Origin: an uncultured Akkermansia sp.
GTDB taxonomy: Bacteria > Verrucomicrobiota > Verrucomicrobiia > Verrucomicrobiales > DEV007
NCBI GenBank assembly: GCA_964552315.1
Contig: CAZKGI010000017.1
Coordinates: 732 to 64,731, forward strand
Reading direction: 5' to 3'
DNA: 64,000 nucleotides
In this document: in pieces, positions 1-64,000 of the stretch
How the letters are laid out: the number at the start of each line of letters is the position of its first letter
How positions within the stretch are numbered: position 1 is the stretch's first letter
Program-made: the position numbers and the translations under genes
Notes under the pieces: model-generated
The model's database searches: none
What the model was told of the DNA's origin: nothing
What the model saw: the letters and a program-made list of their open reading frames with translations, nothing else

Positions 1-192
1 ATCGAACACGTCCAGGCCAACGCCGCGGCCGCCAAGGCAATCCTGAAAACGCTTGTTCCGCGTCTACCCGAGGAGGCGAATTGGCCCGAGCACCACGCCC
101 TCGACGGCGCCCTTTTCACGGACCGCGCTCTCTGGCCGGAGGCCACCGTGCAGAAGCTCAGACCCATTCTGGAGCGTTTTCTCAAGGACTGA
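1..192 (+). CDS. mtnP: 3' end (partial) of S-methyl-5'-thioadenosine phosphorylase
   Basis: Frame 1 reads IEHVQANAAAAKAILKTLVPRLPEEANWPEHHALDGALFTDRALWPEATVQKLRPILERFLKD*, resembling the MTAP C-terminus. The gene start lies outside the window. Confidence 0.7.
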   Translation: MEHVQANAAAAKAILKTLVPRLPEEANWPEHHALDGALFTDRALWPEATVQKLRPILERFLKD

Positions 193-209
193 TTCAGGCA
201 AGGTTCTCT

Positions 210-255
210 AATTTGCATTTCTAAGTTGCAAATTTTTAAAATTTTTTTACCTTTG
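210..255 (+). promoter_or_regulatory. AT-rich promoter region with inverted repeat AATTTGCA-N9-TGCAAATT
   Basis: Perfect 8-bp arms at 210-217 and 227-234, overlapping TTGCAA (226-231) and followed by TACCTT (248-253), upstream of the 279 CDS. Confidence 0.4.
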
Positions 256-278
256 CGAACGATCAACATCTCCGCTGC

Positions 279-1043
279 TTGAAAACCGCCTTGTTTCCGC
301 GAATGCTGGTGGCCGCCCTTTCTGGGGTTGCGCTGATTCTTTCCTCCTGCGCCACCCAGCAGGGCAAGAAAAAGACTGCCACGACCGCGGCGGCGACGAG
401 CAGCGAAGCGGCTCCGGAGGTGCTGCCGACCTCGACCGGCACCCAGGACTCCTACAACCGCGTCCCCATGAGCCTGCCTTTTGTGGCCCTGACCTTTGAT
501 GACGGGCCTCATCCGGTGAACACCCCGAAGCTGCTCGACATCCTCAAGCAGCGCAACGTCAAGGCGACTTTCTACGTCGTGGGCACCAATGCCCGGCGTT
601 ATCCCGAGATCCTTCGCCGCATGATCGCCGAGGGGCACGAGATCGGGAACCACACCGTCAACCACCCCAATCTCGCCAAGATGTCCGACGAGGGCGTGCG
701 CAAGGAACTGCGCTCCTGCCACGAGGCCATCGTCGCTGCCACGGGGGTGGCGCCGCGCACCATGCGCCCGCCTTACGGGGCCATCACCGCCTCGCAGAAG
801 TCCTGGATCCGCAAGGAGTTCGGTTACCCCACGATCATGTGGTCTGCCGATCCGCTCGACTGGAAGAAACCGGGGGCCTCCGTGGTGACTGCGCGCCTGG
901 TCTCCGGGGCTTCGCCCGGCGGCATCCTGCTCGCTCACGACATTCACGCGGGCACCATCGAGGCCATGCCTTCGACGATCGATCAGCTGCAGTCGCGCGG
1001 CTACAAGTTCGTCACCGTGACGCAATTGCTCGCCATGGAGTGA
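279..1043 (+). CDS. Polysaccharide deacetylase (NodB/CE4) lipoprotein
   Basis: CE4 motifs TFDDGP, H(T)xxHP, RPPYG, DWK and LxHD; lipobox LILSS-C. Starts at TTG. Confidence 0.9.
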   Translation: MKTALFPRMLVAALSGVALILSSCATQQGKKKTATTAAATSSEAAPEVLPTSTGTQDSYNRVPMSLPFVALTFDDGPHPVNTPKLLDILKQRNVKATFYVVGTNARRYPEILRRMIAEGHEIGNHTVNHPNLAKMSDEGVRKELRSCHEAIVAATGVAPRTMRPPYGAITASQKSWIRKEFGYPTIMWSADPLDWKKPGASVVTARLVSGASPGGILLAHDIHAGTIEAMPSTIDQLQSRGYKFVTVTQLLAME

Positions 1044-1055
1044 GCCGCGGGACGC

Positions 1056-1322
1056 TCAGCGCCGCCTCAGTCCGCGAAAGATGGCCTCGGCGCCGTCTTT
1101 CTTGGTTTGATAGACGAAGGCCATGAGCTCGCCGAGGCGCCCCTGCGGGAAGCCGCTGCCCTTTTCCACAAACCAGTGGAGGTACTCGAAGGGCAAGGTG
1201 TGGATGAAGGCGTGCCGGTAGCGGCCGAAGGGCATGCGGTAGACCTGCAGATCCGCGAGAAATTCCGCGAGCTCGCGCTGCATGATCTCCGACAGGTCGG
1301 AATCCTCGGGGGGATCGCTCAT
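1056..1322 (-). CDS. DUF3820-family small protein
   Basis: MPFGRY...LPFEYLHWF...GFPQGRLGELM pattern; ATG at 1322 chosen within the longer ORF. Confidence 0.7.
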   Translation of the reverse strand: MSDPPEDSDLSEIMQRELAEFLADLQVYRMPFGRYRHAFIHTLPFEYLHWFVEKGSGFPQGRLGELMAFVYQTKKDGAEAIFRGLRRR

Positions 1323-1401
1323 CGGGAGGGGAGTGTATCGGATCGCCCCGTCCCCGACAATCCCGTACTTGGCAGCGGCCCAAGAGGGCTTAGCGTTCCC
1401 C

Positions 1402-2295
1402 GTGAACGCTGATCGTCCCGTTTCTCGATTCCGCACCCTTCTCGTGCTCGGCCGCGTCTCGAACCTGCCGACCGTCTGGACCAACGTGGCGGCGGGTTGG
1501 TTTCTCTCGGGCGGGGCCTGGACGGCGGAACTGGCCTGGATCCTGTTGGGGATTAGCCTGCTCTACGTGGCGGGCATGACGCTCAACGACGCTTGCGACG
1601 CCTCCTGGGACGCCCGTCATGCTCCGGATCGCCCCATCCCTGCGGGTCAAATCCGTCGCGGGACCGTCTGGGCGATCGGCGCCGTGCAGATGGGGACAGG
1701 GCTGGCCGTGATCCTTTGGGGCAGCACGGTTCACGGCATCGTGCTCGCGGCGCTCGTGACGGCGATCTGGCTCTACAATTGGCTGCACAAGCGCTGGGCG
1801 GGTTCGGTTCTCCTGATGGGGCTTTGCCGGGCCCTGGTTTATGTCGGGGCCGGGAGCGCGGTGGTGGCGCATACCGACGCCTTGGAGGTGCCCGCGCTCG
1901 TCTATCTCCTCGCCGGGGGGGTGGTCGTCTACATCGCTGCCCTGACCTTGGCGGCGAGGCAGGAGCACCTCGCGGCTCCGCCTGCCTTGCAGCGCCTCCC
2001 GCGCCTGATGTTGATGCTGCCGGTCTTGTTCCCTCCGCTGATCTGGCGGCTGGCGCCGCCGGGGCCGATCGTCCTGCTCCTGCTGGGACTCGGCGTGCTT
2101 TTCACCGGGGCTTGGCTGCTTCTTGTGCGTCGGCAACTGGTGGAGCGCGTGCCCAAGGGCGTGGCCCTCGCCATTGCCGGCATCGCCCTTTACGACGCGT
2201 CTGTGGTCGCCTTCGCCGACTGGCGGGCAGGTTTGGCCTGTCTCCTTGCCTTTCTGCTGACGCTGGGATTGCAACGAGTCGTTCCCGCGACCTGA
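1402..2295 (+). CDS. UbiA-family prenyltransferase (EboC/SCO3242-like)
   Basis: GRVSNLPTVWTN, Asp-rich GMTLNDACDASWD..DRPIPAG, multiple TM helices; GTG start at 1402 is inferred. Confidence 0.8.
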   Translation: MNADRPVSRFRTLLVLGRVSNLPTVWTNVAAGWFLSGGAWTAELAWILLGISLLYVAGMTLNDACDASWDARHAPDRPIPAGQIRRGTVWAIGAVQMGTGLAVILWGSTVHGIVLAALVTAIWLYNWLHKRWAGSVLLMGLCRALVYVGAGSAVVAHTDALEVPALVYLLAGGVVVYIAALTLAARQEHLAAPPALQRLPRLMLMLPVLFPPLIWRLAPPGPIVLLLLGLGVLFTGAWLLLVRRQLVERVPKGVALAIAGIALYDASVVAFADWRAGLACLLAFLLTLGLQRVVPAT

Positions 2296-2316
2296 AATTC
2301 TCCTCAGCCTTGGTTC

Positions 2317-2754
2317 ATGAGCGCTCCCTTTACCGTCGCGATGGTCGCCTGGGATGGTCCCGAGCGGGAGTTCCTCTTGGCGGTGCGCTTCCAGGTGTTC
2401 GTGGAAGAACAGGGCGTTCCTCCGGAGCACGAGATCGACGAGCACGATGCCGCCTCGCGTCACTTCCTGGCGCGCAGCGCCGAGGGAGAGCCCATTGGGA
2501 CGGCCCGGTTGCTGCCCTGCGGGCGGATCGGCCGGGTGGCGGTGCGGGCGGACTGGCGACGCGGTGGGGTGGGGCGCGCCCTGATGGAAGAGGCCATCGC
2601 CACCGCCCGGCGGGAGGGGATGAGACAATTGCGGCTCCACGCCCAGGTGCACTCCATCCCATTTTACGAGAGTCTAGGCTTCGTGGCCTCGGGGGAAGTC
2701 TTTGAGGAAGAAGGCATTCCGCACCGTCACATGGAGCGCCTCTTGCCGGCCTGA
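2317..2754 (+). CDS. GNAT N-acetyltransferase (ElaA/YjcF-like)
   Basis: VRFQVFVEEQGV, RIGRVAV...RRGGVGRALM, LHAQ...FYESLGF, EEGIPH motifs. Confidence 0.85.
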   Translation: MSAPFTVAMVAWDGPEREFLLAVRFQVFVEEQGVPPEHEIDEHDAASRHFLARSAEGEPIGTARLLPCGRIGRVAVRADWRRGGVGRALMEEAIATARREGMRQLRLHAQVHSIPFYESLGFVASGEVFEEEGIPHRHMERLLPA

Positions 2755-2833
2755 AGCGGGCGGCGGGGGCGGCGGCCAGGGGCAAAAAGGCGTTGCGCGG
2801 ACGGGGATCGGGGCTTGAGTAGCGCACTTAGCC

Positions 2834-3799
2834 ATGGGGATCAGAGCTGTATTGATGTTTGCCGGACAGGGCGCCCAAACCGTCGGGATGGGGCGCGACC
2901 TCGCCGACCGTTTTGAGGACGTTCGCGAGCTCTTCGACCGTGCCGACGCGCAGCTCGGCTATGCCCTCAGCGAGAAAATGTTCGAGGGACCGGCCTCGGA
3001 ACTGACGCGCACCTCGATCTGTCAGCCCGCCCTCTACGTTCACGGTCTGGCCTGTCTTCAGTTGCTGAAGCGCCACCTTCCCGATCTTGAAATCGCGGGA
3101 TGTATCGGCCTCTCCCTGGGCGAGTTCACGGCCCACGCCGCGGCGGGAACCTTCTCCTTTGAAACGGGGCTCGACCTCGTCGCCAAGCGCGGGACCTTCA
3201 TGGAAGAGGCCACTTCGGCGACGGAGGGCTCCATGGCGGCCCTGATCGGCGGCGAAGAGGAGGACATCCGCCGCCTCGCGGCCAAGTGCGACATCGATGT
3301 CGCCAATTTGAATGCTCCCGGACAAATCGTGGTTTCAGGGACCAAGGCAGGCATTGCCCAGGCCCTTGCCGAGGCCGCGGACCACGGCGTGCGCATCGCC
3401 CAGGAACTGGACGTGGCCGGGGCCTACCATTCCCGCCTGATGATGTCCGCCCAGGAGAAGCTGGCCGAGGTCCTGCAGGATCTCCCCTTGGACGCGCCGC
3501 AGGTTCCCGTGATCTGCAATGTCGAGGCCAGCGAGGTGACTTCGCCCGAGGAGATCCGGCGCACCCTGGAGGCCCAGGTGAGCGGCTCGGTGCGTTGGAG
3601 CGAATGCGTCCGCCAATTCCTCGACCGCGGCGAGACGCTCTTCATCGAACTCGGTCCCGGCCGGGTCCTGGCGGGGCTGATGCGCCGCATCGATCGCGGG
3701 GCCAAGGCCCTGAGCTTCTCCGATGTGGAGAGCTTCGAGAAAACCCTGGCCGAGCTCGGCGGTCAGTTGGAGGCGGCTCCCGTTTCCGCGACGCGGTAA
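2834..3799 (+). CDS. fabD: Malonyl-CoA:ACP transacylase
   Basis: FAGQGAQ, catalytic G(L)SLGE, GAYHS, SVRW and ELGPG motifs. Confidence 0.95.
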   Translation: MGIRAVLMFAGQGAQTVGMGRDLADRFEDVRELFDRADAQLGYALSEKMFEGPASELTRTSICQPALYVHGLACLQLLKRHLPDLEIAGCIGLSLGEFTAHAAAGTFSFETGLDLVAKRGTFMEEATSATEGSMAALIGGEEEDIRRLAAKCDIDVANLNAPGQIVVSGTKAGIAQALAEAADHGVRIAQELDVAGAYHSRLMMSAQEKLAEVLQDLPLDAPQVPVICNVEASEVTSPEEIRRTLEAQVSGSVRWSECVRQFLDRGETLFIELGPGRVLAGLMRRIDRGAKALSFSDVESFEKTLAELGGQLEAAPVSATR

Positions 3800-4431
3800 G
3801 CGCTGCCGTCGAGAGGGCCGTGCAGGACGTAGAGGTCGAGGACGGCCTTGACGCGGGCGAGGCATTCGCGCCATCGAACCCGGCGGGAATCGCCGTAGTC
3901 CACCGACTCACTGCGGAGGGCAATGGCGTCGAGTCCGCAGCGATCGGCGATGAAGAGGGCTCGATTCACGTGAAAATCGTCGGAGATGATGGCAATCCGA
4001 TCGAAGCCGAAAATGGACTTCACGCGGAGCATGGAGTCCAGGGTGCGGGCGCCCCGGTCATCGGCGAGCATGGCCGAGGGGGGCACGCCGAGTTCGGTGA
4101 GCTTGGCCATCATGTCGCGGGTTTCGTCGTAATAGCGAGAATCGCGGTAGCCGCTTACGAGGAGGCGCTCGGCCTTGCCTTCGGCGTACAAGGCCGCGGC
4201 GGCGGCCATGCGATTCTCGAAGTGGCGGTTGGGCGTGTCCGGCGCGCTGTTCTTCGAGGTGCCGAGAACCACGGCCACCTGCCGCGCTTCGATGGCCTCC
4301 ACGGAATCGTGGACCCGGGCTTGGGTGGAAAGCACGATCCAAAGGTTGCAGGAGACGATGAGAGCGACGAGTAGCAAGACAGGCAGGCCGACGCCCCAAA
4401 AAAGGATGGAGCGCCAGCGTTTGCGGGGCAT
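3763..4431 (-). CDS. sanA: SanA/YdcF (DUF218) family membrane protein
   Basis: N-terminal TM helix; VVLGT..NRHFENR, LLVSG, YDET, GARTLDS, SDDFHVNRA and RECLARVKA motifs. Confidence 0.8.
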   Translation of the reverse strand: MPRKRWRSILFWGVGLPVLLLVALIVSCNLWIVLSTQARVHDSVEAIEARQVAVVLGTSKNSAPDTPNRHFENRMAAAAALYAEGKAERLLVSGYRDSRYYDETRDMMAKLTELGVPPSAMLADDRGARTLDSMLRVKSIFGFDRIAIISDDFHVNRALFIADRCGLDAIALRSESVDYGDSRRVRWRECLARVKAVLDLYVLHGPLDGSAYRVAETGAASN

Positions 4432-4519
4432 GGTGGAGCAAGTGCGCACGACTGCCGTGAATTCTTTAATTCTTTAGTATTTCCGAAAATTCCGAGCTTT
4501 CAAATCGTTTGAACGCCCT

Positions 4520-6259
4520 ATGAGCACCGTCTTCCGCGTGGTTTCCTACTTGAAGCGCTATCCTGCCTTGGCGACGGCGCAGTTGTTGTGCGCCGTTCTC
4601 ATGACGGTGCTGGTGGTGGTCTTTCCCGGGGTGGCCCAGACGATCACTGGAGAGGTGATCCCGCAGCGGGATTTCGATCGCCTGCTCCCCCTGGCCCTGC
4701 TGGCCGCTGGGACCTTTTTTGCCACGAATCTCTTCAATGGCCTTCGCATTGTCTTAAACAATACGTTTGAGCAGCGGGTCATCTTCGACATTCGCTCCGA
4801 TTTGTACCGAAAAATTCAGCGGCTCCCGATGCGTTGGTTCGACAACAAGCGCACCGGCGACGTGATGACCCGGGTGACGGAGGACGTCACCGCGATGGAG
4901 CGCGTTCTCATTGACGGGATTGAGCAGGGGGTGGTCGCGTCCCTGCAGATCCTCGTCGTGGGCGGCTATCTCTTTTACCTCGACCCCAAGCTGGCCCTGG
5001 CGACGATGATCCCCATGCCCTTCCTGGTGGGCGGTGCCTGGGCCTACACCAAGAGCTCGCCGCAGCGTCACCGCCGCGTCCGCGAAGCCACCAGTGAAAT
5101 GAATTCGCTGCTCCACGACAACATCGACGGGGTCCAGCAGATCAAGGCCTTCGTCCGCGAGGACGCCGAGCATGGCCGTTTCAACGCCGCCAGCGAACGC
5201 GTCCGCCAGGCGACGCTCCACCTCATGCGGGTCTGGGCGATCTACAACCCCTCGATGGAGTTCTGTCGCAATTTCGGATACGTCCTCGTCATCGCCTATG
5301 GTGCCTGGTCGGTGATGCAGGCTCCCGACCAGGCGGCCCTGGAGGCGCAAACCGGCGTCTTTGTCGCCTTCCTGGTGGCCTTGAACCTCTTTTACGAGCC
5401 GATTTCGCGCCTGCACGGCCTGAACCAAATCATGCAGGCGGGGCGGGCGGCCGCCGAGCGGGTGTTTGAAATCGTCGACGCCGAGGAGGAGCCCGGCCTC
5501 GACGAAGGGCAGGAGCTGCCTCAACCCCTGCAGGGACAGGTCGTCCTTCGCGACGTCCGCTTTTCCTATGGCGACAGCATTCCGACCTTGCGCGGCGTTT
5601 CCATGGAGGCCCGGCCCGGACAGATGATCGCCCTGGTGGGACAGACCGGAGCGGGCAAGTCGACCGTCATCAACCTCATGACGCGCTTTTACGAGGCGGA
5701 TGCGGGAACGATCACGATCGACGGAATGCCCCTCGACCAAGTGAAGAAAGCGTCGCTGCGCTCCGCCATGGGCTACGTCACCCAGGAGAGCTTTCTCTTC
5801 AACGGCTCGGTGCGGGAAAACCTGCTTCTGGGCCGACCGGAGGCCACCGAGGAAGCCATGTGGGACGCGTTGCGCGCGGCCAATGCCGCGGCCTTCGTGG
5901 AGGCCCTGCCTCAGCAGCTCGACACCAACGTGGGGGAACGCGGCGTGAAGTTGTCTGTCGGGGAAAAACAGCGCATCGCCATTGCCCGGGTCGTGCTGAA
6001 AAATCCCCCGATCCTCCTCCTCGACGAGGCCACCGCCAGCGTCGACACCGAGACGGAAGCCCTGATCCAGGGGGCCTTGGAGCGCCTGATGTCGAATCGC
6101 ACCAGCTTCGTCATCGCCCATCGTCTCTCCACGGTTCGCAACGCCGACCGCATCTATGTGCTGGAAAAGGGCCAGGTCGTCGAGGAAGGCGATCACGAGA
6201 GCCTGCTCGCCCTGGACGGCACCTATGCCATGCTCTGCCGCCAGAGCCTGATGGCCTGA
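4520..6259 (+). CDS. ABC exporter, fused permease/ATPase (MsbA/MdlB-like)
   Basis: Six-TM N-terminal domain; Walker A GQTGAGKST, signature LSVGEKQR, Walker B LLLDEATASVD, H-loop IAHRLST. Confidence 0.93.
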   Translation: MSTVFRVVSYLKRYPALATAQLLCAVLMTVLVVVFPGVAQTITGEVIPQRDFDRLLPLALLAAGTFFATNLFNGLRIVLNNTFEQRVIFDIRSDLYRKIQRLPMRWFDNKRTGDVMTRVTEDVTAMERVLIDGIEQGVVASLQILVVGGYLFYLDPKLALATMIPMPFLVGGAWAYTKSSPQRHRRVREATSEMNSLLHDNIDGVQQIKAFVREDAEHGRFNAASERVRQATLHLMRVWAIYNPSMEFCRNFGYVLVIAYGAWSVMQAPDQAALEAQTGVFVAFLVALNLFYEPISRLHGLNQIMQAGRAAAERVFEIVDAEEEPGLDEGQELPQPLQGQVVLRDVRFSYGDSIPTLRGVSMEARPGQMIALVGQTGAGKSTVINLMTRFYEADAGTITIDGMPLDQVKKASLRSAMGYVTQESFLFNGSVRENLLLGRPEATEEAMWDALRAANAAAFVEALPQQLDTNVGERGVKLSVGEKQRIAIARVVLKNPPILLLDEATASVDTETEALIQGALERLMSNRTSFVIAHRLSTVRNADRIYVLEKGQVVEEGDHESLLALDGTYAMLCRQSLMA

Positions 6260-6318
6260 ACGGTCTTCTGGGGAATCCTTGCCAGGCGGTGGAGGCGCGC
6301 CAGCCCCCGTGTCCGGCC

Positions 6319-9300
6319 TCAGTCCAGGTCGAAGAGATCGAGGAGCTCGTTTTCCGAGAGGTGGGCGTCGCCGGCCTCGGAGAGGAGCGATTCGGTGAGG
6401 TGGCGTTTGCGCTCCTGCAGGGCGAGGATTTTTTCCTCGACGGTGTCCCGCGCGATCAGCTTGTAGCTGGTGACGACGCGCTCCTGCCCGATGCGGTGGG
6501 CCCGGTCGGTGGCCTGGGCCTCGACGGCGGGGTTCCACCAGGGATCGACGTGAATGACCGTGTCCGCGGCGGTGAGGTTCAAGCCCACCCCGCCCGCCTT
6601 GAGGCTGATGAGGAAGACGGGTGCCTTTCCTTGTTGGAAGCGGTCGACGACGGCGGCGCGATCCTTAGTGGAGCCGTCGAGATAGCAGAAGTCGATCTTT
6701 TTCGCCACCAGCTCGCCCACGAGGATCTGCAGCATGCCGACGAACTGGCTGAAGACCAGGACGCGATGGCCGCCGGAGACGGCCTCGTCGAGCAATTCCC
6801 CGAGGGCGTCCAGCTTGGCGGAGCTCTCCGTCTCGGCGAGGTCCTGGAGTCCGAGGAGGCGCAGGTCGCAGCAGCTTTGCCTGAGCCGGAGCAAGGCGGT
6901 GAGGGCCAGCATCCGCTTGCGGCCGCCTTCGGCTTCGAGGAGGGAGGCGCGGCTTTCCTGGAGGAGCTTGCGGTAGACCTCCCGCTGCGGGGGACTCAGC
7001 TCGCAATAGACCACTTGCTCGATCTTTTCCGGCAGGTCCCGGGCAACCTCGCGCTTGAGCCGTCGCAGCACAATGGGACGCAGTCGCCGCGAGAGCCGCT
7101 CGCGCACCGAGGCCGGAGGATCGCTCGAACTGAGGGCTTTGACGAAGCGTTCGGAGAAGCGCTCGCGACTGCCGAGGTAGCCGGGCAAGGCGAAGCGGCA
7201 GATCGACCAGAGGTCTTCGGGCGAGTTTTCCACCGGGGTGCCGGTGAGGGCGAGGCGGTGATGGGCTTGCAGGCGGTGGGCAATCTTGCTGACCTGGGCC
7301 TCGGGATTCTTGATGTGCTGGGCCTCGTCGAGGACGACGAGATCAAAATGCTGGGTCTGCCAATGGGTTTCGTCGCGGCGGAGCAGGGCATAGCTGGTGA
7401 CGAGGAGATCGCAATCCCCTGACGTTTCCATCACGCGGTGGCGGTCCGGTCCCTCGACGGCCGCCACCCTCAGGGACGGCGTGAACTTGCGGGCTTCGGC
7501 GACCCAGTTGTGGACGAGGGAGGAAGGGCAGACGACGAGGGCTCTCCCCCCGAGGCTTTGCAGGAAGGCCAAGGTCTGAATCGTCTTCCCCAGGCCCATG
7601 TCGTCGGCGAGGATCCCGCCGAGACCGCGGCGGGCGAGGTTCTGCATCCAGGCCACGCCCTCGCGCTGGTAGGGGCGCAAGCTTTGGTCCAGACCAGGAT
7701 CCAGCTCGTGAAAGGCGATCTCGCGCGGGCGGAGCTGCCAGGGCAGTTCGCCGTCGACGGCGAGCCCGGCATCCGCCGCGGTTTCTCGCAGGTAGTCCGC
7801 CTGGACGCGGTCGACCCGATAGGTGCCGGGCTGGACCTGCTGGGGATCGCAGTCGGAGAGGATTTCGCCGAGTTCTCCGGCGAACTTCGGGTCGAGCACG
7901 GCGATTTTGCCTCCGCGGCCCGGCCGTCCATGGCGTCCGGATTCGAGCAGGCGCTGGATTTCCTGCCGGGAAACGCGCTCGCCCGAGGGGGTGGCGAAGT
8001 CCACCTCCATGGCGAACCAGTCCTCGCCGCTGGAACGGAAATGCAGGCTCGGCCGGATGGGCTCGACTTGGCTGAGCGCGTGCTCGAAGCGCTCCCCGGG
8101 GCGGGTTTCCCATCGCTCCTGGAAGGCGGGATAGCCGTGGGCCAGGAATTGCAGGATGGCCTCCTTGTCCTTGAGGACAAAGCGACCGGCCTCGCCACGG
8201 CGCTCAAATCCCGCCTGCTCCAACTCGGCGATGGCGGCCGCCTCGGCCTCCTCGTCGGCGAGCACGAGAAGTTCGCCTTCTTCCCAGACGCGGGGGCGGT
8301 CGGTGGCGGCGGGCTGCTCCCGGTTGCCGTAGAGGAAGAAGAGATCGGCATCGAGGTGATTCAGCGAACCCTCGAGATTCAGCCGCACCACGGGACGCTG
8401 CGGCGAGAGTCTCAGGCCTCCGGTGTCGAAGTGCCGAGTCCACGCGGCGAGCAGCTCGGGGAGGGCGGAGGGATCGGGACGGAGGCCCTGGGCCAGCCAG
8501 GAGCTGGCCCCGCTGAGGCCGTGGGCCACGGGGCGGAGACGGTTTTCATTCTCCAAAAGCCAGCACCCCGCGGCGGCCGGCAAGAGCGTGGTCCCCGAGG
8601 GCCATTCCACCTGAAAGCGCAGGCCCTTGGCCCGTCGCAAGACGGGACGGTAGGGCAGCGGTGAGATTTGCAGGGGCGCCTTCTTGCCCAGGCTGATGCG
8701 GGGATGGCCGGGGATGGTGGCAAAGAGCCGCGACGCCTCCTCCGCGCCGAGCAGGAGCACCCCGGGCACTTCGCTGGGGGAGAGCTCCTGCAGGAGGCGG
8801 AAAAGGGCCACGTCACCGGCTTCCAAAAAGAGGGGACAGGCCGGGGGGAGTGCCTTGAGGAGGGAACGGCCCCTTTCCAGGGACACTTCCACGCCCAGGG
8901 TGAGCCGGCCCTTCTCCCAGGCGGCGGCCAGGTTCGGGGCGAGCACGAGGTGGAGCTGGGCCGGTTGGGCGGTTTCGTCCGCTTCTTCGACACAAAGGGG
9001 CCAGGCGGGATGCAGGGGCGTCTTCGCCGCGCGGGCGGGCGGGCCCGCGGGCGCGGCCGTCTTCGTCGTGGCGGGGGCCGCTCCGCTCGCCGGGGACTCG
9101 GCCTTGGGCTGGGTGGGTTCGATGGTTTCGAGGCCCGCGGCGAGGGCGTGGGCGCAGATGATGCCGTCGCGCCGGGCGCGGAAACAGGGGCAGTGGTTGA
9201 CCCAGTCCGTGCGCGAGCGGATTTCCACGCGCACCCGGAGGGGCTTCGATCCCTCGCGGACGAGGGCTTCGAGCAGCCCATGCTCGTAGCGAGCCTCGCT

Positions 9301-9399
9301 AACCCGGCCTGAAGCGTGCAGGACGCGGGCCTCTTTCATCTCCTTCCACCCTCCGGTGTCAGTGAGAATTTGCCGGCTGAGGACGACTGGTTCGGGCAT
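6319..9399 (-). CDS. SWIM zinc-finger SNF2-family helicase/ATPase
   Basis: SWIM CPC...CAH; helicase motifs LADDMGLGKT, DEAQ, SLKAGGVGLNLT and WNPAVEAQATDRAHRIGQ. Confidence 0.92.
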   Translation of the reverse strand: MPEPVVLSRQILTDTGGWKEMKEARVLHASGRVSEARYEHGLLEALVREGSKPLRVRVEIRSRTDWVNHCPCFRARRDGIICAHALAAGLETIEPTQPKAESPASGAAPATTKTAAPAGPPARAAKTPLHPAWPLCVEEADETAQPAQLHLVLAPNLAAAWEKGRLTLGVEVSLERGRSLLKALPPACPLFLEAGDVALFRLLQELSPSEVPGVLLLGAEEASRLFATIPGHPRISLGKKAPLQISPLPYRPVLRRAKGLRFQVEWPSGTTLLPAAAGCWLLENENRLRPVAHGLSGASSWLAQGLRPDPSALPELLAAWTRHFDTGGLRLSPQRPVVRLNLEGSLNHLDADLFFLYGNREQPAATDRPRVWEEGELLVLADEEAEAAAIAELEQAGFERRGEAGRFVLKDKEAILQFLAHGYPAFQERWETRPGERFEHALSQVEPIRPSLHFRSSGEDWFAMEVDFATPSGERVSRQEIQRLLESGRHGRPGRGGKIAVLDPKFAGELGEILSDCDPQQVQPGTYRVDRVQADYLRETAADAGLAVDGELPWQLRPREIAFHELDPGLDQSLRPYQREGVAWMQNLARRGLGGILADDMGLGKTIQTLAFLQSLGGRALVVCPSSLVHNWVAEARKFTPSLRVAAVEGPDRHRVMETSGDCDLLVTSYALLRRDETHWQTQHFDLVVLDEAQHIKNPEAQVSKIAHRLQAHHRLALTGTPVENSPEDLWSICRFALPGYLGSRERFSERFVKALSSSDPPASVRERLSRRLRPIVLRRLKREVARDLPEKIEQVVYCELSPPQREVYRKLLQESRASLLEAEGGRKRMLALTALLRLRQSCCDLRLLGLQDLAETESSAKLDALGELLDEAVSGGHRVLVFSQFVGMLQILVGELVAKKIDFCYLDGSTKDRAAVVDRFQQGKAPVFLISLKAGGVGLNLTAADTVIHVDPWWNPAVEAQATDRAHRIGQERVVTSYKLIARDTVEEKILALQERKRHLTESLLSEAGDAHLSENELLDLFDLD

Positions 9400-9414
9400 G
9401 GCGGCGCCGTGGCC

Positions 9415-10557
9415 TCAGCCGGTAAAGAAGCGCTTCGCCCTTTGGAAGAAGCTTTCTCCCACGGGATGATTGCGCTCCGTGACGGTGTTGGCGAATTCGC
9501 GGAGCAAGCGCTCCTGCTCCCGGGTCAGCTTGACCGGCACCTCCACCTGGACGTTGACGATGAGATCCCCCTTGCGGCCGGTGTGCAGGTCGGGAAGCCC
9601 CTTGTCGCGCAGGCGGAAGGAGGTGTTGGTTTGGGTGCCTGCCGGGATCTTGATCGAGGCCTTCCCGTCCAGGGTGGGAACGATCAGCTCGCCCCCGAGG
9701 GCGGCCTGCGTGAAAGGCAGGGGAACCTCGCAGAATAGGTCGGCCCCGTCGCGCTCAAAGACTTCGTGCTCCTTGATGTGGACGACCACGTAGAGGTCTC
9801 CGGGGGAACCGCCCTGCTGGCCGGCATCCCCGTGGCCGACGGAACGGAGTCGACCGCCGTCAATCATGCCGGCGGGGATCTTCAGCTTGATGCGGCTGTT
9901 GCCATGCGAGCGCCCCTCTCCGGAGCAGTCCCGGCAGGGATTGGTGATGGATTCGCCGGCGCCGCCGCAGGCGGGGCAGGGTTGCTGCACCTGGAAAAAG
10001 CCTCGGCTGGTGATGACCTGGCCCACGCCGCCGCAGGTCGAACAACTGCGCACCTCGGCGCGGCCGCCCTGGGCGCCGCTGCCGGAGCAAGTTTCACAGG
10101 GCACGAGCCGCTCGATGCGCAGCTCCTTCTCGACCCCCTTGGCCGCTTCCTCGAGGGTGATTTGCAGGTCGTAGCGGAGATCCGAGCCGCGCTTGCGGCG
10201 CTCCGCCCGGGCAGCGCGTCCGCCGCCACCGAAGAATTCCTCAAAGATCCCGCCGCCGCCCCCGCCGAAGACCTCGCGGAAGATGTCGAAGGGATCGACT
10301 CCCCGTCCGCCCGCGGACGGGCCTGTGCCATTGCTGAAGGCCCGGTGGCCGTAGCGGTCGTAGGCGGCGCGCTTGTCCTCGTCCATGAGGACTTCGTAGG
10401 CCTCGCCGATCTCCTTGAATTTTTCCTCGGCCTCCTTGTCGTCGGGATTCTTGTCGGGGTGATACTGCACGGCGAGACGGCGGTAGGCCTTCTTGATCTC
10501 GCTCGGCTGGGCGTCCCTCGACACTTCGAGGACTTCGTAGTAGCAGCGCTTCTCCAT
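9415..10557 (-). CDS. dnaJ: Chaperone DnaJ (class A)
   Basis: J-domain HPD, G/F-rich region and four CxxCxGxG repeats; ATG at 10557. Confidence 0.97.
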
Positions 10558-10561
10558 GGGC

Positions 10562-11146
10562 TCACTCCGAAGCGGCGGAACCGCTCGATACGACGACACT
10601 GGCGGCGCGCAGGACGCGGTCTTTCAGCCGGTAGCCCCGGCGGATGGTGTAGGCGATGTGTCCCTCGGGGATGCTGTCGTGGGCCTCTTGTCTGAGTGCT
10701 TCGTGGATGTTGGGATCAAAGGCGAGCCCGTCTGAGGGGATCGTCTCGACGCCCTGGTCGCTGAGGAAGTCTTCGAGCTGCTTGCGCACCATGCCCAGCC
10801 CCTGCAGGATGAGCTCGCCGCCTTCGGCCGACTCGGCGGCCTTGAGACCCATTTCGAAGTTGTCGATGATGGGCAACAGCTGCTCGAGCAGGTTGCGGTT
10901 GGCGTACTGGATGGCCTCCTGCTTTTCGCGGGCCATCCGCTTGCGGTAATTGTCAAGGTCCGCTTGGGCGCGCGCGGCAATGTCCTTCCACTTTTCGATT
11001 TCTTCGGAAGGATGGGCGGAGAGGTCGACGGCCGCGGCGTCGGCGGCAGGAGCCGTTCCGGTCTCTTCGGAGCTGGCGCTCTCTGCCTCGTTCTCCAGGG
11101 GGACTTCCGTTGGATCGGTTTCTGCGTTGTCTGGTGTCTGTGTCAT
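10562..11146 (-). CDS. grpE: Nucleotide exchange factor GrpE
   Basis: [29 protein letters not shown] and [16 protein letters not shown] motifs. Confidence 0.96.
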
Positions 11147-11210
11147 GCCTTGCCGTTTCTCCTGCGTCGCTGCCGGATCTTTTGGCCAGGGCGACGCGAG
11201 CCGGCACTAT

Positions 11211-12665
11211 TCACCTTTTCTCGATGGCAATCAAGGTGATGTCATCGCTTTGCGCGACCCCCGCGGAGAAGCGGGAGACCTCGGCGACGATGGCATTCAC
11301 CAGCTCCTGGGAGGAGCGATCGTGATTCTCGGTGAGCACGCGACGGAGGCGATCGAGCCCGAACTCCTCGTCATCCGCGTTTTCGCATTCGACGATGCCG
11401 TCGGTGTAGAGCAGGAGGATGTCTCCGGATTCCATGCGGAAGCGGTAGTCCTTGACGGAGCGCTTGAAGACAGAGCCCTCGTCGATGCCCGCGGCCAAGC
11501 CGGAGGTTTCCACGACCTCGGTTTCCCCGGTGGCCCGGCGGTAGAGGATGGGGGGTTCGTGTCCGGCACGGGCCAGGGTGATTTCGTTCGAGCCCCGCTC
11601 CAGGATGAGGTAGAGCAGGCTCACGAACATGTCCTCCCGGATGTCGGGGAAAATGGAGTGGTTCACCGAGTGCAGGACCGAGGCCGGGGAAAGGTTCTCG
11701 GGGGCGCGGCTGCGCAGGTTGGACCGGCACATCGCCATGATCAGGGAGGCGGCGATGCCCTTGCCGCAGACGTCGCCGATGGCGATGCCGTAGCGGTCCT
11801 CGTCGACCATGACGTAGTCGTAGTAATCCCCGCTGACGTGGCGAGCGGCCTTGTATTCGGCGGCGATTTCGTAGTCCGAGAGGGCCGGGGCGGAACGAGG
11901 CAGGAGCACGCGCTGAATTTCGCTGGCCTGGGTCAGTTCGCGTTCGAAACGGCGCTTTTCCGCGGCCTCCACGTGGAGGATGGCGCTGCCGAGGGCAAAG
12001 GAGCTCTGTTCGGCGATGCTGGCGAACACCTCGAGGTCGTTCTGGCTGAAGGGCCCACCCCGTCGCTTGGTCACGGCGAGCACGCCGACGGGCTTGTTCG
12101 CGTAAACGAGGGGGACGGCGAGCGCCGCGACGCCGGCGTGGAAGCGCGGATCGGCGCCGCCGGCGAGGAATTCCGGTTCCTGGGAGAGATCCGGGGCGTG
12201 GGTGAGCTGCCACTCCCGCAGAACCCTCCCGATGAAGCTTTCTCCGGGCAGAAGCAGGGAGAGGCGAATGAAGCCGCGATAGTGGCTCTCGGCCTCCTCC
12301 AAGTCCGTTTCTTGGAGCACCTCCTCGGGAGCGGGAACCACCGGGGCGAGTTGGGTGGATTGGTAGGTGGGCACGAGACGGTTGGTCTCCGCGTCGATAA
12401 GATAGAGCACCCCGGCGTCCCCTCCGACGACCTCGGCGACGCCGTCGACGATGTAGCGGTGCATGTTGGCCGGGGAGTGGTCCGCCTGCAGCTTGTCCCC
12501 GAGGCCGTGCAGGAAGTCGAACATGCGGCGTTCTTCGACCTCGAGGGCGTCGAGATCCCGGGCGAGGCGCTCCAAGCGGTCCGCGGTGCGGCGTCGGTCG
12601 CGCCACATCCACACCGCAAGGGAGCCGACGATCGCCAGGAGCAGGACGTAGACGAAATGTTCCAT
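11211..12665 (-). CDS. Membrane-anchored GAF + PP2C/SpoIIE (RsbU-like) phosphatase
   Basis: N-terminal TM helix, GAF-like segment, then SGDYYD, IGDVCGKG, LYTDGI and DDITLI PPM motifs. Confidence 0.9.
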   Translation of the reverse strand: MEHFVYVLLLAIVGSLAVWMWRDRRRTADRLERLARDLDALEVEERRMFDFLHGLGDKLQADHSPANMHRYIVDGVAEVVGGDAGVLYLIDAETNRLVPTYQSTQLAPVVPAPEEVLQETDLEEAESHYRGFIRLSLLLPGESFIGRVLREWQLTHAPDLSQEPEFLAGGADPRFHAGVAALAVPLVYANKPVGVLAVTKRRGGPFSQNDLEVFASIAEQSSFALGSAILHVEAAEKRRFERELTQASEIQRVLLPRSAPALSDYEIAAEYKAARHVSGDYYDYVMVDEDRYGIAIGDVCGKGIAASLIMAMCRSNLRSRAPENLSPASVLHSVNHSIFPDIREDMFVSLLYLILERGSNEITLARAGHEPPILYRRATGETEVVETSGLAAGIDEGSVFKRSVKDYRFRMESGDILLLYTDGIVECENADDEEFGLDRLRRVLTENHDRSSQELVNAIVAEVSRFSAGVAQSDDITLIAIEKR

Positions 12666-12686
12666 GGTTCGCCGAAGGCGCGGGGA

Positions 12687-13220
12687 CTACTTGTCCGCCG
12701 ATTGCGCCTCCAGTTCCTGTCTGAGGAACTCGACTACGTCATAGAAGCGGCTACGGTTTTCTTCGTTCGCCGCGAGGAGGGCTTCGTGGGCCTGGAGGAC
12801 GAACTCGGCGTGCTCGATTCGGTCGAGGGGTCCGTGGCAGGTGGGTTTTCGGAGATTTTCCGCGACAAGCTCCCGTTCGCGACCCCAGCGTTCGCCCGTC
12901 AGGTCCAGGCGGATGCGGTCGTCGAGCCCGAGCTTGCGGATGGAGTTGGCGTTCCGTTCCCCGGGATTGATGACGTCGACACTGCCCGTGGGGTCCTCCG
13001 CCGCCACCTTTGTGGCGAGCCGGTAGAGCATGCCGATGAAGGTGGAATCGATGCCGCGACAGCCGGCGAGATCGATGACGAAGCGGCGCCAGCCTTTCTC
13101 AAAACGCCCCGTCAGGAAGTCCCGGATGCAGGCGGCGTTCTCGTGATTCGCCGTTCCGTCCACCCGAACCCAGGCTACGGGGCCCAAACAACCGACTCGA
13201 ATGGAATCTTCGGCGCTCAC
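12687..13220 (-). CDS. STAS-domain anti-sigma-factor antagonist (RsbV/SpoIIAA-like)
   Basis: VIDLAGCRGIDSTFIGML with the conserved phospho-acceptor Ser; GTG start. Confidence 0.85.
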   Translation of the reverse strand: MSAEDSIRVGCLGPVAWVRVDGTANHENAACIRDFLTGRFEKGWRRFVIDLAGCRGIDSTFIGMLYRLATKVAAEDPTGSVDVINPGERNANSIRKLGLDDRIRLDLTGERWGRERELVAENLRKPTCHGPLDRIEHAEFVLQAHEALLAANEENRSRFYDVVEFLRQELEAQSADK

Positions 13221-13359
13221 AGAACCAGGGGGTTGCCCCCGCAGCCGATTCGCTTTTGCCCGGACTGCTTTCGGGCGCTCCGTCGCAGCCGGGGAGACCG
13301 GGCGGAGGCTGGCGGGGTGGCTTCAGTCAGAACACTCATGCGATGGTCAAAGAGAGAGC

Positions 13360-13833
13360 TTACTGCCAAAGGTAGGACTTGTATTCGGCCACGACGTTCC
13401 CGTCTTCGATGATGGACGCCTTCCACTGGGTGACCTTGCCATTTTGGTGATAGTCGTCTCCCGTGATTTGAAACTTGGTGACGTTGCTTCGCTTCGGCTT
13501 CGCCACTTGCACCTCCTGGACGTGGACGCGGGGCCCGGTCGAGCCTTGGCGATACTCAAAGCGCACCGTGGCCGGGTTGCGGGTTTTCGAGTTCCAGAAG
13601 ACCGTGAAATAGTTGCCGTAGCGTTCGCGCTGGTCCGCATTTTCCACGGCCCCCTGGAGCAGGCGGGCCTTTTCGAAGCGGATCATCCGATCCTCCGTCT
13701 TGATGGTCTGGGAGTCGTAGAGGTGATAGGGGTTCACCTTGGTGATGGCCACCGGGCCCGAGGCACTGCTGGTGCAACCGGCCAAGAGGCCGAGGGCTGC
13801 CAAAGCGAAAATTGGAATCGATCCCGATTTCAT
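13360..13833 (-). CDS. Hypothetical lipoprotein
   Basis: Signal peptide with lipobox LAG-C; beta-rich mature domain; ATG at 13833. Confidence 0.7.
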   Translation of the reverse strand: MKSGSIPIFALAALGLLAGCTSSASGPVAITKVNPYHLYDSQTIKTEDRMIRFEKARLLQGAVENADQRERYGNYFTVFWNSKTRNPATVRFEYRQGSTGPRVHVQEVQVAKPKRSNVTKFQITGDDYHQNGKVTQWKASIIEDGNVVAEYKSYLWQ

Positions 13834-13978
13834 CCGAGGGTAAGAGCGAGGAGCTTTGGTCCGCTTTGGAGGCTTGTCACGTGGAAAATATCTCGAACCC
13901 GCGAGGACATTCTTTAAATTACGCGCGAATTCCGCCAAGCGAAAATGAAAAGACGGTTCCCGGGCGAGTTCTGCGCCG

Positions 13979-14803
13979 TCAATGGCCCTTTTCGCTGGCC
14001 TTGACCCGGTTCCAGGCCGCGTCCATTTCCTCCAGGCTGGCCTCCGCGACAGAGCGGCCGCCCTGGGCCAGCGCGTCCTCGACCGCCTGAAAGCGGCGCA
14101 CGAATTTCCGGTTGGCGGCGTCGAGGAGAAGCTCGGCCTCGTGCCCGCTTTTTCGCGCCAGGTTCACCACGGCGAAGAGCAGGTCGCCAATTTCTTCTCC
14201 GAGTCGCTCTGTGCTTCCCTCGGAGAGGGCGGCCTCGACTTCGTCCACCTCCTCGCGCACCTTGGCCAGCACTTCCCGGGCCTCCGACCAGTCGAAGCCG
14301 ACCGAGGCGGCCTTGCGCTGGAGCTTGGCCGCCGCGAGCAGGGCGGGTTGTCCTTCGTTGGCCTTTTTCAGCAGGTAGTCCCGGTCCGCCGGAGGGGCCG
14401 CGCCCCCTGTAGCCTCTTCCTTCTCCCTGGCCTTGATGGTCTCCCATTGGCTGAGGACGGCATCCGCGCTGTCGGCCACGGCGTCGCCGAAGACGTGGGG
14501 ATGACGCCGCACCAGTTTCTCGCAGATGGCACGGGCGACCTCGTCGATGTCGAAGTGACCCGCCTCGGCGGCGATGGCCGCGTGGAAAAAGGGCTGGAGC
14601 AGCAGATCGCCCAGCTCGTCGACGAGCGCCGCGCGATCGCCGGAACGGACGGCGGCGCCGACTTCGTAGGCCTCCTCGATGGCGTGGCGGACGAGGCTTT
14701 CATGGGTTTGTTCGGCATCCCAAGGACATCCGCCGGGCGCCCTGAGCGTGTGCATGATCTGGCGGAGACGTTCGAGCGGGGGCAGGTCGGGAGAAGGGAT
14801 CAT
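13979..14803 (-). CDS. mazG: Nucleoside triphosphate pyrophosphohydrolase MazG
   Basis: LRAPGGCPWDAEQTHESL, EEAYEV, DELGDLL, KLVRRHPHVF, and second-domain EEVDEV..EEIGDLLFAVVN. Confidence 0.95.
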   Translation of the reverse strand: MIPSPDLPPLERLRQIMHTLRAPGGCPWDAEQTHESLVRHAIEEAYEVGAAVRSGDRAALVDELGDLLLQPFFHAAIAAEAGHFDIDEVARAICEKLVRRHPHVFGDAVADSADAVLSQWETIKAREKEEATGGAAPPADRDYLLKKANEGQPALLAAAKLQRKAASVGFDWSEAREVLAKVREEVDEVEAALSEGSTERLGEEIGDLLFAVVNLARKSGHEAELLLDAANRKFVRRFQAVEDALAQGGRSVAEASLEEMDAAWNRVKASEKGH

Positions 14804-14881
14804 GGGCGAGTCGTCAGGGAGGGGAGAAAAGGAAAGGACAAGCGCCGGAAAAGCTGTGCTTTAATACGCACAACTTCCCCC

Positions 14882-15622
14882 ATGGCCAAACATCGATTTT
14901 ACCTCTCCGTCGATCAGTGGAATCCGGAATGTCTTCTCCTCGAGGGCGAGGAGGCGCATCACTGTGTCAGCGTGATGCGCTGTCGGGTGGGGGAGCGCGT
15001 CCTGCTTTTCAACGGACGGGGGGGCATGGCCGAGGCGGAAATCGTGGAGCTGGGTCGGGATCGGGTTCGCCTGGAGGCGGTGCAGAGCGTCGCGAGTCCG
15101 GCTCCCGCGGTGTCCCTGACCCTGGCCCAGGCGGTACCCAAGGGGAAGAACATGGACCTCATCGTGCAGAAGGCCACCGAACTGGGCGCCACCCGGATCG
15201 TTCCCTTGCTGACGGAGCGGAGTGTCGTGCACCTGGAAGCGGGGGAGCTCGGGAAAAAGCAGCAGAAATGGCAGCGGGTCGCCATCGAAGCCTGCAAGCA
15301 ATGCGGCCAGAATTGGCTGCCGGAAGTCGTCCGACCCATTCGCTTGGGGGACTACCTGGAGGCGGAGTCCGCCCCCCTGCGGCTGGTGGCGGCCCTGAAC
15401 GCGGCCACGCGTCCGCTCAAGGCGATCCTTTCCTCGTTCGAGCAGCTCCCCAGGGAGGCCAGCGTGCTGATCGGTCCCGAGGGCGACTTCACCGAGGCGG
15501 AGGTGGCCCTGGCCCAGGCCCGCGGATTTCTGCCGCTTTCGCTCGGCGATCTCGTTCTGAGGAGTGAAACGGCGGCGATCTACAGCCTCAGCATCCTGGG
15601 GCACGAGCTCAACGCGCGGTGA
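14882..15622 (+). CDS. rsmE: 16S rRNA m3U1498 methyltransferase
   Basis: HHCVSVMRC, KGKNMDLIVQKATELGA, EACKQCG, IGPEGDF and LRSETA motifs; ATG at 14882. Confidence 0.95.
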   Translation: MAKHRFYLSVDQWNPECLLLEGEEAHHCVSVMRCRVGERVLLFNGRGGMAEAEIVELGRDRVRLEAVQSVASPAPAVSLTLAQAVPKGKNMDLIVQKATELGATRIVPLLTERSVVHLEAGELGKKQQKWQRVAIEACKQCGQNWLPEVVRPIRLGDYLEAESAPLRLVAALNAATRPLKAILSSFEQLPREASVLIGPEGDFTEAEVALAQARGFLPLSLGDLVLRSETAAIYSLSILGHELNAR

Positions 15623-15682
15623 GCGCGGTGTGCGCGCCGGGATCCCCGGGGAGGGGGGGGCGCTCTGAGGGTGCCGGACTTG

Positions 15683-16645
15683 TCAGTAACTGACCGTTAC
15701 CGGGGTGCCGAGGCCCACCTTGGAATAAATGAGCGGCTGAACGGAGGCGGGGACGCGGATGCAGCCATGGCTGGCCGGATAGCCGGGCACCTCGCCAATG
15801 TGCAGGCCGATGCCGCCGCGGATGCGCATCCAGTAGGGCATGTCGGCACCGACAAAGCGGCTGGCTCCGGGGGGGCGTCGATCGCTTTCCCCACTGCTGG
15901 GGATAGGGGCTCCGTTGGCATCGAGCCAGGTCCCGTAGAGCGTGGATTGCTTTTCCACCAACTTCTCACTGATGGTGAAACTGCCCGTGGGGGTTTCATG
16001 TCCCGGCTTGCCGCTGGAAATGGGCGTGTCGATGACCAGGGCCTTGACGGGGCCGTCCTTGCGGTAGACCCGGGCGCGCTGTTCCCCCAGGGTGATTTCG
16101 ATCCGGGCGTTGGCGGGCGTGAGCGAGGGGAGGAGCTCTTGATTGACGAAGATGTCGTGTTCTCCCTGAGGCTGGCGACGGGAGAGCTTGCCCAGGCCCA
16201 GACCGGCAAACCAGCCGCCGGTGTTGCGCCCGGAGGCATTGGCGGATTCCCTCTCGCTCCCCCCTTCGGGAGGCAGGGGGCGGGAGGCCGCCAACTTCGC
16301 TTCCAGCTTGGCCTGGCGTTTCGCTTCGCGCTTCCGCTCCTTTTCGGCGATGGCCTCCACGCGGGCCATCAGGTCCGCTTCTTCAGGAGTCAGGGACTGT
16401 CCGTGGCGTTGGCGCGCGGCGCGCTCCGCGGCTTCGCGGGCCTTGGCGTCGGCTTCGGCCACCGCGGCCCGGGCTTCGGCACGACGGCGCTTGGCCTCGG
16501 CCTTGTTTTCGACCTTGCTTTCACCCTCCGCGCTGGCGACCGCGCGGAAGGGGCCGCCGCGGAACATGCTGGCAGGACGCTCCACCCCGCAGGAGGTGAG
16601 CAAGAACACGAGAGGCAGGGCGCGCAGGAGAAGGCGAAACGTCAT
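15683..16645 (-). CDS. L,D-transpeptidase (YkuD) family lipoprotein
   Basis: Lipobox LTS-C; A/E/K/R-rich coiled coil; TPTGSF, MPYWMR and catalytic LHIG..PGYPASHGCIR. Confidence 0.88.
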   Translation of the reverse strand: MTFRLLLRALPLVFLLTSCGVERPASMFRGGPFRAVASAEGESKVENKAEAKRRRAEARAAVAEADAKAREAAERAARQRHGQSLTPEEADLMARVEAIAEKERKREAKRQAKLEAKLAASRPLPPEGGSERESANASGRNTGGWFAGLGLGKLSRRQPQGEHDIFVNQELLPSLTPANARIEITLGEQRARVYRKDGPVKALVIDTPISSGKPGHETPTGSFTISEKLVEKQSTLYGTWLDANGAPIPSSGESDRRPPGASRFVGADMPYWMRIRGGIGLHIGEVPGYPASHGCIRVPASVQPLIYSKVGLGTPVTVSY

Positions 16646-16791
16646 GACGGGATCCGACGACGAAAGGGACCGCAGAGACATGGCTTCCCGGAAGGGGAAC
16701 GTCAACCGCATAATCGTGGCCAGCCCACCAGCGGCCGGGCCCGAGGGGCGGGAAGCGGGGCCGCGCGCGGCGAAAGGCGGCCTGGCGAGCC

Positions 16792-17562
16792 TCAGTTGGC
16801 GATGTAGAGGTCTCCCATCGGGAAGATGCCGGAACCCATTTTGGGCGAGGCATTCCGGGTGATGGGCTCGAATTCGGCCGGACGGATCTGGAAGGGGATG
16901 GAGGTCACCTCCTGCGTTTCCATGTCCTTGAAGTAGAGCTCGCCCTTGTGGACGCCCTCGAAGCGGAGACGGATGGTGAGGTCTTGGTGCTTCAGGCCGA
17001 ATTCTCCGCCGACACCGAAGGTTCTCGCTCCGAGAACAATTTGCTGCTTCTGCGGATAGATCCCGGTGATGGGGAGGGCTTGCAGGGCGGTTTTGAGAGA
17101 GGAGACGCTCAGGGCCTGGGGTTCTTCCTCGGTATGAAGTTCTGCGAAGGGAGGCGCCACGGAGGCGTTGGCGGGATCCATGACCAGGCCGAAGGGGTCC
17201 ATCTCGCGCGTGTTTTCGAGAAGCTTGGAGAGAATCCGATGGGAGCGCTGCAGCGGATCGAGCGACTTGGCGTCCGACTTTTCGGGGGCAGGCGGAGAGG
17301 CCAGCGAATCCGTGGGGGCAGGCGGGGGCAGCTGGGCGGGGCCGGCCACCGCCAAGGCTTCCGCCTGGGTCGCCGGGGCTTCAGGAGTGTTCTGCGACAT
17401 GGCCGCCGTCATCGCCTCTGCGGGCGTGTTGGGGGTGGCATTTGCTCCCGGGGACTGGGGCTGCAGCGATCCGGAAACGATCGAGGGGGTGGATTCCTCC
17501 TGGGCGCGGGCGGCGCTGGCCAGGGACATCAGGAGCATCGCAATGGGGAGAAGAGTCTTCAT
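16792..17562 (-). CDS. Exported hypothetical protein, PilP/GspC-like
   Basis: Sec signal peptide (..AARA|QEE), long P/A-rich linker and a C-terminal beta domain (LPITGIYPQKQQIVLGARTFGVGGEF); last gene of the pilus-like operon. The family call is an inference. Confidence 0.55.
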   Translation of the reverse strand: MKTLLPIAMLLMSLASAARAQEESTPSIVSGSLQPQSPGANATPNTPAEAMTAAMSQNTPEAPATQAEALAVAGPAQLPPPAPTDSLASPPAPEKSDAKSLDPLQRSHRILSKLLENTREMDPFGLVMDPANASVAPPFAELHTEEEPQALSVSSLKTALQALPITGIYPQKQQIVLGARTFGVGGEFGLKHQDLTIRLRFEGVHKGELYFKDMETQEVTSIPFQIRPAEFEPITRNASPKMGSGIFPMGDLYIAN

Positions 17563-18143
17563 TTCTTGGGTCCCGCGGTCGTTCCGGCCATTTCCCAGCA
17601 ATGGTAGACGAGACTAAACTGGAGCGTGCGGCTCTCGTTGTCCGAAGAGGCCTTGGGGGCGACTTGGATGCTTTCGAGCACGAGCTGGGGCATCTCCGCC
17701 TCCAGTTCGGCGAGAAGGAGCTGCATGGGCTTGAAGCCGCCCTCAAAGCGGAGCTGCATTTTCGAATAGGGATGTTCCGTCTTGGCGCCCAGGCCGCCAT
17801 TGCCGGGCAGTCGTCCCATTTCCGTTTGGCGAAGGGTTTCCGGTTCGTGCTTGGCGAGGATCTTGTCGAGCGTTTCGGAAAGCGACTCGACGACATCCTT
17901 CCCGAGCTTCTCGTTCCAGTGGGTGGCCTGCTCGCGGCGCCCATTGGCGGTGAGGAAGGCATCCAATTCCGCGACCTGGGATTTGGCCCGGTTGTAGCGC
18001 TCCAGGTCCGCCAACTTCTTCTCGTGGTTTTCCTTGAGCTTCGAATGGCCGAAGTAAGTCAGGCCGACGACGAGCCCGAGGAGGGCAAAGGGGATGACGA
18101 TCCCAAAGACGACAATGGCTTGGCGATGGGGCGAGGTCGTCAT
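17559..18143 (-). CDS. Bitopic membrane protein, PilO/GspM-like
   Basis: N-terminal TM helix, coiled coil, then LRFEGGFKPMQLLLAELEAEMPQLVLESIQV (ferredoxin-like PilO pattern); 4-nt overlaps with both neighbours. Confidence 0.6.
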   Translation of the reverse strand: MTTSPHRQAIVVFGIVIPFALLGLVVGLTYFGHSKLKENHEKKLADLERYNRAKSQVAELDAFLTANGRREQATHWNEKLGKDVVESLSETLDKILAKHEPETLRQTEMGRLPGNGGLGAKTEHPYSKMQLRFEGGFKPMQLLLAELEAEMPQLVLESIQVAPKASSDNESRTLQFSLVYHCWEMAGTTAGPKK

Positions 18144-19978
18144 TCTGGCTTGAGAGGCTTGAGATTGAGCGCGAGATCATCCTTGCCGTTGAGGCTCTGG
18201 AGGATGGAGAGATCGAAGGCAATGCGGAAGTGCCGGGCCACCTTGGCCGGGAAGTGGTTGGAGGGGGGCATGGTGCCTTGCTTCTGCTGCAGGGTGACCT
18301 GAAGGTCCCGGGTGTCGGCGTCGACGGACAGGTAGGGGGCGTAGTTGCGCTCCGCGATGCCGTTGAGGAGTTCGGAGACCCGGGCGCGGCTGCCCAGGGT
18401 GGAGAGATTCGAGGCCAGCTCGGGATTGGCGAATCCGGAGAGGGTCCACTGCCGGGTGATGCCCGCGGTGGTGTCCTTGCTGTTGCTGGTGATATCCGTT
18501 CGGTAGCTGGCGTCCTTGAGGATGACCCCGCCGTTTTCGGGGAAGATCTCAAGGAGGGCCTGCAGGGCCAGCCAGCCTTCGGAGCGCTTGGCGAGGAGAT
18601 TGTTCCAATGCTCCCATTCGCGCTTCTCCTTCTGCAGCTTCATGAACTCCGCCTCCTTGGTCTCGGCGGCATCCTTGGGCAGGGCCCAGACTTCGGAGCG
18701 CATTTTGCTGAGGAAGTCCATGCCGATCCAGCCGGCGTAGGCGAGGAGCCCGACGGTCGCGACCTTGAGGGCGAGGCCCCCAAACTTGAGCAAGCGGAGG
18801 TCGCCGCAGCTCGGCATGCGCGCGGCCTCTTCCTGGGAGGGGCCGTAGAAATCCTGCCAGGTCCACTTTTCGCGGAAGGCCTTCCGCTGGGGGGATTCGT
18901 CGAGGCCGGGGGGCGCCTCGCAAACGGCCGCGGCCATCTCCAGGCAGCCTTCGGGTACCTTGGCGACGAATTCGTGCCGTCGGACATCCAGGCAATAGGT
19001 GCGGGCCTGGGGATATTGCTCCTGATAGGACTCCAGCAGGGCCTGAAGTTCGGCTTCGCTCAGACCCACCAGCGAGGCGAGGATGATGGCGGGATCCTTG
19101 ATGTTGAGCAAGGCCGCCGTTTGGGAAATCACTTCGTGCACTTCCGCCGGGCTGAGATGCGGGGCGCCGCGGTGAAAGAGCGGACGAACCAGGAGCAGCT
19201 CCGATCGAGACCCCTGGGCAAAGAGCAGGGTCATGGTCTCGTACTGCAGCAGGGCAATGCTGGGCCCCTGATCGGGCGCCAGCAAGGCCGGGTGCACATG
19301 GCTCAGGGCCGAGAGGGCCTCGAGGGGTGCACAGCGGGTTTCGACCAAGACAGGTTGATTGCTGCGCTCGCCATAGCGACGCAATTCCTGGGCGAGGAGT
19401 TTGAGCTTCGATGGAATCTGGACGGCGAAGGAGCGGCGTTCGCCCTCGTTGACGCCGACCAGGGGAACGAGGCGCCACATTCCTTCCTGGCTGTCGAGGG
19501 TGTCGTCTCCGATGGCCACTTCCGGTGCAGTGATGAGCAGCTCGTTGAGCGTGTCGAAATCTGCATCCGCGGCAAAGTCCGGGGCGAGGTTTCGCACGCG
19601 CATCCCCTCGGCGAGGTGGATGACGATGCCGAGGGATCGCGAGACTTTCCCGCCGCCGAATTCCTTGTTGGCGAACAGGCTCTGGAGGGTCTCGTGAAGG
19701 GCCTGTTGGGAGCCCTCGCTGAGACGGGGACCTTCGCCTTCCTCGCCGGGCTCAAAGGAGAGGGGAGGCAGGTCGGGACCCTCCCACCAGAGCTTCAGCT
19801 GGCGGTTGTAAATGGCGCTGACTCCGGTGTGGGCGCCGATCCAGAGATGCCATTGCAGGTTCAGCTCGTGGGCGCGGCGATACCAGTCCGGTTCCTTGGC
19901 CCGGCTGGTGCTGCGGAGGATCCGCTTGGCTTGCCGATGCAGTTGCAGGGGGGACGCGCTGGCGGGTAAAAGGTCCAT
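18140..19978 (-). CDS. Bitopic protein, putative PilM+PilN (GspL-like) fusion
   Basis: About 400-aa soluble N-terminal region, one TM helix (LALKVATVGLLAYAGWIG), coiled coil, then LQALLEIFPENGGVILKDASY...WTLSGFA (PilN-like). Confidence 0.55.
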   Translation of the reverse strand: MDLLPASASPLQLHRQAKRILRSTSRAKEPDWYRRAHELNLQWHLWIGAHTGVSAIYNRQLKLWWEGPDLPPLSFEPGEEGEGPRLSEGSQQALHETLQSLFANKEFGGGKVSRSLGIVIHLAEGMRVRNLAPDFAADADFDTLNELLITAPEVAIGDDTLDSQEGMWRLVPLVGVNEGERRSFAVQIPSKLKLLAQELRRYGERSNQPVLVETRCAPLEALSALSHVHPALLAPDQGPSIALLQYETMTLLFAQGSRSELLLVRPLFHRGAPHLSPAEVHEVISQTAALLNIKDPAIILASLVGLSEAELQALLESYQEQYPQARTYCLDVRRHEFVAKVPEGCLEMAAAVCEAPPGLDESPQRKAFREKWTWQDFYGPSQEEAARMPSCGDLRLLKFGGLALKVATVGLLAYAGWIGMDFLSKMRSEVWALPKDAAETKEAEFMKLQKEKREWEHWNNLLAKRSEGWLALQALLEIFPENGGVILKDASYRTDITSNSKDTTAGITRQWTLSGFANPELASNLSTLGSRARVSELLNGIAERNYAPYLSVDADTRDLQVTLQQKQGTMPPSNHFPAKVARHFRIAFDLSILQSLNGKDDLALNLKPLKPE

Positions 19979-20076
19979 GCGAGGAAGCGGTGGAGGGGGG
20001 CGCGGAGGCTTCGTTGCCCGGAGGAAAGGCAGGTTGGGAAACTGCCCTTGCTTCGAACCCGAAGGGGGGAGGAGGA

Positions 20077-20109
20077 GACCCCGGGAACTCGTGCGGAGTT
20101 CCCGGGGTC
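20077..20109. repeat. Perfect 14-bp inverted repeat downstream of the pilin gene
   Basis: GACCCCGGGAACTC-gtgcg-GAGTTCCCGGGGTC; no U-tract. Confidence 0.85.
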
Positions 20110-20151
20110 GCTGATGAGTTGGTTCCGGTTAAACGATGAGGAATCGATCGA

Positions 20152-20544
20152 TTACCAGCCGTCGGTGCTGTTGGGAGCGTGGTCGTTGGCATCTGCCAGG
20201 GAGCAGGTCAGGTAGGGCGTGCCAATTTCGGTCACGACAGCCGAGGGAGAATATTCGCCGCCGCTGGGGCAGTCGGGCATGGCTTCCAGGAGCTTGCCGG
20301 TGCCCACGAAGGTCTCGTCAGCGACGAGGGCGTCACCCTGCTTGAGTTCATAAAGGTTTTGGTAGGAGCGGGCCGCCTTCTGGACGTTGGTGATGTTCAG
20401 AATGCACTTGGCGCGGTTCGAGCCTTCACGGTAGGCGGAGACCCCGATGAAGAGCACGCTGATGAGGCCGAGAAGCACGGCGATCACGAGCGTGATTTCG
20501 ATGAGGGTCAGACCAGCTTGCTTTTGGATGCGGTTCAGTTTCAT
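20152..20544 (-). CDS. Type IV pilin / prepilin-type N-methylation domain protein
   Basis: Class III signal KQAG|LTLIE with Glu+5 and a hydrophobic helix; Cys residues including CPSGGEY. Confidence 0.9.
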   Translation of the reverse strand: MKLNRIQKQAGLTLIEITLVIAVLLGLISVLFIGVSAYREGSNRAKCILNITNVQKAARSYQNLYELKQGDALVADETFVGTGKLLEAMPDCPSGGEYSPSAVVTEIGTPYLTCSLADANDHAPNSTDGW

Positions 20545-20616
20545 GGTTTCGTCTATTATCTATTTATGGTTTGTTGTGGTTTCCCGTCGGCCGATGAAGG
20601 GACCGGCGAAAAGGGT

Positions 20617-21831
20617 TCAGCCCGCCTTGCTGCGGAGGAAGAGCAATTCTTCGCCCTCCTCTTCGTTCATGCGGTTCATGAGGTAGGCGGATCGCGGGAT
20701 CCGGCCGCTCTGGAGTAGAGTCATCAGGTTCTTGTCCCAGGCGATGTTGCCGCTGTGGCGGATGGCATCCTCGAGGGACTTCGCCGCGCCGTCGTAGGAG
20801 GCGATGCCCGAGCGGACGGCGGAGCTGTTGTTCTGCAAATATTCGTAGTTGAGCACGCGGCCGTTCTCCGTGGGGATGAGCCCCTGAGAAAGGATGAACA
20901 TGAGGATCTCGGAGAGTCGGCCCAGCACGGAGCGGTGTTGCTCTTGGGGAAAGAATTCCAGGATCCGGCCCAGGGTCTTGACCGCCCCGTTGGTGTGCAG
21001 GGTGGAAATGACGACGTGACCGGTTTGCGCCGCCTCCAGGGCAATCTCCATGGTTTCGCGGTCGCGGATTTCCCCGATGAGAATGACGTGGGGGGCCTTG
21101 CGGAGCGCGTCCTTGAGACCCTGCTTGTAGGTGGCCACGTGCTTGCCGACTTCTTGTTGCGTGCAGAAGCCCGGCGAGGGGATGGGCCGCCCGTTTTCGT
21201 CCGGGACGGGGAGGAAGCGGGAATAGCGATACTCGATGGGATCCTCGACCGTGACGATGTGGCGGGGATGGTTCTTCCGCAGCCAGTCGAGCACGGCAGC
21301 GAGGGTGGTCGACTTGCCCGAGCCGGTCTGGCCGGTGACCAGGCCGAAACCCTGCCGTCGAGTCATGAACTCGCAGATGGACCGGACCGTGTCCGAGGAG
21401 AGGCCGAGGCCGTTCAGGTCGGCGATCTCGTCGCTGAGGATCCGGCAGGTCAGGCCGGGACCCGACGTGCTGAGGTGCGCCTGCACCCGCATCCGTCCCG
21501 AAACCGTGCCATCGGCCAGGGGGAAGCCCTCGGTGCTGAAGTCGGCGACTTGGTCCTCGAGGAGGCGGGCCTTGACGTCGCGCTGGCTGGTCAGCTTGGG
21601 GGCGGCACTCGCCGATTCGGGTTCCTGCCGCTCGTAAAGATACTCGACCACGTTCAGGACCATCTCGGCGGGGAGCTCACCCAGTCGGGTGATGATCTCG
21701 AGCCCGCGTTTGGTGTGGCAGTAGACCCAGTTCCCGCTCCGAATCTGGATATCGGAGATGTGATTGCCCCCGGCCACGGCGAAGATCTCGCTCATGATGT
21801 GGTGGGCTTGGGCTCTGGCGTGAGGGTCCAT
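20617..21831 (-). CDS. pilT: PilT/PilU-family secretion ATPase
   Basis: Walker A GQTGSGKST, Asp box EDPIEY, Walker B ILIGEIRD, His box TGHVVISTLHT; no PilB-type tetracysteine motif. Confidence 0.85.
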   Translation of the reverse strand: MDPHARAQAHHIMSEIFAVAGGNHISDIQIRSGNWVYCHTKRGLEIITRLGELPAEMVLNVVEYLYERQEPESASAAPKLTSQRDVKARLLEDQVADFSTEGFPLADGTVSGRMRVQAHLSTSGPGLTCRILSDEIADLNGLGLSSDTVRSICEFMTRRQGFGLVTGQTGSGKSTTLAAVLDWLRKNHPRHIVTVEDPIEYRYSRFLPVPDENGRPIPSPGFCTQQEVGKHVATYKQGLKDALRKAPHVILIGEIRDRETMEIALEAAQTGHVVISTLHTNGAVKTLGRILEFFPQEQHRSVLGRLSEILMFILSQGLIPTENGRVLNYEYLQNNSSAVRSGIASYDGAAKSLEDAIRHSGNIAWDKNLMTLLQSGRIPRSAYLMNRMNEEEGEELLFLRSKAG

Positions 21832-21855
21832 ACAGGATGGGCGAGGGACGGCGGG

Positions 21856-21930
21856 ATATTAATTCCATAATTTTCATATATCAATCAAAAATTTATAATT
21901 TATTCGAATTATCTGTAAATTTTATAATTT
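21856..21930 (-). promoter_or_regulatory. Sigma70-like promoter of the pilus-like operon with upstream A/T repeats
   Basis: Minus strand TTGATA (21884-21879)-N17-TAATAT (21861-21856); TTTATAATTT repeated at 21892-21901 and 21921-21930. Confidence 0.6.
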
Positions 21931-22062
21931 CGAGATGTTTCTAACCGGGCAGATCGCCTGATTCCAAGGACGCTGATCCCACCTGGCGAATTTTGACCGT
22001 AAGGGAATTGCAGAAAATTTGAGAAGAATGGCCGAAATCGGGCCCTTCAGGGGCGGAGCGGC

Positions 22063-23967
22063 TTACCAGCCTCCGCCCCCGCCTCCGCCGCCGCCCCCGC
22101 CAGAGGAGCCGCCTCCGGAACTGCTGTCGAGCGAGGGGGGAGGCGCAGCTGCTTCGCTGAGCGCGCTGGAGAAAGAGGCCCCGAGATCCTGCCAGGAATG
22201 GCGAAGGGAGTTTCCTCCCTCCACATAGCGGGGATAGGGGGAGAAGGAGGCCTCGGTAACGTCGTTGGCCGGCGCTTGGCTGGCGCGGAGATGGCGGTGA
22301 AACTTCTCCGACCAGGCCTGTTCCAGGTCCAAGGCCAGGGCGTAGGGAAAAAGGCGTTCGAAACGCTCAGGGCTCATCTCGGGCGGATGCTCCGCATTGA
22401 GCCGGTCCTCTTCGGCCACTTGCAGGTATTCGGCGAATCCCTCCAGTTCATCGAGGAGGGCGCGCCCCCGCGGACTGGGGGCTTCCATCCATCGGAGAAA
22501 GAGCCAGGCGAAGAGCCCGATGCCGGCGATGACCAGGCCCGCGAGAGCCCCGGCTTCATGAGACAATTGCCAAATGCCAATCCCGTAGGTGAGGAGTCCG
22601 AGGCCGGTCATCCCGAGGCCCAAGAGCCGTCCCTTCCACTGCCGTGAGGGATGTCGCCTCCAGACCCAAAGGCCCACGGCGCTGAGCACCCAAGTCAGGA
22701 CGATCCAGATTCCCCAGCCCTTGATGGTTTCCGGATTTCCCTGTCCCAGGGCCAGGCGAAGCCCTCCCGCTCCCGCGATGAGCAGTCCGAAGAACCAAAC
22801 GCCCCAGTTGCGGGAAAGCAGCCGGCCCTCCACCTGACTGGAGAGGCTGAGGATGCAACGGCGCTTGGCTTCCGCGAGGGTGGCTTGTTCATCGGGATGG
22901 ACCCGCAGCGTGGTCCTGTGTCCGAGCAGGCTCTGATAGAGGAGGGACTCGCCCTCGTCCAAGGCAGCTTGACGTCCCGTCGTGCGATGGATTTCGTAGG
23001 GGCCGTCCTTGGACGAGACGGGAGCCGTGATCTTCAGCCAACCCTTGGCGGCGAGCCCCAGAATGGCCGCGGTAAAGCAGAGTTCGTCGTAAGCCCGTCG
23101 ATAGAGATAGCGGGCGAGTCCGGGGGAGACGCCCTCGGGAGGTTCCCACCGGGGGATGATCAATCCCCGGGGCGGATCCTTGCCGACGCGCCGCCACGAC
23201 CAGATCCACCACACCAGGCCCAGCAGGGTGAGAAGCCCTCCCTGCCAGTAAGCGCCCTGCCGCCACCAAGCGGGACGGTGGGCGGCCTCCGGAGAGAGCC
23301 AGCCCAGGGGCCAGTGGAGCAGGAGGGTCAGGCCCTCTCCCGGGAGGAGGGTGGCCGTGCTGCGAAAGTGGTGGTCCTCGTCCCCCGTGGCACCCCCTCG
23401 GCTTTCGTACAGATAGGCCTGTCCGGTGGCCCCGACCGGACCGGTGTAGGCCTCCGTTCGGATCGGCTTGGCCCCGCGGGGCAGGCGGACCGTGGCCTCG
23501 GCCTGATCGATGGGGAAATCCCACTCGTTCCCCGTGACGTTCCAGTAGAGGACGTCGCTCTTCTCCGTCCGGAGCAACTGCCCGCCCGTGCGGTAAGTGA
23601 TTTGATAGACTTGTCGTGAAGGGCTGGGCAGAAAACGGCCTTCTCGGCCGATCCAGATGCGGGTGCCGTGGCGTGTGGCTTCGGTCCGGAAGGGCTCCCG
23701 TTCCCCATTGCGAGTGACTTGGTCCACGAGGAGGGGACGCCGTTCCCGCGTTCCCCAACGACCGGCGTAGCGATGCGGGATGTCCCGATAGATGCCCTGA
23801 CGGATGCGCTGGCCTTCCACCTGCACGGTGATGCTTTCCCGGATCTCGAGCCAACCGTCAGGCTTCACCTCGATCTCGCTGTGAAAACCGAGGATGCGCT
23901 CGTCGGCCAGCAGCTCCGCAGCCGAGAGAACGCACAGGATGAGGGCGAGGAGGCCGCGGCGTTTCAT
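22063..23967 (-). CDS. DUF2207 domain membrane protein
   Basis: Signal peptide, GIYRDIP, LYWNVTGNEWDFPI, several TM helices, FERLFPYALALDL and a C-terminal SGGGSSGGGGGGGGGGGW. Confidence 0.9.
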   Translation of the reverse strand: MKRRGLLALILCVLSAAELLADERILGFHSEIEVKPDGWLEIRESITVQVEGQRIRQGIYRDIPHRYAGRWGTRERRPLLVDQVTRNGEREPFRTEATRHGTRIWIGREGRFLPSPSRQVYQITYRTGGQLLRTEKSDVLYWNVTGNEWDFPIDQAEATVRLPRGAKPIRTEAYTGPVGATGQAYLYESRGGATGDEDHHFRSTATLLPGEGLTLLLHWPLGWLSPEAAHRPAWWRQGAYWQGGLLTLLGLVWWIWSWRRVGKDPPRGLIIPRWEPPEGVSPGLARYLYRRAYDELCFTAAILGLAAKGWLKITAPVSSKDGPYEIHRTTGRQAALDEGESLLYQSLLGHRTTLRVHPDEQATLAEAKRRCILSLSSQVEGRLLSRNWGVWFFGLLIAGAGGLRLALGQGNPETIKGWGIWIVLTWVLSAVGLWVWRRHPSRQWKGRLLGLGMTGLGLLTYGIGIWQLSHEAGALAGLVIAGIGLFAWLFLRWMEAPSPRGRALLDELEGFAEYLQVAEEDRLNAEHPPEMSPERFERLFPYALALDLEQAWSEKFHRHLRASQAPANDVTEASFSPYPRYVEGGNSLRHSWQDLGASFSSALSEAAAPPPSLDSSSGGGSSGGGGGGGGGGGW

Positions 23968-24533
23968 GGGCGGATCTGGGGGGGATGCCGTTCCGAGACC
24001 TCGGCGATCTCAAAGAAATCACCCTGACGAAACCCCAGAAAGCGCCCGACCCAGTTGGACGGAAAACTCTCCAGGGCATTGTTCAGTTCCCGCACCGCGC
24101 CGTTGTAATAGCGACGGGCAAACTGGATGGCGTCCTCTACCTCCACCAGTTCGTCCATGAGGCGACGGTAGTGGGCGTCTGCCTTCAACTCCGGCCACTG
24201 CTCGACGACGGCGCGCAGCTGGGTCAGCTCCGCCCCGAGGCGGGATTCCACTGACGAGCAGGTCTTGGGTTCCTGCGGTAGGAGCGCCTCCCGGCGAGCG
24301 TCCGCGAGTCGTTCCAGCAGGGCCTTTTCGTGTCGTGCATAGGCCTGCACGGTCGTCAGGAGGGCGGGAATGAGATCGTGTCGGCGCTTCAACTGCACGT
24401 CCACCCCGCTCCAGCCTTCGCGCATGCGGTTGCGCGCCTTCACCAGGCGATTGTGGATCACCACCACCATCCCGGTCAGGGAGATCGCTAGCAGCAGGGT
24501 CCCGATCAAGCTCGCCGACATGCCGCGGAGCAT
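23964..24533 (-). CDS. lemA: LemA family protein
   Basis: N-terminal TM helix; WSGVDVQLKRRHDLIP, PELKAD, ARRYYNGAVRELN and FPSNWV; ATGA overlap with DUF2207. Confidence 0.93.
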   Translation of the reverse strand: MLRGMSASLIGTLLLAISLTGMVVVIHNRLVKARNRMREGWSGVDVQLKRRHDLIPALLTTVQAYARHEKALLERLADARREALLPQEPKTCSSVESRLGAELTQLRAVVEQWPELKADAHYRRLMDELVEVEDAIQFARRYYNGAVRELNNALESFPSNWVGRFLGFRQGDFFEIAEVSERHPPQIRP

Positions 24534-24579
24534 AGCATGGCGCCCCTTACCTGTAGAGGGAAATGCCAGCGAGCGGGGC

Positions 24580-26637
24580 TCAGAAGCGGAAGCTCAGGCC
24601 GCCGCCGATGCCGTGGTCGGAATGGTATTCCGATATGAGCGAGAAACGTTTGTTGAGGAGATACTCCGCGCCCGCGGACCATTCCCATTCGGTGTTGGTG
24701 TCGTACTCGATCTCGGCGAAAACGGAGATCCGGTCCGTCAGTCGCAGTGACTTGCCGAGGCCCAGGCGGAAATCGCCCTCGCTGTCCACTTGGAGAAAAC
24801 TCTCGATGAGGTAGGGGAGCCGGTATTCGATCCCCCCGAAGGCGCGGTCGGTAGCGTGAGGTTCGTTGGTGAGGCGGGCCCCCAGCACCGTGGAGAAATT
24901 GGGATTGAAGTAGCGGCTCCAGGCGAGGTCAATTTCGTAGTGGGCCGAGTCGAGATCGAAGTCGTGCCAGCCGATGTCCCACATGGCGTAGTAGTCGTTG
25001 CGGGTGTTCATGAGGCTGGCCATGCCCATGCTCATGTGGGTTTGCAGGGAGCCGGCGGCCATGAAGTAGAAGGGGTCTGCATCGTGCTCTCCGAAATCGA
25101 CGCGGTGATCCTCCCCCTGTTCCTCGTAGGAGAAGACCCGGGTCATGCCCATGTGCATGTGATAGAGCAGGTGACAGTGAAAGAGCCAGTCGCCGCTCTC
25201 GTTGGCCTCGAACTCGACGCTGCGCTTGCCCATGGGCGGGAGATCGACGGTGTGCTTGAGCGGGGCGTCGGGGAGCTCCCGCGAGTCGAGCACGCGGAAG
25301 AAGTGGCCGTGAAGATGCAGGGGATGGTGCATCATGGTGTCGTTGATCAGCTCGAGGCGGAGCACCTCCCCGCGCCGCACGCGGATGACGCCGTCCTCGG
25401 CCAGGGTCTTGCCGTTGAAGGACCAGATGTAGCGCTCCATGTCCCCGGTGAGGCGGAGCTCGATGGTGCGACGCGGCAGGGCGGGGTTGAGCCGGGTCTC
25501 CGAGACGGCGCGCAGGCGGGCATAGGGTGGCAGGGGCCGTTCCGGCTCGGTGGCGAGGGCCTCGGCATCACTAGACGGGATGTCCACCTCGTCGTCCTCC
25601 AGGGCGGCGAGGAGGTGGTCGTCCATGTTGTAGACATTGGGCCGAGGGATGTCCGGGGCGCGGTGGACCTCGCCCTGACCCAGCCAGATCGAGGCCTGCC
25701 CCGAGCCGTCCTGGGCAGTGGCCCGCAGTTCCCATCGCCCGTGCTTGGGAACGGTGAGGAGAACATCGTAGGTCTCGGCCATGCCGACGAGAAGCCGATT
25801 CACCTGGATGGGTTTCACCGCGGGGCCGTCGGCGGCCACAATGCGCAGGGGGCCGGTGGCGGACTGCAGGTAGAAATAGGTCGAGGCGGCCGCATTGATG
25901 AAGCGCAGCCGGACCGTCTCTCCATTGCGAATGCCCGGATCGTGCTCGCGCCTGCCGTTGGCGAGGAAGGCGTCGTAGGCCACGTCGGAAATGTCCATGG
26001 CCGGCATGCGGGAGCGCTCGCGCTCCCAGAAGGATTTCCATTCGCCAGCCTCGATGGCTCCCCAAAGGCTTTGGATGGAGCCCTTTTTGAACTCATACCA
26101 GTCATTGCCGCTCATCAGGGTGCGCATCACTTCCTCGGGGCGCTCCAGGGTCCAGTCCGAGAGGACGATCACCTCGTCGCGATCGGGGCGCTCCTTCTCG
26201 CCGTCCCGGGGTTCGACGACGATGGACCCATAGACGCCGTTTTGCTCCTGGAGGCCGGTGTGGCTGTGATACCAGTAGGTCCCGGCGTGGCGCAGCTGGA
26301 ATTGGAAGGTGTGGGTCGTTCCCGGTCGGATCGGCGGGGTGGTGACGTGCGGGACCCCGTCCTCCGCATTGGGAACGAGGAGCCCGTGCCAGTGGATCGA
26401 AGTTTCCTCCTTGCGCAGCTGGTTGTGCACCCGGATGCGCACGGTTTCTCCCTCGCGGAAGCGCAGGGTGGGGCCGGGAATCCCCCCGTTGACGGTCAGG
26501 GCCCGGACGGGCCGCAGGCTTTCGTCGGGCGTCCACTTCGTTTCGGCAATGACCAAGTCGTATTCCCGGTCAGCGGGGCCCTTCGGGGCGGGGCTGAGTC
26601 CGCAGGCGAGACAGAGAAAGGGAATCAGGGCGTTCAT
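24580..26637 (-). CDS. Multicopper oxidase with C-terminal CopB-like beta-barrel
   Basis: Cu ligand motifs HWHG, WYHSH, HPLHLHGH and HCHLLYHM; C-terminal about 160 aa of alternating beta strands ending in Phe. Confidence 0.9.
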   Translation of the reverse strand: MNALIPFLCLACGLSPAPKGPADREYDLVIAETKWTPDESLRPVRALTVNGGIPGPTLRFREGETVRIRVHNQLRKEETSIHWHGLLVPNAEDGVPHVTTPPIRPGTTHTFQFQLRHAGTYWYHSHTGLQEQNGVYGSIVVEPRDGEKERPDRDEVIVLSDWTLERPEEVMRTLMSGNDWYEFKKGSIQSLWGAIEAGEWKSFWERERSRMPAMDISDVAYDAFLANGRREHDPGIRNGETVRLRFINAAASTYFYLQSATGPLRIVAADGPAVKPIQVNRLLVGMAETYDVLLTVPKHGRWELRATAQDGSGQASIWLGQGEVHRAPDIPRPNVYNMDDHLLAALEDDEVDIPSSDAEALATEPERPLPPYARLRAVSETRLNPALPRRTIELRLTGDMERYIWSFNGKTLAEDGVIRVRRGEVLRLELINDTMMHHPLHLHGHFFRVLDSRELPDAPLKHTVDLPPMGKRSVEFEANESGDWLFHCHLLYHMHMGMTRVFSYEEQGEDHRVDFGEHDADPFYFMAAGSLQTHMSMGMASLMNTRNDYYAMWDIGWHDFDLDSAHYEIDLAWSRYFNPNFSTVLGARLTNEPHATDRAFGGIEYRLPYLIESFLQVDSEGDFRLGLGKSLRLTDRISVFAEIEYDTNTEWEWSAGAEYLLNKRFSLISEYHSDHGIGGGLSFRF

Positions 26638-26660
26638 GTCAGGCGGGAAAGATCCCGGAA

Positions 26661-28856
26661 TCAGGCGAGCTGCATTCGGCGGAGCCGCAGGGCGTTGGCG
26701 ATCACCGAGACCGAGGACAGGGACATCGCCGCGCCGGCGAGCATCGGGTTGAGCAGGGTCCCGGTGAAGGGATAGAGAAGACCCGCGGCGATGGGAATGC
26801 CGAGGGCGTTGTAGAAGAAGGCAAAGAAGAGGTTCTGCCGGATGTTGCGCATGGTCGCCCGGCTCAGGGCGATGGCCCGGTCGATCCCGGCGAGGTCGCC
26901 CTTCACCAAGGTGACCGCAGCGCTCTCGATGGCCGCGTCGCTGCCGGTTCCCATGGCGATGCCGACCTGGGCCTCAGCCAGGGCGGGGGCGTCGTTGATG
27001 CCATCCCCGGCCATGGCCACGATGTGGCCCTGCTCCTTCAGCTCGCGGATGAGGGCGATCTTGTCCACCGGGCTCAAGCCGGCGTGGACCTCGTCGATGC
27101 CGAGAACCTTGCCCACGGCCGCGGCGGTGCGGGGATTGTCACCGCTGGCCATGATCACCCGCAGACCGCGCTGGTGCAGGGCGGCGATGGCGGAAGGACT
27201 GGCGTCGTGGATCGGGTCGGCGATGCCGAGCAGGCCGATGACCTGTCCGTCGCGGGACACCCAGACGACGGTTTGGGCCTGGCGCTCCAGCGATTCCGCC
27301 TGGAGCAGCAGATCGGAGGGAATCTCCACGTTGCGACCTTGCAGGAAGGCGGGTGTTCCCACCAGCACCTCGTGTCCGTCCACCTTTCCAGAGACTCCCC
27401 CGCCGGTGGTGGAGGCAAAGTGCTCCGCCCCCGGGAGGGACAGCTCGCGATCCCGCGCCGCGGTGACGATGGCCCGGGCGAGCGGGTGTTCCGAGGCGGA
27501 CTCCAAAGAGGCCGCGAGCCGAAGTAGCTCCTCGACCTTCACGCCCGGGATCGTCAACTCGGTGACGAGGCGGGGTTTTCCTGCAGTGAGGGTGCCGGTC
27601 TTGTCCACCACCAGGGTGTCGACCTGGCCCGTCAGTTCGATGGCCTCGGCATTTTTTACGAGAATGCCCAACTGCGCGGCACGTCCCACCCCGACCATAA
27701 TGGACATGGGTGTGGCCAGTCCGAGGGCGCAGGGACAGGCGATGATAAGCACCGAGACGGCGTTGACCAAGGCGAAGGCCAGGGCGGGCGCCGGTCCCCA
27801 GAGGGCCCAAAGGGCAAAGGTCAGCAGGGCGGCGAGTACGACGAGGGGCACGAACCAGCGCGCCACTCGGTCGACCAGGTTCTGCACGGGCGCCCGGCTG
27901 CGTTGGGCCTCGGCGACCAGCTGGATGATGCGGGCCAGCAGAGTCTCGCGACCGACCTTTTCCGCCTCCATCAGGAAGGAGCCGGTTTGGTTGACGGTGC
28001 CGCCGATGAGGACATCTCCCGCGGCCTTAGCCACCGGCAGAGGTTCTCCGCTGATCATGGACTCATCCACATAGCTCTGCCCCGACCGGAGGCGGCCGTC
28101 CACCGGGACGATTTCTCCGGGACGAACGCGGAGGAGGTCTCCCACTTGCAGCTGGTCGAGGGGAACCTCTTCCTCCTTGCCATCGACAAGGCGGTGGGCG
28201 GATTTCGCGGCGAGGCCGAGCAGGGCCTGGATGGCCTGGCCCGTGCGCAGGCGGGCCCGCGCCTCGAGCCGCTGGCCGAAGAGAACCAGCACGGTGATCA
28301 CCGCGGCGGCTTCGAAATAGAGGCCGACCTCGCCGTGATGGCGGAAGGAGGCGGGGAAAAGCCCGGGAGCGAAGACGGCGACCAGGCTGAACAAGTAGGC
28401 GGCGCCCACGCCCAGGGAAATCAGGGTGAACATGTTGGGGCTGCGGTGCTGCAGGGAGCGCCAGCCCTTTAGGAAAAAGCTTCCTCCCGCCCAGAGCACC
28501 ACCGGGGTGGCGAGTGCGGCTTCGATCCACTTCGCCAGCGACCTCGGGAGGCGTTCGCCCAGACCGGGAATCATGCCCCCCATGGCGAGAAGAAAGACGG
28601 GCACCGTCAGGATGAGGCCGATCCAGAATTTTCGCGAGAGCTCGCGGATCTCCCGCAGGGCCTGGTCGTCGTCCTCGTCGTCGGTCCCGGTGGGCAGCCA
28701 GGCCGGATTGCGTTCCAGGGCCATGCCGCATTTGGGGCAGTCCCCCGCCTCGTCGGACTCCACGCCGGGACACATTGGGCAGAAGTATTTGGCCTCGGAG
28801 GGAGGAACGACCGCTTCTTCGCCGTGATGGTCGCAATGGCCGCAACAATGGCTCAT
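26661..28856 (-). CDS. copA: Cu(I)-translocating P1B-1 ATPase
   Basis: CPC in [37 protein letters not shown] and MxxSS; N-terminal HCCGHCDHH and CPMCP..CPKCGM metal-binding domain. Confidence 0.95.
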
Positions 28857-28890
28857 GGGCATATCCTCGACGGACTCCGTCGGGGTGCAA

Positions 28891-28933
28891 GAAAAACCCC
28901 GCCCGTCACCCCGGGGTGACGGACGGGGCGTTT
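28891..28933 (-). terminator. Intrinsic terminator after the small metal-binding protein gene
   Basis: Minus strand CCCCGTCCGTCACC-ccgg-GGTGACGGGCGGGG followed by TTTTTCTT. Confidence 0.75.
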
Positions 28934-28950
28934 GCCGGTGACCGGACGAC

Positions 28951-29178
28951 TCACTTCAGCTTCGCCAGGTACTTGGCCGGGTTGGCGTTGAATTTCTTCA
29001 CGCAGGGTTTGCAGCAGAACTTCACCTGCTGGCCCTCGTAGACCATGGTCACGACTTTGCCCATGCTTCCCAGTTCATTGTCCGTGACGAGGCACATTTT
29101 GCTGGGGTAGGGCGTGGCGGCCGCGGCCAAGCCGAGGCCGAGGAGGAGAACAGTGAGAGAGGCGAGTAGAGTTTTCAT
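28951..29178 (-). CDS. Small exported YHS/TRASH-like metal-binding protein
   Basis: Signal peptide; [32 protein letters not shown] pattern. Confidence 0.8.
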
Positions 29179-29392
29179 CAGAATAAGGGTGTTATGTTAG
29201 GATTCTAGATTGGGGTGTTGAATGAAGTCGGGTGGGCGATTCGCCCTGCTGGGGAGGCTTCCCGGCGCTGCCCTCGCGGTGGCGTGGACGAATGGCGACA
29301 GTCCGTCGCCGGCGTGCGGGGCGTCCCGCGGGATCGGCGGGAGCCGCGAGCTCCGCCCCGCGCTGGGACCGGTCCGGGAAGGGTCCGGGGAA

Positions 29393-29770
29393 TCAAATGA
29401 GGAAGCTTTGGCGAAGGGCCAAGCCGAGTCGTGGGGGACCGGGATCCGGGGGGATCGGAGCCGGATGTCTCCGCACTTCCCGGGAGGGATTCGGCTCCAG
29501 GGACAGCTCGCTGCGCTCCGTGAGGAAGAGGCCGTCGAGGGAAGGCAGGGAGAGTTTTCCGCTGTCCACCGCGCGGGCCTTGACGGCCAGGCAGCTGTCG
29601 CAGGGAAGCTCCTCGCGGCCATCGGAATCCGTCGCCTCTGGGGAGGCGCAGCAGGAATGCGCCTCCGTCTCCGCAGCCGGGCTGGCCAGCAGAGCACCAC
29701 TGCAACAGCAGAACGGGCTTGCGACGAAAAGCGCAAGCAGGACTGAAAAAGTGCGGTGGAGGAGACTCAT
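29393..29770 (-). CDS. Cys- and Pro-rich exported small protein (DUF2946/CutF/CruR-like leader)
   Basis: Hydrophobic N-terminus, CCC, HSCC, CDSC and C-terminal PAPIPPDPGPPRL; first gene upstream of the copper cluster. Confidence 0.6.
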   Translation of the reverse strand: MSLLHRTFSVLLALFVASPFCCCSGALLASPAAETEAHSCCASPEATDSDGREELPCDSCLAVKARAVDSGKLSLPSLDGLFLTERSELSLEPNPSREVRRHPAPIPPDPGPPRLGLALRQSFLI

Positions 29771-29863
29771 GCGGGACTTCAGGTTCGACTACCCGAGAGC
29801 GCCGGCGTTCAAAATTCGGAGGTGATCCTCTGCGCCCGGGCCCTCATCGGACAGAAACGGGGC

Positions 29864-30790
29864 TCAGAGCCCGTCGTTGCCCGGCACTTTCAATTCGGGG
29901 GCGGACTTCGTTTCTGGGGCGGTGGCCGGTTCGCTGGGGGTGGGAGCTTCCGCCTTGCTTTGGCTTTCCACGGGGGCTTCCTCCGGCTCTTCAAGCGCGA
30001 TCAGTTCCGCCACCGTGGCAAATTCGTAGCCCATCGCTTGAAGGCGGTCGATGGTCTGGGGCATGGCCTCGATGGTGCCGGCGTGGATGTCGTGGGCGAG
30101 GAGAATGCCGCCCGGGGAGGCTCCTGAGATGAGGCGGGAAGCGACGGTGGCCGCGCCGGGCTTTTTCCAGTCGAGCGGATCCGCCGACCAGAGAATGGTG
30201 GGGTAGCCAAATTCGGCATGGATCCAGGCCTTCTGGGCCGCGGTGATGGAGCCGTAGGGGGGGCGCATGGTTAGGGGAGCGACGCCGGTGGCTTCGACGA
30301 TGGCTTCATGGCAGTCGCGCAATTCCCGGCGGACGCCTTCCTCCGACATGCGGGCCAGGACGGGATGGTTGACGGAGTGGTTGCCCACCTCGTGCCCTTC
30401 CTCGACCATGCGGCGCACGATGTGGGGATAGCGCTTCACATTGGGTCCCAGGACATAGAAGGTGGCCTTGATTTGGCGAGCCTTGAGGATGTCGAGAAGC
30501 TTCGGGGTGTATTCGGGATGGGGCCCGTCGTCAAAGGTCAGGGCGACGACCGGACGGCTGATGCGGACGCGCGTGTAGGTGTCGCGCGTGGGCACCTTCC
30601 ATTCCCCGGGGGTGGGCGGGGGAGGGGTCTGGCCCCAGGTCGGGGATTCCAAACCGGCGATGAAAGGGGGCAGAGCGACCTTGGCCTCGCCCGTCAGGGG
30701 CGAGGTCGCTGTCCGGGTCACAGCCGAGGGGACCTGACAGGAGGTCAGGACCAGGGCGGCGAGCAGAACAGGGCAGAACAGCGGTCGCAT
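29864..30790 (-). CDS. Polysaccharide deacetylase (NodB/CE4) lipoprotein, paralog of 279-1043
   Basis: Lipobox LTS-C; TFDDGP, HSVNHP, RPPYG and LAHDIH motifs. Confidence 0.9.
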   Translation of the reverse strand: MRPLFCPVLLAALVLTSCQVPSAVTRTATSPLTGEAKVALPPFIAGLESPTWGQTPPPPTPGEWKVPTRDTYTRVRISRPVVALTFDDGPHPEYTPKLLDILKARQIKATFYVLGPNVKRYPHIVRRMVEEGHEVGNHSVNHPVLARMSEEGVRRELRDCHEAIVEATGVAPLTMRPPYGSITAAQKAWIHAEFGYPTILWSADPLDWKKPGAATVASRLISGASPGGILLAHDIHAGTIEAMPQTIDRLQAMGYEFATVAELIALEEPEEAPVESQSKAEAPTPSEPATAPETKSAPELKVPGNDGL

Positions 30791-30958
30791 TTTCGGTGCG
30801 GGGCAGTTTCCGGTGCCTGGGTCCGGATTTCAAGGCGCAATCGTCGGGGGGGGGCGTGCCGCGGCGTCGCCGGCTCCCGGGCACTCACGCCATTGCGTGA
30901 GGATCCCCACTTGGAAAGTCCGGGCTTCGGCCTGAATTTTGCGGTTCGAGACCCGTCC

Positions 30959-33900
30959 ATGCACCGCTCTATCTGTCGCGCCATCCCCTTGAGTCTGCTG
31001 CTGGGGCTGTCGTCCGCCCCAATGGTGAGAGGGGCGGACTGGAAGGCGGTCGAACCCATTCTCGAGGCCAAGTGTTACCGCTGTCACGGGGGCGAGGAAA
31101 CCAAGGGCGGCGTCGACCTCAAGAAACTCGCCGCGGATCCCCAGGTCGCGGAGCATCACGAACTCTGGGATCGCGTTCTCGACACCGTCCTCAACGGGGA
31201 AATGCCTCCTCCGAAGTCCGAGCCCCTCGGAGAGGAGGAGGAAAAGGCGCTCACCGCCTGGGTGGAGCACGAGCTCGAAGGGATCGCCGCGGCGAACGCG
31301 GGGGATCCGGGGCCGGTGACGATGCGGCGCCTCACCAACGGCGAATACAATCGCACGCTGCGCGACCTGGCCGGCGGTCACGACTACGGGCTCGCCGAGG
31401 AGTTCCAGACCGATGGCGGCGGCGGGGAAGGGTTCTCCAACACCGGAGACGTGCTTTTCCTCAGCCCCGCGGCCCTCGACAAGTATTTCAGCGCCGCCCG
31501 GAAGTTCGTGGACCACGCCACCGTCATGCCGGGAACGGGCATCGTTTTCCACGAGCATCGCGTCGGTCTGCGGGGACCGGAGCAGCTCAAAGCCCAGGCC
31601 GAGCAGGGCCTCTACGTTTGGTACCAGCAAAAGGCGGCTCCCCACTTGCCCGGTGATTTCGATCCCATGCGCGAGGGGGACTACCTGCAGGCCTGTTGGA
31701 AGCACCGCTACCTCAAGGAGCCGCTCGAGGCCCTCGCCCAGGCCGAGGGGCTCAATATCTATTTCCTCCGCAATTGGTGGACTCTCGTCAACGCCACCGA
31801 GCCGCCCTCTCGCTATCTCGACCTGGTGCGCGTGGCCTGGCGCGATTTGCCGGGACCGGAGGCGGAGCGCCCGGGCGAAGTTCCTCCTGCGGTGAAGGAG
31901 CGCCTGGCGGCCATCGAGGCGGATCTGCTTTCCTGGAACAATCCCAAGAAGCCGGGCAGAGGGGTGCAGCGTCGCCAGCAGGATTCCGATGGCATCCGTC
32001 CCTACCCGATGAGTCTCGAGCTCGGGGGCTGCCAGCAGGTGCACCTCTGTTTCGGCGACGCCGGTGACGGGAACCGCGGGGACATTGCCCTGGTCACCAA
32101 GATCGACGTGAAGCTCGCCAAGGGCAGTGTCAATTATTACGACTGGCTTCAGGAACAGATCCGTACGCTCACAGAGCAGCTCGCGGCGACACCTCCTCCG
32201 GTCGACGCTGGGCCCAAACAGGAGCGCAAGGCGGCGCTCGAGGCGGTGGCGGCCCTCTTTGGCAAGCATCCCGAGGAAGGGCGGACCATGGAAGCCGGGG
32301 TGCTTGCCGTGACGGCGCCCCGGGTGGTGACCCTGCCCCTGCCCGAGGGCGCGGTTTCCCTTCGGGCCGACACGCAACTCGATCTCGAGAACGCCGCGGC
32401 GGACGAGGCCACGATGCAGTGGACCCTGACCACCGGCACGCCCCGCGATCTGACCCAGGTCCTGCCCGGGGTGCTAACCATCTGGAAGCGCCAGACTGAG
32501 GCCGCCCGCCGCACCATGGGCGAGTTCAACGTCATGAAGGAGGCCTTCCCGGACATGTTTGAGCGCCGCCTCGAGGCGGTGGCGCGCAACCTCTATCGAG
32601 GCAAGCCGGGGATCGGCGTTTACTACTTCAGCGACGAGCAGCTCGGGGAGATCCTCGGAGAGCAGGACCGGAAGACGCTGGCGGCGATGCGCAAGGACTG
32701 GCGTCTCGCGGCCCCCAAGACACTGAATGACGCGCAGGCCAAGGAATACGATGACTCCATGATCGGCCACCTGCACCACTTCGTTTCGCGGGCTTGGCGC
32801 CGTCCCCTCGTCGAGTCGGAGCGGGCGTCCTTCGCCAGCGACTATCGCGAGCGCCTCGCCGAGGGCATGGACCGGGAGTCCGCCGTGCGCGAGGGCATGG
32901 TGCGCGCCCTGGTGTCTCCGCACTTTCTCTTCAAGGCGGAAACCCTGCCCCCCGACGCCGCGGAGGTGGGTCTCAGCGGAGGGGATTTGCCCCTCAATCC
33001 CTGGGAGGTCGCCTCGCGCCTGAGCTATTTCCTCTGGGCGTCCCTGCCGGACGGGGCCCTGCGCCAGGCCGCCGCGGATGGCAGCCTGCTGCAGCCCGAG
33101 GTGCTCCAGGCCCAGACCCGGCGCCTGCTCAAGGATCGCCGGGCCGCCGCCCTCGCCGAGGAGTTTGCCGGGCAATGGCTGAAGTTCGCTGACTTCGAGG
33201 CTGACGACGGGGTCGACACGCAGAAATTTCCCGAAATGACGCCCGAGCTGCGCGCCGACATGAAGCGCGAGGCGGTGACCTACTTCACCCAACTCTTTCG
33301 CGAGGATCGCCGCGTCATGGACATCGTCTTGGGGGAGAGCAGCTTCCTCAACGAGCGCCTCGCCCAGTTCTATGGCATCCCCGGGGTGAGGGGGGCCGAG
33401 TTTCGCGAGGTCAAGGTCGTCGAACATCAGCGGGGCGGCCTCCTCGGCATGGGGGCGGTGCTGACCAAGACCTCCCGCTCGGTGCGCACCAGTCCGGTGC
33501 TTCGCGGCGACTACCTCTATTCGGTGGTGCTTGGTCATTTCTCGCCCCCGCCCCCGCCGAATGTGCCGGAACTGGATGAAGGGGCTCTCAAGCCCGCCTC
33601 GCTGCGCGAGGCCTTGATGCGGCATCGTCAGGATCAGGCTTGCTCGGTCTGCCACGATCGCATTGATCCCCTCGGTTTCGTCCTTGAGGCCTATGACCCC
33701 ATCGGTCGCTATCGGGAACAGGACGAGAGCGGAGCCGCCATCGACAACACTGGAGAACTGCGCGAGGGGGTCGTGCTCGAGGGCATGCCCGGCCTGCGGG
33801 AGCACCTCGCCAAGAATCGCGAGCAGTTCCTCGGCCAGTTCTGCCGCAAGCTGCTTGGTTATGCCTTGGGCCGACAGGTCCTTCCCACCGACCAGGCGCT

Positions 33901-34030
33901 CATCCGGCAGATGGTCGCCGCCGTGGAGGCCAACGACGGTCGGGTCTCCGCCGCCGTGCTCGCCATCGTGAACAGTCGGCAATTCCTCAATCGTCGTCGC
34001 GAAGCTCCCGTGCTGGCCTTGCAACCCTAA
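30959..34030 (+). CDS. Planctomycete-type cytochrome c + DUF1587/1595/1592/1588/1585 protein
   Basis: Signal peptide, CYRCH, RRLTNGEYNRTLRDL, ASRLSYFLW, TSPVLRG, CSVCH..IDPLGF..YDPIGRYR and KLLGYALGR; ATG at 30959. Confidence 0.88.
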   Translation: MHRSICRAIPLSLLLGLSSAPMVRGADWKAVEPILEAKCYRCHGGEETKGGVDLKKLAADPQVAEHHELWDRVLDTVLNGEMPPPKSEPLGEEEEKALTAWVEHELEGIAAANAGDPGPVTMRRLTNGEYNRTLRDLAGGHDYGLAEEFQTDGGGGEGFSNTGDVLFLSPAALDKYFSAARKFVDHATVMPGTGIVFHEHRVGLRGPEQLKAQAEQGLYVWYQQKAAPHLPGDFDPMREGDYLQACWKHRYLKEPLEALAQAEGLNIYFLRNWWTLVNATEPPSRYLDLVRVAWRDLPGPEAERPGEVPPAVKERLAAIEADLLSWNNPKKPGRGVQRRQQDSDGIRPYPMSLELGGCQQVHLCFGDAGDGNRGDIALVTKIDVKLAKGSVNYYDWLQEQIRTLTEQLAATPPPVDAGPKQERKAALEAVAALFGKHPEEGRTMEAGVLAVTAPRVVTLPLPEGAVSLRADTQLDLENAAADEATMQWTLTTGTPRDLTQVLPGVLTIWKRQTEAARRTMGEFNVMKEAFPDMFERRLEAVARNLYRGKPGIGVYYFSDEQLGEILGEQDRKTLAAMRKDWRLAAPKTLNDAQAKEYDDSMIGHLHHFVSRAWRRPLVESERASFASDYRERLAEGMDRESAVREGMVRALVSPHFLFKAETLPPDAAEVGLSGGDLPLNPWEVASRLSYFLWASLPDGALRQAAADGSLLQPEVLQAQTRRLLKDRRAAALAEEFAGQWLKFADFEADDGVDTQKFPEMTPELRADMKREAVTYFTQLFREDRRVMDIVLGESSFLNERLAQFYGIPGVRGAEFREVKVVEHQRGGLLGMGAVLTKTSRSVRTSPVLRGDYLYSVVLGHFSPPPPPNVPELDEGALKPASLREALMRHRQDQACSVCHDRIDPLGFVLEAYDPIGRYREQDESGAAIDNTGELREGVVLEGMPGLREHLAKNREQFLGQFCRKLLGYALGRQVLPTDQALIRQMVAAVEANDGRVSAAVLAIVNSRQFLNRRREAPVLALQP

Positions 34031-34084
34031 GGACACTAAGCTATCCCAGGCCCCGCCTTTTCTGACCTCACCCCCCGCTTGCTC

Positions 34085-35398
34085 ATGAATCGACGTCGTT
34101 TTCTCCGTGGTACCGGCATCGCCCTCGGGCTTCCCTGGTTCGAATCGATTTCCGCCTTCGGCACCGAGACGAGCAAGGCCGCCTCGGCTCCCCGCCGCCT
34201 GGCGGTCTGTTTCACCGGCAACGGGGTCAACCCCCATCACTGGGGCGCCACCATGGGGGAAAAGGGCCTGGAATTGGCCAAGTCCCTGCAGCCGCTGGAG
34301 TCGCTCAAGGACCAGGTCGTCGTCTTCAAGGGCTTGTGGAACCCCACGACCATTGAAGGCGAGGGCGGTCACTACCCCAAGATGAATGTCCTCTCCGGCC
34401 TGCGGGTGAAGAAGACCACCACCGATGTCGAGGTCGGCACCACCATGGATCAGGTCATCGCCGGGGCCATCGGCCGCGAAACACCGGTGCCCAGCATTGT
34501 CCTTGGCACGGAGCGTCCCAGCTACTCCACGGATTCGGGCTTCACCTCCATATACTCCGCCTACATCTCCTGGAGCACCCCGACGACCCCATCGCCCAAG
34601 GAGATCTTTCCCCAGCAGGCTTTCGATCAGCTCTTTGACGACGGCAGCAAGCGCCGCCGCGACCGCAGCATCCTTGACCTCGTGCTCGACGACGCCAAGG
34701 GCTTGCGCCGACAGCTCAGCGTCCGCGACAGCCAAAAGCTCGACGAGTACCTCACTTCCGTGCGCGAGATCGAGAAGCGCATCGAGCAGGCGGAAAAGAT
34801 CCGCCAGGTCGAGGAGGGCGAGGGGGGCTGGCAGCCCACGGTGAAGACGCCGACCCTGGGGCGTCCCGATCCGGGCCTCCCGGCCAGCTCCGAGGACCAC
34901 ATCCGGCTGATGTTCGACATCCTCCTGCTGGCCTTCCAGATGGATCGCACCCGGGTGGCGACCTTCATGCTGAACAACGACCTCTCCAACATGCGCTTCC
35001 CCAGCCTCGAGGGCGTCACTTCTGGCATTCACGAACTCTCGCACCACGCCAACGACGAGACGCGCCTGGCCCACTACCAGCGCGTCAACGAGTTCCAAGT
35101 GAAGCTCTGGGCCGAGTTCCTCCAGAAGATGGCCGAGACCAACGAGGGGGAGCGCAGCCTGCTCGACAACAGCATGATCCTGCTCACCAGCAGCCTCATG
35201 GACGGAAACGCCCACGACTCCCGCCAGCTCCCCGTGGTCTTGGCTGGGGGTGGGGGCGGCACCATTCAAGGGGGGCGCGCCTACGACTTCAGCGAGGACC
35301 CCAACCGCAAGCTCTGCCGTCTGCACCTCGCCCTGATGGAGCGCATGGGGGTGAAGCTCGACCGCTTCGGCGACGCCGGGCAGCTGCTCGCCATCTGA
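34085..35398 (+). CDS. DUF1552 (HXXSHH) family protein, Tat-exported
   Basis: NRRRFLRG twin-arginine signal, LDEYLTSVREIEKRI, HELSHH and GNAHDSRQLP; canonical partner of DUF1592 proteins. Confidence 0.9.
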   Translation: MNRRRFLRGTGIALGLPWFESISAFGTETSKAASAPRRLAVCFTGNGVNPHHWGATMGEKGLELAKSLQPLESLKDQVVVFKGLWNPTTIEGEGGHYPKMNVLSGLRVKKTTTDVEVGTTMDQVIAGAIGRETPVPSIVLGTERPSYSTDSGFTSIYSAYISWSTPTTPSPKEIFPQQAFDQLFDDGSKRRRDRSILDLVLDDAKGLRRQLSVRDSQKLDEYLTSVREIEKRIEQAEKIRQVEEGEGGWQPTVKTPTLGRPDPGLPASSEDHIRLMFDILLLAFQMDRTRVATFMLNNDLSNMRFPSLEGVTSGIHELSHHANDETRLAHYQRVNEFQVKLWAEFLQKMAETNEGERSLLDNSMILLTSSLMDGNAHDSRQLPVVLAGGGGGTIQGGRAYDFSEDPNRKLCRLHLALMERMGVKLDRFGDAGQLLAI

Positions 35399-35467
35399 TC
35401 CGGCGGCGCCGCGTCTTTCCCGGAGCGGACCCGTTTTTCGCCAGGGGGAGGCCTGAAGGCTCTTCGA

Positions 35468-37078
35468 CTAGCCGCCCTTCAACACGGAGAAATCCGCCAA
35501 GCTGAGGTAGAGGACGAGGACGAAGGCGATCAGGGCGAAGGCGAGGGGCTTGGCCCAACGCCAGGGCGTCAGGTCGACTTCCTTGCTGTCGTGGTGTTCC
35601 CAGGGTTGCGGGAGGGGACGGAGCTTGCTCATGATCCACTGAAAGAGCAGGAGCAGGGCGAAGACGAGACCGGCAAAGTGGAACTCGTGGATTTTTCCAG
35701 CCCAGGTGGAGAAGGGAGGGACGAAATAGCCGAGGAGCAGAATGACACAGCCAGCGACGAGGGCGATGTTGGCGGCAGGGCCACCGGCCCGGCGATTGAG
35801 GAAGCCCGTCAGCACCAGCGCGAAAATGGGGATGAAGTAGAGCACGTTCATCTTCTGCAGATAGGCGAAGAGGCTGTCCTGCCCGACGAGGAGCGGTGCC
35901 GAGACCATGGAGAGGAGGGCGATGAAGAGACCGACGATTTTGCCGTTGCGAATCACCTGGGCGTCGGTGGCCTGGCCGCGGCGGAAGATCTGCTGGTAGA
36001 CCCCCAGGGAGAAGAGGGTGGCGGTGGAATTTAGGGCCGAGTTGAAGGTGCTGAGAATGGCCCCGACCATGACGGCGGCGAAGAAGCCCGTCAGCCCCTT
36101 GGGGAGGACTTGGTGCACCAGGGTGCCGTAGGCGTCGTCGGGGGCGAAGCCGGGGCGATTCCCATAGAGGTGAAAGGCGACGATGCCCGGCAGGACGAGG
36201 ACTAGGGGGGCGATCACTTTGAACAGCCCGGCGATGAGGACCCCGCGTTGGCCCTCGGCGAGGTTCGTCGCGGCGAAGGTCCGCTGGATGATCTGTTGGT
36301 TGGTGGTCCAGTAGAAGAGGTTCAGCAGGAGCACGCCGGTGAAGAGGGTCGAGAAGGGGACGGAGGAATCCTTGCTGCCCAGGGAATTGAATTTCTCGGG
36401 ATGGGCCTCGTGAATGGCGGCGAGGTTTTCGAGCGGACCACCTGCGCCCGCGGCTTGCAGGGCAAAGTAGGCGATCAGAAAGGATCCGACGAGCAGGCCG
36501 AATCCATTGAGGGTGTCGGAGACCGCCACGGTGCGCAGCCCTCCGAAGATGGCGTAAAGGGACCCCACGATGCCGATGAACCAAACCGTCACCCAGAGCA
36601 GCACGCTGTCGTTCTCAATCCCGGTGAGCGATTTCAGGTCGAGCAAGCCCTTCAGTCCGACCGCCCCCGAGTAGAGGATGATGGGCAGGAGGATGAAGGC
36701 GTAGGCCAAGATGAAGACGAGGCTGGTGAGGGTGCGCGTGGTGGCGTTGTAGCGCTTTTCGAGGAACTCCGGGATGGTGGCGATGCCGCTGCGGAGGTAT
36801 TTGGGCAGGAAGAAGAGGGCCATGACCACCAGGGAGGCCCCGGCGATGACTTCCCAGGCCATCACGCAGAGCCCGTCCTTGAAGGCCGCGCCGTTCAACC
36901 CGACGAGCTGCTCCGTGGAGAGGTTGGTGAGGAGCAGGGAGCCGGCGATATACCCGCCGGTGAGGCTGCGCCCCGCGAGGAAGTAGCCCGTCGAGGTGCC
37001 GTGGTCGTCCTTGCGGGTGAGGATCCAGGTGAGCAGGCCGACCAGGCCGGTGAAGAAGAAAAAGGTGATCAGGGCCAT
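35468..37078 (-). CDS. Sodium:solute (sugar) symporter, SSS family
   Basis: YFLAGRSL, SLLLTNLSTEQLVG, YWTTNQQIIQRTFAA and STFNSALNS; about 14 TM helices. Confidence 0.92.
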   Translation of the reverse strand: MALITFFFFTGLVGLLTWILTRKDDHGTSTGYFLAGRSLTGGYIAGSLLLTNLSTEQLVGLNGAAFKDGLCVMAWEVIAGASLVVMALFFLPKYLRSGIATIPEFLEKRYNATTRTLTSLVFILAYAFILLPIILYSGAVGLKGLLDLKSLTGIENDSVLLWVTVWFIGIVGSLYAIFGGLRTVAVSDTLNGFGLLVGSFLIAYFALQAAGAGGPLENLAAIHEAHPEKFNSLGSKDSSVPFSTLFTGVLLLNLFYWTTNQQIIQRTFAATNLAEGQRGVLIAGLFKVIAPLVLVLPGIVAFHLYGNRPGFAPDDAYGTLVHQVLPKGLTGFFAAVMVGAILSTFNSALNSTATLFSLGVYQQIFRRGQATDAQVIRNGKIVGLFIALLSMVSAPLLVGQDSLFAYLQKMNVLYFIPIFALVLTGFLNRRAGGPAANIALVAGCVILLLGYFVPPFSTWAGKIHEFHFAGLVFALLLLFQWIMSKLRPLPQPWEHHDSKEVDLTPWRWAKPLAFALIAFVLVLYLSLADFSVLKGG

Positions 37079-37118
37079 GGGAGTGGGGGAAAGGGGAGAC
37101 CGGGACGGGGCGAAGCGA

Positions 37119-38255
37119 TCACTCCACGGTGAATCGATGGACCATTCGATGAACGTAGGTCTCTCCGGGCCGCAGCAGGGCCGAGGGCGCCTCGGGCTGG
37201 TTGGGGGCGTCGGGCCAGTTTTCCGTTTCCAGACAGAGGCCGCTGCGACGGGCGTAGCGCACCCCGCCCTTCCCCCGGATGCTGCCGTCGAGGAAGTTCC
37301 CGCTGTAAAACTGCACGGCGGGCTGGTTGGTGGAGAGGGTCATGACGCGACCGGATTGGGGATCGCGCAGCCGCGCGGCGGTGACCATGGCGCCCGCTTC
37401 CTGGCGATCGATCAGCCAGGCCTGGTCGTAGCCGCCCGCGAGCTGGAGCGCTTCCTCCTCCGCGTTGATGCGCTTGCCAATGACGGTGGGCTGCAGGAAA
37501 TCGAGGGGGGTTCCAGCCACGGGAACGCGTTTCCCCGTGGGGATGAGGCCAGCGTTGGTGGCGAGATAGTGACTGGCGTTGAGGGTGAGCTCGTGGTCCT
37601 CGATGGAACGTCGCGGGTCGCCGCTGAGGTTCCAGTAGCTGTGGTGCACCAGGTTGATCACCGTGGGTGCCTGGGTGCGCGCGCTCGCTTCCCAGATCAG
37701 TTCGTTGGCGTCGTTGAGGATGTAGACGACTTCGACCTCCAGTTCCCCCGGATAGCCTTCCTCGCCGTCGGGACTGGTGTAGTGCAGGCGCACGCCGCAG
37801 AGTCCGTTCTCCCGAAAGCTCTCCCCCTTCCAGAGTTTCTTGTGAAAGCCTTCCACGCCGCCGTGGATCGCACAGGGGAGGCCAGCGGGGGCGTTGTTCG
37901 TGGCCAGGGTGAATTCCCGACCGTCGAGGGTGAACTTCCCATGGGCGATGCGATTGCCGAAGCGTCCCACCGTGGCTCCGAAATAGGGCGGGTTCTCCAG
38001 CCAGTCCTCGAGTCGGTCGTAGCCCAGGGTGAGGTCGGCAAAGTTGCCCTCGCGATCGGGGGCGCGGAGGGAGACGAGGATGGCCCCGAACTCCGTGATG
38101 CGGGCTTCCAGGCCGGAGGCGTTGGTCAGGGTCCAGATCTTCACGGGCCGTCCGTCTGGAAGGGTGCCGTAGAGGGTTTCGAGGATGCCGGCCTCGGAGG
38201 AGGAAGGGGTGAGGGCGCTCATGAGCAGGGGGATCAGCAGGGCGGGAAGCTTCAT
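37119..38255 (-). CDS. galM: Aldose 1-epimerase (galactose mutarotase), with signal peptide
   Basis: YFGATVGRFGNRI, HGG, EEGYPG, NLVHHSYWNLSG, QFYSGN and CLETENWPD. Confidence 0.92.
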   Translation of the reverse strand: MKLPALLIPLLMSALTPSSSEAGILETLYGTLPDGRPVKIWTLTNASGLEARITEFGAILVSLRAPDREGNFADLTLGYDRLEDWLENPPYFGATVGRFGNRIAHGKFTLDGREFTLATNNAPAGLPCAIHGGVEGFHKKLWKGESFRENGLCGVRLHYTSPDGEEGYPGELEVEVVYILNDANELIWEASARTQAPTVINLVHHSYWNLSGDPRRSIEDHELTLNASHYLATNAGLIPTGKRVPVAGTPLDFLQPTVIGKRINAEEEALQLAGGYDQAWLIDRQEAGAMVTAARLRDPQSGRVMTLSTNQPAVQFYSGNFLDGSIRGKGGVRYARRSGLCLETENWPDAPNQPEAPSALLRPGETYVHRMVHRFTVE

Positions 38256-38319
38256 CAGGATCGGCCGATTCAAGCGCAAAGGGGGCCCGGAGGTCAATGC
38301 TGGAAGGGTTGCTAGGCGC

Positions 38320-39822
38320 TCAGCGCTTCAGCAGGCGCAGGGCGGCTTCCTCGAAAATGGCCTGCCATTCCGGGGCCAATTGACAGTCGCTGTCCTCCTG
38401 GGCACGACCCCGATTGCGGGCCTGTTCCGCCGTGGGCGCGTAGAAGAGGTAGCCATTGGTGTACCCCGAGACAAAGGTCAGTGGATGCGGGGAGCGCTCC
38501 TTCAGGCCCAAGCCGATTTCCACGGAGAGCTCGGCGGGAAAGGTGAGGAGGTGAAAATCTCCGACGCGCAGGGCGGCGGTTTCGGCGGTGAGCGTTGCGC
38601 CGCGCTCGAGGCGGCGCTCCTGGTGCCGGGCGAGGAGGGCGCGATTGGCGCGGAGGCGGGTGAGGCGCTCCATGATGCGGATGTTGGCCATGTAGGCCTC
38701 CATCGCGGCCCGGTTTTGGCTGTCGAGCTGTTCCCAGTCCTGAAGCCCCAGCTTCCGATCCTGGAGATAGCGCCCCGCGGATTCGGAGGGGAACTCGGGA
38801 TTGAGCCGGTACTTCACGTAGAGAGGCAGGAAGCTGTCGAGGTTCAGCGTGGTGCCCTTGAGGGAGGCGACCAGGGCATCGATCTCCTTTTCCATTTCCG
38901 CGAGACGCGGGCCGTGGTCCGCCCGGGGCAATGTCAGGGTCTCGCTGGCGATGGACAGCTCGGCCTCGGCGCGGGTCTCAATCTGGCGGAGGCCCTCGAG
39001 GGCGCTGAGCCCCAGGCGGGTGCCGAGGGGCTTGCTGTCGCGGGGCCGGTCGACGGACTTGTAGAGTACCGGGTTGATGTCCCCACCGCACCCCTGCAGG
39101 AAGAGGGCGACGGCGCTGCCGTCGCCGAGGTGGGCCTCGATGGTCTCCGCGGCATAGCCGCTGAGGTCGGCACTGTTGCTGCCGTCCGGCACGCTCATGA
39201 TGGGATGGCAGGCAAACTGGAAAACGACGGCCAGGGGCTTGCCGTCGTCGAGGCGGTCGAGGCGCAGCAGCCCGATCTCCGGATCGATGGGGCCCACCGC
39301 CGCGACCTCCGCATCCGGCGGCAGCGAGTAGGCATGGCGGACATCGGCCTCGCTGCCGTCCTTCAAGCGGAGGCGGCGATTTTCCATGATGCGGTCCTCG
39401 TGCCCGACCCCGGCACCCACCTTGACCGGGACGCGCCGCTCCCAGGCTTCCTGCACGGCGCGCAGTGTGCGTGTGGCCACGTCAGGGGCGACGATGGCGT
39501 GACAGTGACTGGCGTTGATGAGCACCGCTTCGGGCGGGATGCCGAGGGATTTCTGCAGGCCGTCCCTGACCCGGGCGAGATAGGGATCGTGAATTGATCC
39601 GATCTCGGCGATGGCGACGGCATCGACGGCCACCAGCACGACGTGTTGGTCGCCTTGTGAGAGGACGAGCGCCTTGACGTAGGGGGGATTTTCCTTGGCC
39701 GGATGGTCCGGATGGGTGATCTCGACCTTGGCGGCGCCGGCGAGGAGCGTTTCGCCGTGAAGTTCTGGTCCGGTGAGAAAGGCGAAGAGGGAGAACAGAG
39801 GGATCAACAAGAGACGGTCCAT
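38320..39822 (-). CDS. Exported neutral/alkaline-ceramidase-like hydrolase of unknown substrate
   Basis: Signal peptide; AGAAKVEITH, INASHCH, FLQGCGGDINP, PAELSVEIGL and GYTNGY..YAPT pattern. Confidence 0.65.
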   Translation of the reverse strand: MDRLLLIPLFSLFAFLTGPELHGETLLAGAAKVEITHPDHPAKENPPYVKALVLSQGDQHVVLVAVDAVAIAEIGSIHDPYLARVRDGLQKSLGIPPEAVLINASHCHAIVAPDVATRTLRAVQEAWERRVPVKVGAGVGHEDRIMENRRLRLKDGSEADVRHAYSLPPDAEVAAVGPIDPEIGLLRLDRLDDGKPLAVVFQFACHPIMSVPDGSNSADLSGYAAETIEAHLGDGSAVALFLQGCGGDINPVLYKSVDRPRDSKPLGTRLGLSALEGLRQIETRAEAELSIASETLTLPRADHGPRLAEMEKEIDALVASLKGTTLNLDSFLPLYVKYRLNPEFPSESAGRYLQDRKLGLQDWEQLDSQNRAAMEAYMANIRIMERLTRLRANRALLARHQERRLERGATLTAETAALRVGDFHLLTFPAELSVEIGLGLKERSPHPLTFVSGYTNGYLFYAPTAEQARNRGRAQEDSDCQLAPEWQAIFEEAALRLLKR

Positions 39823-39950
39823 GGGCTGTCGGGACCACTCTTTCGAATTCCCCCGACAGTGTCGAGGGCAAGTTCGCACGTGAGTGCGGCGCCAGGGCAG
39901 GGCGCCCCCCTTTGCGGGCTGGGTGATTCGGTCAGGGTGCCCGGGTTCGA

Positions 39951-40643
39951 TCAGTCGACGATGCGGCCGTCGACCAGGTGAACCGTGCGGTCGCCAATTT
40001 GCGCGAGGGATTGGTCGTGGGTGACGACCACCAGCGTGCGCTGCCGCTCGTTGACCAGATCGAGGAGGACGGACATGACCGCGCTGCCCGTGGAGGTGTC
40101 GAGATTGCCCGTGGGCTCGTCCGCGAAGAGAATGGCGGGATCGTTGATCAGGGCCCGGGCGATGGCGACGCGTTGCTGCTCGCCGCCGGACAGCTCCGAG
40201 GGGAGGTGGTGGATCCGGTGTCCCAGACCGACCCGCTCCAGCAGCTGGCGGGCGCGTTCCTTGGCGGAACGCCTCTGGATGAGCGCCGGGATGATGACGT
40301 TTTCCAGGGCCGTGAGCTCGGGCAGGAGGAAGAAGCTCTGAAAGACGTAACCCATGTGCGTGTTGCGCACGCGTGCCTGCTCGCGCCGGCTCAACGAGTA
40401 GAGCGAACGACCATTGATGAGGACTTCTCCGGCATTGGGCCTCTCCAGGCCGGCGAGGGTGTAGAGCAGGGAGGTCTTGCCGGCCCCGGAGGGACCGACG
40501 AGGAAGAGCGTTTCGCCCCGCCGCACTTCCAGCGACACCCCGCGGAGAACGTCGATGCGGTTCTCTCCAATGTGGAAGGTGCGCTCCAGGTCGCGGGCGG
40601 CGACGGCAATGTCAGGATCGTTGGGAAGGGACTGGCTGAACAC
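39951..40643 (-). CDS. ABC ATP-binding protein, LolD-like
   Basis: [33 protein letters not shown] and VVTHD; GTG start about 40643 is inferred. Confidence 0.85.
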
Positions 40644-40701
40644 GCCCAACCATGCCCCGTAAAGGGCTTGCGGACGAGTCTTTTTTCGCGATGACCACGA
40701 A

Positions 40702-41139
40702 TCACAGCTTGCCGCGGATCCCGGCGCGCCGGGCTTTGCTGGCCATGGCCATGGCCTTTTCGTCGCCGTAGCGCGAGATGGAAAACTTGGCGGTGCGGCG
40801 ACGTCCTTCCTTGTCGAGCCAGGCGGCCTGCCAGTACTCGTACACCGTGCCTTTGGAGGACTTGGATACGACGTGGGTGACACCGACGATGCCGGACTGC
40901 TTGATGCGGCGCTTCTTCTTCGCGGCCGCCTCCTGCTTGTACTTGGGCATCTTCTGGAGCAGGGCGTCTCGATAGGCCTTGGCGGCCTTGAGAGCCTTTG
41001 GCTTCCCGCCGAGGGACTTGTCCGGAAAGTACTTCTGGTAGTTTTTGCCTCGGTGGGTAATTCGGACGTAGAATCCGTGGTTTTTCTTCTCTGGTTGGTC
41101 GATGCGGGTAATACCGTAATTCGGGCGCGGAACGGTCAT
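40702..41139 (-). CDS. Tandem AP2-domain DNA-binding protein
   Basis: Two units, YGITRI..FYVRI..KYF..G..KALKAAKAYRD and SGIVGV..YWQAAW..RRTAKFSISRYGDEKAMAMA..R, match the AP2 pattern; very basic. Confidence 0.75.
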   Translation of the reverse strand: MTVPRPNYGITRIDQPEKKNHGFYVRITHRGKNYQKYFPDKSLGGKPKALKAAKAYRDALLQKMPKYKQEAAAKKKRRIKQSGIVGVTHVVSKSSKGTVYEYWQAAWLDKEGRRRTAKFSISRYGDEKAMAMASKARRAGIRGKL

Positions 41140-41268
41140 GGTGGGGAGGGCCAGACTGGGAATGGGAACCGACGGGGAACGTCCTGTTCACCCTAGGACT
41201 GACCATTTGTCTATCGTTTTTTAAAAAACGGGACAAGGGAAAAGGGCGTAATTTCTGTAAAAATGTCC

Positions 41269-41715
41269 CTAACTGAGTTGACGGACACCCTCATAGAGGA
41301 CGATTCCCACGGCCGTGGCGAGGTTCAGGCTGCGCCCCGCGACTTGGGGGATGGTTAGGCAATCCCCGCGGCGGGACTCTAACAAGCTCTCGGGAAGGCC
41401 GCGACTTTCGGAACCAAAAACGAGGGAATCGCCCCGTGCAAATTCCGCCTCCCAGTAGGGCCGCGTGACCTTGGTGGTGAGCAACCAGACCCGCGAGGCG
41501 GGGGGAATGGCGGCGTAGTAGTCCTCGAGGGAATCCCAGAGCACGGGGGAGAGCTCGCGCCAGTAATCCAGCCCGGCGCGCTTCAGGGAACGCTCGTCCA
41601 GAGAAAAACCAAGAGGCTTCACCAGGTGAAGCCTCGCTCCGGACGCATGGCAGAGACGTCCGACGTTTCCGGTATTCGGCGGGATCTCGGGCTGGTGAAG
41701 GACGACGTTCAGCAT
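41269..41715 (-). CDS. trmL: tRNA (cytidine/uridine-34 2'-O)-methyltransferase
   Basis: PEIPPNTGNVGR, RAGLDYW, FGSESRGL and RSLNLATAV (SPOUT fold). Confidence 0.95.
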   Translation of the reverse strand: MLNVVLHQPEIPPNTGNVGRLCHASGARLHLVKPLGFSLDERSLKRAGLDYWRELSPVLWDSLEDYYAAIPPASRVWLLTTKVTRPYWEAEFARGDSLVFGSESRGLPESLLESRRGDCLTIPQVAGRSLNLATAVGIVLYEGVRQLS

Positions 41716-41756
41716 GGAACGCCTCCGGTCCGGGGACCCGATCCGCGCTGCGCCGC

Positions 41757-42011
41757 TCAGGCCTGGGCGGCCTCGACGACGTTGACGCGGCGCCCGCCTT
41801 GGTCAAAGCGGACCGCGCCCTCAACGAGGGAGTAGATGGTGTAGTCGCGTCCGATGCCGACATTCTTGCCGGGACGCCACTTGGTGCCGCACTGACGCAG
41901 GATGATGTTGCCGGGCACCACGTGCTCGCCACCAAACTTCTTCACACCGCGGCGCTTGCTGCGGCTGTCGCGTCCGTTCTTGACACTACCTTGTCCTTTC
42001 TTATGGGCCAT
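41757..42011 (-). CDS. rpmA: 50S ribosomal protein L27
   Basis: [24 protein letters not shown]...GNIILRQ.GTK. Confidence 0.99.
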
Positions 42012-42050
42012 GACTGCAGGGAGATTGGATTGGGATCAGGCGGTTTCGGC

Positions 42051-42359
42051 TCAGACCGAAACGATTTCGAGGCGGGTGAGATGGCGACGATGACCCTTGG
42101 TCTTGTGGTAGCCTTTGCGACGCTTGAACTTGAAGGCGATGACCTTCTTGTCGCGGAATTGGTCGATGACCTTGGCCGTCACGGCGGCGCCTTCGATGAA
42201 GGGCGCGCCCACCGTCAGGGAGTCCCCTTCGCCGGTGGCGAGAACCTCACCGATGGTCACGGTATCGCCGACAGCGGCGTCGAGTTTTTCGACGTCGATC
42301 TTGTCGCCAGCGGCGACTCGGTATTGCTTTCCACCAGTCTTGATGATTGCGTAGGCCAT
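42051..42359 (-). CDS. rplU: 50S ribosomal protein L21
   Basis: [15 protein letters not shown]...[20 protein letters not shown]. Confidence 0.99.
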
Positions 42360-42427
42360 GGTTCTCTACCCTTGTTTCGGGGGCGGGGAAGTTGCCACTG
42401 CTCGGGGGTACGGGCAAGCGAATTTTT

Positions 42428-44221
42428 TTAGAGATACAGCAGCCCCTCTGGCGCCAGCCGCCTGATGGCGCCCACTTCGCGATAATCCGACTCGGGGGCG
42501 GCCTTCAGGAAGAGGCGCTTCCCCTCGATTCTCGCGGCGAGGCCGGGAAGCAGGTGCCCCACGGAGTCGGCGTCCCGACCTTTCTGGTATTGGCGCTGGC
42601 GGTCCTCCTCGGGATTGGGGTCGGGCCGGCTCATGCTGACGATGCGTCCCTGGCTGGACCAGGCGCGGCAGAGCGGGCGCCCGAGACGGGCTTCCGCTTC
42701 CTCCAGCCGAGCGGGGTCGGGGTTGCCGAAGACGATGCCCCAGCGCAGGGTGGCCGGCAGGTCTTCCGCCCCCAGCGCGTCGTAGAGGGACAAATGGCCG
42801 GCGAGCTGGGTGATTTCCTGCTCGGCGAGCGCGCGGGCGAGTCCCTCCTTGTCCGCGCGGAGGGCAAGTGAGCGGGAGACGGCTCGTCCTCGCCCCAGGA
42901 TGGCGCCCCAGCAGCCCAGAACCAGGCCCTCGGGGCTGGAGAGGGGCTCCTCCGTGTAGAGGGCATCTTCCCGGTCCAGGAAGTTGGCGGCGTAGACGCG
43001 GCGGACATCGCGATGGACCTCGCGTCCCGTCAGGAAAAGGGGAGGGGACTGGGGATCGGGGACCAGGCCGAGGAGTTCCCGATCGGGATCGCGGCGGTTC
43101 AAGTCGAGGCGCCAGGCGGTCAGCCAGGCGGGTTCGAGGACGGCGCGGATCCGCTCGAAGAGCCCCATGGGGGAGGCCGCGGCGGGCAGCAGGGATTTCA
43201 TGTCGATGAATACCCCTTCCTCGCCCTGCCAGAAATCCATGAGGTGGGGCATGAAGGCCCGCGAGGTGATGACGGTGCGGATGCCGAGCTTGGGCAGATG
43301 GCGGGCGCAGGCCTCGAGGTCCTCCTGATCCAGGGTGAAGGGCAGGTTCACCGGGGTTTTTCCGGCGAGAACCAGGCCGAGGTGGAGGATGGAGGGAAGG
43401 GGGCCGGAAGGCAGCAGCAGGCCGATCCGCTGGCCGAGTTCCGTGCGGGGCATGAGGCGCCGCGCGATGGTCACCGCCAGGGCCAGGGTCTGTGCCCGCG
43501 TCCAGAGGCGTGGCTCGTCCCGCCCGTATTCGGCGAAGAGCAGGCGCGAGCGTTTCCGCTTCAGCGCCCGGACCGCGGCGTGCTCCAGGGGGCGGGAAAA
43601 CTCGCGCCTTTGGGCGAAGGCCGCGCAGGATTGCTCCGTCAGGGCCTGCCGCAGGGATTCGATGTTCGCCTCAGTGGCCGGAATGGGCGGGCCAAAGGCA
43701 ACTTGAAGCGGACAGGGCAGGGAGCGGGGGCGCTTGCGGAAAAAGCGGCCGCGTTCGAAGGAGAAGATGGATTCGAAAAGCCCGTCCATGTATACCGGCA
43801 CGACGGGAGCGCCCGCCTTCCTGGCGATGAGCTCGAATCCCTTTTTTAGTTCTGTCAGCACGCCGAGTCGCGTCAGCCCCCCCTCGGGAAAGAGGCAGAC
43901 GACGTCGCCGGCCTGGAGGGCGGCCACGGTGAGGACGATGGCTTCCTTGGATTTTTCGGGACGAATCGGGATGGCGCCGAAGAGGCGCAGGAACCAGGCG
44001 ATCCCCTTCACCCGGGTGTAGCTCTCCAGCACCACGAAGCGGACCGGCCGCGGACAGGAAAGGTAGAGGATAAAGGAATCGATGTAGCTGACGTGATTGC
44101 TCAGCAGGAGGACGCCGCCTTCGCGGGGCACGTTCTCCGTGCCGACCCGACGAATCCGGTAGATCAGCCAGATGAGCGGTCGGAAGGCGTGTTGGAAGAA
44201 GGCTCGCGCGAGGGCATTCAT
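42428..44221 (-). CDS. Aas-like acyltransferase with degenerate AMP-binding domain
   Basis: PlsC motifs NHVSYID and FPEG in the N-terminal domain; the C-terminal domain has an acyl-ligase-like layout but lacks TSGSxGxPK and YGxTE. Confidence 0.8.
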   Translation of the reverse strand: MNALARAFFQHAFRPLIWLIYRIRRVGTENVPREGGVLLLSNHVSYIDSFILYLSCPRPVRFVVLESYTRVKGIAWFLRLFGAIPIRPEKSKEAIVLTVAALQAGDVVCLFPEGGLTRLGVLTELKKGFELIARKAGAPVVPVYMDGLFESIFSFERGRFFRKRPRSLPCPLQVAFGPPIPATEANIESLRQALTEQSCAAFAQRREFSRPLEHAAVRALKRKRSRLLFAEYGRDEPRLWTRAQTLALAVTIARRLMPRTELGQRIGLLLPSGPLPSILHLGLVLAGKTPVNLPFTLDQEDLEACARHLPKLGIRTVITSRAFMPHLMDFWQGEEGVFIDMKSLLPAAASPMGLFERIRAVLEPAWLTAWRLDLNRRDPDRELLGLVPDPQSPPLFLTGREVHRDVRRVYAANFLDREDALYTEEPLSSPEGLVLGCWGAILGRGRAVSRSLALRADKEGLARALAEQEITQLAGHLSLYDALGAEDLPATLRWGIVFGNPDPARLEEAEARLGRPLCRAWSSQGRIVSMSRPDPNPEEDRQRQYQKGRDADSVGHLLPGLAARIEGKRLFLKAAPESDYREVGAIRRLAPEGLLYL

Positions 44222-45546
44222 GCAGCCTTGGCCGGGGGGAGAAGGGCGGAGGTTTGGAGCAGGCGCAGGATGAGGAAACTGACGAGGAGGAGTCCGGGAG
44301 CCAGGACCAGGGTCTGGGTGGCGATCGGCAGCCCGAAATTCTTCATCCCCACGTTGGCAAAGATTGCGGCGATCCCGGCCAGGGAGGTGATCAGGTTCTG
44401 GGCCGAGAGGACGCGGCCGCGGTGTTCCGGTTCGATGCTGTCCTGGAGGTGGGCGCTCAGGGGGACGAGGAGGAAGCCGCTGAAGAATCCGATCCAGCCC
44501 ACGGCGCCAAGCCAGGGCAGCGATTCCACCTTCAGGGTTCCGAGAACGACGAGACCAGCCGTCATGGCCAGGCCTCCGACCACGGTGAGCGAGAGGCGGT
44601 TGCCCTGCCGAGAGAGGAAGGAGACCAGCAGGCTGCCGAGGATCAGCCCCAGGCCGGTGATGGTCAGCATGCGGGCCGAGGATTCCCCCACGCCGCCGGC
44701 TTCGGCATCGGGGTAAAGTTCCTTGGCGAAGCCGATGTAGGCAAAGCCGAGGAAATGGGCCACGAACCAGTAGGCGGAGATGAGCAGGGCGGTGCGCCGC
44801 AGAACGGGCTGGCGCAGCAGATAGGCCAGGTCGGAGAAGTGGCTGCCGAGAATGGAGGGGCGGAAGACCTTTCCGGGATGCTCGGGCGTGCGTTGGATGA
44901 GCAGGCCGAGCAAGACCGGAATGGCGGTGGCCGCGGTGCCCCAGGCGAAGAGGTGAAAGGCCGTGTTCCAGGCGTTATCCGGAGAGACGCCCTGGGCTTC
45001 GTGGCGGCGGGCCAAGTCCGCGTCGAACCACCAGCCAGCGATGGCCATGCCCGCGAGGATCCCGGCCATGGTCAGCATTTGCATGAGCCCGTTGGCCGTG
45101 CCGAGGCGCTTGGAGCCCACGATTTCCTTGAGGATGCCGTATTTCGCCGGGGAGAAGAGAGTGGATTGCAGGAGAAAGAGGAAGTCGGCAATGAGGGCCA
45201 GCTTCAGGGAGCGGATGGAAATGGCGTAGAGGAAGAGGCCGAAGATGAGCAGCTTGGCCAGCAGGGAGATCTGGATGACCCGGCTTTTCGGGAAGCGGTC
45301 CGAGAGCCAGCCCGCCGGGGGGGCGAAGAGGATGAAGGGCAGCACGAAGAGCGCCCCGATGATGTTCTCGATGTAGAGTGCCAAGGGGGTCCCCGCGGCC
45401 ACCACCACCGTCAGGGGGATGAGAACGAGCTTGGCGAAATTGTCGTTGAAGGCGTTGTGGGCCTGCACCACGAGAACGGCGCCGAGAGACAGCCAGGAAC
45501 GGGTGGGGAGGGGCGTTTCGGTCGGGGGGTCCAGGGGGTCGGCCAT
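44218..45546 (-). CDS. MFS lysophospholipid transporter (LplT-like)
   Basis: AHNAFNDNFAK, LPFILFAPPAGWLSDRFPKS, QSTLFSPAKYG and ANGLMQ; ATG at 45546; ATGA overlap with the acyltransferase. Confidence 0.85.
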   Translation of the reverse strand: MADPLDPPTETPLPTRSWLSLGAVLVVQAHNAFNDNFAKLVLIPLTVVVAAGTPLALYIENIIGALFVLPFILFAPPAGWLSDRFPKSRVIQISLLAKLLIFGLFLYAISIRSLKLALIADFLFLLQSTLFSPAKYGILKEIVGSKRLGTANGLMQMLTMAGILAGMAIAGWWFDADLARRHEAQGVSPDNAWNTAFHLFAWGTAATAIPVLLGLLIQRTPEHPGKVFRPSILGSHFSDLAYLLRQPVLRRTALLISAYWFVAHFLGFAYIGFAKELYPDAEAGGVGESSARMLTITGLGLILGSLLVSFLSRQGNRLSLTVVGGLAMTAGLVVLGTLKVESLPWLGAVGWIGFFSGFLLVPLSAHLQDSIEPEHRGRVLSAQNLITSLAGIAAIFANVGMKNFGLPIATQTLVLAPGLLLVSFLILRLLQTSALLPPAKAA

Positions 45547-45623
45547 GGCGAAGTATACTCTCCGGCGCAAGTTCGTAGAGAAATTCGTGCGGAATTCTTG
45601 GGGCGCCCTGCCCGGGTCGCGGG

Positions 45624-46364
45624 TCACTCCTGCACGCGGTAAAGCCCCAGCACCTGGCGGAGCGTGGCGAGACGGCCGGACCATTTTCCGGCGTAGGGAC
45701 GTGGCGGCGTCAGGGTGCGCCAGCCGCGCGTCGCGCCGATGGCGGCGAGTTTGGCGCTGGGGTGGATCATGACGGCCTGTTCCGCGAGCTCGAGCAAGGG
45801 CAGGTCGGCGGAGCTGTCCGAGTAGGACCAGGAGTCCGCCAGCGGGCCGCCCTCCTCGGGAATGATGCCCTGCGACCGCATGGCGACGAGCTTTTCGCCC
45901 TGCTTGTTGTTCGGCCCCTCGATGCGGGGGAGGACGGGCAGGGTCTCGGGCAGCTCGACGCGGGTGCCCACGACCCGGTCGAAGCCGAGCCGCTCGGCGA
46001 TGCCACGCAGGTAGAATTCCGGACTGGCGCTGTTCAGGACGAGCACTCGGCCCTCGCGGCGGTGGCGCTCCACCTCGGCGAGGACCTCGGGATAAAGGGC
46101 GGCGCGGAAGTCGCTTTCGATAAATTCGGCCACGTAGCGCTCCAGGCGGGTCCGGGGCATGCCCCAAAGGTAGCCGAGAAAGAGCCGTTTCATGGTGCGC
46201 AGGCTCAGGATCCGCAGGGCGGCAAGGGGCGCGCAGGGAAGGAACCAGAGCAGCCAAATCCGGCGCCAGCCCTCGCGTCGCAGCACGAAGTTGCAGAAGA
46301 GCGCCTGGGTGTCGTGCGGCAGCAGGGTGTGGTCGAGATCGAAGAAGGCGTAGCCCTTGGCCAT
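45624..46364 (-). CDS. HAD-superfamily subfamily IB hydrolase
   Basis: Motif I FFDLDHTL, motif II NSAS, K in NNKQGEK, motif IV YSDSSADLPLL. Confidence 0.9.
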   Translation of the reverse strand: MAKGYAFFDLDHTLLPHDTQALFCNFVLRREGWRRIWLLWFLPCAPLAALRILSLRTMKRLFLGYLWGMPRTRLERYVAEFIESDFRAALYPEVLAEVERHRREGRVLVLNSASPEFYLRGIAERLGFDRVVGTRVELPETLPVLPRIEGPNNKQGEKLVAMRSQGIIPEEGGPLADSWSYSDSSADLPLLELAEQAVMIHPSAKLAAIGATRGWRTLTPPRPYAGKWSGRLATLRQVLGLYRVQE

Positions 46365-46426
46365 GCCGCCATCCTAACGCCTCGCCCGACTTTCGCCAGT
46401 GGCCGAATGGCTGGACGAGCGTCGCC

Positions 46427-49400
46427 TTACTTGCAGAGGGCCTCGTCGAGGTTCATCAGCTGGCTGCAGACCATCGTCCAGCTGGCCAGCTGGACGGGGT
46501 CGAGCGAGGCGTCCACCGCAGCCTCGCCCACGGAGAGGAGCGCCTTGGCGTCCTCCGGAGCGGACTGGTAATGCGTCAGCAGGGTGTGGCGGGCCGAGGC
46601 CATCAGGTTCGTCTCCGCCTCGCGCAGGGGCCGGGAAAGGATCCGGCGGGACATCAGGTCGAGGGTCTTGGCCTCGTCGCCCTGACCTTGCTTCAAGGCC
46701 AGCTCGGCGAGCCGTCGGGCCGCCTCGACGAATTGGGGATCGTTGAGGGTGACGAGGGCTTGCAGGGGAGTGTTGGTGCGGTCGCGCTTGGTGCAGCTGA
46801 CCTCGCGGTTGGGGGCGTTGAAGATCTCCATGCTGGCGGGCGGGGCCATGCGCTTCCAGTAGTTGTAGACGGTGCGGCGGTAGAGATTCTCGCCCTTGTC
46901 CTGTTCGTAGCGGGCGTTGCCCATGCCGACGACTTCCCAAATGTTCTCCGGTTGATAGGGTTTGGTGCCGGGCCCGCCCCGCTTGGACGAGAGCGTGCCG
47001 CTCGCCGCCAGGGCGAGGTCGCGGATCATCTCCCCGTCCATGCGGAAGCGCGGACCGCGGCTGAGGAGGCGGTTGTCCGGGTCTCGCTGGAGTTTTTCAG
47101 GACTTGTCAGGACAGACTGGCGGTAGGTCGAGGACAGGAGGATGGTCCTGAAGAGCGCTTTGACATCCCAGCCGGACTCGATGAAGTACCGGGCGAGCCA
47201 GTCGAGCAGTTCGGGATGGCTCGGCGGGGCGCCCATGATGCCGAAGTCGTCCGGCGTGGCGACCAGTCCAGTGCCGAAGAGCTCCTGCCAGAAGCGGTTG
47301 ACCGTGACCCGGGCTGTCAGGGGATTGGCCGGGTCGATGAGCCATTGGGCGAGACCGAGTCGATTCGCCGGGGCGCCCTCCGGCAGGGGGTGTAGCACCG
47401 CTGGCGGGGCCGCGGCGACGAGCTCGCCGGGTTGGTCGTAGGCGCCCCGCATGAGCACATGCGCCATGGCGGGGCTGTCGCGCTTCTCCTCCTGGATGTG
47501 GGTCACGGGGCTGCGGGCTCGAATGGCGGCGCGTTCGCCTTCGAGCTTGGCCACGGCCTGGTCGAACTGTTTCCATTCCTCGTCCCGAGTGGCGAGATAG
47601 TAGGCGAGCAGGCGCTCGGTTTGGTCGGGATTCCGCCCTGCCCCCGCCGCCAGGGCGCTGCGCAGGGAAGCCTGCTGCTGGAGTCGCCCGACCTGGTCCT
47701 CCGCCAGGGCGCGGGAGAAAATCCGCAGGTCCTGGACCTGGCCGTCCTCGTTGACCAGGCTGCTGCTGCGCTGTCCCAGGCGCAGCGGCGTGGGGCTGCG
47801 GGTGTCGGCGCCGTCGGGAAGGCTGTCGTTCAGCACGCGGAGAGGCACCGGCTGGGCGTTGACATAGAGGCGCACCCCGGCGGCCTTGCCGCTGCCGTCG
47901 TAACTGAGGACCACGTGATGCCACCGGCCCGCGTTCAGGGCGGGGCGCTGGCTGGTGACTTTGATGGCTTTGTCAGGCCAGCTTTCGATGAGGTGGAAGT
48001 TGAGGCTGCGGCCTTGCTGGAGGAGGTCCCAGCCGCGGTGTTGGGCCGCGTCGTCCATCCGGGCGACCAGCGCCCCGACCTGTTCATCGCTGGAGGGGCG
48101 GAACCAGAGCGCCAGGGTGAAGGCCTCCTTGGCGGCAAAGTTCCCGAGCTCGCCAAAGTCCGGCGTGGCTCCCTGCTTCAAGACCGGGGCGGGTCCCCAG
48201 GGGCCGCCCTCGGACCAGGCGAGGGCCTCGGGAAGGGGACGGTTTTCCTGGGTGGCGACCCGGGAACGGAACTCCCCACCCTGGCCTTCATTCAGGGGGA
48301 AGTGGGCCAGCAGGCCTGAACGGTCCGCTTCCGCTTCCAGGTTTTCGGGAGTCACGGAGGCGAGCCAGGACTGAAACCCGGGCTTGGCGGCCTCGCGGCG
48401 ATCGGCGCGCCGCTTCTCCGCGGCGGCGATTTCCCCGGGCAGGGCTTCCCAGCGGGGGCGGTCGGCGGCCTCGGGCAAGACCAGGACCGGGCCGCTGTCC
48501 TTGACGTTGCCATCCTTGGGCCCCTGGGTGGTGTTGCGGAAGTAGGCGGCCATGGCGTAGTGGTCCACCATGGTGATGGGATCGAACTTGTGGTCGTGGC
48601 ATTGGGCGCAGTTCAGGGTGAGCCCGAGGTAGACCCAGCCGATAGTCTGGACGCGGTCGGCGGCGTAGAGGGCGAGGTTTTCCTCGTCGATGGTCCCGCC
48701 CTCGTTGGTGGTCATGTTGCAGCGCTGGAAGCCCGTGGCGATCAGCTGGCTTTCGCTGGGATGGGGCAGGAGATCCCCGGCGATCTGTTCCAGGGTGAAC
48801 TGGTCGAAGGGCTGGTTGCGATTGAAGGCCTCGATGACCCAGTCGCGATAGGGCCACATCTCGCGGTAATTGTCGAAGTGCAGGCCGTGGGTGTCGGCGT
48901 AGCGCGCCGCGTCGAGCCAATAGCGCCCGCGGTGTTCGCCCCAATGCGGCGAGGCGAGCATGCGATCGATGAGCTTCTCATAGGCCTGAGGATCGGTGTC
49001 GGCGACGAAGCCCTCGACCTCCTCCGGGCTGGGGGGCAATCCGGTCAGGTCGAGGGAGACGCGGCGGGCCAGGGCCCGACGGTCGGCCTCGGGCGCGGGC
49101 GTGAGCCCGGCCTGGTCGAGGGCGGCGAGCACAAAGCGGTCGATGGGCGTCCGCACCCAGGCCGGATCGGAGACCTCGGGTTCGGCCACCGGCTCGGGGG
49201 CCACAAAGCTCCAATGGGGCTGCCAGGGGGCGCCCTCGTCAATCCAGCGGCGCAGCAGCTCGATCTCTTCCGGCTTGAGTTCCTTGTGAGAGTCCAGGGG
49301 CGGCATGCGATCCTCGGGATCCTCGGTGATGAGTCGCGTATAGAGCGGGCTCTCCATGGGCTTGCCCGGCACCACGGCGGCGTCGCTGCCGTTTTGGCCA

Positions 49401-49585
49401 AAGAGTCCCTGCTCGGTGTCGAGGCGCAGCCCGGCCTTGCGGGTCACCGAGTCGGGGCCGTGGCAGTGGAAGCAGGCCTCGGCCAGGACGGGCTTGACGT
49501 CGCGATTGAAGCTCAGCGGGGCCCCGAACGCGCCGAGGGGAAGCGCCGGGAGAAGCAGGGACAAAAGGGAGAGCTTCCGGTTCAT
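46427..49585 (-). CDS. Planctomycete cytochrome c + DUF1549 + LamG + DUF1553 protein
   Basis: Signal peptide, CFHCH, W.RTPIDRFVLA, HWGEH..RYWLDAARYADT, CAQCHDHKFDP, LamG-like insert, NPLTARVTVNRFW and NTPLQALVTLN. Confidence 0.9.
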   Translation of the reverse strand: MNRKLSLLSLLLPALPLGAFGAPLSFNRDVKPVLAEACFHCHGPDSVTRKAGLRLDTEQGLFGQNGSDAAVVPGKPMESPLYTRLITEDPEDRMPPLDSHKELKPEEIELLRRWIDEGAPWQPHWSFVAPEPVAEPEVSDPAWVRTPIDRFVLAALDQAGLTPAPEADRRALARRVSLDLTGLPPSPEEVEGFVADTDPQAYEKLIDRMLASPHWGEHRGRYWLDAARYADTHGLHFDNYREMWPYRDWVIEAFNRNQPFDQFTLEQIAGDLLPHPSESQLIATGFQRCNMTTNEGGTIDEENLALYAADRVQTIGWVYLGLTLNCAQCHDHKFDPITMVDHYAMAAYFRNTTQGPKDGNVKDSGPVLVLPEAADRPRWEALPGEIAAAEKRRADRREAAKPGFQSWLASVTPENLEAEADRSGLLAHFPLNEGQGGEFRSRVATQENRPLPEALAWSEGGPWGPAPVLKQGATPDFGELGNFAAKEAFTLALWFRPSSDEQVGALVARMDDAAQHRGWDLLQQGRSLNFHLIESWPDKAIKVTSQRPALNAGRWHHVVLSYDGSGKAAGVRLYVNAQPVPLRVLNDSLPDGADTRSPTPLRLGQRSSSLVNEDGQVQDLRIFSRALAEDQVGRLQQQASLRSALAAGAGRNPDQTERLLAYYLATRDEEWKQFDQAVAKLEGERAAIRARSPVTHIQEEKRDSPAMAHVLMRGAYDQPGELVAAAPPAVLHPLPEGAPANRLGLAQWLIDPANPLTARVTVNRFWQELFGTGLVATPDDFGIMGAPPSHPELLDWLARYFIESGWDVKALFRTILLSSTYRQSVLTSPEKLQRDPDNRLLSRGPRFRMDGEMIRDLALAASGTLSSKRGGPGTKPYQPENIWEVVGMGNARYEQDKGENLYRRTVYNYWKRMAPPASMEIFNAPNREVSCTKRDRTNTPLQALVTLNDPQFVEAARRLAELALKQGQGDEAKTLDLMSRRILSRPLREAETNLMASARHTLLTHYQSAPEDAKALLSVGEAAVDASLDPVQLASWTMVCSQLMNLDEALCK

Positions 49586-49711
49586 GGGGGTTCGGGGGAC
49601 GACTCACAGGGGGATGTCCAGAGCCAGTCCCGAGATTACGAGGAAACGGCGGCCCCCGCAGCACGTGATCAGGGGAGGGGGAGAGCAGGGGCCGGGCCTG
49701 GGGCTCTTCCC

Positions 49712-51436
49712 TCAGTGCCGTCGGCGCCAGCCAGCCCGCAGGGCGGCGATCAGGGCCAGCAGCCCCAGGGTAATGGGAACACTGTCGCCGATTCTCGCGT
49801 AGATGGTAGTGGGGGGATCGAGGGGCACGGCGAGGAGGGCGGGGAGCGTGCCGCGGATATAGGTCGATCCATTGACGGGATCCCTCAGGATGCGGGGACC
49901 GGCGTCCCGTCCGCTGCGGTCGTAGAGGCTGCCCCGTTCATCGATGAAGCCGCTCACGCCCGTGTTGGCGGCGCGGATCATGGGGCGCCGGTACTCGATG
50001 CAGCGGAAGAGGGCATTGTCGAAGTGCTGCTGGGCTTGGGCGCTCTCGCGGAACCAGCCGTCGTTGGTGACGTTGACGAGAACCTGCGGGCCCGGCCGGA
50101 GAAAGCGCCGGGTCAGGCGGGGGACGGTGTCCTCGAAGCAGATCAGGGGGACGATGCCGATGGCCTGTTCCCCCTTCTCGATCCGGAGGGGCTCGTAGGA
50201 GGTCCCGGCGGTGAAGTCCTGGGCGATGATGCCGCCGGCGATCCACTCGAAAAGGGGAAAGCGCCCCCGCAGGGGAATGTATTCCCCGAAGGGGACGAGA
50301 TGCGTCTTGATGTGCATCTGATAGGAACTGGTGTCCCCCCTCATGATCATGAGGGTGTTGTAGATCTCGCTGTGCTCCAGATTGACGTCCTCGAGGCCGG
50401 AGAGGAAATAGAAGTCCCCGTTCCGGAGGATCTGCTCGTTCAGGTATTCCTGCACCCAGCGGGCCGAGAACACCCCGGGGACGGCGGTTTCGGGCCAGAG
50501 GACGAGGTCGTGGGGGGCGGTCTCGACGAAGGTCCGGGTGAGGTCGCGATAGCCTTCGACCACCTTGCGGCGCACCGCGAGGTCGTCGGACCATTTTTCC
50601 TCGAGGGCGACATTGAACTGGAAGACGCGGGCCCGCAGATCGACGGATTCGCCGGGGGGGCGCAGGAAGGCGGAAAGGCCGTAGAGGAAGAGCCCTGCCA
50701 CCAGGGCGGCCGCGGCGGTGAACTCGAAATGAGGTCGGGGCTTCAATTTCAGGCGCCGATCCCGGATTAGCCTAACAAGAGCACAGAAAAAGGCGTTGGC
50801 CACGGCCATGAGCAGGAAGCCGTAGCCGGTGATGCCGATGACGTCGGCGAACTGCACGAGGACGAGCTGGTCTTTCAAGGCCACGCCGAGTCCGTTCCAG
50901 CCGAAGCCGGTGAAGGCCAGGCCGCGCAGCCATTCCAAGCCGCACCAGGCCGCACCGTTGAGAATGGCAACGCGGAGCGCGGCCAGCGAGGGGGCGAGGT
51001 AGGCCTTTCTTCCCTCCACCACATCCGTCGCCGCAGGGGACCATCGGCCTACCGTGGCGGCAAAGGCGCCGAAGAGGGCGAAGTAAAGGGCCAGGTAGCC
51101 AGCCAGGGCGACGAGGGCCCCGAGGCCGGCCAGGCGGGTTCCGGCGACGGAGGAGATCTCCGTGATCCAGGAGACGTTGATCAGGAAAAAGCTCAGGCCG
51201 CAGAGGTAACCGAGGCGGAAGCCCAGTCGCCAGCGCGGCCGACCCGGGTGGCGCGGCGAGGAAAACCAGAGCGCGCCGAGCAGGGGAAAGGACCAGACCC
51301 AGACCAGCCAACCCAGGTTCCAGGGCGCGTAGCAGAGGGCGAGGAGCGAGCCGCTGAGGAGCGCCGCCGCTTCCGGCCAGAACCGGAGGCTTGTCAGGAG
51401 AAAGGCGACCGCGGGTTGGGGAGTTCGCTGGGACAC
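49712..51436 (-). CDS. lnt: Apolipoprotein N-acyltransferase
   Basis: Multi-TM N-terminal region; catalytic triad in LWPE, KTHLVPFGEYIP and LICFED; NVTNDGWF and RAANTGVS. Confidence 0.93.
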   Translation of the reverse strand: MSQRTPQPAVAFLLTSLRFWPEAAALLSGSLLALCYAPWNLGWLVWVWSFPLLGALWFSSPRHPGRPRWRLGFRLGYLCGLSFFLINVSWITEISSVAGTRLAGLGALVALAGYLALYFALFGAFAATVGRWSPAATDVVEGRKAYLAPSLAALRVAILNGAAWCGLEWLRGLAFTGFGWNGLGVALKDQLVLVQFADVIGITGYGFLLMAVANAFFCALVRLIRDRRLKLKPRPHFEFTAAAALVAGLFLYGLSAFLRPPGESVDLRARVFQFNVALEEKWSDDLAVRRKVVEGYRDLTRTFVETAPHDLVLWPETAVPGVFSARWVQEYLNEQILRNGDFYFLSGLEDVNLEHSEIYNTLMIMRGDTSSYQMHIKTHLVPFGEYIPLRGRFPLFEWIAGGIIAQDFTAGTSYEPLRIEKGEQAIGIVPLICFEDTVPRLTRRFLRPGPQVLVNVTNDGWFRESAQAQQHFDNALFRCIEYRRPMIRAANTGVSGFIDERGSLYDRSGRDAGPRILRDPVNGSTYIRGTLPALLAVPLDPPTTIYARIGDSVPITLGLLALIAALRAGWRRRH

Positions 51437-51519
51437 GGAAGGAGAATGGACACGGCAACCCCGCCCCGGTCAAACGGGCACTGCCCTCGCAAGAGGTCCC
51501 GCTGGTCGCGGGGAGCGGC

Positions 51520-52008
51520 TCAGTCGGGATCCGGCAGGGCCACCGAGGCCGTGGCCAAGGCGGCGATGCCCTCGCGCCGCCCCACGAAGCCCATGGCCTC
51601 GTTGGTGGTGGCCTTGATGCCCACGGCCGAGGGGGCGATGCCCAGGGCCTCGGCGATCTTTTCCTTCATCGCGGGGACGTGGGCCATCACCCGGGGTTCC
51701 TCGGCGATGAGGGAGCTGTCGACATTTTCGAGGCGCCCGCCCGCGGCGGCAACCCGCTCGGCGGCCTTGGCGAGGATGTGCAGGCTGCAGAGGCCCTCGA
51801 TGGAGGCGTCCGAGGGGGGAAACCAATAGCCGATGTCCGGTTCGCCGATCGCTCCCAGTACCGCGTCGGCGATGGCGTGGGAGAGAACGTCGGCGTCGGA
51901 ATGTCCGGCGAGGCCGCGGCTGTGGGGGATGGTGACGCCGCCGAGGACGAGAGGCCGCCCCTCGGCGAAGGCGTGGACGTCGTAACCGATGCCGCTGCGA
52001 TACCTCAT
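51520..52008 (-). CDS. ispF: 2-C-methyl-D-erythritol 2,4-cyclodiphosphate synthase
   Basis: GIGYDVH, HSDADVLSHAIADA and KATTNE; ATG at 52008. Confidence 0.96.
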   Translation of the reverse strand: MRYRSGIGYDVHAFAEGRPLVLGGVTIPHSRGLAGHSDADVLSHAIADAVLGAIGEPDIGYWFPPSDASIEGLCSLHILAKAAERVAAAGGRLENVDSSLIAEEPRVMAHVPAMKEKIAEALGIAPSAVGIKATTNEAMGFVGRREGIAALATASVALPDPD

Positions 52009-52766
52009 GCCGTGGTGACCAGTCCTCCCAGGTCGAGGGTTCCGTTGGTGGCGACAATCCCCGCCTTTTCGCCCGAGGCGTCGACGGGGGTGAGTACGAC
52101 CGAACCTCCCCCGCGCTCCAGCATGAGCTGTCCTGCGGCGATGTCCCAAAGGCTGATGGATTCCTCGATGTAGGCGTCGAGGCGCCCGCAGGCGATGTAG
52201 GCCAGGGCCAGGGCGGCACTGCCCATCATGCGCGTCTTGCGGACGCGGTGGGCGATGGCCTGATAGCGGGCCAGGCCCGCCTCGATCGACTCCGAGGATT
52301 TCGAGAAGCCCACGGTGACGACGGCTTCACTCAAGTCGCCGCGCTGGCTCGGGTGGATCGGCTTGCCGTTGCGCGTGGCGGGTCCCTCGAAGTCCACGGC
52401 GAAGAGCTCGTCCATCATGGGGTCGTAGACCACCCCGATCTTCAGCTGCCCCTCCCGCCGCATGGCGATGGAAATGCAGAAATGCGGAATGCCATAGAAG
52501 AAGTTCACCGTCCCGTCGATGGGATCGACAATCCACTGCGTGGTGCTGTCCTGGTTGCCGGCGAGGCCCTCCTCCCCGTAGATGGCGTGATCGGGGAAGC
52601 GCTCCAGGAGAATGCCCTCGATGAGCTTCTGGCTCTCGACGTCGAGGGCCAGCTTGATGTCGTGCCGATGCAGGGCGTCGACGTCGAGCTCCGTCTCGAA
52701 GTTCGCGCGCAGCAGCGCCCCGGCCTCGCGCGCGGCGCGGCAGGCTTGTTCCAGTTCGGGGGACAT
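52005..52766 (-). CDS. suhB: Inositol monophosphatase family protein
   Basis: GEE, WIVDPIDGT.NF, GSAALALAYIA.GRLDAY and WDIAAG. Confidence 0.9.
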   Translation of the reverse strand: MSPELEQACRAAREAGALLRANFETELDVDALHRHDIKLALDVESQKLIEGILLERFPDHAIYGEEGLAGNQDSTTQWIVDPIDGTVNFFYGIPHFCISIAMRREGQLKIGVVYDPMMDELFAVDFEGPATRNGKPIHPSQRGDLSEAVVTVGFSKSSESIEAGLARYQAIAHRVRKTRMMGSAALALAYIACGRLDAYIEESISLWDIAAGQLMLERGGGSVVLTPVDASGEKAGIVATNGTLDLGGLVTTA

Positions 52767-52788
52767 GGCTCGACCTCTCGCTCGAATC

Positions 52789-53955
52789 TCAGTGCGCGTG
52801 GCAGAACTCCTCGAAGCGGTCGAGGCCCTTCTTGATCACGTCCAGGCTGGTGGCGTAGCTGAGGCGCACCGACTTGTCGTGTCCGAAGGCGAGCCCCGGA
52901 ACGGCCGCGACCTGGTAGCGGGAGAGGAGCTTCTCGCTGAGGTTCATCGAATTGAGGCCGATCTTGGTCGTGTCCACGAGGAAGTAGAAGGCGCCGTCCG
53001 GCTCCACGACGTCGATGTTGCGGATCTTTTGGAGGCGGCTCAGCATGTACTGGCGACGCATGTCGTACTCCTCGACCATGTCGTTGACGAAGCTCTGATC
53101 CCCCTGCAGGGCGGCGAGGGCGCCGTACTGGGCAAAGGTCGTGGGATTGGAGGTCGTGTGGCTTTGGATCGTGTCGATGGCCTCGGCGATCTCCGGCGGA
53201 GCCGCGGTGTAGCCAAGGCGCCAGCCGGTCATGGAGTAGACCTTGCTGAAGCCGTTGATCGTGATGGTGAGCCGCTTGGCCTCCTCGCTGATGGAGGCGG
53301 TGGACACGTGCTTCTTGCCGTTGTAGATGAGCTTTTCGTAGATCTCGTCCGAGAGGATGATGATGTCCTCCGAGGCGGCGACCTCGACGAGGGCGGCCAG
53401 TTCTTCCTCGGAATAGACGGAGCCCGTCGGGTTGTTCGGGCTGTTGAGGATGAGCATGCGGGTGCGCCCGCTGATGGCGTCCTCGAATTCCTCCGCGGTG
53501 AACTTCCACTTGTTCTCGCGCTTCGTCTCCACGACGTAGGGCTCGGCTCCGGCGAGGCGAACCATGTCAGGGTAGCTGGTCCAGTAGGGAGCCGGAATGA
53601 TGACCTCGTCACCTGGATTGCAGCAGGCCAGAATGGCGTTGTAGCAGGAATGCTTCGCCCCGCAGTTCACCGAGATTTGCTCGGGGCTGTATTCGATCTG
53701 GTTTTCGACGAGGAGCTTCTCGGCGATGGCCTTTTTCAGCTCGGGAATGCCCGTGGCCGCCGTGTACTTGGTGCGGCCGGCCTGGAGGGCCTCGATGGCG
53801 GCATCCTTGATGTGTTGGGGCGTGTCGAAATCCGGCTCACCGGCGCCGAAGCTTGCGATGTCCTGTCCCTGAGCCTGCATTTTCTTCGCCGTGGCAGTGA
53901 TGGCGAGGGTCAGGGAGGGGGCGATCTGAGAGAATTTATCGGCGATCAAACTCAT
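52789..53955 (-). CDS. Class I/II PLP-dependent (aspartate-type) aminotransferase
   Basis: GAGEPDF, YWTSY, NSPNNPTG, SDEIYE and GFSKVYSMTGWRLGY; ATG at 53955. Confidence 0.95.
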   Translation of the reverse strand: MSLIADKFSQIAPSLTLAITATAKKMQAQGQDIASFGAGEPDFDTPQHIKDAAIEALQAGRTKYTAATGIPELKKAIAEKLLVENQIEYSPEQISVNCGAKHSCYNAILACCNPGDEVIIPAPYWTSYPDMVRLAGAEPYVVETKRENKWKFTAEEFEDAISGRTRMLILNSPNNPTGSVYSEEELAALVEVAASEDIIILSDEIYEKLIYNGKKHVSTASISEEAKRLTITINGFSKVYSMTGWRLGYTAAPPEIAEAIDTIQSHTTSNPTTFAQYGALAALQGDQSFVNDMVEEYDMRRQYMLSRLQKIRNIDVVEPDGAFYFLVDTTKIGLNSMNLSEKLLSRYQVAAVPGLAFGHDKSVRLSYATSLDVIKKGLDRFEEFCHAH

Positions 53956-53987
53956 GTCTGGTGGATGGGATTGGGGATTCCGCCCCA

Positions 53988-54179
53988 CCCCTGCGCAACC
54001 GCCCTGGACCGGTCGATTCCACCGGATCACACGGAGCGGGCCGCTGAGGACCGGGCTTCACTAAATGCTATCGCCCGCATCGACGGGGATTTGGTGATGG
54101 CTCGACCGCAACTCCGTGAACAATGCGGATGGTTCCACTAACCGATTTAAAGCGGGATTCAAGCGAAATGCGTGAGGGG
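53988..54179 (+). ncRNA. ssrS: Probable 6S RNA
   Basis: 192-nt rod: ends CCCCUGCGCA / UGCGUGAGGGG pair; CGCCCUGGACC / GGAUUCAAGCG; central bubble; CACGGAG / CUCCGUG; UCACUAAAU / AUUUGGUGA; terminal CCCG / CGGG hairpin. G.U pairs favour the + strand. Confidence 0.65.
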
Positions 54180-54269
54180 ACGGATTTTGTGAGGCTTGCG
54201 GGGCCAGGCTGGGGCGCGACGCGATCCCCCGCTTGCGGAGCGGCGAGGGCGGGGCTATCTCTCCGGCCG

Positions 54270-55373
54270 ATGCCAGCTGCCCCGCAATGCTACGCCTTCC
54301 TCGGCACCGACGAGGCGCTGGTGAAGGAGGCTGCCCTGAAACGAGCCGAGGCGCTGGCGCCGAAGGACAACGAGTTCGGGCTCGACATCGTCAGCGGTGC
54401 GGCGGACAACGCCGACCAGGCCATCGCCGTGGTGGGCCGGGCCATCGAGGCCATCCAGACCTTGCCCTTTTTTGGCGGGGACAAGGTGGTCTGGCTGCAA
54501 GGGGTGAACTTCCTCGGGGAATCCCAGACTGCCAAGGCGGAGTCCACCCTGGCCGCCCTCGACACTCTCCTGGAGATCCTCGAAGCGGGGCTCCCCCCGG
54601 ACGTCACTTTCCTCCTCAGTGCGGGCGAGATCGACAAGCGCCGCAGCTTTTACAAGCGCCTCAGCAAGGTGGCCAAGGTCGAGGTTCACGACAAGCTCGA
54701 CACCACCAAGGCCGGTTGGGAGACCGCGGTGATGCAGCACGCCGCCGAGCGCGCCTCGATCCGCGGACTGAAGTTTCGAGGCGAGGCACTGGAGCGTTTT
54801 GTCCAGAGGGTGGGGGCCGATACGCGTTCCCTCGACAGCGAGCTGGAGAAGCTTTCGCTCTATGTGGGGGATCGTCCCGCCACCGAGGACGACGTCGCCG
54901 CCATCACCTCACAAAGCCACACGGGATACATCTTTGACATCGGCGAGGCCATCAGCCGGCGCGATCTGCCCCGCACCCTCCAGCTGATCGATTTCCAGCT
55001 CCGCCGGGGGGAGAATGCCATTGGCCTGCTCCTCGCCGCCATCGTGCCCAAGGTGCGGAACCTCTTCTGGGCCAAGGACCTGGTGGAAACGCACGGCGTC
55101 AGCCCCGGTCGGCATTATGCAGAATTCCAGAGACAGCTGGGGCGGCTCCCGGCCACGGCGACCGCCCACCTCCCCCGCAGCAAGGAGGGGGCCGTGAACG
55201 CCTACCCCCTCTATTTCGCCGCCCAGACCTGCAGCCGCTTCAGCCTCGACGAGCTGCGCTCGGCCTTGTCCGCCTGCCTCGAAGCCAATCTTCGCCTCGT
55301 CACCACTTCGCTCGAGCCCCGTCTCGTCCTCCATCAACTGGCGGCCCGCATCCTCGCACGGGAGGGCGCCTGA
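54270..55373 (+). CDS. holA: DNA polymerase III delta subunit
   Basis: YAFLGTDE, TLPFFGGDKVVW, LDSELEKLSLY and IFDIGEAI; ATG at 54270. Confidence 0.9.
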   Translation: MPAAPQCYAFLGTDEALVKEAALKRAEALAPKDNEFGLDIVSGAADNADQAIAVVGRAIEAIQTLPFFGGDKVVWLQGVNFLGESQTAKAESTLAALDTLLEILEAGLPPDVTFLLSAGEIDKRRSFYKRLSKVAKVEVHDKLDTTKAGWETAVMQHAAERASIRGLKFRGEALERFVQRVGADTRSLDSELEKLSLYVGDRPATEDDVAAITSQSHTGYIFDIGEAISRRDLPRTLQLIDFQLRRGENAIGLLLAAIVPKVRNLFWAKDLVETHGVSPGRHYAEFQRQLGRLPATATAHLPRSKEGAVNAYPLYFAAQTCSRFSLDELRSALSACLEANLRLVTTSLEPRLVLHQLAARILAREGA

Positions 55374-55386
55374 CACCCCTCCCCCT

Positions 55387-55749
55387 ATGAAAGCGCTTCT
55401 CCTTCCCCTCGGCATCGGATTCTTTGCCGGCATCATGGCTGGCCTCTGCGGCGTCGGTGGTGGCATCGTGATGGTGCCGGCCTTCGTCTACTTCCTCGGC
55501 ATGGAACAGAAGGCGGCCATCGCCACCAGCATGGCGGTGATCGTGCCGACCTCGCTGATGGCCATCGCCCGCTTCCAGCAGGCCGGCTTGGTGCAATGGC
55601 AGGTCTTCTGGCCCACCGCCCTCGGGGCCATGGCCGCCGCCTGGCTGGCCACTGGCTGGGTCCGCAAGCTCAGCAACGAACAGCTCACCAAGATCTTCGC
55701 CGTGCTCATGATCCTCGTGGGGATCAGCATGCTCTTCAAGAAGAGCTGA
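55387..55749 (+). CDS. Half-size TauE/SafE (TSUP) family membrane protein
   Basis: GIMAGLCGVGGGIVMVP, AAIATSM and four TM helices; only 120 aa. Confidence 0.8.
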   Translation: MKALLLPLGIGFFAGIMAGLCGVGGGIVMVPAFVYFLGMEQKAAIATSMAVIVPTSLMAIARFQQAGLVQWQVFWPTALGAMAAAWLATGWVRKLSNEQLTKIFAVLMILVGISMLFKKS

Positions 55750-55933
55750 GTGACGCGGGGAAGGGGGCATTCCTGATCCGGATGGCCGACCAGGGTCGAG
55801 AGAACGCGCTTGGATTCACCGTCTGGGGTCGAAAGCTCGTGATTTAACAAGCGCAGACCCTGGGGCGCTCTGGGCGGAGCTCTTGCCCAAACGATGCATG
55901 GAGGCACATGGCAGCTGGAAAAGCGGAGCGCAT

Positions 55934-55951
55934 TCGTCACAGAATCGTAAC
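55934..55951 (+). promoter_or_regulatory. Pho-box-like tandem repeat upstream of pstS
   Basis: TCGTCAC-AGAA-TCGTAAC: two 7-mers with 11-bp periodicity. Confidence 0.7.
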
Positions 55952-55995
55952 TATCCCTCGAGCAGAAGTTCGATCAATTTGGTGACGTTGAAACC

Positions 55996-56844
55996 ATGAA
56001 AAACATCACGTCAAAACTCCTCACCCTCTGTCTCGTCGGCGTATTGACTGCTACAGCAGACGCAGGGAATATCACGGTCAAGGGATCGGACACTCTGGTC
56101 ATTCTCGCCCAAAAATGGGCAGAGGCCTACATGCGAGAAAATCCTGAAACCAAAATTCAAGTGAACGGCGGAGGCTCAGGAATTGGCTTCGCCGCACTGC
56201 AGAACAAAACCACGGATATCGCGAATGCATCGCGGAAGATGAAGAGCAAAGAGATGGAAGCCTTCGTCCGCGAGTTTGGACGGCGGCCGGTCGAGTATAA
56301 AGTCGCACTGGATGGCCTGTCCATTTATGTCAATGAAGACAATCCCGTCGATGAACTGAGCCTGGCCCAGATCGAGCAAATCTATACGGGAAAGATTAAT
56401 AACTGGAAAGAGCTCGGCGGAAAAGAAGCGCCCATCACGATTTTCAGTCGGGAAAACAGCTCCGGAACCTACGAGTTCTTTAAGGAGCATGTGCTGCAGG
56501 GCAAGGATTTTGCCGCCAATGCCCAGACCCTGCAGGGCACCGCCCAAGTGATTCAAAACGTTGCCAAGGAAAAGAATGGCATCGGATACGGAGGCGGCGC
56601 TTACGGATCGGGGGTGAAGCATCTGAAAATTAAAAAAGAAGATGCTGCCCCGGCAATTGAACCCAGTGAGGAAAACGTGGTCAATGGATCCTATCCCATC
56701 TGGCGTTACCTTTACATTTATGTAAGTCCCGCCTCGGAGAAGGGCGAAATTGCGGATTACATCAAGTGGATCCTTAGTGACGAAGGACAAAGGCTTGTAA
56801 AGGAATCGGGATACTACCCGCTGCCAGCCGACTTGAGGAAGTAA
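55996..56844 (+). CDS. pstS: Phosphate ABC transporter substrate-binding protein
   Basis: Signal peptide, KGSDT, GGGSGIGF, IANASR, VALDGL, SRENSSGTYEFF and YPIWRYLY. Confidence 0.96.
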   Translation: MKNITSKLLTLCLVGVLTATADAGNITVKGSDTLVILAQKWAEAYMRENPETKIQVNGGGSGIGFAALQNKTTDIANASRKMKSKEMEAFVREFGRRPVEYKVALDGLSIYVNEDNPVDELSLAQIEQIYTGKINNWKELGGKEAPITIFSRENSSGTYEFFKEHVLQGKDFAANAQTLQGTAQVIQNVAKEKNGIGYGGGAYGSGVKHLKIKKEDAAPAIEPSEENVVNGSYPIWRYLYIYVSPASEKGEIADYIKWILSDEGQRLVKESGYYPLPADLRK

Positions 56845-56861
56845 AACACGAATTGCCCCGA

Positions 56862-56900
56862 TCCCAGCCGGCGGCAGATTCAATCAGCCGCCGGCTGGGA
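56862..56900 (+). repeat. 14-bp stem-loop between pstS and pstC
   Basis: TCCCAGCCGGCGGC-N11-GCCGCCGGCTGGGA. Confidence 0.85.
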
Positions 56901-56950
56901 CTGGACTTTCAGGCCGTGTGCCCCCCTTTAACTTTGTCTCCCCAAAATCA

Positions 56951-58129
56951 ATGAGGCCCCAAGAGGATAAGTCGAGGCGCAGTGCCGGATGGATGGGGCT
57001 GTATCGGGGTCACAAGGCGCATCCCCTGGAATGGGCGGCGGAGAAGCTGATATTTCTCACCTCCCTCTCGGCAATCGTGTTGGTTATTCTGATTTTCGTG
57101 TTTGTCCTGAGGGAGTCGCTGCCCATATTCCTGGGCAGGGCCCAAAGCTCCTCAGTTCAGGCTGTCATTCCGCCCGAGGAGATGGGAAATTTGGATCGGG
57201 AGGACCTGCGAAACTATTTGGGACTCACCAAGGCAGAGTTTGAGAGGGCGGACGAGGACACCCTGAAGCTGCTGATGGAGCTGAAGATGGAATCCGCCCT
57301 TGAGGCGCCCGACGACAAGGATGCGTCCGTGAATACCACCAAATGGAGATACATTCTCTTTCCCTACCAATGGACTGGGTACGACAAGCCTGAGTATATT
57401 TGGCAACCTGTTTCCAATATACCAAAGTACAATATTGTCCCATTGCTGATAGGTAGTCTGAAGGTAACCCTGGTGGCTTTGATGTTTGGGGTGCCCTTGG
57501 CGATAGGGGCGGCTATCTACACGTCCCAGCTTGCCGCGCCCAGAATGAGGGAGCTCATCAAGCCCTCCATAGAATTTCTTTCTGGAATTCCCTCGGTCGT
57601 GTTGGGATTCTTCGCCTTGGCTGTGCTAGCGGGGCTCATGCAATCGATCTTCGGATATCAATCCCGCCTGAATGCGTTCGTGGCGGGGATTGCCCTTGGG
57701 CTTGCGATCATTCCAGTGGTCTTCTCCCTCGCAGAAGATGCGATGTCCAGTGTCCCGAAAAGTTACGTTCATGCCGCCCTCTCGCTCGGATCCACGAGAT
57801 GGCAAACCGCGTGGAAAATTGTCGTCCCGGCGGCCGCACCAGGTATTTTCGCAGCCATCATGTTGGGATTTGGGCGGGCCATGGGGGAGACCATGATCGT
57901 CCTCATGGCCAGCGGCAATGCCAGCATCGTCTCCTGGGACATGTTCGACTCGACCAGAACCGTGACGGCCACCATTGCCGCGGAGCTGGCCGAAGCGGTG
58001 CATGGGGGCCATCACTACAGCATGCTCTTCATGATCGGGGCCCTGCTCTTCGTGATAACCTTTCTTACGAACGTCGTATCTGCACGAGTGATGAATCGTC
58101 TGAAGCAACATCTCGAGGGGGTAAAATGA
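56951..58129 (+). CDS. pstC: Phosphate ABC transporter permease PstC
   Basis: PLLIGSLKVT, IEFLSGIPSVVLG, LAEDAMSSVP and FGRAMGETM.VLM..GN; extra soluble loop after the first TM helix. Confidence 0.94.
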   Translation: MRPQEDKSRRSAGWMGLYRGHKAHPLEWAAEKLIFLTSLSAIVLVILIFVFVLRESLPIFLGRAQSSSVQAVIPPEEMGNLDREDLRNYLGLTKAEFERADEDTLKLLMELKMESALEAPDDKDASVNTTKWRYILFPYQWTGYDKPEYIWQPVSNIPKYNIVPLLIGSLKVTLVALMFGVPLAIGAAIYTSQLAAPRMRELIKPSIEFLSGIPSVVLGFFALAVLAGLMQSIFGYQSRLNAFVAGIALGLAIIPVVFSLAEDAMSSVPKSYVHAALSLGSTRWQTAWKIVVPAAAPGIFAAIMLGFGRAMGETMIVLMASGNASIVSWDMFDSTRTVTATIAAELAEAVHGGHHYSMLFMIGALLFVITFLTNVVSARVMNRLKQHLEGVK

Positions 58130-59058
58130 TGAAACGTCTCAAGAGGCAGAACACCAACTATGCTTCGATGTTCTTCACGGGACTGACCGGGGCTGCCGCC
58201 TTATTGATTGTCGGGATTTTGTTCGTCATCGTGGGCAATGTCATAATCAATGGCTGGTCCAGCTTTTCATGGCGGTTTGTGACGGGTGGAACGGACCAGG
58301 ATATGTTCAACCCGGAAAGCGCCGGAATCCTTCCAATGATCGTGGGCACGACCGCTCGAGTTTTCGTGATGACCCTATTCGTCGTTCCTGTTGGTGTCAT
58401 TACGGCGATCTACTTGACGGAATACGCGCAAACTGAATCGCTGCTGACGCGGCTTATCTATGGCGCGATCAACAATCTGGCAGGCGTGCCGTCCATTGTT
58501 TTCGGCTTGTTTGGTCTGGGATTCTTTATCGGTTTTATTGGCAAAGGCGTGGATTCCGCTCTTCAGTATGGTGATCCGGTCTGGGGAAAACCTGCTCTGA
58601 TATGGGCATCGCTCACCCTAGCGGTCATGACTTTGCCGGTGGTCATCGTGGCCACGGCGGAATCTTTGAAATCTATTCCCTTTGGATTACGCGAGGCCAG
58701 TCTGGCACTGGGAGCGACAAAATTTGAGACCATCATAAAGATAGTCCTGCCCCAGGCCCTGCCCGGGATCCTAACCGGCACCATTCTGGCGGTGGGGCGT
58801 GCCGCTGGCGAGGTTGCGCCGATCCTGTTTACCGGGGCCGCATATTACATGGCGCACCTGCCAGCATCCATGAGTGACCAATTCATGGACCTGGGATTTC
58901 ATATTTTTATTCTGTCGACTCAATCTCCCAATATTGAGCAAACCGAACAAATACTTTATGGCACGGTTCTGGCGCTTCTGACGCTAACGATTTCGCTAAA
59001 CATCGTGGCAGTGCTTATCCGGGCACGCATGCGTGCCGCAAATCGCTTACTTCACTGA
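58126..59058 (+). CDS. pstA: Phosphate ABC transporter permease PstA
   Basis: [42 protein letters not shown] and [12 protein letters not shown]; ATGA overlap with pstC. Confidence 0.95.
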
Positions 59059-59063
59059 TCGAC

Positions 59064-59876
59064 ATGTCGACTTCCTATCAAAGCGTTTCCAAAAACACTA
59101 GAATTAACGAGGGTGCACAGAGCATTCCCCTGATCTGCGCCAAAAAATTATCATTTTTCTACGGCAGATCCCAGGCGCTAAAGGACATTAGCTTCGATAT
59201 TCGAGAGAGGCAGGTCACGGCATTCATCGGGCCCTCAGGGTGCGGCAAGTCCACCTTGCTGCGCTGCTTCAATCGCATGAATGATCTTATCGACTCTGCC
59301 CGCATAGAGGGACAGGTAAGCATTGGTGGTGAAGATATATACCACAGGGATGTTGATGTGATCGAGTTGCGCAAGCGTGTGGGCATGGTTTTCCAGCGCT
59401 CCAATCCCTTCCCCAAGTCTATTTACGAAAACATATCTTATGGTCTGAAACTGCATGGAGTCAGGGGCAAATCCACTCTGGATGACATGGTGGAGCAGAG
59501 TCTGCGTCAAGCGGCCCTGTGGGATGAAGTCAAGGACCGCCTAAACTCCAGTGCTCTAGGCCTGTCGGGCGGGCAACAGCAACGATTGTGCATCGCGCGC
59601 GCCATTGCGGTGCGGCCTGAGGTAATTCTAATGGATGAGCCCGCCTCAGCCCTTGACCCGATTGCCACAGCGAAAATTGAGGAGCTCATTCTCGAATTGA
59701 AGAGTGAATTCACCATCGTGATCGTCACCCATAACATGCAACAGGCAGCGCGCATTTCGGATGCTACGGCATTCTTTTACATGGGTGCGCTGATCGAGTA
59801 TGATACGACTACAAAAATATTTACCAACCCAGCCAAGAAGCAGACCGAGGACTACGTGACAGGGAGATTTGGGTGA
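59064..59876 (+). CDS. pstB: Phosphate ABC transporter ATP-binding protein
   Basis: [48 protein letters not shown] and [10 protein letters not shown]. Confidence 0.98.
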
Positions 59877-59880
59877 AGCC

Positions 59881-60552
59881 ATGCAAACACACTTTGAGCA
59901 AGAACTTGCGGAATTGAAGCAAATGCTTCTGACAATGGCCAGTCACGCGGAAGTCGCCTCGACGAATGCGGTCATGGCCCTCGTGAAGAGGGATGATGCG
60001 CTTGCTGATCTCGTCGACGAGGAAGATGAGGTGATCGATCAATACGAAATTGATATCGATGAGATGGCGATCAATCTCCTGGCCAAGGCCCCCCTGGCTA
60101 GCGATTTGAGATTGATCACGGTGGCCATGAAAATATCGCAGAATCTCGAGCGGGTGGGCGACGAAGCGACCAAGATTGCGAGAAGGGCAAGGGACCTCAA
60201 TGAGGAGCCTCAGTTGAAGGAATACGTGGATATCCCGCGTATGGCGGAAATCGCGTTCGGGATGCTGAGGGCATCGCTGGACAGCTTTGTCTGCCTCGAT
60301 CCCAAGTTGGCCAGGAGTGTCATCCCGCGTGATCAGGAGGTGGATGCCTTGAACAAGCAATTGCATAGGGAATTGGCTGGTTTCATGATCGAGAAGCCGA
60401 GTGTCATCACGCGATGCCTGCATTTAATGGTTATTTCAAAAAGCATCGAACGCATTGCCGACCATGCCACGAACATTGCGGAAGATGTGGTTTATTTATG
60501 TGAGGCCAAGGATATTCGACATGCAGGACGACTTGCAGAGGGAGACGAATGA
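59881..60552 (+). CDS. phoU: Phosphate signalling complex protein PhoU
   Basis: PLASDLR, LERVGDEA, DQEVD and IERIADHATNIAE repeats. Confidence 0.96.
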   Translation: MQTHFEQELAELKQMLLTMASHAEVASTNAVMALVKRDDALADLVDEEDEVIDQYEIDIDEMAINLLAKAPLASDLRLITVAMKISQNLERVGDEATKIARRARDLNEEPQLKEYVDIPRMAEIAFGMLRASLDSFVCLDPKLARSVIPRDQEVDALNKQLHRELAGFMIEKPSVITRCLHLMVISKSIERIADHATNIAEDVVYLCEAKDIRHAGRLAEGDE

Positions 60553-61232
60553 AACCGGTAATACTGATTGTCGAGGATGAACCGGATGCCATCGATTTGA
60601 TCGAGTACAACCTCGTGGGAGCTGGCTACCGTGTGAAATCGACATCCTCGGGGTCCGAAGCGTTGGCGCTGGCGCGGTCCATCCTGCCGAACCTCATTAT
60701 TCTTGATGTCATGCTGCCCGAGATCGATGGCTTTGATTTATGCAAACTGCTGCGGCGCAGTGCGGATACAGCGTCCGTTCCCATTATTATGTTGACGGCC
60801 AAGGCTGCGGAAGATGACCGCGTTCGGGGACTCGAGCTGGGGGCGGACGATTATGTGACCAAGCCGTTCAGCCCGCGTGAGCTGGTTCTGCGCGTCAAGA
60901 AGCTCTTGACCAGACGCAATGACGCTGAAGAAGTGGTTGAGCGATTCCAAATCGGGGACTTATCCATCGACGTTCCGCGTCATTCCGTGACATTTAGGGG
61001 AGAGAAATTGGATTTAACTGCCACTGAATTTAAACTTCTTTCCGTATTGGTGCAGCGCCGCGGGTTTGTGCAATCGAGGGATCTGCTGCTGCGGGACGTC
61101 TGGAATTACGACTCCGCGATGGATACGAGAACGGTTGACACGCACGTGCGCCGTCTCCGTGAAAAGCTGGGCGGGGCCTCCGTTTATTTGGAGACGGTTC
61201 GCGGTGTGGGTTATCGATTCAAGACGACATAG
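60549..61232 (+). CDS. phoB: OmpR-family response regulator PhoB
   Basis: IVEDE, ILDVMLP, MLTAK, DDYVTKPF and wHTH RTVDTHVRRLREKL..ETVRGVGY; located in the pst operon. Confidence 0.9.
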   Translation: MKPVILIVEDEPDAIDLIEYNLVGAGYRVKSTSSGSEALALARSILPNLIILDVMLPEIDGFDLCKLLRRSADTASVPIIMLTAKAAEDDRVRGLELGADDYVTKPFSPRELVLRVKKLLTRRNDAEEVVERFQIGDLSIDVPRHSVTFRGEKLDLTATEFKLLSVLVQRRGFVQSRDLLLRDVWNYDSAMDTRTVDTHVRRLREKLGGASVYLETVRGVGYRFKTT

Positions 61233-61234
61233 TT

Positions 61235-62434
61235 ATGTGGACGGTAATTGCCCTTGTGTCGCTATCGGTGGCATGTGCTATCTGCGTATTGAAGTATAGA
61301 AATCTTTGCCGAGAACTCCGGTCCAGGGAAATTGAGTTAGGCAGGTGTCTTGAGTTCCAGAAACAGGTGTCCATCGCTGCAGAGGCTGAGTTGAGGGAGT
61401 TTATTGACTGTATACCGGCGGGCGTTCTCTTGCTCGATGCGAGTGGCAGAATTCGACTGATAAACAGCGCGCTTCAGGAGTCTTTCGATGTCACCGGAAT
61501 CAAGATCGGGTTTACCATTCTGGAAGCGTTCCGAGATCACAGGTTGTCAGATATGGTTGACCTGTTGATGGTGGAACGAGGGCGGCTCAGGCTGGAATAT
61601 GAGGCCTCGGGATTGTCTCCGAGGTTCTACGAGGTCAATGGGTCTCAAATCGTTGACGGACAAGGTAATATTTCTGGGTATGTAATCGTTTTTCACGATG
61701 TGAGCCGCCTTCGGCAGCTGGAGAGAATGCGCCAGGAATTCGTGGCCAACGTCAGCCACGAATTGCGAACTCCGCTATCGATGATCAAGGGTTACGTGGA
61801 GACATTGCTTGATCTCGATGTGGACGACACCGAGGTTTCCAGGAAATTCTTGCACACCATTGATCGGCATGCCGATCGATTGACCTTTCTTATCAATGAC
61901 CTGCTGACGATATCAAAGCTCGAATCCGGAGAGCTGCCATTGAACCCGACCTGTGGCTATCTTGAACCCCTCGTTGAGAAAGTGTTCCAGGAATACCGGA
62001 GTCGCGCCAAGGAAAGGGATGTGCACTTAGAGCACGATGTATCGAGCGATTTCCAAGTTTACGCGGACTTTGCCCGCCTCGAGCAAGTGCTGTGCAACCT
62101 TGTCGACAATGCCCTTAAGTATGCGGGAGACAAGGGGAGGGTGATGGTTTCGGCTTTTGTGAACGCATCTAACATGCCGGAGATCACGGTTCGAGACAAC
62201 GGTCCGGGGATCCCATTGGAATTGCGCGATCGCATCTTTGAGAGGTTTTTCCGAGTCGACAAAAGCCGTTCCAGGGAACAGGGGGGGACAGGCCTGGGAT
62301 TGGCCATCGTGAAGCACGTGGTGCAAAGTCATGGCGGGCAGGTTTGGGCGGAAGGCGAACTAGGGTCTGGTGCCACATTCCACTTTACTCTCGCTCCCGG
62401 TGTTCACTTTGAGAAGCGTTCTGAGCTGCCCTGA
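61235..62434 (+). CDS. phoR: Sensor histidine kinase PhoR
   Basis: TM helix, PAS-like region, FVANVSHELRTPL, NLVDNALKY, DNGPGIP and GGTGLGLAIVKH. Confidence 0.9.
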   Translation: MWTVIALVSLSVACAICVLKYRNLCRELRSREIELGRCLEFQKQVSIAAEAELREFIDCIPAGVLLLDASGRIRLINSALQESFDVTGIKIGFTILEAFRDHRLSDMVDLLMVERGRLRLEYEASGLSPRFYEVNGSQIVDGQGNISGYVIVFHDVSRLRQLERMRQEFVANVSHELRTPLSMIKGYVETLLDLDVDDTEVSRKFLHTIDRHADRLTFLINDLLTISKLESGELPLNPTCGYLEPLVEKVFQEYRSRAKERDVHLEHDVSSDFQVYADFARLEQVLCNLVDNALKYAGDKGRVMVSAFVNASNMPEITVRDNGPGIPLELRDRIFERFFRVDKSRSREQGGTGLGLAIVKHVVQSHGGQVWAEGELGSGATFHFTLAPGVHFEKRSELP

Positions 62435-62648
62435 CTCACTGGAACCCTACTCTGGCGCCTGGTCCTGTGGCGTAAACCGCAGGGGGGATGCACTGGCGGC
62501 GGTCCGGCAAAGCGTGCGATGTGGGATCTTCTGCAAACAGGCCACGCGATTCCGACGACGTCGTTCCGCGCCAGTCGCCTGTTTTGTGTTGTGTGACAAC
62601 TTGTCCCATGAGGGAGGTACCGATAGTTGATGTAAATGGTCAATATGG

Positions 62649-62666
62649 TCGTAACGGAATTGTTAC
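62649..62666 (+). promoter_or_regulatory. Pho-box-like tandem repeat upstream of the porin gene
   Basis: TCGTAAC-GGAA-TTGTTAC; 14/18 identical to the pstS site. Confidence 0.7.
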
Positions 62667-62734
62667 ATTATGGCACTCGCGTTTCTACTTTTTCGATGCC
62701 ATGGATCTGCACCGGTTTGATAACCGATCGTATC

Positions 62735-63970
62735 ATGACAATATACACAAATCTATCAATCGTTGCTCTCTCGGGAGCCGTCGCATTGGCGAGCGTGCCC
62801 TCGGCGGAAGCCGGAGAATATGGAAAATCAGTCATTAATGACAAGGCGCCCGCCGCGGGTGCGTCATGGTGTGACCTGTTTAAGAAAAACAAGATCTACC
62901 AGGGGGGCGGATTTATTAATTCGGTGAAATTCAAAGGGCGCTATCACGGGCAATGGATCTCTCAGAAGGAAGATACGCTCAGCAGTGGCGTGAACTCCCC
63001 CAACGGATATCATGAGTATCAAAGCCGTCGCTTCCGTCTCGGAACGGAGATCGAAATGTCCGGCGACCTGACCCTGACGGCCTCCATCAATGTTAGCGAC
63101 GGTAGCGGTGGCGCGGGGAGCCACGGTCTCGCCTACGGAGTCTTTTTCGACGATTGGGATGAATTGAACCTCGTCTGGAAGCCATCAGACGAGTTCTACG
63201 TCCTGCTGGGAAAAGCTAAGCAGAAGATCACGGTGGAGAACGAAATGTCCTCGAACAACATCCTGACGATCGAGCGTTCCGCAATTACCAGCGCAGTCAT
63301 CTCCAACAAGCCATGGGGTGTCGCTGTCGGGTTTGAAGCGCTCGGGCTCAGTCACGAAGTGGGCGGATGGGTCACCGGTGCTGATCGAGACTCCACTGGG
63401 GAGCGCTACGATTGGGCTGGCTTTGATTCCCGCGGCAGCCTGACCTACCGGAACTCCTTCGATCTAAGCGAGGACACGAAAGTACAATTCGGGTACCAGT
63501 TCACGAACAATAGCGATGGTTCTGTCAGTCCGCACGCGCGCGCGGATGAAAACCTCGGGTCTGCTTTCGAGCACGTGGTCTCGCTGGGCACGGTCTCGGA
63601 ATTTGGTCGCTTCGGACTCATCACGGATGTGATCTACGCGGCCAATGGCTTGGCCACGGGAGCCTTGCCGGCGGGCTATGATACCGCCGGCGTGGTCATC
63701 ATGCCGTATTACAACATCACCGACGACCTTCAGTTCGTGACCCGTTACGCCTATATGGGGGAAGGGCGTGAGCAGCGGCCCCAGCGTTACGATGCCCGCC
63801 AAACCGTGGAGGGCTATCACACCTTCTACGCCGGACTCAACTACTACCTCTGCAGGAATAATCTCAAGCTCATGGCCGGGTACGAATACGCCAGCGGTGA
63901 TCTCTACGGATCGGCCTCTGACACGGTCGACACAGGTACTTGGATGCTGGGTGTCAGAACCTCGTGGTAA
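62735..63970 (+). CDS. Outer-membrane porin, phosphate-selective OprO/OprP-like
   Basis: Signal peptide, RRFRLG, amphipathic beta strands, NLKLMAGYEY and terminal Trp; ATG at 62735; pst context. Confidence 0.75.
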   Translation: MTIYTNLSIVALSGAVALASVPSAEAGEYGKSVINDKAPAAGASWCDLFKKNKIYQGGGFINSVKFKGRYHGQWISQKEDTLSSGVNSPNGYHEYQSRRFRLGTEIEMSGDLTLTASINVSDGSGGAGSHGLAYGVFFDDWDELNLVWKPSDEFYVLLGKAKQKITVENEMSSNNILTIERSAITSAVISNKPWGVAVGFEALGLSHEVGGWVTGADRDSTGERYDWAGFDSRGSLTYRNSFDLSEDTKVQFGYQFTNNSDGSVSPHARADENLGSAFEHVVSLGTVSEFGRFGLITDVIYAANGLATGALPAGYDTAGVVIMPYYNITDDLQFVTRYAYMGEGREQRPQRYDARQTVEGYHTFYAGLNYYLCRNNLKLMAGYEYASGDLYGSASDTVDTGTWMLGVRTSW

Positions 63971-64000
63971 GGCAGGCTTCCCTTCGCCCCTTCGAGTGGA

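Follow-up and report, generated by a model that had tools for sequence, protein, structure and literature searches.

Five adjacent genes with the look of type IV filament (T4F) components raise the question of whether they form a compact apparatus of their own or one part of a larger machine. They lie in the window, which is the whole stretch of 64,000 nucleotides analysed here and is referred to below as contig C17 of the assembly. An earlier note had identified a T4F locus there, which is borne out by HMM matches, folds and synteny, and the locus is regarded, with a probability of about 0.78, as the promoter-proximal unit of a type IVa-pilus-like machine conserved across Verrucomicrobiales, the remainder of which is encoded in trans. 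The ORF list contains five co-directional ORFs on the minus strand exactly where they had first been placed (Table 1), preceded as claimed by a promoter, which is conserved in relatives. The proposed coupling of the last three genes is likewise confirmed by two 4-nt overlaps of the ATGA type (18140-18143 for genes 3/4 and 17559-17562 for genes 4/5), and independent assemblies carry the same gene calls for these overlapping genes. Of PilB/GspE, PilC/GspF, the secretin and prepilin peptidase, said to be missing, none turned up in what was examined of the window (ORFs read between 14000 and 25000, remainder by coordinates only); the genome matches to these families all lie off C17, the PilT-like ATPase of the locus itself excepted.

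Table 1. Features of the locus (positions in the window) and gene content of the detached pieces on other contigs.
Feature	Position	Strand	Evidence
Gene 1, PilT-family hexameric ATPase, putative retraction motor (longest ORF 20617-21831)	20617..21795	-	PF00437 3e-45, PDB relatives, motifs
Gene 2, type IV (pseudo)pilin, 130 aa	20152..20544	-	leader motif, weak HMM matches, conservation
Gene 3, 612-aa bitopic inner-membrane protein (L)	18140..19978	-	AlphaFold2 model, Foldseek
Gene 4, 194-aa bitopic GspM/PilO-like protein (M)	17559..18143	-	PF10741 above cut-off
Gene 5, 256-aa exported protein, candidate PilP/GspC-like connector to secretin (P)	16792..17562	-	alignment, AlphaFold2, position
Promoter-like site TTGATA-N17-TAATAT	21856..21884	-	consensus scan, alignment with relatives
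GC-rich hairpin, 14-bp stem, directly after pilin gene	20077..20109	-	RNA fold
C54: secretin, 224-aa protein (g224), PilB/GspE-like ATPase, PilC/GspF platform, 146-aa membrane protein, second pilin			
C74: three pilin-like proteins, two exported proteins			
C27: linked ABC transporter			

Gene 1 encodes a PilT-like ATPase, as the note had proposed, with a PF00437 match at 3e-45, and its closest solved structures are PilT (5fl3, 155 bits), then PilU, DotB and GspE. The PilT/PilU plan calls for Walker A/B, Asp and His boxes and for neither an N1/MshEN domain nor a zinc tetracysteine; the ATPase motifs are present in the sequence, where GQTGSGKST is readable as Walker A, ILIGEIRD as Walker B and TLHTN as the His box. 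It scores 238 bits against TIGR01420 (pilT_fam; cut-off 319), with only model positions 77-337 aligned, and 168 bits against the TraJ model, while for the N-terminal ~110 aa models of the TraJ/DotB type give the better alignment. The longest ORF, to 21831, gives 404 aa, but translation probably starts at the ATG at 21795 (392 aa, MSEIF...), as in relatives and according to gene callers. This ATPase is 72-87% identical in relatives, where it invariably heads the transcription unit. The product of gene 2 is probably the major subunit of the filament and has, as read from its sequence, the class III leader MKLNRIQKQAG↓LTLIEITLVIAVLLGL with Gly-1 and Glu+5 (...KQAG↓LTLIE; the arrow marks the predicted cleavage site). 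The motif KQAG↓LTLIEITLVIAVLLGL is invariant in relatives and agrees at the sequence level with a type IV pilin, and the N-terminus as a whole is almost invariant across 25 relatives, in which the gene occurs in 1-4 tandem copies. The N_methyl/prepilin-domain models used (TIGR02532 and PF07963) stay just under their cut-offs (13.5 vs 16.3 bits and 14.2 vs 21.2 bits).

The 612-aa protein L had been read as a PilM+PilN fusion, and its AlphaFold2 model (25 homologues, pLDDT 84) agrees with that topology, as it comprises a cytoplasmic, PilM-like actin fold (residues ~1-380), a TM helix (~396-420) and a PilN/GspL-like periplasmic part made of a coiled coil (437-476) and a doubled alpha-beta-beta unit (467-596). 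Foldseek against the PDB ranks 3hrg first, followed by the PilM structures 5eox, 5eou, 2ych and 3jc8_M (E-values 3e-10 to 2e-7 overall, 2e-9 to 2e-7 for PilM), with no GspL structure among the top 50 fold matches. None of the 25 L members is matched by a Pfam or NCBIfam pilus family: neither PilM model (PF11104, TIGR01175) detects the 612-aa protein or any of its 24 relatives, the GspL models PF05134 (T2SSL) and PF12693 (GspL_C) do not match the 612-aa protein, and the L profile finds nothing among PDB sequences. A six-frame scan of the genome with PF11104 gave a sole match, the Amuc_1101-like gene on C16, and PF05134 matches nowhere in the genome. Canonical PilM is a separate cytoplasmic protein binding the N-terminus of PilN. 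The modelled architecture of L is that of PilM+PilN or GspL, and L, being fused to a TM and periplasmic part, would act like PilM+PilN, yet by sequence it is not a member of the PilM family. The divergence suspected earlier is strong at the sequence level, Pfam being silent on both the 612-aa and the 256-aa families.

M, the product of gene 4, is coupled translationally to the 612-aa gene and consists of an N-terminal TM helix, a coiled coil and a C-terminal alpha/beta domain. The PilO-like assignment made for it holds in the form of a GspM/PilO-type membership, as PF10741 (T2SSM_b) is matched at 25.6 bits (gathering score 21.7) and recognises 22/22 family members; NF040576 (GspM/XpsM) is matched at 2e-9, but with 37 bits against an equivalog cut-off of 60. 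Paralogy of the periplasmic domain of L with the M family was considered and rejected, as hhalign found no profile similarity between them.

P, the last gene product, is counted as 256 aa from the ATG (longest ORF to 17601) and contains a signal peptide without lipobox Cys, a disordered, Pro/Ala-rich stretch of ~80 aa as linker and a small beta domain, with the conserved motif R..DPFG..MDP in an alignment of 24 + 6 homologues. AlphaFold2 gives a pLDDT above 90 for the beta domain (150-225) and disorder for the remainder. PilP- and GspC-type connectors are anchored in the membrane, as lipoproteins or by a TM segment, and carry on a disordered linker the beta-sandwich HR domain that binds the N0 domain of the secretin. 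Foldseek returned nothing significant for P, PilP (2y4y_B) being at rank 23 (TM 0.52, E 0.73, 72/76 residues), and neither Pfam nor PDB sequence searches connect it with PilP (PF04351) or GspC, even when a 48-sequence profile is used. P0182, a chimeric peroxidase fusion and the source of spurious catalase matches, was kept out of one alignment used in this work. A profile search of 1.84 billion proteins gave 397 representatives, none of which bridges to PilP or GspC. In relatives, the gene for P invariably has the GspM-like gene on one side and the secretin gene on the other, and P is a candidate PilP-like connector by its place in the cluster, its topology and a fold match short of significance.

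The compact, stand-alone machine of the PVC lineage that the note had envisaged is not borne out, as in relatives the five genes front one contiguous cluster of ~19 genes and the 612-aa family was found only within the order Verrucomicrobiales (115/301 genomes sampled); it is absent from the genus-g2 genomes (~2-3 Mb in size, probably Akkermansia) listed in the order and phylum samples. The cluster runs in the order ATPase, pilin, L, M, P, secretin, g224, E, F, x, pilin, with three ABC-transporter genes and five minor-pilin/exported-protein genes upstream of the ATPase. It is contiguous in TARA and Logan contigs and in all ~25 GTDB loci with enough flank, as well as in four other families of the order. 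About 30 related loci share the gene order of the window, which also recurs across five families of Verrucomicrobiales, and the gene set is therefore more than chance.

The genome under study holds the cluster in four intact pieces, on C17, C54, C27 and C74 (Table 1). The C54 proteins are 73% (secretin), 73% (g224), 86% (E) and 75% (F) identical to those of the TARA relative, the products of the two small genes 54% and 58%, and the orthologues on C74 and C27 show 51-65% and 44-76% identity; all are free of stops. The pilin-like leaders on C74 and C54 are G↓FTLVE, G↓SALVE, G↓FSLVE and the E5-less G↓YATLV, while the 146-aa membrane protein of C54 has no pilin leader. A single-ATPase machine, or one borrowing core parts from other systems, both of which had been put forward, was rejected, as C54 carries intact orthologues of a dedicated secretin, extension ATPase and platform. 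The contiguous cluster in relatives and the intact detached orthologues therefore suggest that the machine uses its own dedicated parts in trans.

As far as the two main pieces are concerned, the split itself is genuine. The C17 context (LemA, DUF2207, ATPase, pilin, L, M, P, YkuD) is repeated in at least five independent assemblies and the C54 context in at least four, including the same run SRR23593172; with both junction contexts found independently and one run in common, an assembly artefact was rejected as its cause for C17 and C54. The C27 and C74 pieces are known from this assembly alone. An identical 612-aa protein in the same context occurs on 22 contigs from many samples, which indicates that the split arrangement is stable in a successful population. 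The promoter is conserved as well: the AT-rich spacer 21796-22062 contains two minus-strand sigma-70-like sites by consensus scan, of which TTGATA-17-TAATAT (21884-21856), with the 5' leader (21796-21855), is kept in relatives, and so are the ~140 nt that precede the start codon. When aligned with four relatives (L032, L033, L034 and L037), TTGAT...ATTATGGAATTAATAT and the leader are conserved upstream of the orthologous ATPase gene, and the sequence beyond them is unrelated. The native promoter thus moved together with the five genes.

Break-up of a cluster that is contiguous in every relative examined might have left a stranded remnant, in which the stoichiometric co-expression of the partners is lost and no working machine is made, or in which only the pilin and ATPase are in use, by one of the other T4F systems of the genome. 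Systems able to take over are present, as the genome contains six secretins, six platform genes and ten T2SSE-family ATPase matches, nine of them in addition to the one in this locus. Such a remnant is nevertheless very improbable: no ORF is broken among the five or among their detached partners, the window proteins retain the residues that are invariant in their families, the conserved promoter and leader came with the genes, the identical 612-aa protein recurs in its context as described, and L, M and P have no detectably similar paralogue in the genome. A working machine after the break-up is assumed here from the intact ORFs, and this genome would accordingly be an example of a machine that tolerates encoding in four separate places.

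All components score under the NCBIfam cut-offs, whether equivalog or subfamily, for PilT, PilB, PilC, PilQ, GspD/E/F/M and MshL, and any assignment of the machine to a subtype (T4aP, T2SS or other) is therefore provisional. A T2SS variant would have a short, GspG-like 130-aa pseudopilus pushing folded proteins through the secretin, with L and M as GspL and GspM, gene 5 standing for GspC as secretin-binding connector, and the PilT-like ATPase in an accessory or regulatory role. The GspM-type matches of M and the fused actin-like/TM/periplasmic ferredoxin-like architecture of L, which is that of GspL, point toward T2SS rather than T4aP. The small pilin and one large pilin-like protein without Glu5, like GspK, also fit, and the extension ATPase of C54 is near-tied between GspE (284 bits) and PilB (310 bits), as is the platform between GspF and PilC. 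Against a T2SS, the unit begins in three families (f1, f2 and f75) with the PilT-family ATPase, which is co-transcribed with the other genes and the most conserved of them, and canonical T2SS are not known to have a retraction ATPase. In addition, the GspL HMM PF05134 is silent across the genome, the cytoplasmic domain of L fits PilM and not GspL structures, gene 5 has no match to PDZ or another GspC family, the equivalog cut-offs for GspD, GspE, GspF and GspM are not reached, and the 2-4 tandem pilin copies of some relatives are more typical of surface pili. A T2SS variant is consequently held to be improbable.

The preferred type IVa-pilus-like reading shares with the T4aP of P. aeruginosa, M. 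xanthus and T. thermophilus the PilT-family ATPase with PilT as nearest solved structure, the PilM-like actin fold in L, the N/O-type bitopic proteins, candidate periplasmic connector and secretin in the order M-N-O-P-Q, the separate PilB-like motor and PilC-like platform, and a minor pilin set including one member without Glu5. An ABC transporter inside the cluster also fits, for which M. xanthus pilGHI is a precedent. Unlike in these T4aP, PilM and PilN are one polypeptide, the PilM, PilN, PilO and PilP HMMs are all silent on L, M and P, GspM models are the ones that match the protein in the O position, a lipobox is lacking in the candidate connector, the PilT, PilB, PilC and PilQ scores are far under the family cut-offs, and the conserved g224 stands between secretin and extension ATPase.

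Within the same phylum, the 'pili-like' cluster Amuc_1098-Amuc_1102 of Akkermansia muciniphila (PMC5332112) has the same local order of pilin-like protein, ~600-aa PilM-like protein with TM, two exported/anchored proteins and secretin. It is a separate, paralogous system, and a bona fide copy of it lies on C16 of the same genome; the system of the present locus has a PilT, PilB/GspE and PilC/GspF of its own. A comparison of L, M and P with the Amuc_1101-, 1100- and 1099-like proteins of this genome detected no similarity of sequence or profile, and homology between them was rejected; the NCBIfam models Amuc_1101_fam, 1100_fam and 1099_fam do not match L, M or P, and the C54 secretin, at 68 bits against Amuc_1098_fam (cut-off 750), falls outside the Amuc cluster.

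In gene order the cluster also resembles the MSHA locus (mshIJKL-MN-EG-F-BACD), running through I-like (PilM/N-type), J-like and K-like proteins, secretin, spacer gene, MshEN ATPase, platform and pilins. The MshEN N-domain of the C54 ATPase scores 36.6 bits in Pfam, above the cut-off, although the published 24-residue c-di-GMP-binding MshEN motif was not recognised in it by eye. MSH loci have no prepilin peptidase of their own (PMC6668835), nor has the Verrucomicrobiales cluster. It differs from MSHA in the MshL equivalog score (119 bits, cut-off 250, ranked under PilQ and GspD), in g224, which with no AAA or TPR match is not of the MshM/MshN type, and in having its own PilT-like gene.

L, M and P belong to a system that is a divergent, undescribed variant of known T4F themes: it recombines those of T4aP and T2SS and introduces no new principle. 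The literature search found no paper describing the five-gene/19-gene pilus system of Verrucomicrobiales, and no study of a surface machine in this order beyond the Akkermansia Amuc_1100 cluster. The system may be one of the 884 'generic' systems that fit no type in Denise et al. (PMC6668835). It is possible, though on present evidence doubtful, that the cluster represents a distinct, retractile T4F lineage specific to Verrucomicrobiales, with its own PilT, a GspL-like PilM-N fusion and a connector that are both sequence orphans, a GspM-type partner, a new 224-aa cytoplasmic protein coupled translationally to the extension ATPase and an obligatorily linked ABC transporter. It would then branch outside T4aP, T2SS and MSH in ATPase, platform and secretin phylogenies and deserve a type of its own.

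In the type IVa-pilus-like machine favoured here, rearrangements would have scattered the ~19-gene cluster into pieces that must work in trans. The major pilin would be processed by the genome's single prepilin peptidase, and the dedicated PilT-family hexameric ATPase would depolymerise the filament in retraction. The cytoplasmic actin-like domain of L would dock the motors and platform, its periplasmic domain would pair with the GspM/PilO-like M, and the flexible linker of P would tie the inner-membrane ring to the secretin. We infer these protein-protein contacts, the retraction and the biological role, which may be adhesion, twitching, the uptake of DNA or secretion. The observations comprise the gene content, the synteny, the fold and HMM matches, the intact orthologues and the split as such for C17 and C54. 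Members of the Verrucomicrobiales abound in soil, in fresh water and in the sea, and many of them carry this second, complete, probably retractile pilus system, labelled "hypothetical" and likely missed or classed "generic" because its scaffold proteins are HMM-invisible. The families of the 612-aa and 256-aa proteins, together with the 19-gene neighbourhood conserved around them, offer annotation profiles and targets for genetics in culturable carriers.

One further element lies within the transcription unit itself. The hairpin directly after the pilin gene, in a spacer (19979-20151) whose RNA fold has z = -2.9, has no clear U-tract and may be a partial terminator or an mRNA-stabilising stem. 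Hairpins of 12-17 bp, different in sequence, occupy the same position in 15/15 relatives with a readable post-pilin spacer, the count leaving out a sixteenth relative (L057) whose spacer is masked by Ns.

The five-gene unit (L, M and P being the products of its third to fifth genes) has moved away from the other half of a machine that is complete and conserved, an interpretation decided by gene surroundings in other genomes and on other contigs. The ORF listing of the window gave five co-directional minus-strand genes with 4-nt overlaps at the L/M and M/P junctions, whose boundaries are identical in independent gene calls on other assemblies, where the ATPase starts at the 392-aa position. The AT-rich spacer (268 nt) upstream of the unit contains sigma-70-like sites; the motif TTGATA-N17-TAATAT and the leader after it are kept at the orthologous position in relatives, while sequences farther upstream are unrelated. 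The five-gene arrangement described in the earlier note is correct.

Coordinates of the five-gene unit and associated features
Feature	Contig or locus	Position	Strand	Product
PilT-like ATPase	C17 (window)	21831/21795-20617	-	404/392 aa
Pilin	C17	20544-20152	-	130 aa
L	C17	19978-18140	-	612 aa
M	C17	18143-17559	-	194 aa
P	C17	17562-16792	-	256 aa, counted from ATG
TTGATA-N17-TAATAT	C17	21884-21856		
Post-pilin hairpin	C17	20077-20109	-	
YkuD-type gene	C17	15683-16711	-	
RsmE-like gene	C17	13982-15622	+	546 or 246 aa
224-aa protein gene	C54 (L028)	8449-9123	-	
224-aa protein gene	TARA relative (L025)	15394-16068		
ABC genes and 325-aa protein	C27 (L030)	35474-38163		
ABC genes and 325-aa protein	TARA relative (L025)	5341-7798		
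Amuc_1102-1098 cluster	C16 (L083)	4986-12243	+	
Tandem pilin copies	L038	7641-9800		
Tandem pilin copies	L042	8301-9808		
Tandem pilin copies	L061/L062	8412-9950		

The ATPase matches PF00437 (3e-45) and contains the catalytic boxes; its best NCBIfam model is pilT_fam (238 bits, below the 319-bit cut-off), followed by TraJ, and among solved structures PilT proteins are closest, ahead of PilU, DotB and GspE. The pilin has a textbook class III leader (KQAG|LTLIE...), almost unchanged among relatives. A 14-bp GC hairpin without a clear U-tract lies 3' of the pilin gene and recurs at the same place, with a different sequence, in all 15 relatives with a readable spacer, which suggests attenuation or stabilisation setting the pilin-to-machine ratio. 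The major pilin gene is single-copy in the window, with a paralogue on C83 (37% identical), and occurs as three to four tandem diverged copies in some species.

Searches of Pfam, NCBIfam and PDB sequences with L and 24 homologues gave no match. The AlphaFold2 model of L from 25 sequences (pLDDT 84) comprises an N-terminal actin-like domain, a long transmembrane helix, a coiled coil and a C-terminal alpha-beta-beta/alpha-beta-beta domain. The N-terminal domain has Foldseek hits (E 3e-10 to 2e-7) to BT_3980 and to the PilM proteins of P. aeruginosa, T. thermophilus and M. xanthus, and the predicted architecture is that of PilM plus PilN, or of GspL. M scores above the Pfam gathering threshold of T2SSM_b, as do 22/22 family members, and matches the XpsM-type GspM model at 2e-9. 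P has a signal peptide, cleavable but lacking a lipobox, together with a disordered linker rich in Pro and Ala, the invariant motif R..DPFG and a confidently modelled small beta domain. Its fold search returned nothing significant (PilP 2y4y_B at rank 23 only, TM 0.52) and broader profiles gave no link to PilP or GspC; P is therefore provisionally termed PilP-like from gene position and topology. One P-family domain occurs with a catalase-peroxidase fragment in the 458-aa P0182 of the representative library, probably a chimeric gene call.

A type II secretion system (T2SS) is retained as a rival identification because of the GspM-like character of M and the GspL-type fusion in L; against it stands the conserved, co-transcribed PilT-family gene. 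From the parts list and folds, a type IVa pilus (T4aP)-like retractile pilus is the best-supported reading. By analogy with T4aP and T2SS, L and M would form an inner-membrane alignment ring, the actin-like domain of L engaging the motors and platform and P linking the secretin, while minor pilins would prime a filament built of the 130-aa pilin, which the PilB/GspE-like ATPase would extend and the PilT-like ATPase retract.

L homologues form 69 clusters, all annotated as hypothetical and all from Verrucomicrobiales. On their contigs the five-gene unit runs straight on into genes for a secretin, a protein of 224 aa, an MshEN+T2SSE ATPase of 562 aa and a GspF/PilC protein, then two small genes, the second encoding a pilin. 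A scan of GTDB species genomes found the same 19-gene order in every one of ~25 loci whose flanks were long enough: two exported proteins, three pilin-like proteins, an ABC ATPase, an ABC-2 permease, a 325-aa protein and the PilT-like ATPase, then pilin (1-4 copies), L, M, P and the downstream genes. The core order and attached ABC genes are kept in four other families of Verrucomicrobiales. In each of the five families the ABC ATPase, permease and 325-aa protein accompany the pilus genes; among families with loci examined, they lie upstream in three and downstream in one, an association that may resemble that of pilGHI in M. xanthus. The 224-aa protein, with a disordered N-terminus and a soluble domain of ~180 aa, has no match in Pfam or NCBIfam. 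Its gene always lies between those of the secretin and extension ATPase (on C54 and in all relatives), overlapping the ATPase start by 4 nt, and the protein is a candidate new cofactor for the extension motor.

In this genome the system is split among C17 (the five-gene unit), C54 (secretin, 224-aa protein, PilB/GspE-like ATPase, platform, a 146-aa membrane protein and second pilin), C27 (ABC-transporter genes) and C74 (minor pilins and exported proteins), all pieces being intact and 44-86% identical to the TARA relative. Describing the unit as a compact machine without core parts, as proposed earlier, is incorrect, as C54 carries the secretin, extension ATPase and platform, and relatives have the contiguous cluster. 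The C54 piece retains the ancestral downstream flank (a glycerol-3-phosphate dehydrogenase-like gene and GntR); therefore, the five-gene unit is the part that moved. Binning or assembly error as the cause of the C17/C54 split was rejected, as the window context recurs in at least five independent Logan assemblies and that of C54 in at least four, one run holding both; placement of the C27 and C74 pieces is based on this assembly alone.

The L family occurs in 115/301 sampled genomes of Verrucomicrobiales (19/57 genera, five families) and, in a phylum sample of 401 genomes, only in members of this order; it is absent from the listed genomes of genus g2, which are small (~2-3 Mb) and probably Akkermansia. 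The genome encodes several other type IV filament systems, with ten T2SSE ATPase matches (one from this locus), six platform genes and six secretins, and a single prepilin peptidase (on C18). GspL HMM matches nothing in the genome, and the sole PilM HMM match is a different gene on C16, which belongs to a genuine Amuc_1102-1101-1100-1099-1098 cluster, known as the Akkermansia 'pili-like' locus (PMC5332112). This cluster is complete and coexists with the five-gene system; its Amuc_1101-family PilM-like protein (579 aa) scores 604 bits and its Amuc_1098 secretin 990 bits. Both systems share the local order of a pilin-like protein, a PilM-type protein of ~600 aa with a transmembrane segment, two proteins and a secretin, but the C16 proteins have no detectable sequence similarity to L, M or P; the studied system is thus a second one, limited to Verrucomicrobiales. 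None of the components passes the curated cut-off of an equivalog model, PilB versus GspE and PilC versus GspF scores being almost tied, and a literature search found no paper describing this cluster. Its earlier designation as an undescribed divergent type IV filament variant is fair. Verrucomicrobia are absent from the main text of Denise et al. (PMC6668835), which reports 884 unclassifiable 'generic' systems.

The gene directly downstream of the unit specifies an L,D-transpeptidase of YkuD type whose low-complexity linker is long and rich in Lys, Ala, Glu and Arg; another YkuD gene is found close to the cluster end in the TARA relative, and comparison with its first part detected no similarity at E <= 1e-8. 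The product length of the neighbouring RsmE-like gene (PUA_4/Methyltrans_RNA) differs between gene callers, the long frame running antisense through a MazG gene and probably being an over-extension in high-GC DNA.

Follow-up and report, generated by a model that had tools for sequence, protein, structure and literature searches.

The window, by which we mean the whole 64,000-nt stretch of DNA that was analysed, contains at the head of its copper gene cluster an ORF that probably encodes a cis-acting copper-sensing leader peptide. The ORF belongs to a family specific to the Verrucomicrobiota, which would perform the job of Rhodobacter CutF and Bordetella CruR by means of a different module. An earlier reading, made from the sequence only, had proposed a CutF/CruR-type architecture for this position in a PVC-like organism. 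Both points hold: the organism belongs to the Verrucomicrobiota, and the product is small, signal-like and Cys-rich, with PP in the last 15 residues and a long spacer after its gene.

In outline, the translation of the ORF reads MSLLHRTFSVLLALFVASPFCCCSG...HSCC...CDSC...PAPIPPDPGPPRLGLALRQSFLI followed by the stop, and the full 125-aa translation is MSLLHRTFSVLLALFVASPFCCCSGALLASPAAETEAHSCCASPEATDSDGREELPCDSCLAVKARAVDSGKLSLPSLDGLFLTERSELSLEPNPSREVRRHPAPIPPDPGPPRLGLALRQSFLI, again followed by the stop. The signal-like N-terminus and the cysteine clusters CCC, HSCC and CDSC are present as the sequence-only reading described them. The N-terminus comprises a basic residue, a hydrophobic stretch of about 13 residues and small residues past the CCC (e.g. 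ALLA followed by S). The proline-rich stretch that had been placed at the C-terminus, PAPIPPDPGPPRL, was also found, but it is not terminal; the ten residues GLALRQSFLI come after it and are the best-conserved part of the family. Searches of Pfam and NCBIfam with the window ORF assigned no family. AlphaFold2, with the family alignment as input, predicted no folded domain in the leader (pTM 0.22, pLDDT of about 50 for residues 25-110); helices were predicted at the termini only, for residues 3-24 and for residues 114-124, the latter with a pLDDT of about 82. Judged from gene context and conservation, the ORF is evidently a real gene, far beyond chance, and the chance-ORF reading was dropped on these grounds. 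The features of the locus are listed in the table.

Table. Features of the leader locus and the downstream copper genes in the window.
Feature	Position	Strand	Remarks
Leader-like ORF	29393..29770	minus	125 aa, TGA stop; member of an unnamed Verrucomicrobiota family
Signal-like N-terminus (basic residue, ~13-residue hydrophobic stretch, SPF) ending in invariant CCC	29702..29770	minus	alignments
CCC motif, residues 21-23	29702-29710 (codons)	minus	P19, C21 and C23 invariant in alignments
SCC motif, residues 39-41	29648..29656	minus	C40 and C41 invariant or nearly so (129 sequences)
CDSC motif, residues 57-60	29591..29602	minus	C57 invariant; C60 in at least 90% (129 sequences)
PPRL, residues 112-115	29426..29437	minus	near-invariant PP, fixed distance from CxC
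Conserved tail GLALRQSFLI and TGA stop	29393..29425	minus	codon changes, stop usage, AF2 helix
Spacer, leader to YHS gene	29179..29392	minus	214 nt; C 43%, G 26%
Weak post-stop hairpin CCGG-ACCCTTC-CCGG	29374..29388	minus	degenerate copy of the family GAGCGGC-CCTTC-GCCGCTC type
CCGGGAAG, perfect 8-bp partner of CTTCCCGG (29374-29381)	29258..29265	minus	MFE fold; prediction, not conserved
G-poor, C-rich unstructured tract up to YHS start	29143..29246	minus	candidate Rho-utilisation site or open initiation region
YHS/TRASH-like secreted metal-binding protein, 75 aa	28951..29178	minus	first downstream gene; Pfam YHS E 1.4e-6, 28.6 bits, just under cut-off
Strong intrinsic terminator-like hairpin (15 pairs and T run)	28896..28929	minus	past YHS gene
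CopA-type P1B ATPase, N-terminal HMBD	26661..28862	minus	domain search
Multicopper oxidase with C-terminal extension	24580..26637	minus	extension: weak, sub-threshold CopB and OMP beta-barrel matches

Six-frame searches identified homologues of the leader in 10 of 41 related genomes, and the genome of the window also has a paralogue, on a different contig. When GTDB genomes were scanned with a pattern built on five closer leader sequences, 21 loci came up, and their titles are all Verrucomicrobiales, Akkermansiaceae, Haloferula, Luteolibacter or Verrucomicrobiota. At E<=1e-3, a 22-member profile retrieved 468 representative clusters, and at 1e-10 it retrieved 76; the few named members are all from Verrucomicrobiota, and the proteins are 108-178 aa long among the 150 matches listed. 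The family was present in 10 of the 301 genomes of an even Verrucomicrobiota sample. The sole find of a word-indexed homologue search with the window ORF was a 98%-identical copy.

Across 129 diverse members, P19, C21, C41 and C57 were invariant, and C22, C23, C40, C60, P112 and P113 were conserved in at least 90%. The constant features of the family are a short signal-like N-terminus with NPxCCC at its end and the SCC and CxC/CxxC motifs, the last of which is CxC in 108 and CxxC in 14 of the 129 sequences. The distance from the CxC (C57) to the PP (P112) has a median of 54 residues and an interquartile range of 53-55 (n=126 sequences), whereas the stretch between them is unconserved and clade-specific; this fixed spacing across unconserved sequence would suit the behaviour of a molecular ruler. 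From the PP to the C-terminus the modal distance is 12 residues (range 10-30). The family tail of about 12 residues ends in FLI-TGA, and the C-terminal consensus is PPP-R-x-(L/R)-L-A-L-(Y/H)-(C/Q/S)-(R/V)-(F/Y/W)-L-(I/L)-stop. In a comparison of the last 17 codons from 11 loci, the columns of the first P, L, L, Q, L and I showed 24-42 synonymous and no nonsynonymous pairwise changes; at 11 loci, the counts were 42 and 0 for the P112 codon, and 32 and 10 for the P113 codon. Of 27 loci, 24 use TGA as the stop codon. The synonymous-only change in the tail codons indicates that the peptide, and not just the RNA, is under selection in this family.

At every locus examined, the leader is followed by a spacer of 99-266 nt and then by a metal gene. 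Conservation of the cysteines and prolines upstream of copper genes had been suggested as a check: C21, C41 and C57 are invariant, both prolines exceed or equal the 90% level, and a metal gene comes next. The downstream gene encodes a YHS protein in the window and at L014, L016, L017, L059, L061, L007 and L030, a multicopper oxidase at L015, L018-L020, L022, L028, L046 and L047, and an OEP/CusC protein followed by CusB at L008, L009, L021, L023, L024, L034, L062 and L063. Other loci have the gene for a conserved 206-aa protein, with an HMA gene behind it, or a DUF6370 gene. Thus, the different target that had been envisaged for the window does not extend to the family, in which relatives directly precede a multicopper oxidase or a CusC-type gene. 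No Shine-Dalgarno sequence was present before the genes downstream of the leaders at the loci examined. The small metal-binding neighbours of the leaders include YHS proteins, HMA proteins and Cys-rich lipoproteins. Upstream of the leader, a co-directional deacetylase gene is located at a distance of 93 nt in the window and in L061; L059, L062 and L063, three of the four loci with gene calls, have a gene of opposite orientation there. No copper-responsive transcription factor adjoins the copper cluster of the window.

Two copper-sensing leaders have been described in detail. CutF, from the cutFOG operon of Rhodobacter capsulatus, consists of 118 aa with the motif C69xxxC73 and the tail P109EPEGPPPRL118; its signal peptide, Cys motif and PPP are needed for copper-induced translation of cutO via melting of a stem-loop, and the Pro motif alone is a weak staller (PMC8456105, PMC9973294, bioRxiv 10.1101/2025.02.05.636593). 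The tail PEPEGPPPRL that the sequence-only reading gave for CutF is correct. CruR (Bp2923) of Bordetella pertussis has a CXXC at residues 90-93, RAPP at residues 139-142, three residues before the end, and a 162-nt spacer; it has been reported as poorly structured, and its rut site lies in a C>G bubble (PMC9426467). Copper relieves the arrest of CruR, which leads to Rho-dependent termination before the importer, and copper is thus a signal that switches expression off (PMC9426467). Both peptides are filed under DUF2946/PF11162, for which a conserved Cys-to-PP spacing has been reported, 46-48 residues in CruR (PMC9426467). In a survey of CutF-like proteins (Ozturk et al. 2023, PMC9973294), Pseudomonadota and Bacteroidota dominate, and the main text names no Verrucomicrobiota.

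An HMM search with DUF2946 had been recommended for the window ORF, and membership was not supported. The model (PF11162, gathering score 23.7 bits) gave no match to the window ORF at E<=1, matched none of the 22 members of the leader family and matched 3 of the 129 sequences weakly, with a best E of 0.021. In a six-frame search of the window genome and 40 relatives, no hit was above the cut-off, and the Caulobacter control genome was matched. The position of the prolines also departs from the expected CutF/CruR-like one: the PP stands 12 residues before the stop, not 2-3, no RAPP or R/G-x-PP was found at 2-5 residues from the C-terminus, and the R comes after the PP rather than before it. As to the central CXXC of DUF2946, the window ORF carries C57-D-S-C60, and CxC is the prevailing form in the leader family. 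The conserved Cys-PP spacing typical of DUF2946 does recur in the leader family (median 54). Canonical DUF2946 genes were detected in 4 of the 301 genomes of the phylum, with CPxC and before TonB-dependent receptors; the C-termini of their products, RGPPNA, RAPPCMTV, CGPPA and RAPPVQIAA, are of the RAPP/RGPP type with 2-5 further residues. When the family was compared with these four proteins by hhalign, the Cys region alone aligned (probability 72%, pairwise E 3.5e-5). One of the four received 12 bits from the leader-family HMM, in an alignment that matched up both the Cys motifs and the PP, and a word-indexed search with a canonical DUF2946 query found the query itself only. A remote homology of the leader family to DUF2946 is possible on this evidence. 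Since the Pfam model fails and the PP is not C-terminal as in CutF and CruR, we set the family apart from DUF2946; it appears to be of the CutF/CruR kind with a different design and, by the tests run, outside DUF2946. Under the operational filters for CutF-like proteins (PMC9973294), which ask for fewer than 150 aa, a PP among the last 15 residues and a neighbouring gene on the same strand no more than 1000 nt away, the window ORF and its family count as CutF-like. The length of the window ORF is 125 aa, P112-P113 are 13-14 residues from the end, and the YHS gene follows 214 nt downstream on the same strand.

The leader family resembles CutF in that a small exported peptide with a Cys motif would act only in cis from the first gene, which lies before a multicopper oxidase gene in cutFOG and directly before one in many relatives of the window ORF. 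The PPPRL is shared, the tail PPPRL of the nearest clade being equal to the last five residues of CutF. In both systems, for the family by prediction, the next initiation region is hidden in an RNA structure that a ribosome at the leader end would open, and both have targets in copper detoxification, so that copper is expected to induce. However, PPPRL is the very C-terminus of CutF, whereas 10-12 conserved residues follow in the leader family; CutF has a single CxxxC in place of CCC, SCC and CxC; and its short stem-loop beside the stop contrasts with the 99-266-nt spacer and the long-range helix of the family, which is moreover out of reach of the DUF2946 model. A YHS protein is the first target in the window, where no masking helix is evident. 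Like CruR, the family has a signal-like N-terminus, a conserved interval between the Cys motif and the PP (46-48 residues in CruR, 54 in the family), a long GC-rich spacer with C>G bubbles (162 nt in CruR, 214 nt in the window) and a predicted lack of structure. It differs from CruR in that the PP-R lies 12 residues before the stop, compared to three for RAPP, and in that the targets are exporters and detoxifiers instead of an importer.

The RNA downstream of the leader contains two conserved elements in the family. A GC-rich hairpin begins 3-13 nt past the leader stop, with the variants GAGCGGC-CCTTC-GCCGCTC, GGTCGGC/GCCGACC, GGCGGC/GCCGCC and others. At 13 loci it was paired to 85%, as compared to 76% in shuffles, and its double-sided changes (4 of 8 pairs, 9 cells) were reached by none of 500 shuffles; the slid controls for covariation were far lower. 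The second element is a duplex, one strand of which comprises the last leader codons, the stop and some 12 nt after it, and the other falls in the 45 nt that precede the start of the next gene; these strands extend from -10 to +13 around the leader stop and from -32 to -5 before the next ATG. This pairing was analysed by per-locus duplex tests, which replaced a MAFFT spacer alignment of the 206-aa-target clade that was not structure-aware enough. Against dinucleotide shuffles, the duplex reached p<0.05 in 16 of 32 non-redundant loci and p<0.01 in nine. The combined Fisher value of 2e-15 overstates independence, as the loci are phylogenetically related and the shuffle statistics ignore phylogeny. 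The paired sequences vary by clade while the anchor on the stop is constant (GTGAGGAAA/TTTCCTCAC, GTGACAAGGG/CCCTTGTTAC and CTGATTTGATCGAAAACGAGG/CCTC..CGTTTTC..AAATCAG). Masking of the stop region, as by a terminating ribosome, increased the predicted accessibility of the initiation region by 0.13-0.46 in 17 of 34 modelled loci. A kissing interaction of the CCUUC loop with downstream GGAAGG-like sequences was also considered and dropped, because the differences between L020 and L028, judged by eye, were not compensatory.

The gene, its family, the conserved motifs and their spacing, the gene context and the RNA covariation are observed; the scheme that follows, with export of the leader, its binding of copper, the arrest and the direction in which expression is regulated, is inferred. 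The short signal-like N-terminus would direct the nascent chain to the Sec translocon, and CCC, SCC and CxC/CxxC would arrive on the periplasmic side during translation of the C-terminal module, which consists of the PP-R, the helical tail of about 12 residues and the TGA. Binding of Cu(I) to the nascent chain would alter the dwell time of the ribosome at the end of the ORF, and a ribosome on the last codons and the stop would set the expression of the downstream metal gene. In about half of the family, a ribosome at the stop would free the initiation region of the next gene from the helix. The constant context, the ruler spacing and the lack of a fold speak against a folded protein and in favour of a device that works as a nascent chain. 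Where the arrest would occur is uncertain, the PP being 36 nt before the stop. Copper might prolong a pause at or near the stop, following the logic of CutF, with the PP about 12 residues inside the tunnel. Alternatively, copper might compact the Cys-rich chain and pull the ribosome off an arrest at the PP, following the logic of CruR, so that the ribosome reaches the stop and opens the helix. Both versions fit the geometry and both would give induction by copper. The former is mildly favoured, because a ribosome arrested at the PP would miss the helix and because conservation at the peptide level runs right up to the stop.

The window is the exception with regard to the RNA: it has the weakest RNA evidence of the family, and the clearest mechanistic evidence comes from its relatives. 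The C-rich spacer of 214 nt that had been noted before the metal-binding gene was confirmed, and its C excess (C-G = 0.17) is at about the 90th percentile of the co-directional intergenic gaps in the window genome. Three hairpins had been reported in it, and these are in the sequence (GGCGAC-GGACT-GTCGCC at 29294-29310, GGGCG-AAT-CGCCC at 29234-29246 and an imperfect stem at 29327-29362). However, the spacer folded no better than dinucleotide shuffles (z -0.75; 50 of 200 shuffles folded as well), on which ground the hairpins were dropped as a signal, and nothing in the closest relatives can be aligned with them; for the four nearest YHS-type loci, spacer alignment largely breaks down past the first 40 nt. 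In the MFE prediction, one half of the spacer is GC-rich and structured and is closed by the pair CCGGGAAG/CTTCCCGG. The duplex between the stop and the initiation region was not significant in the window in the dinucleotide-shuffle test (p 0.30), and the YHS initiation region is predicted to be open, with an accessibility of 0.66 that is unaltered by masking. In L059, which has the same tail and target as the window, about 19 base pairs make up this helix (p 0.005). A scan for a sigma-70 promoter inside the spacer, in which TAGAAT in the AT-richer end was considered, found none, though there may be a weak one.

We propose that the stop/initiation helix is vestigial in the window and that coupling to the YHS gene would more likely run via the G-poor, rut-like tract, by Rho-dependent polarity of the CruR type; copA and the oxidase gene could perhaps also be coupled, by read-through. 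The resemblance of this tract to the rut-type bubble of CruR makes a transcriptional output, i.e. Rho-dependent attenuation and not translational unmasking of the CutF type, a serious possibility in the window, although one that we hold to be doubtful. The behaviour of the ribosome at the leader end would then govern the access of Rho to the C-rich tracts. Two C>G bubbles are present, one at 29377-29454 over the Pro-rich leader end (C/G 2.6) and one at 29143-29246, where C/G in 78-nt windows is 3.0-5.8 and exceeds that of 99.9% of random genome windows. G makes up 6.7% of the 60 nt before the YHS ATG, which is below 99.5% of about 1100 gene starts. The lack of predicted masking of the initiation region in the window points in the same direction, as does the spacer itself, in which no intrinsic terminator was found; CruR likewise combines its 162-nt spacer with a rut site in a C>G bubble. 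However, a rut site downstream of a stalled ribosome stays accessible, which leaves the logic unclear, and the close relative L059 has a masking helix. The scarcity of G may also simply reflect open initiation regions in a lineage without Shine-Dalgarno sequences before such genes.

As the chief alternative, the ORF might encode a mature functional product, which we consider rather unlikely: a small disordered Cys-rich peptide, periplasmic or membrane-tethered, that binds Cu(I) and serves as a buffer or chaperone for the oxidase or efflux system. Its gene would come first in the operon for reasons of stoichiometry, the helix would couple the translation of the two genes in the ordinary way, and the tail would serve to bind a partner or as a signal for sorting. 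The seven conserved cysteines behind a signal-like N-terminus are consistent with such a product, as is the location in copper-resistance operons beside YHS, HMA and Cys-rich lipoprotein genes; the tail is predicted to be helical with fair confidence, and ordinary gene pairs too have long-range coupling helices. On the other hand, no folded domain is predicted, and a fixed Cys-PP spacing over unconserved sequence fits a ruler and not a binding surface. The tail is constant though the putative partners vary (multicopper oxidase, OEP, YHS, the 206-aa protein and DUF6370), the spacer is always at least 99 nt in clusters whose other genes are packed, such as copA and the oxidase gene of the window at a distance of 23 nt, and the analogues CutF and CruR are undetectable as mature proteins. 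A precursor of a ribosomally made, modified copper-binding peptide, similar to bufferins or methanobactin, would likewise be small, exported and Cys-rich in a copper context, and bufferin-type peptides are reported to be widespread (PMC11626156). However, no MNIO/DUF692, DUF2063 or MbnBC gene follows the leader at any locus examined, where the neighbours are transporters and oxidases; this reading was dropped on context and conservation and is highly improbable.

The copper-sensing leader that we favour may also be cast in a more specific form, which we think unlikely. The family would then be an independently evolved or extremely diverged transmembrane metal-sensing arrest peptide of the Verrucomicrobiota, with a sensor that includes the triple Cys at the periplasmic end of the signal and with a pause at the TGA and not at the prolines. 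In such a pause, the PP would have moved about 12-13 residues into the exit tunnel, close to the constriction, the helical tail would fill the upper tunnel, and the ribosome would cover exactly the strand from -10 to +13 that hides the next initiation region.

The control of copper genes by nascent exported peptides has been described for CutF and CruR within the last few years; it has been studied in two proteobacteria, and a single Pfam model defines its known family. The new element here is a family of several hundred sequence clusters in another phylum that is invisible to Pfam. It would follow the same logic with three Cys clusters, one of them fused to the signal sequence, with a PP and a 12-residue tail, and with a long-range RNA switch anchored on the stop. 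If confirmed, co-translational sensing of metals across the membrane would be a general solution that has been re-engineered repeatedly. The fixed 54-residue ruler, if confirmed, would be a natural experiment on the nascent-chain reach needed to sense the periplasm. Confirmation would also explain how copper genes are controlled where no copper-responsive transcription factor adjoins the cluster, as in the window.

Small Cys/His-rich proteins encoded by the first gene are also known from CopL of Xanthomonas and Stenotrophomonas, and SilD/CusD and CzcI of Cupriavidus metallidurans, all of which are grouped as CutF-like in PMC9973294. The arrangements copL-copA, where copA encodes a multicopper oxidase, and silDCBA, cusDCBAF and czcICBA, which encode RND efflux systems, match the oxidase-type and OEP-type loci of the family. 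However, the CopL, SilD/CusD and CzcI clusters are proteobacterial and have neither the NPxCCC nor the PP with its 12-residue tail, and CzcI has no Pro motif. Finally, L061, a near-identical strain copy of the window locus, differs from it at 7 of 1015 nt; five of these positions fall in the leader and two past the YHS stop, and the spacer and the YHS gene are unchanged.

The genes downstream of the leader differ between loci. In the Haloferula/Luteolibacter-type loci, the direct target is a protein of approximately 206 amino acids, which contains ...AHPVSFEGAWQLMLG... and has no Pfam match, and the next gene codes for an HMA-domain protein. In several relatives (L015, L018-L020, L028), an oxidase of approximately 685 amino acids with an architecture like that in the window is located directly 3' of the leader. 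The C-terminal extension of the window's oxidase showed weak, sub-threshold matches only, to a CopB model (E 0.019) and an outer membrane beta-barrel model (E 0.069). These MCO-type loci also contain, 3' of the YHS gene, a gene for a lipoprotein of approximately 64 amino acids. The lipoprotein has no Pfam match and carries the run CCAKxSCCCHGGKxAC...CCKSCxHCxR, and may represent a small protein that binds Cu(I) through thiolates.

Features of the leader-family loci (L-numbers, mostly in genomes of relatives; G000, the window's own genome)
Feature	Location	Strand	Remark
Conserved secreted ~206-aa protein	L025, L026, L032, L033, L049-L057		first gene 3' of leader
Multicopper oxidase (MCO) with C-terminal extension	window 24580-26637	(-)	
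Conserved ~64-aa lipoprotein	L015:3385-3579, L018:5851-6045, L019:5847-6041, L020:5816-6007, L028:5820-6011		
Terminator-like hairpin, very strong	window 28896-28929	(-)	15 pairs + T run; between YHS gene and copA
Diverged second leader-family member	G000 contig C18:16927-17292 (locus L011, 1489-1884)		
TGTCC motif	L025, L026, L032, L049, L050, L053, L056		8-11 nt 5' of downstream ATG

No GGAGG-type Shine-Dalgarno sequence was found at a functional distance before any of the downstream genes, and no Shine-Dalgarno sequence was visible in the 25 nt 5' of the start codons of the leader family. The TGTCC motif occupies the usual Shine-Dalgarno position and is complementary to the penultimate codons of the leader (AGGACA or CGGACC). 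Judged by this complementarity, it seems to belong to the masking helix between the leader stop region and the next initiation region and not to serve as a signal for ribosome binding.

At 29771-29863 of the window, 5' of the leader, the analysis found no sigma-70-like promoter and just a weak hairpin, which lies after the preceding deacetylase gene. With the terminator-like hairpin, the leader and the YHS gene may form a short transcript of their own, in which case copA and the oxidase gene would be reached only via read-through or a separate promoter.

The second family member in the window's genome displays the motifs ...GNPICCC...HSCC...CPC... and ends with PPVSYSLLYRVWRC. A spacer of 186 nt separates it from the next gene, which codes for a secreted, Cys-rich DUF6370 protein of 99 amino acids, and this pair of genes is also present in a related genome (L012).
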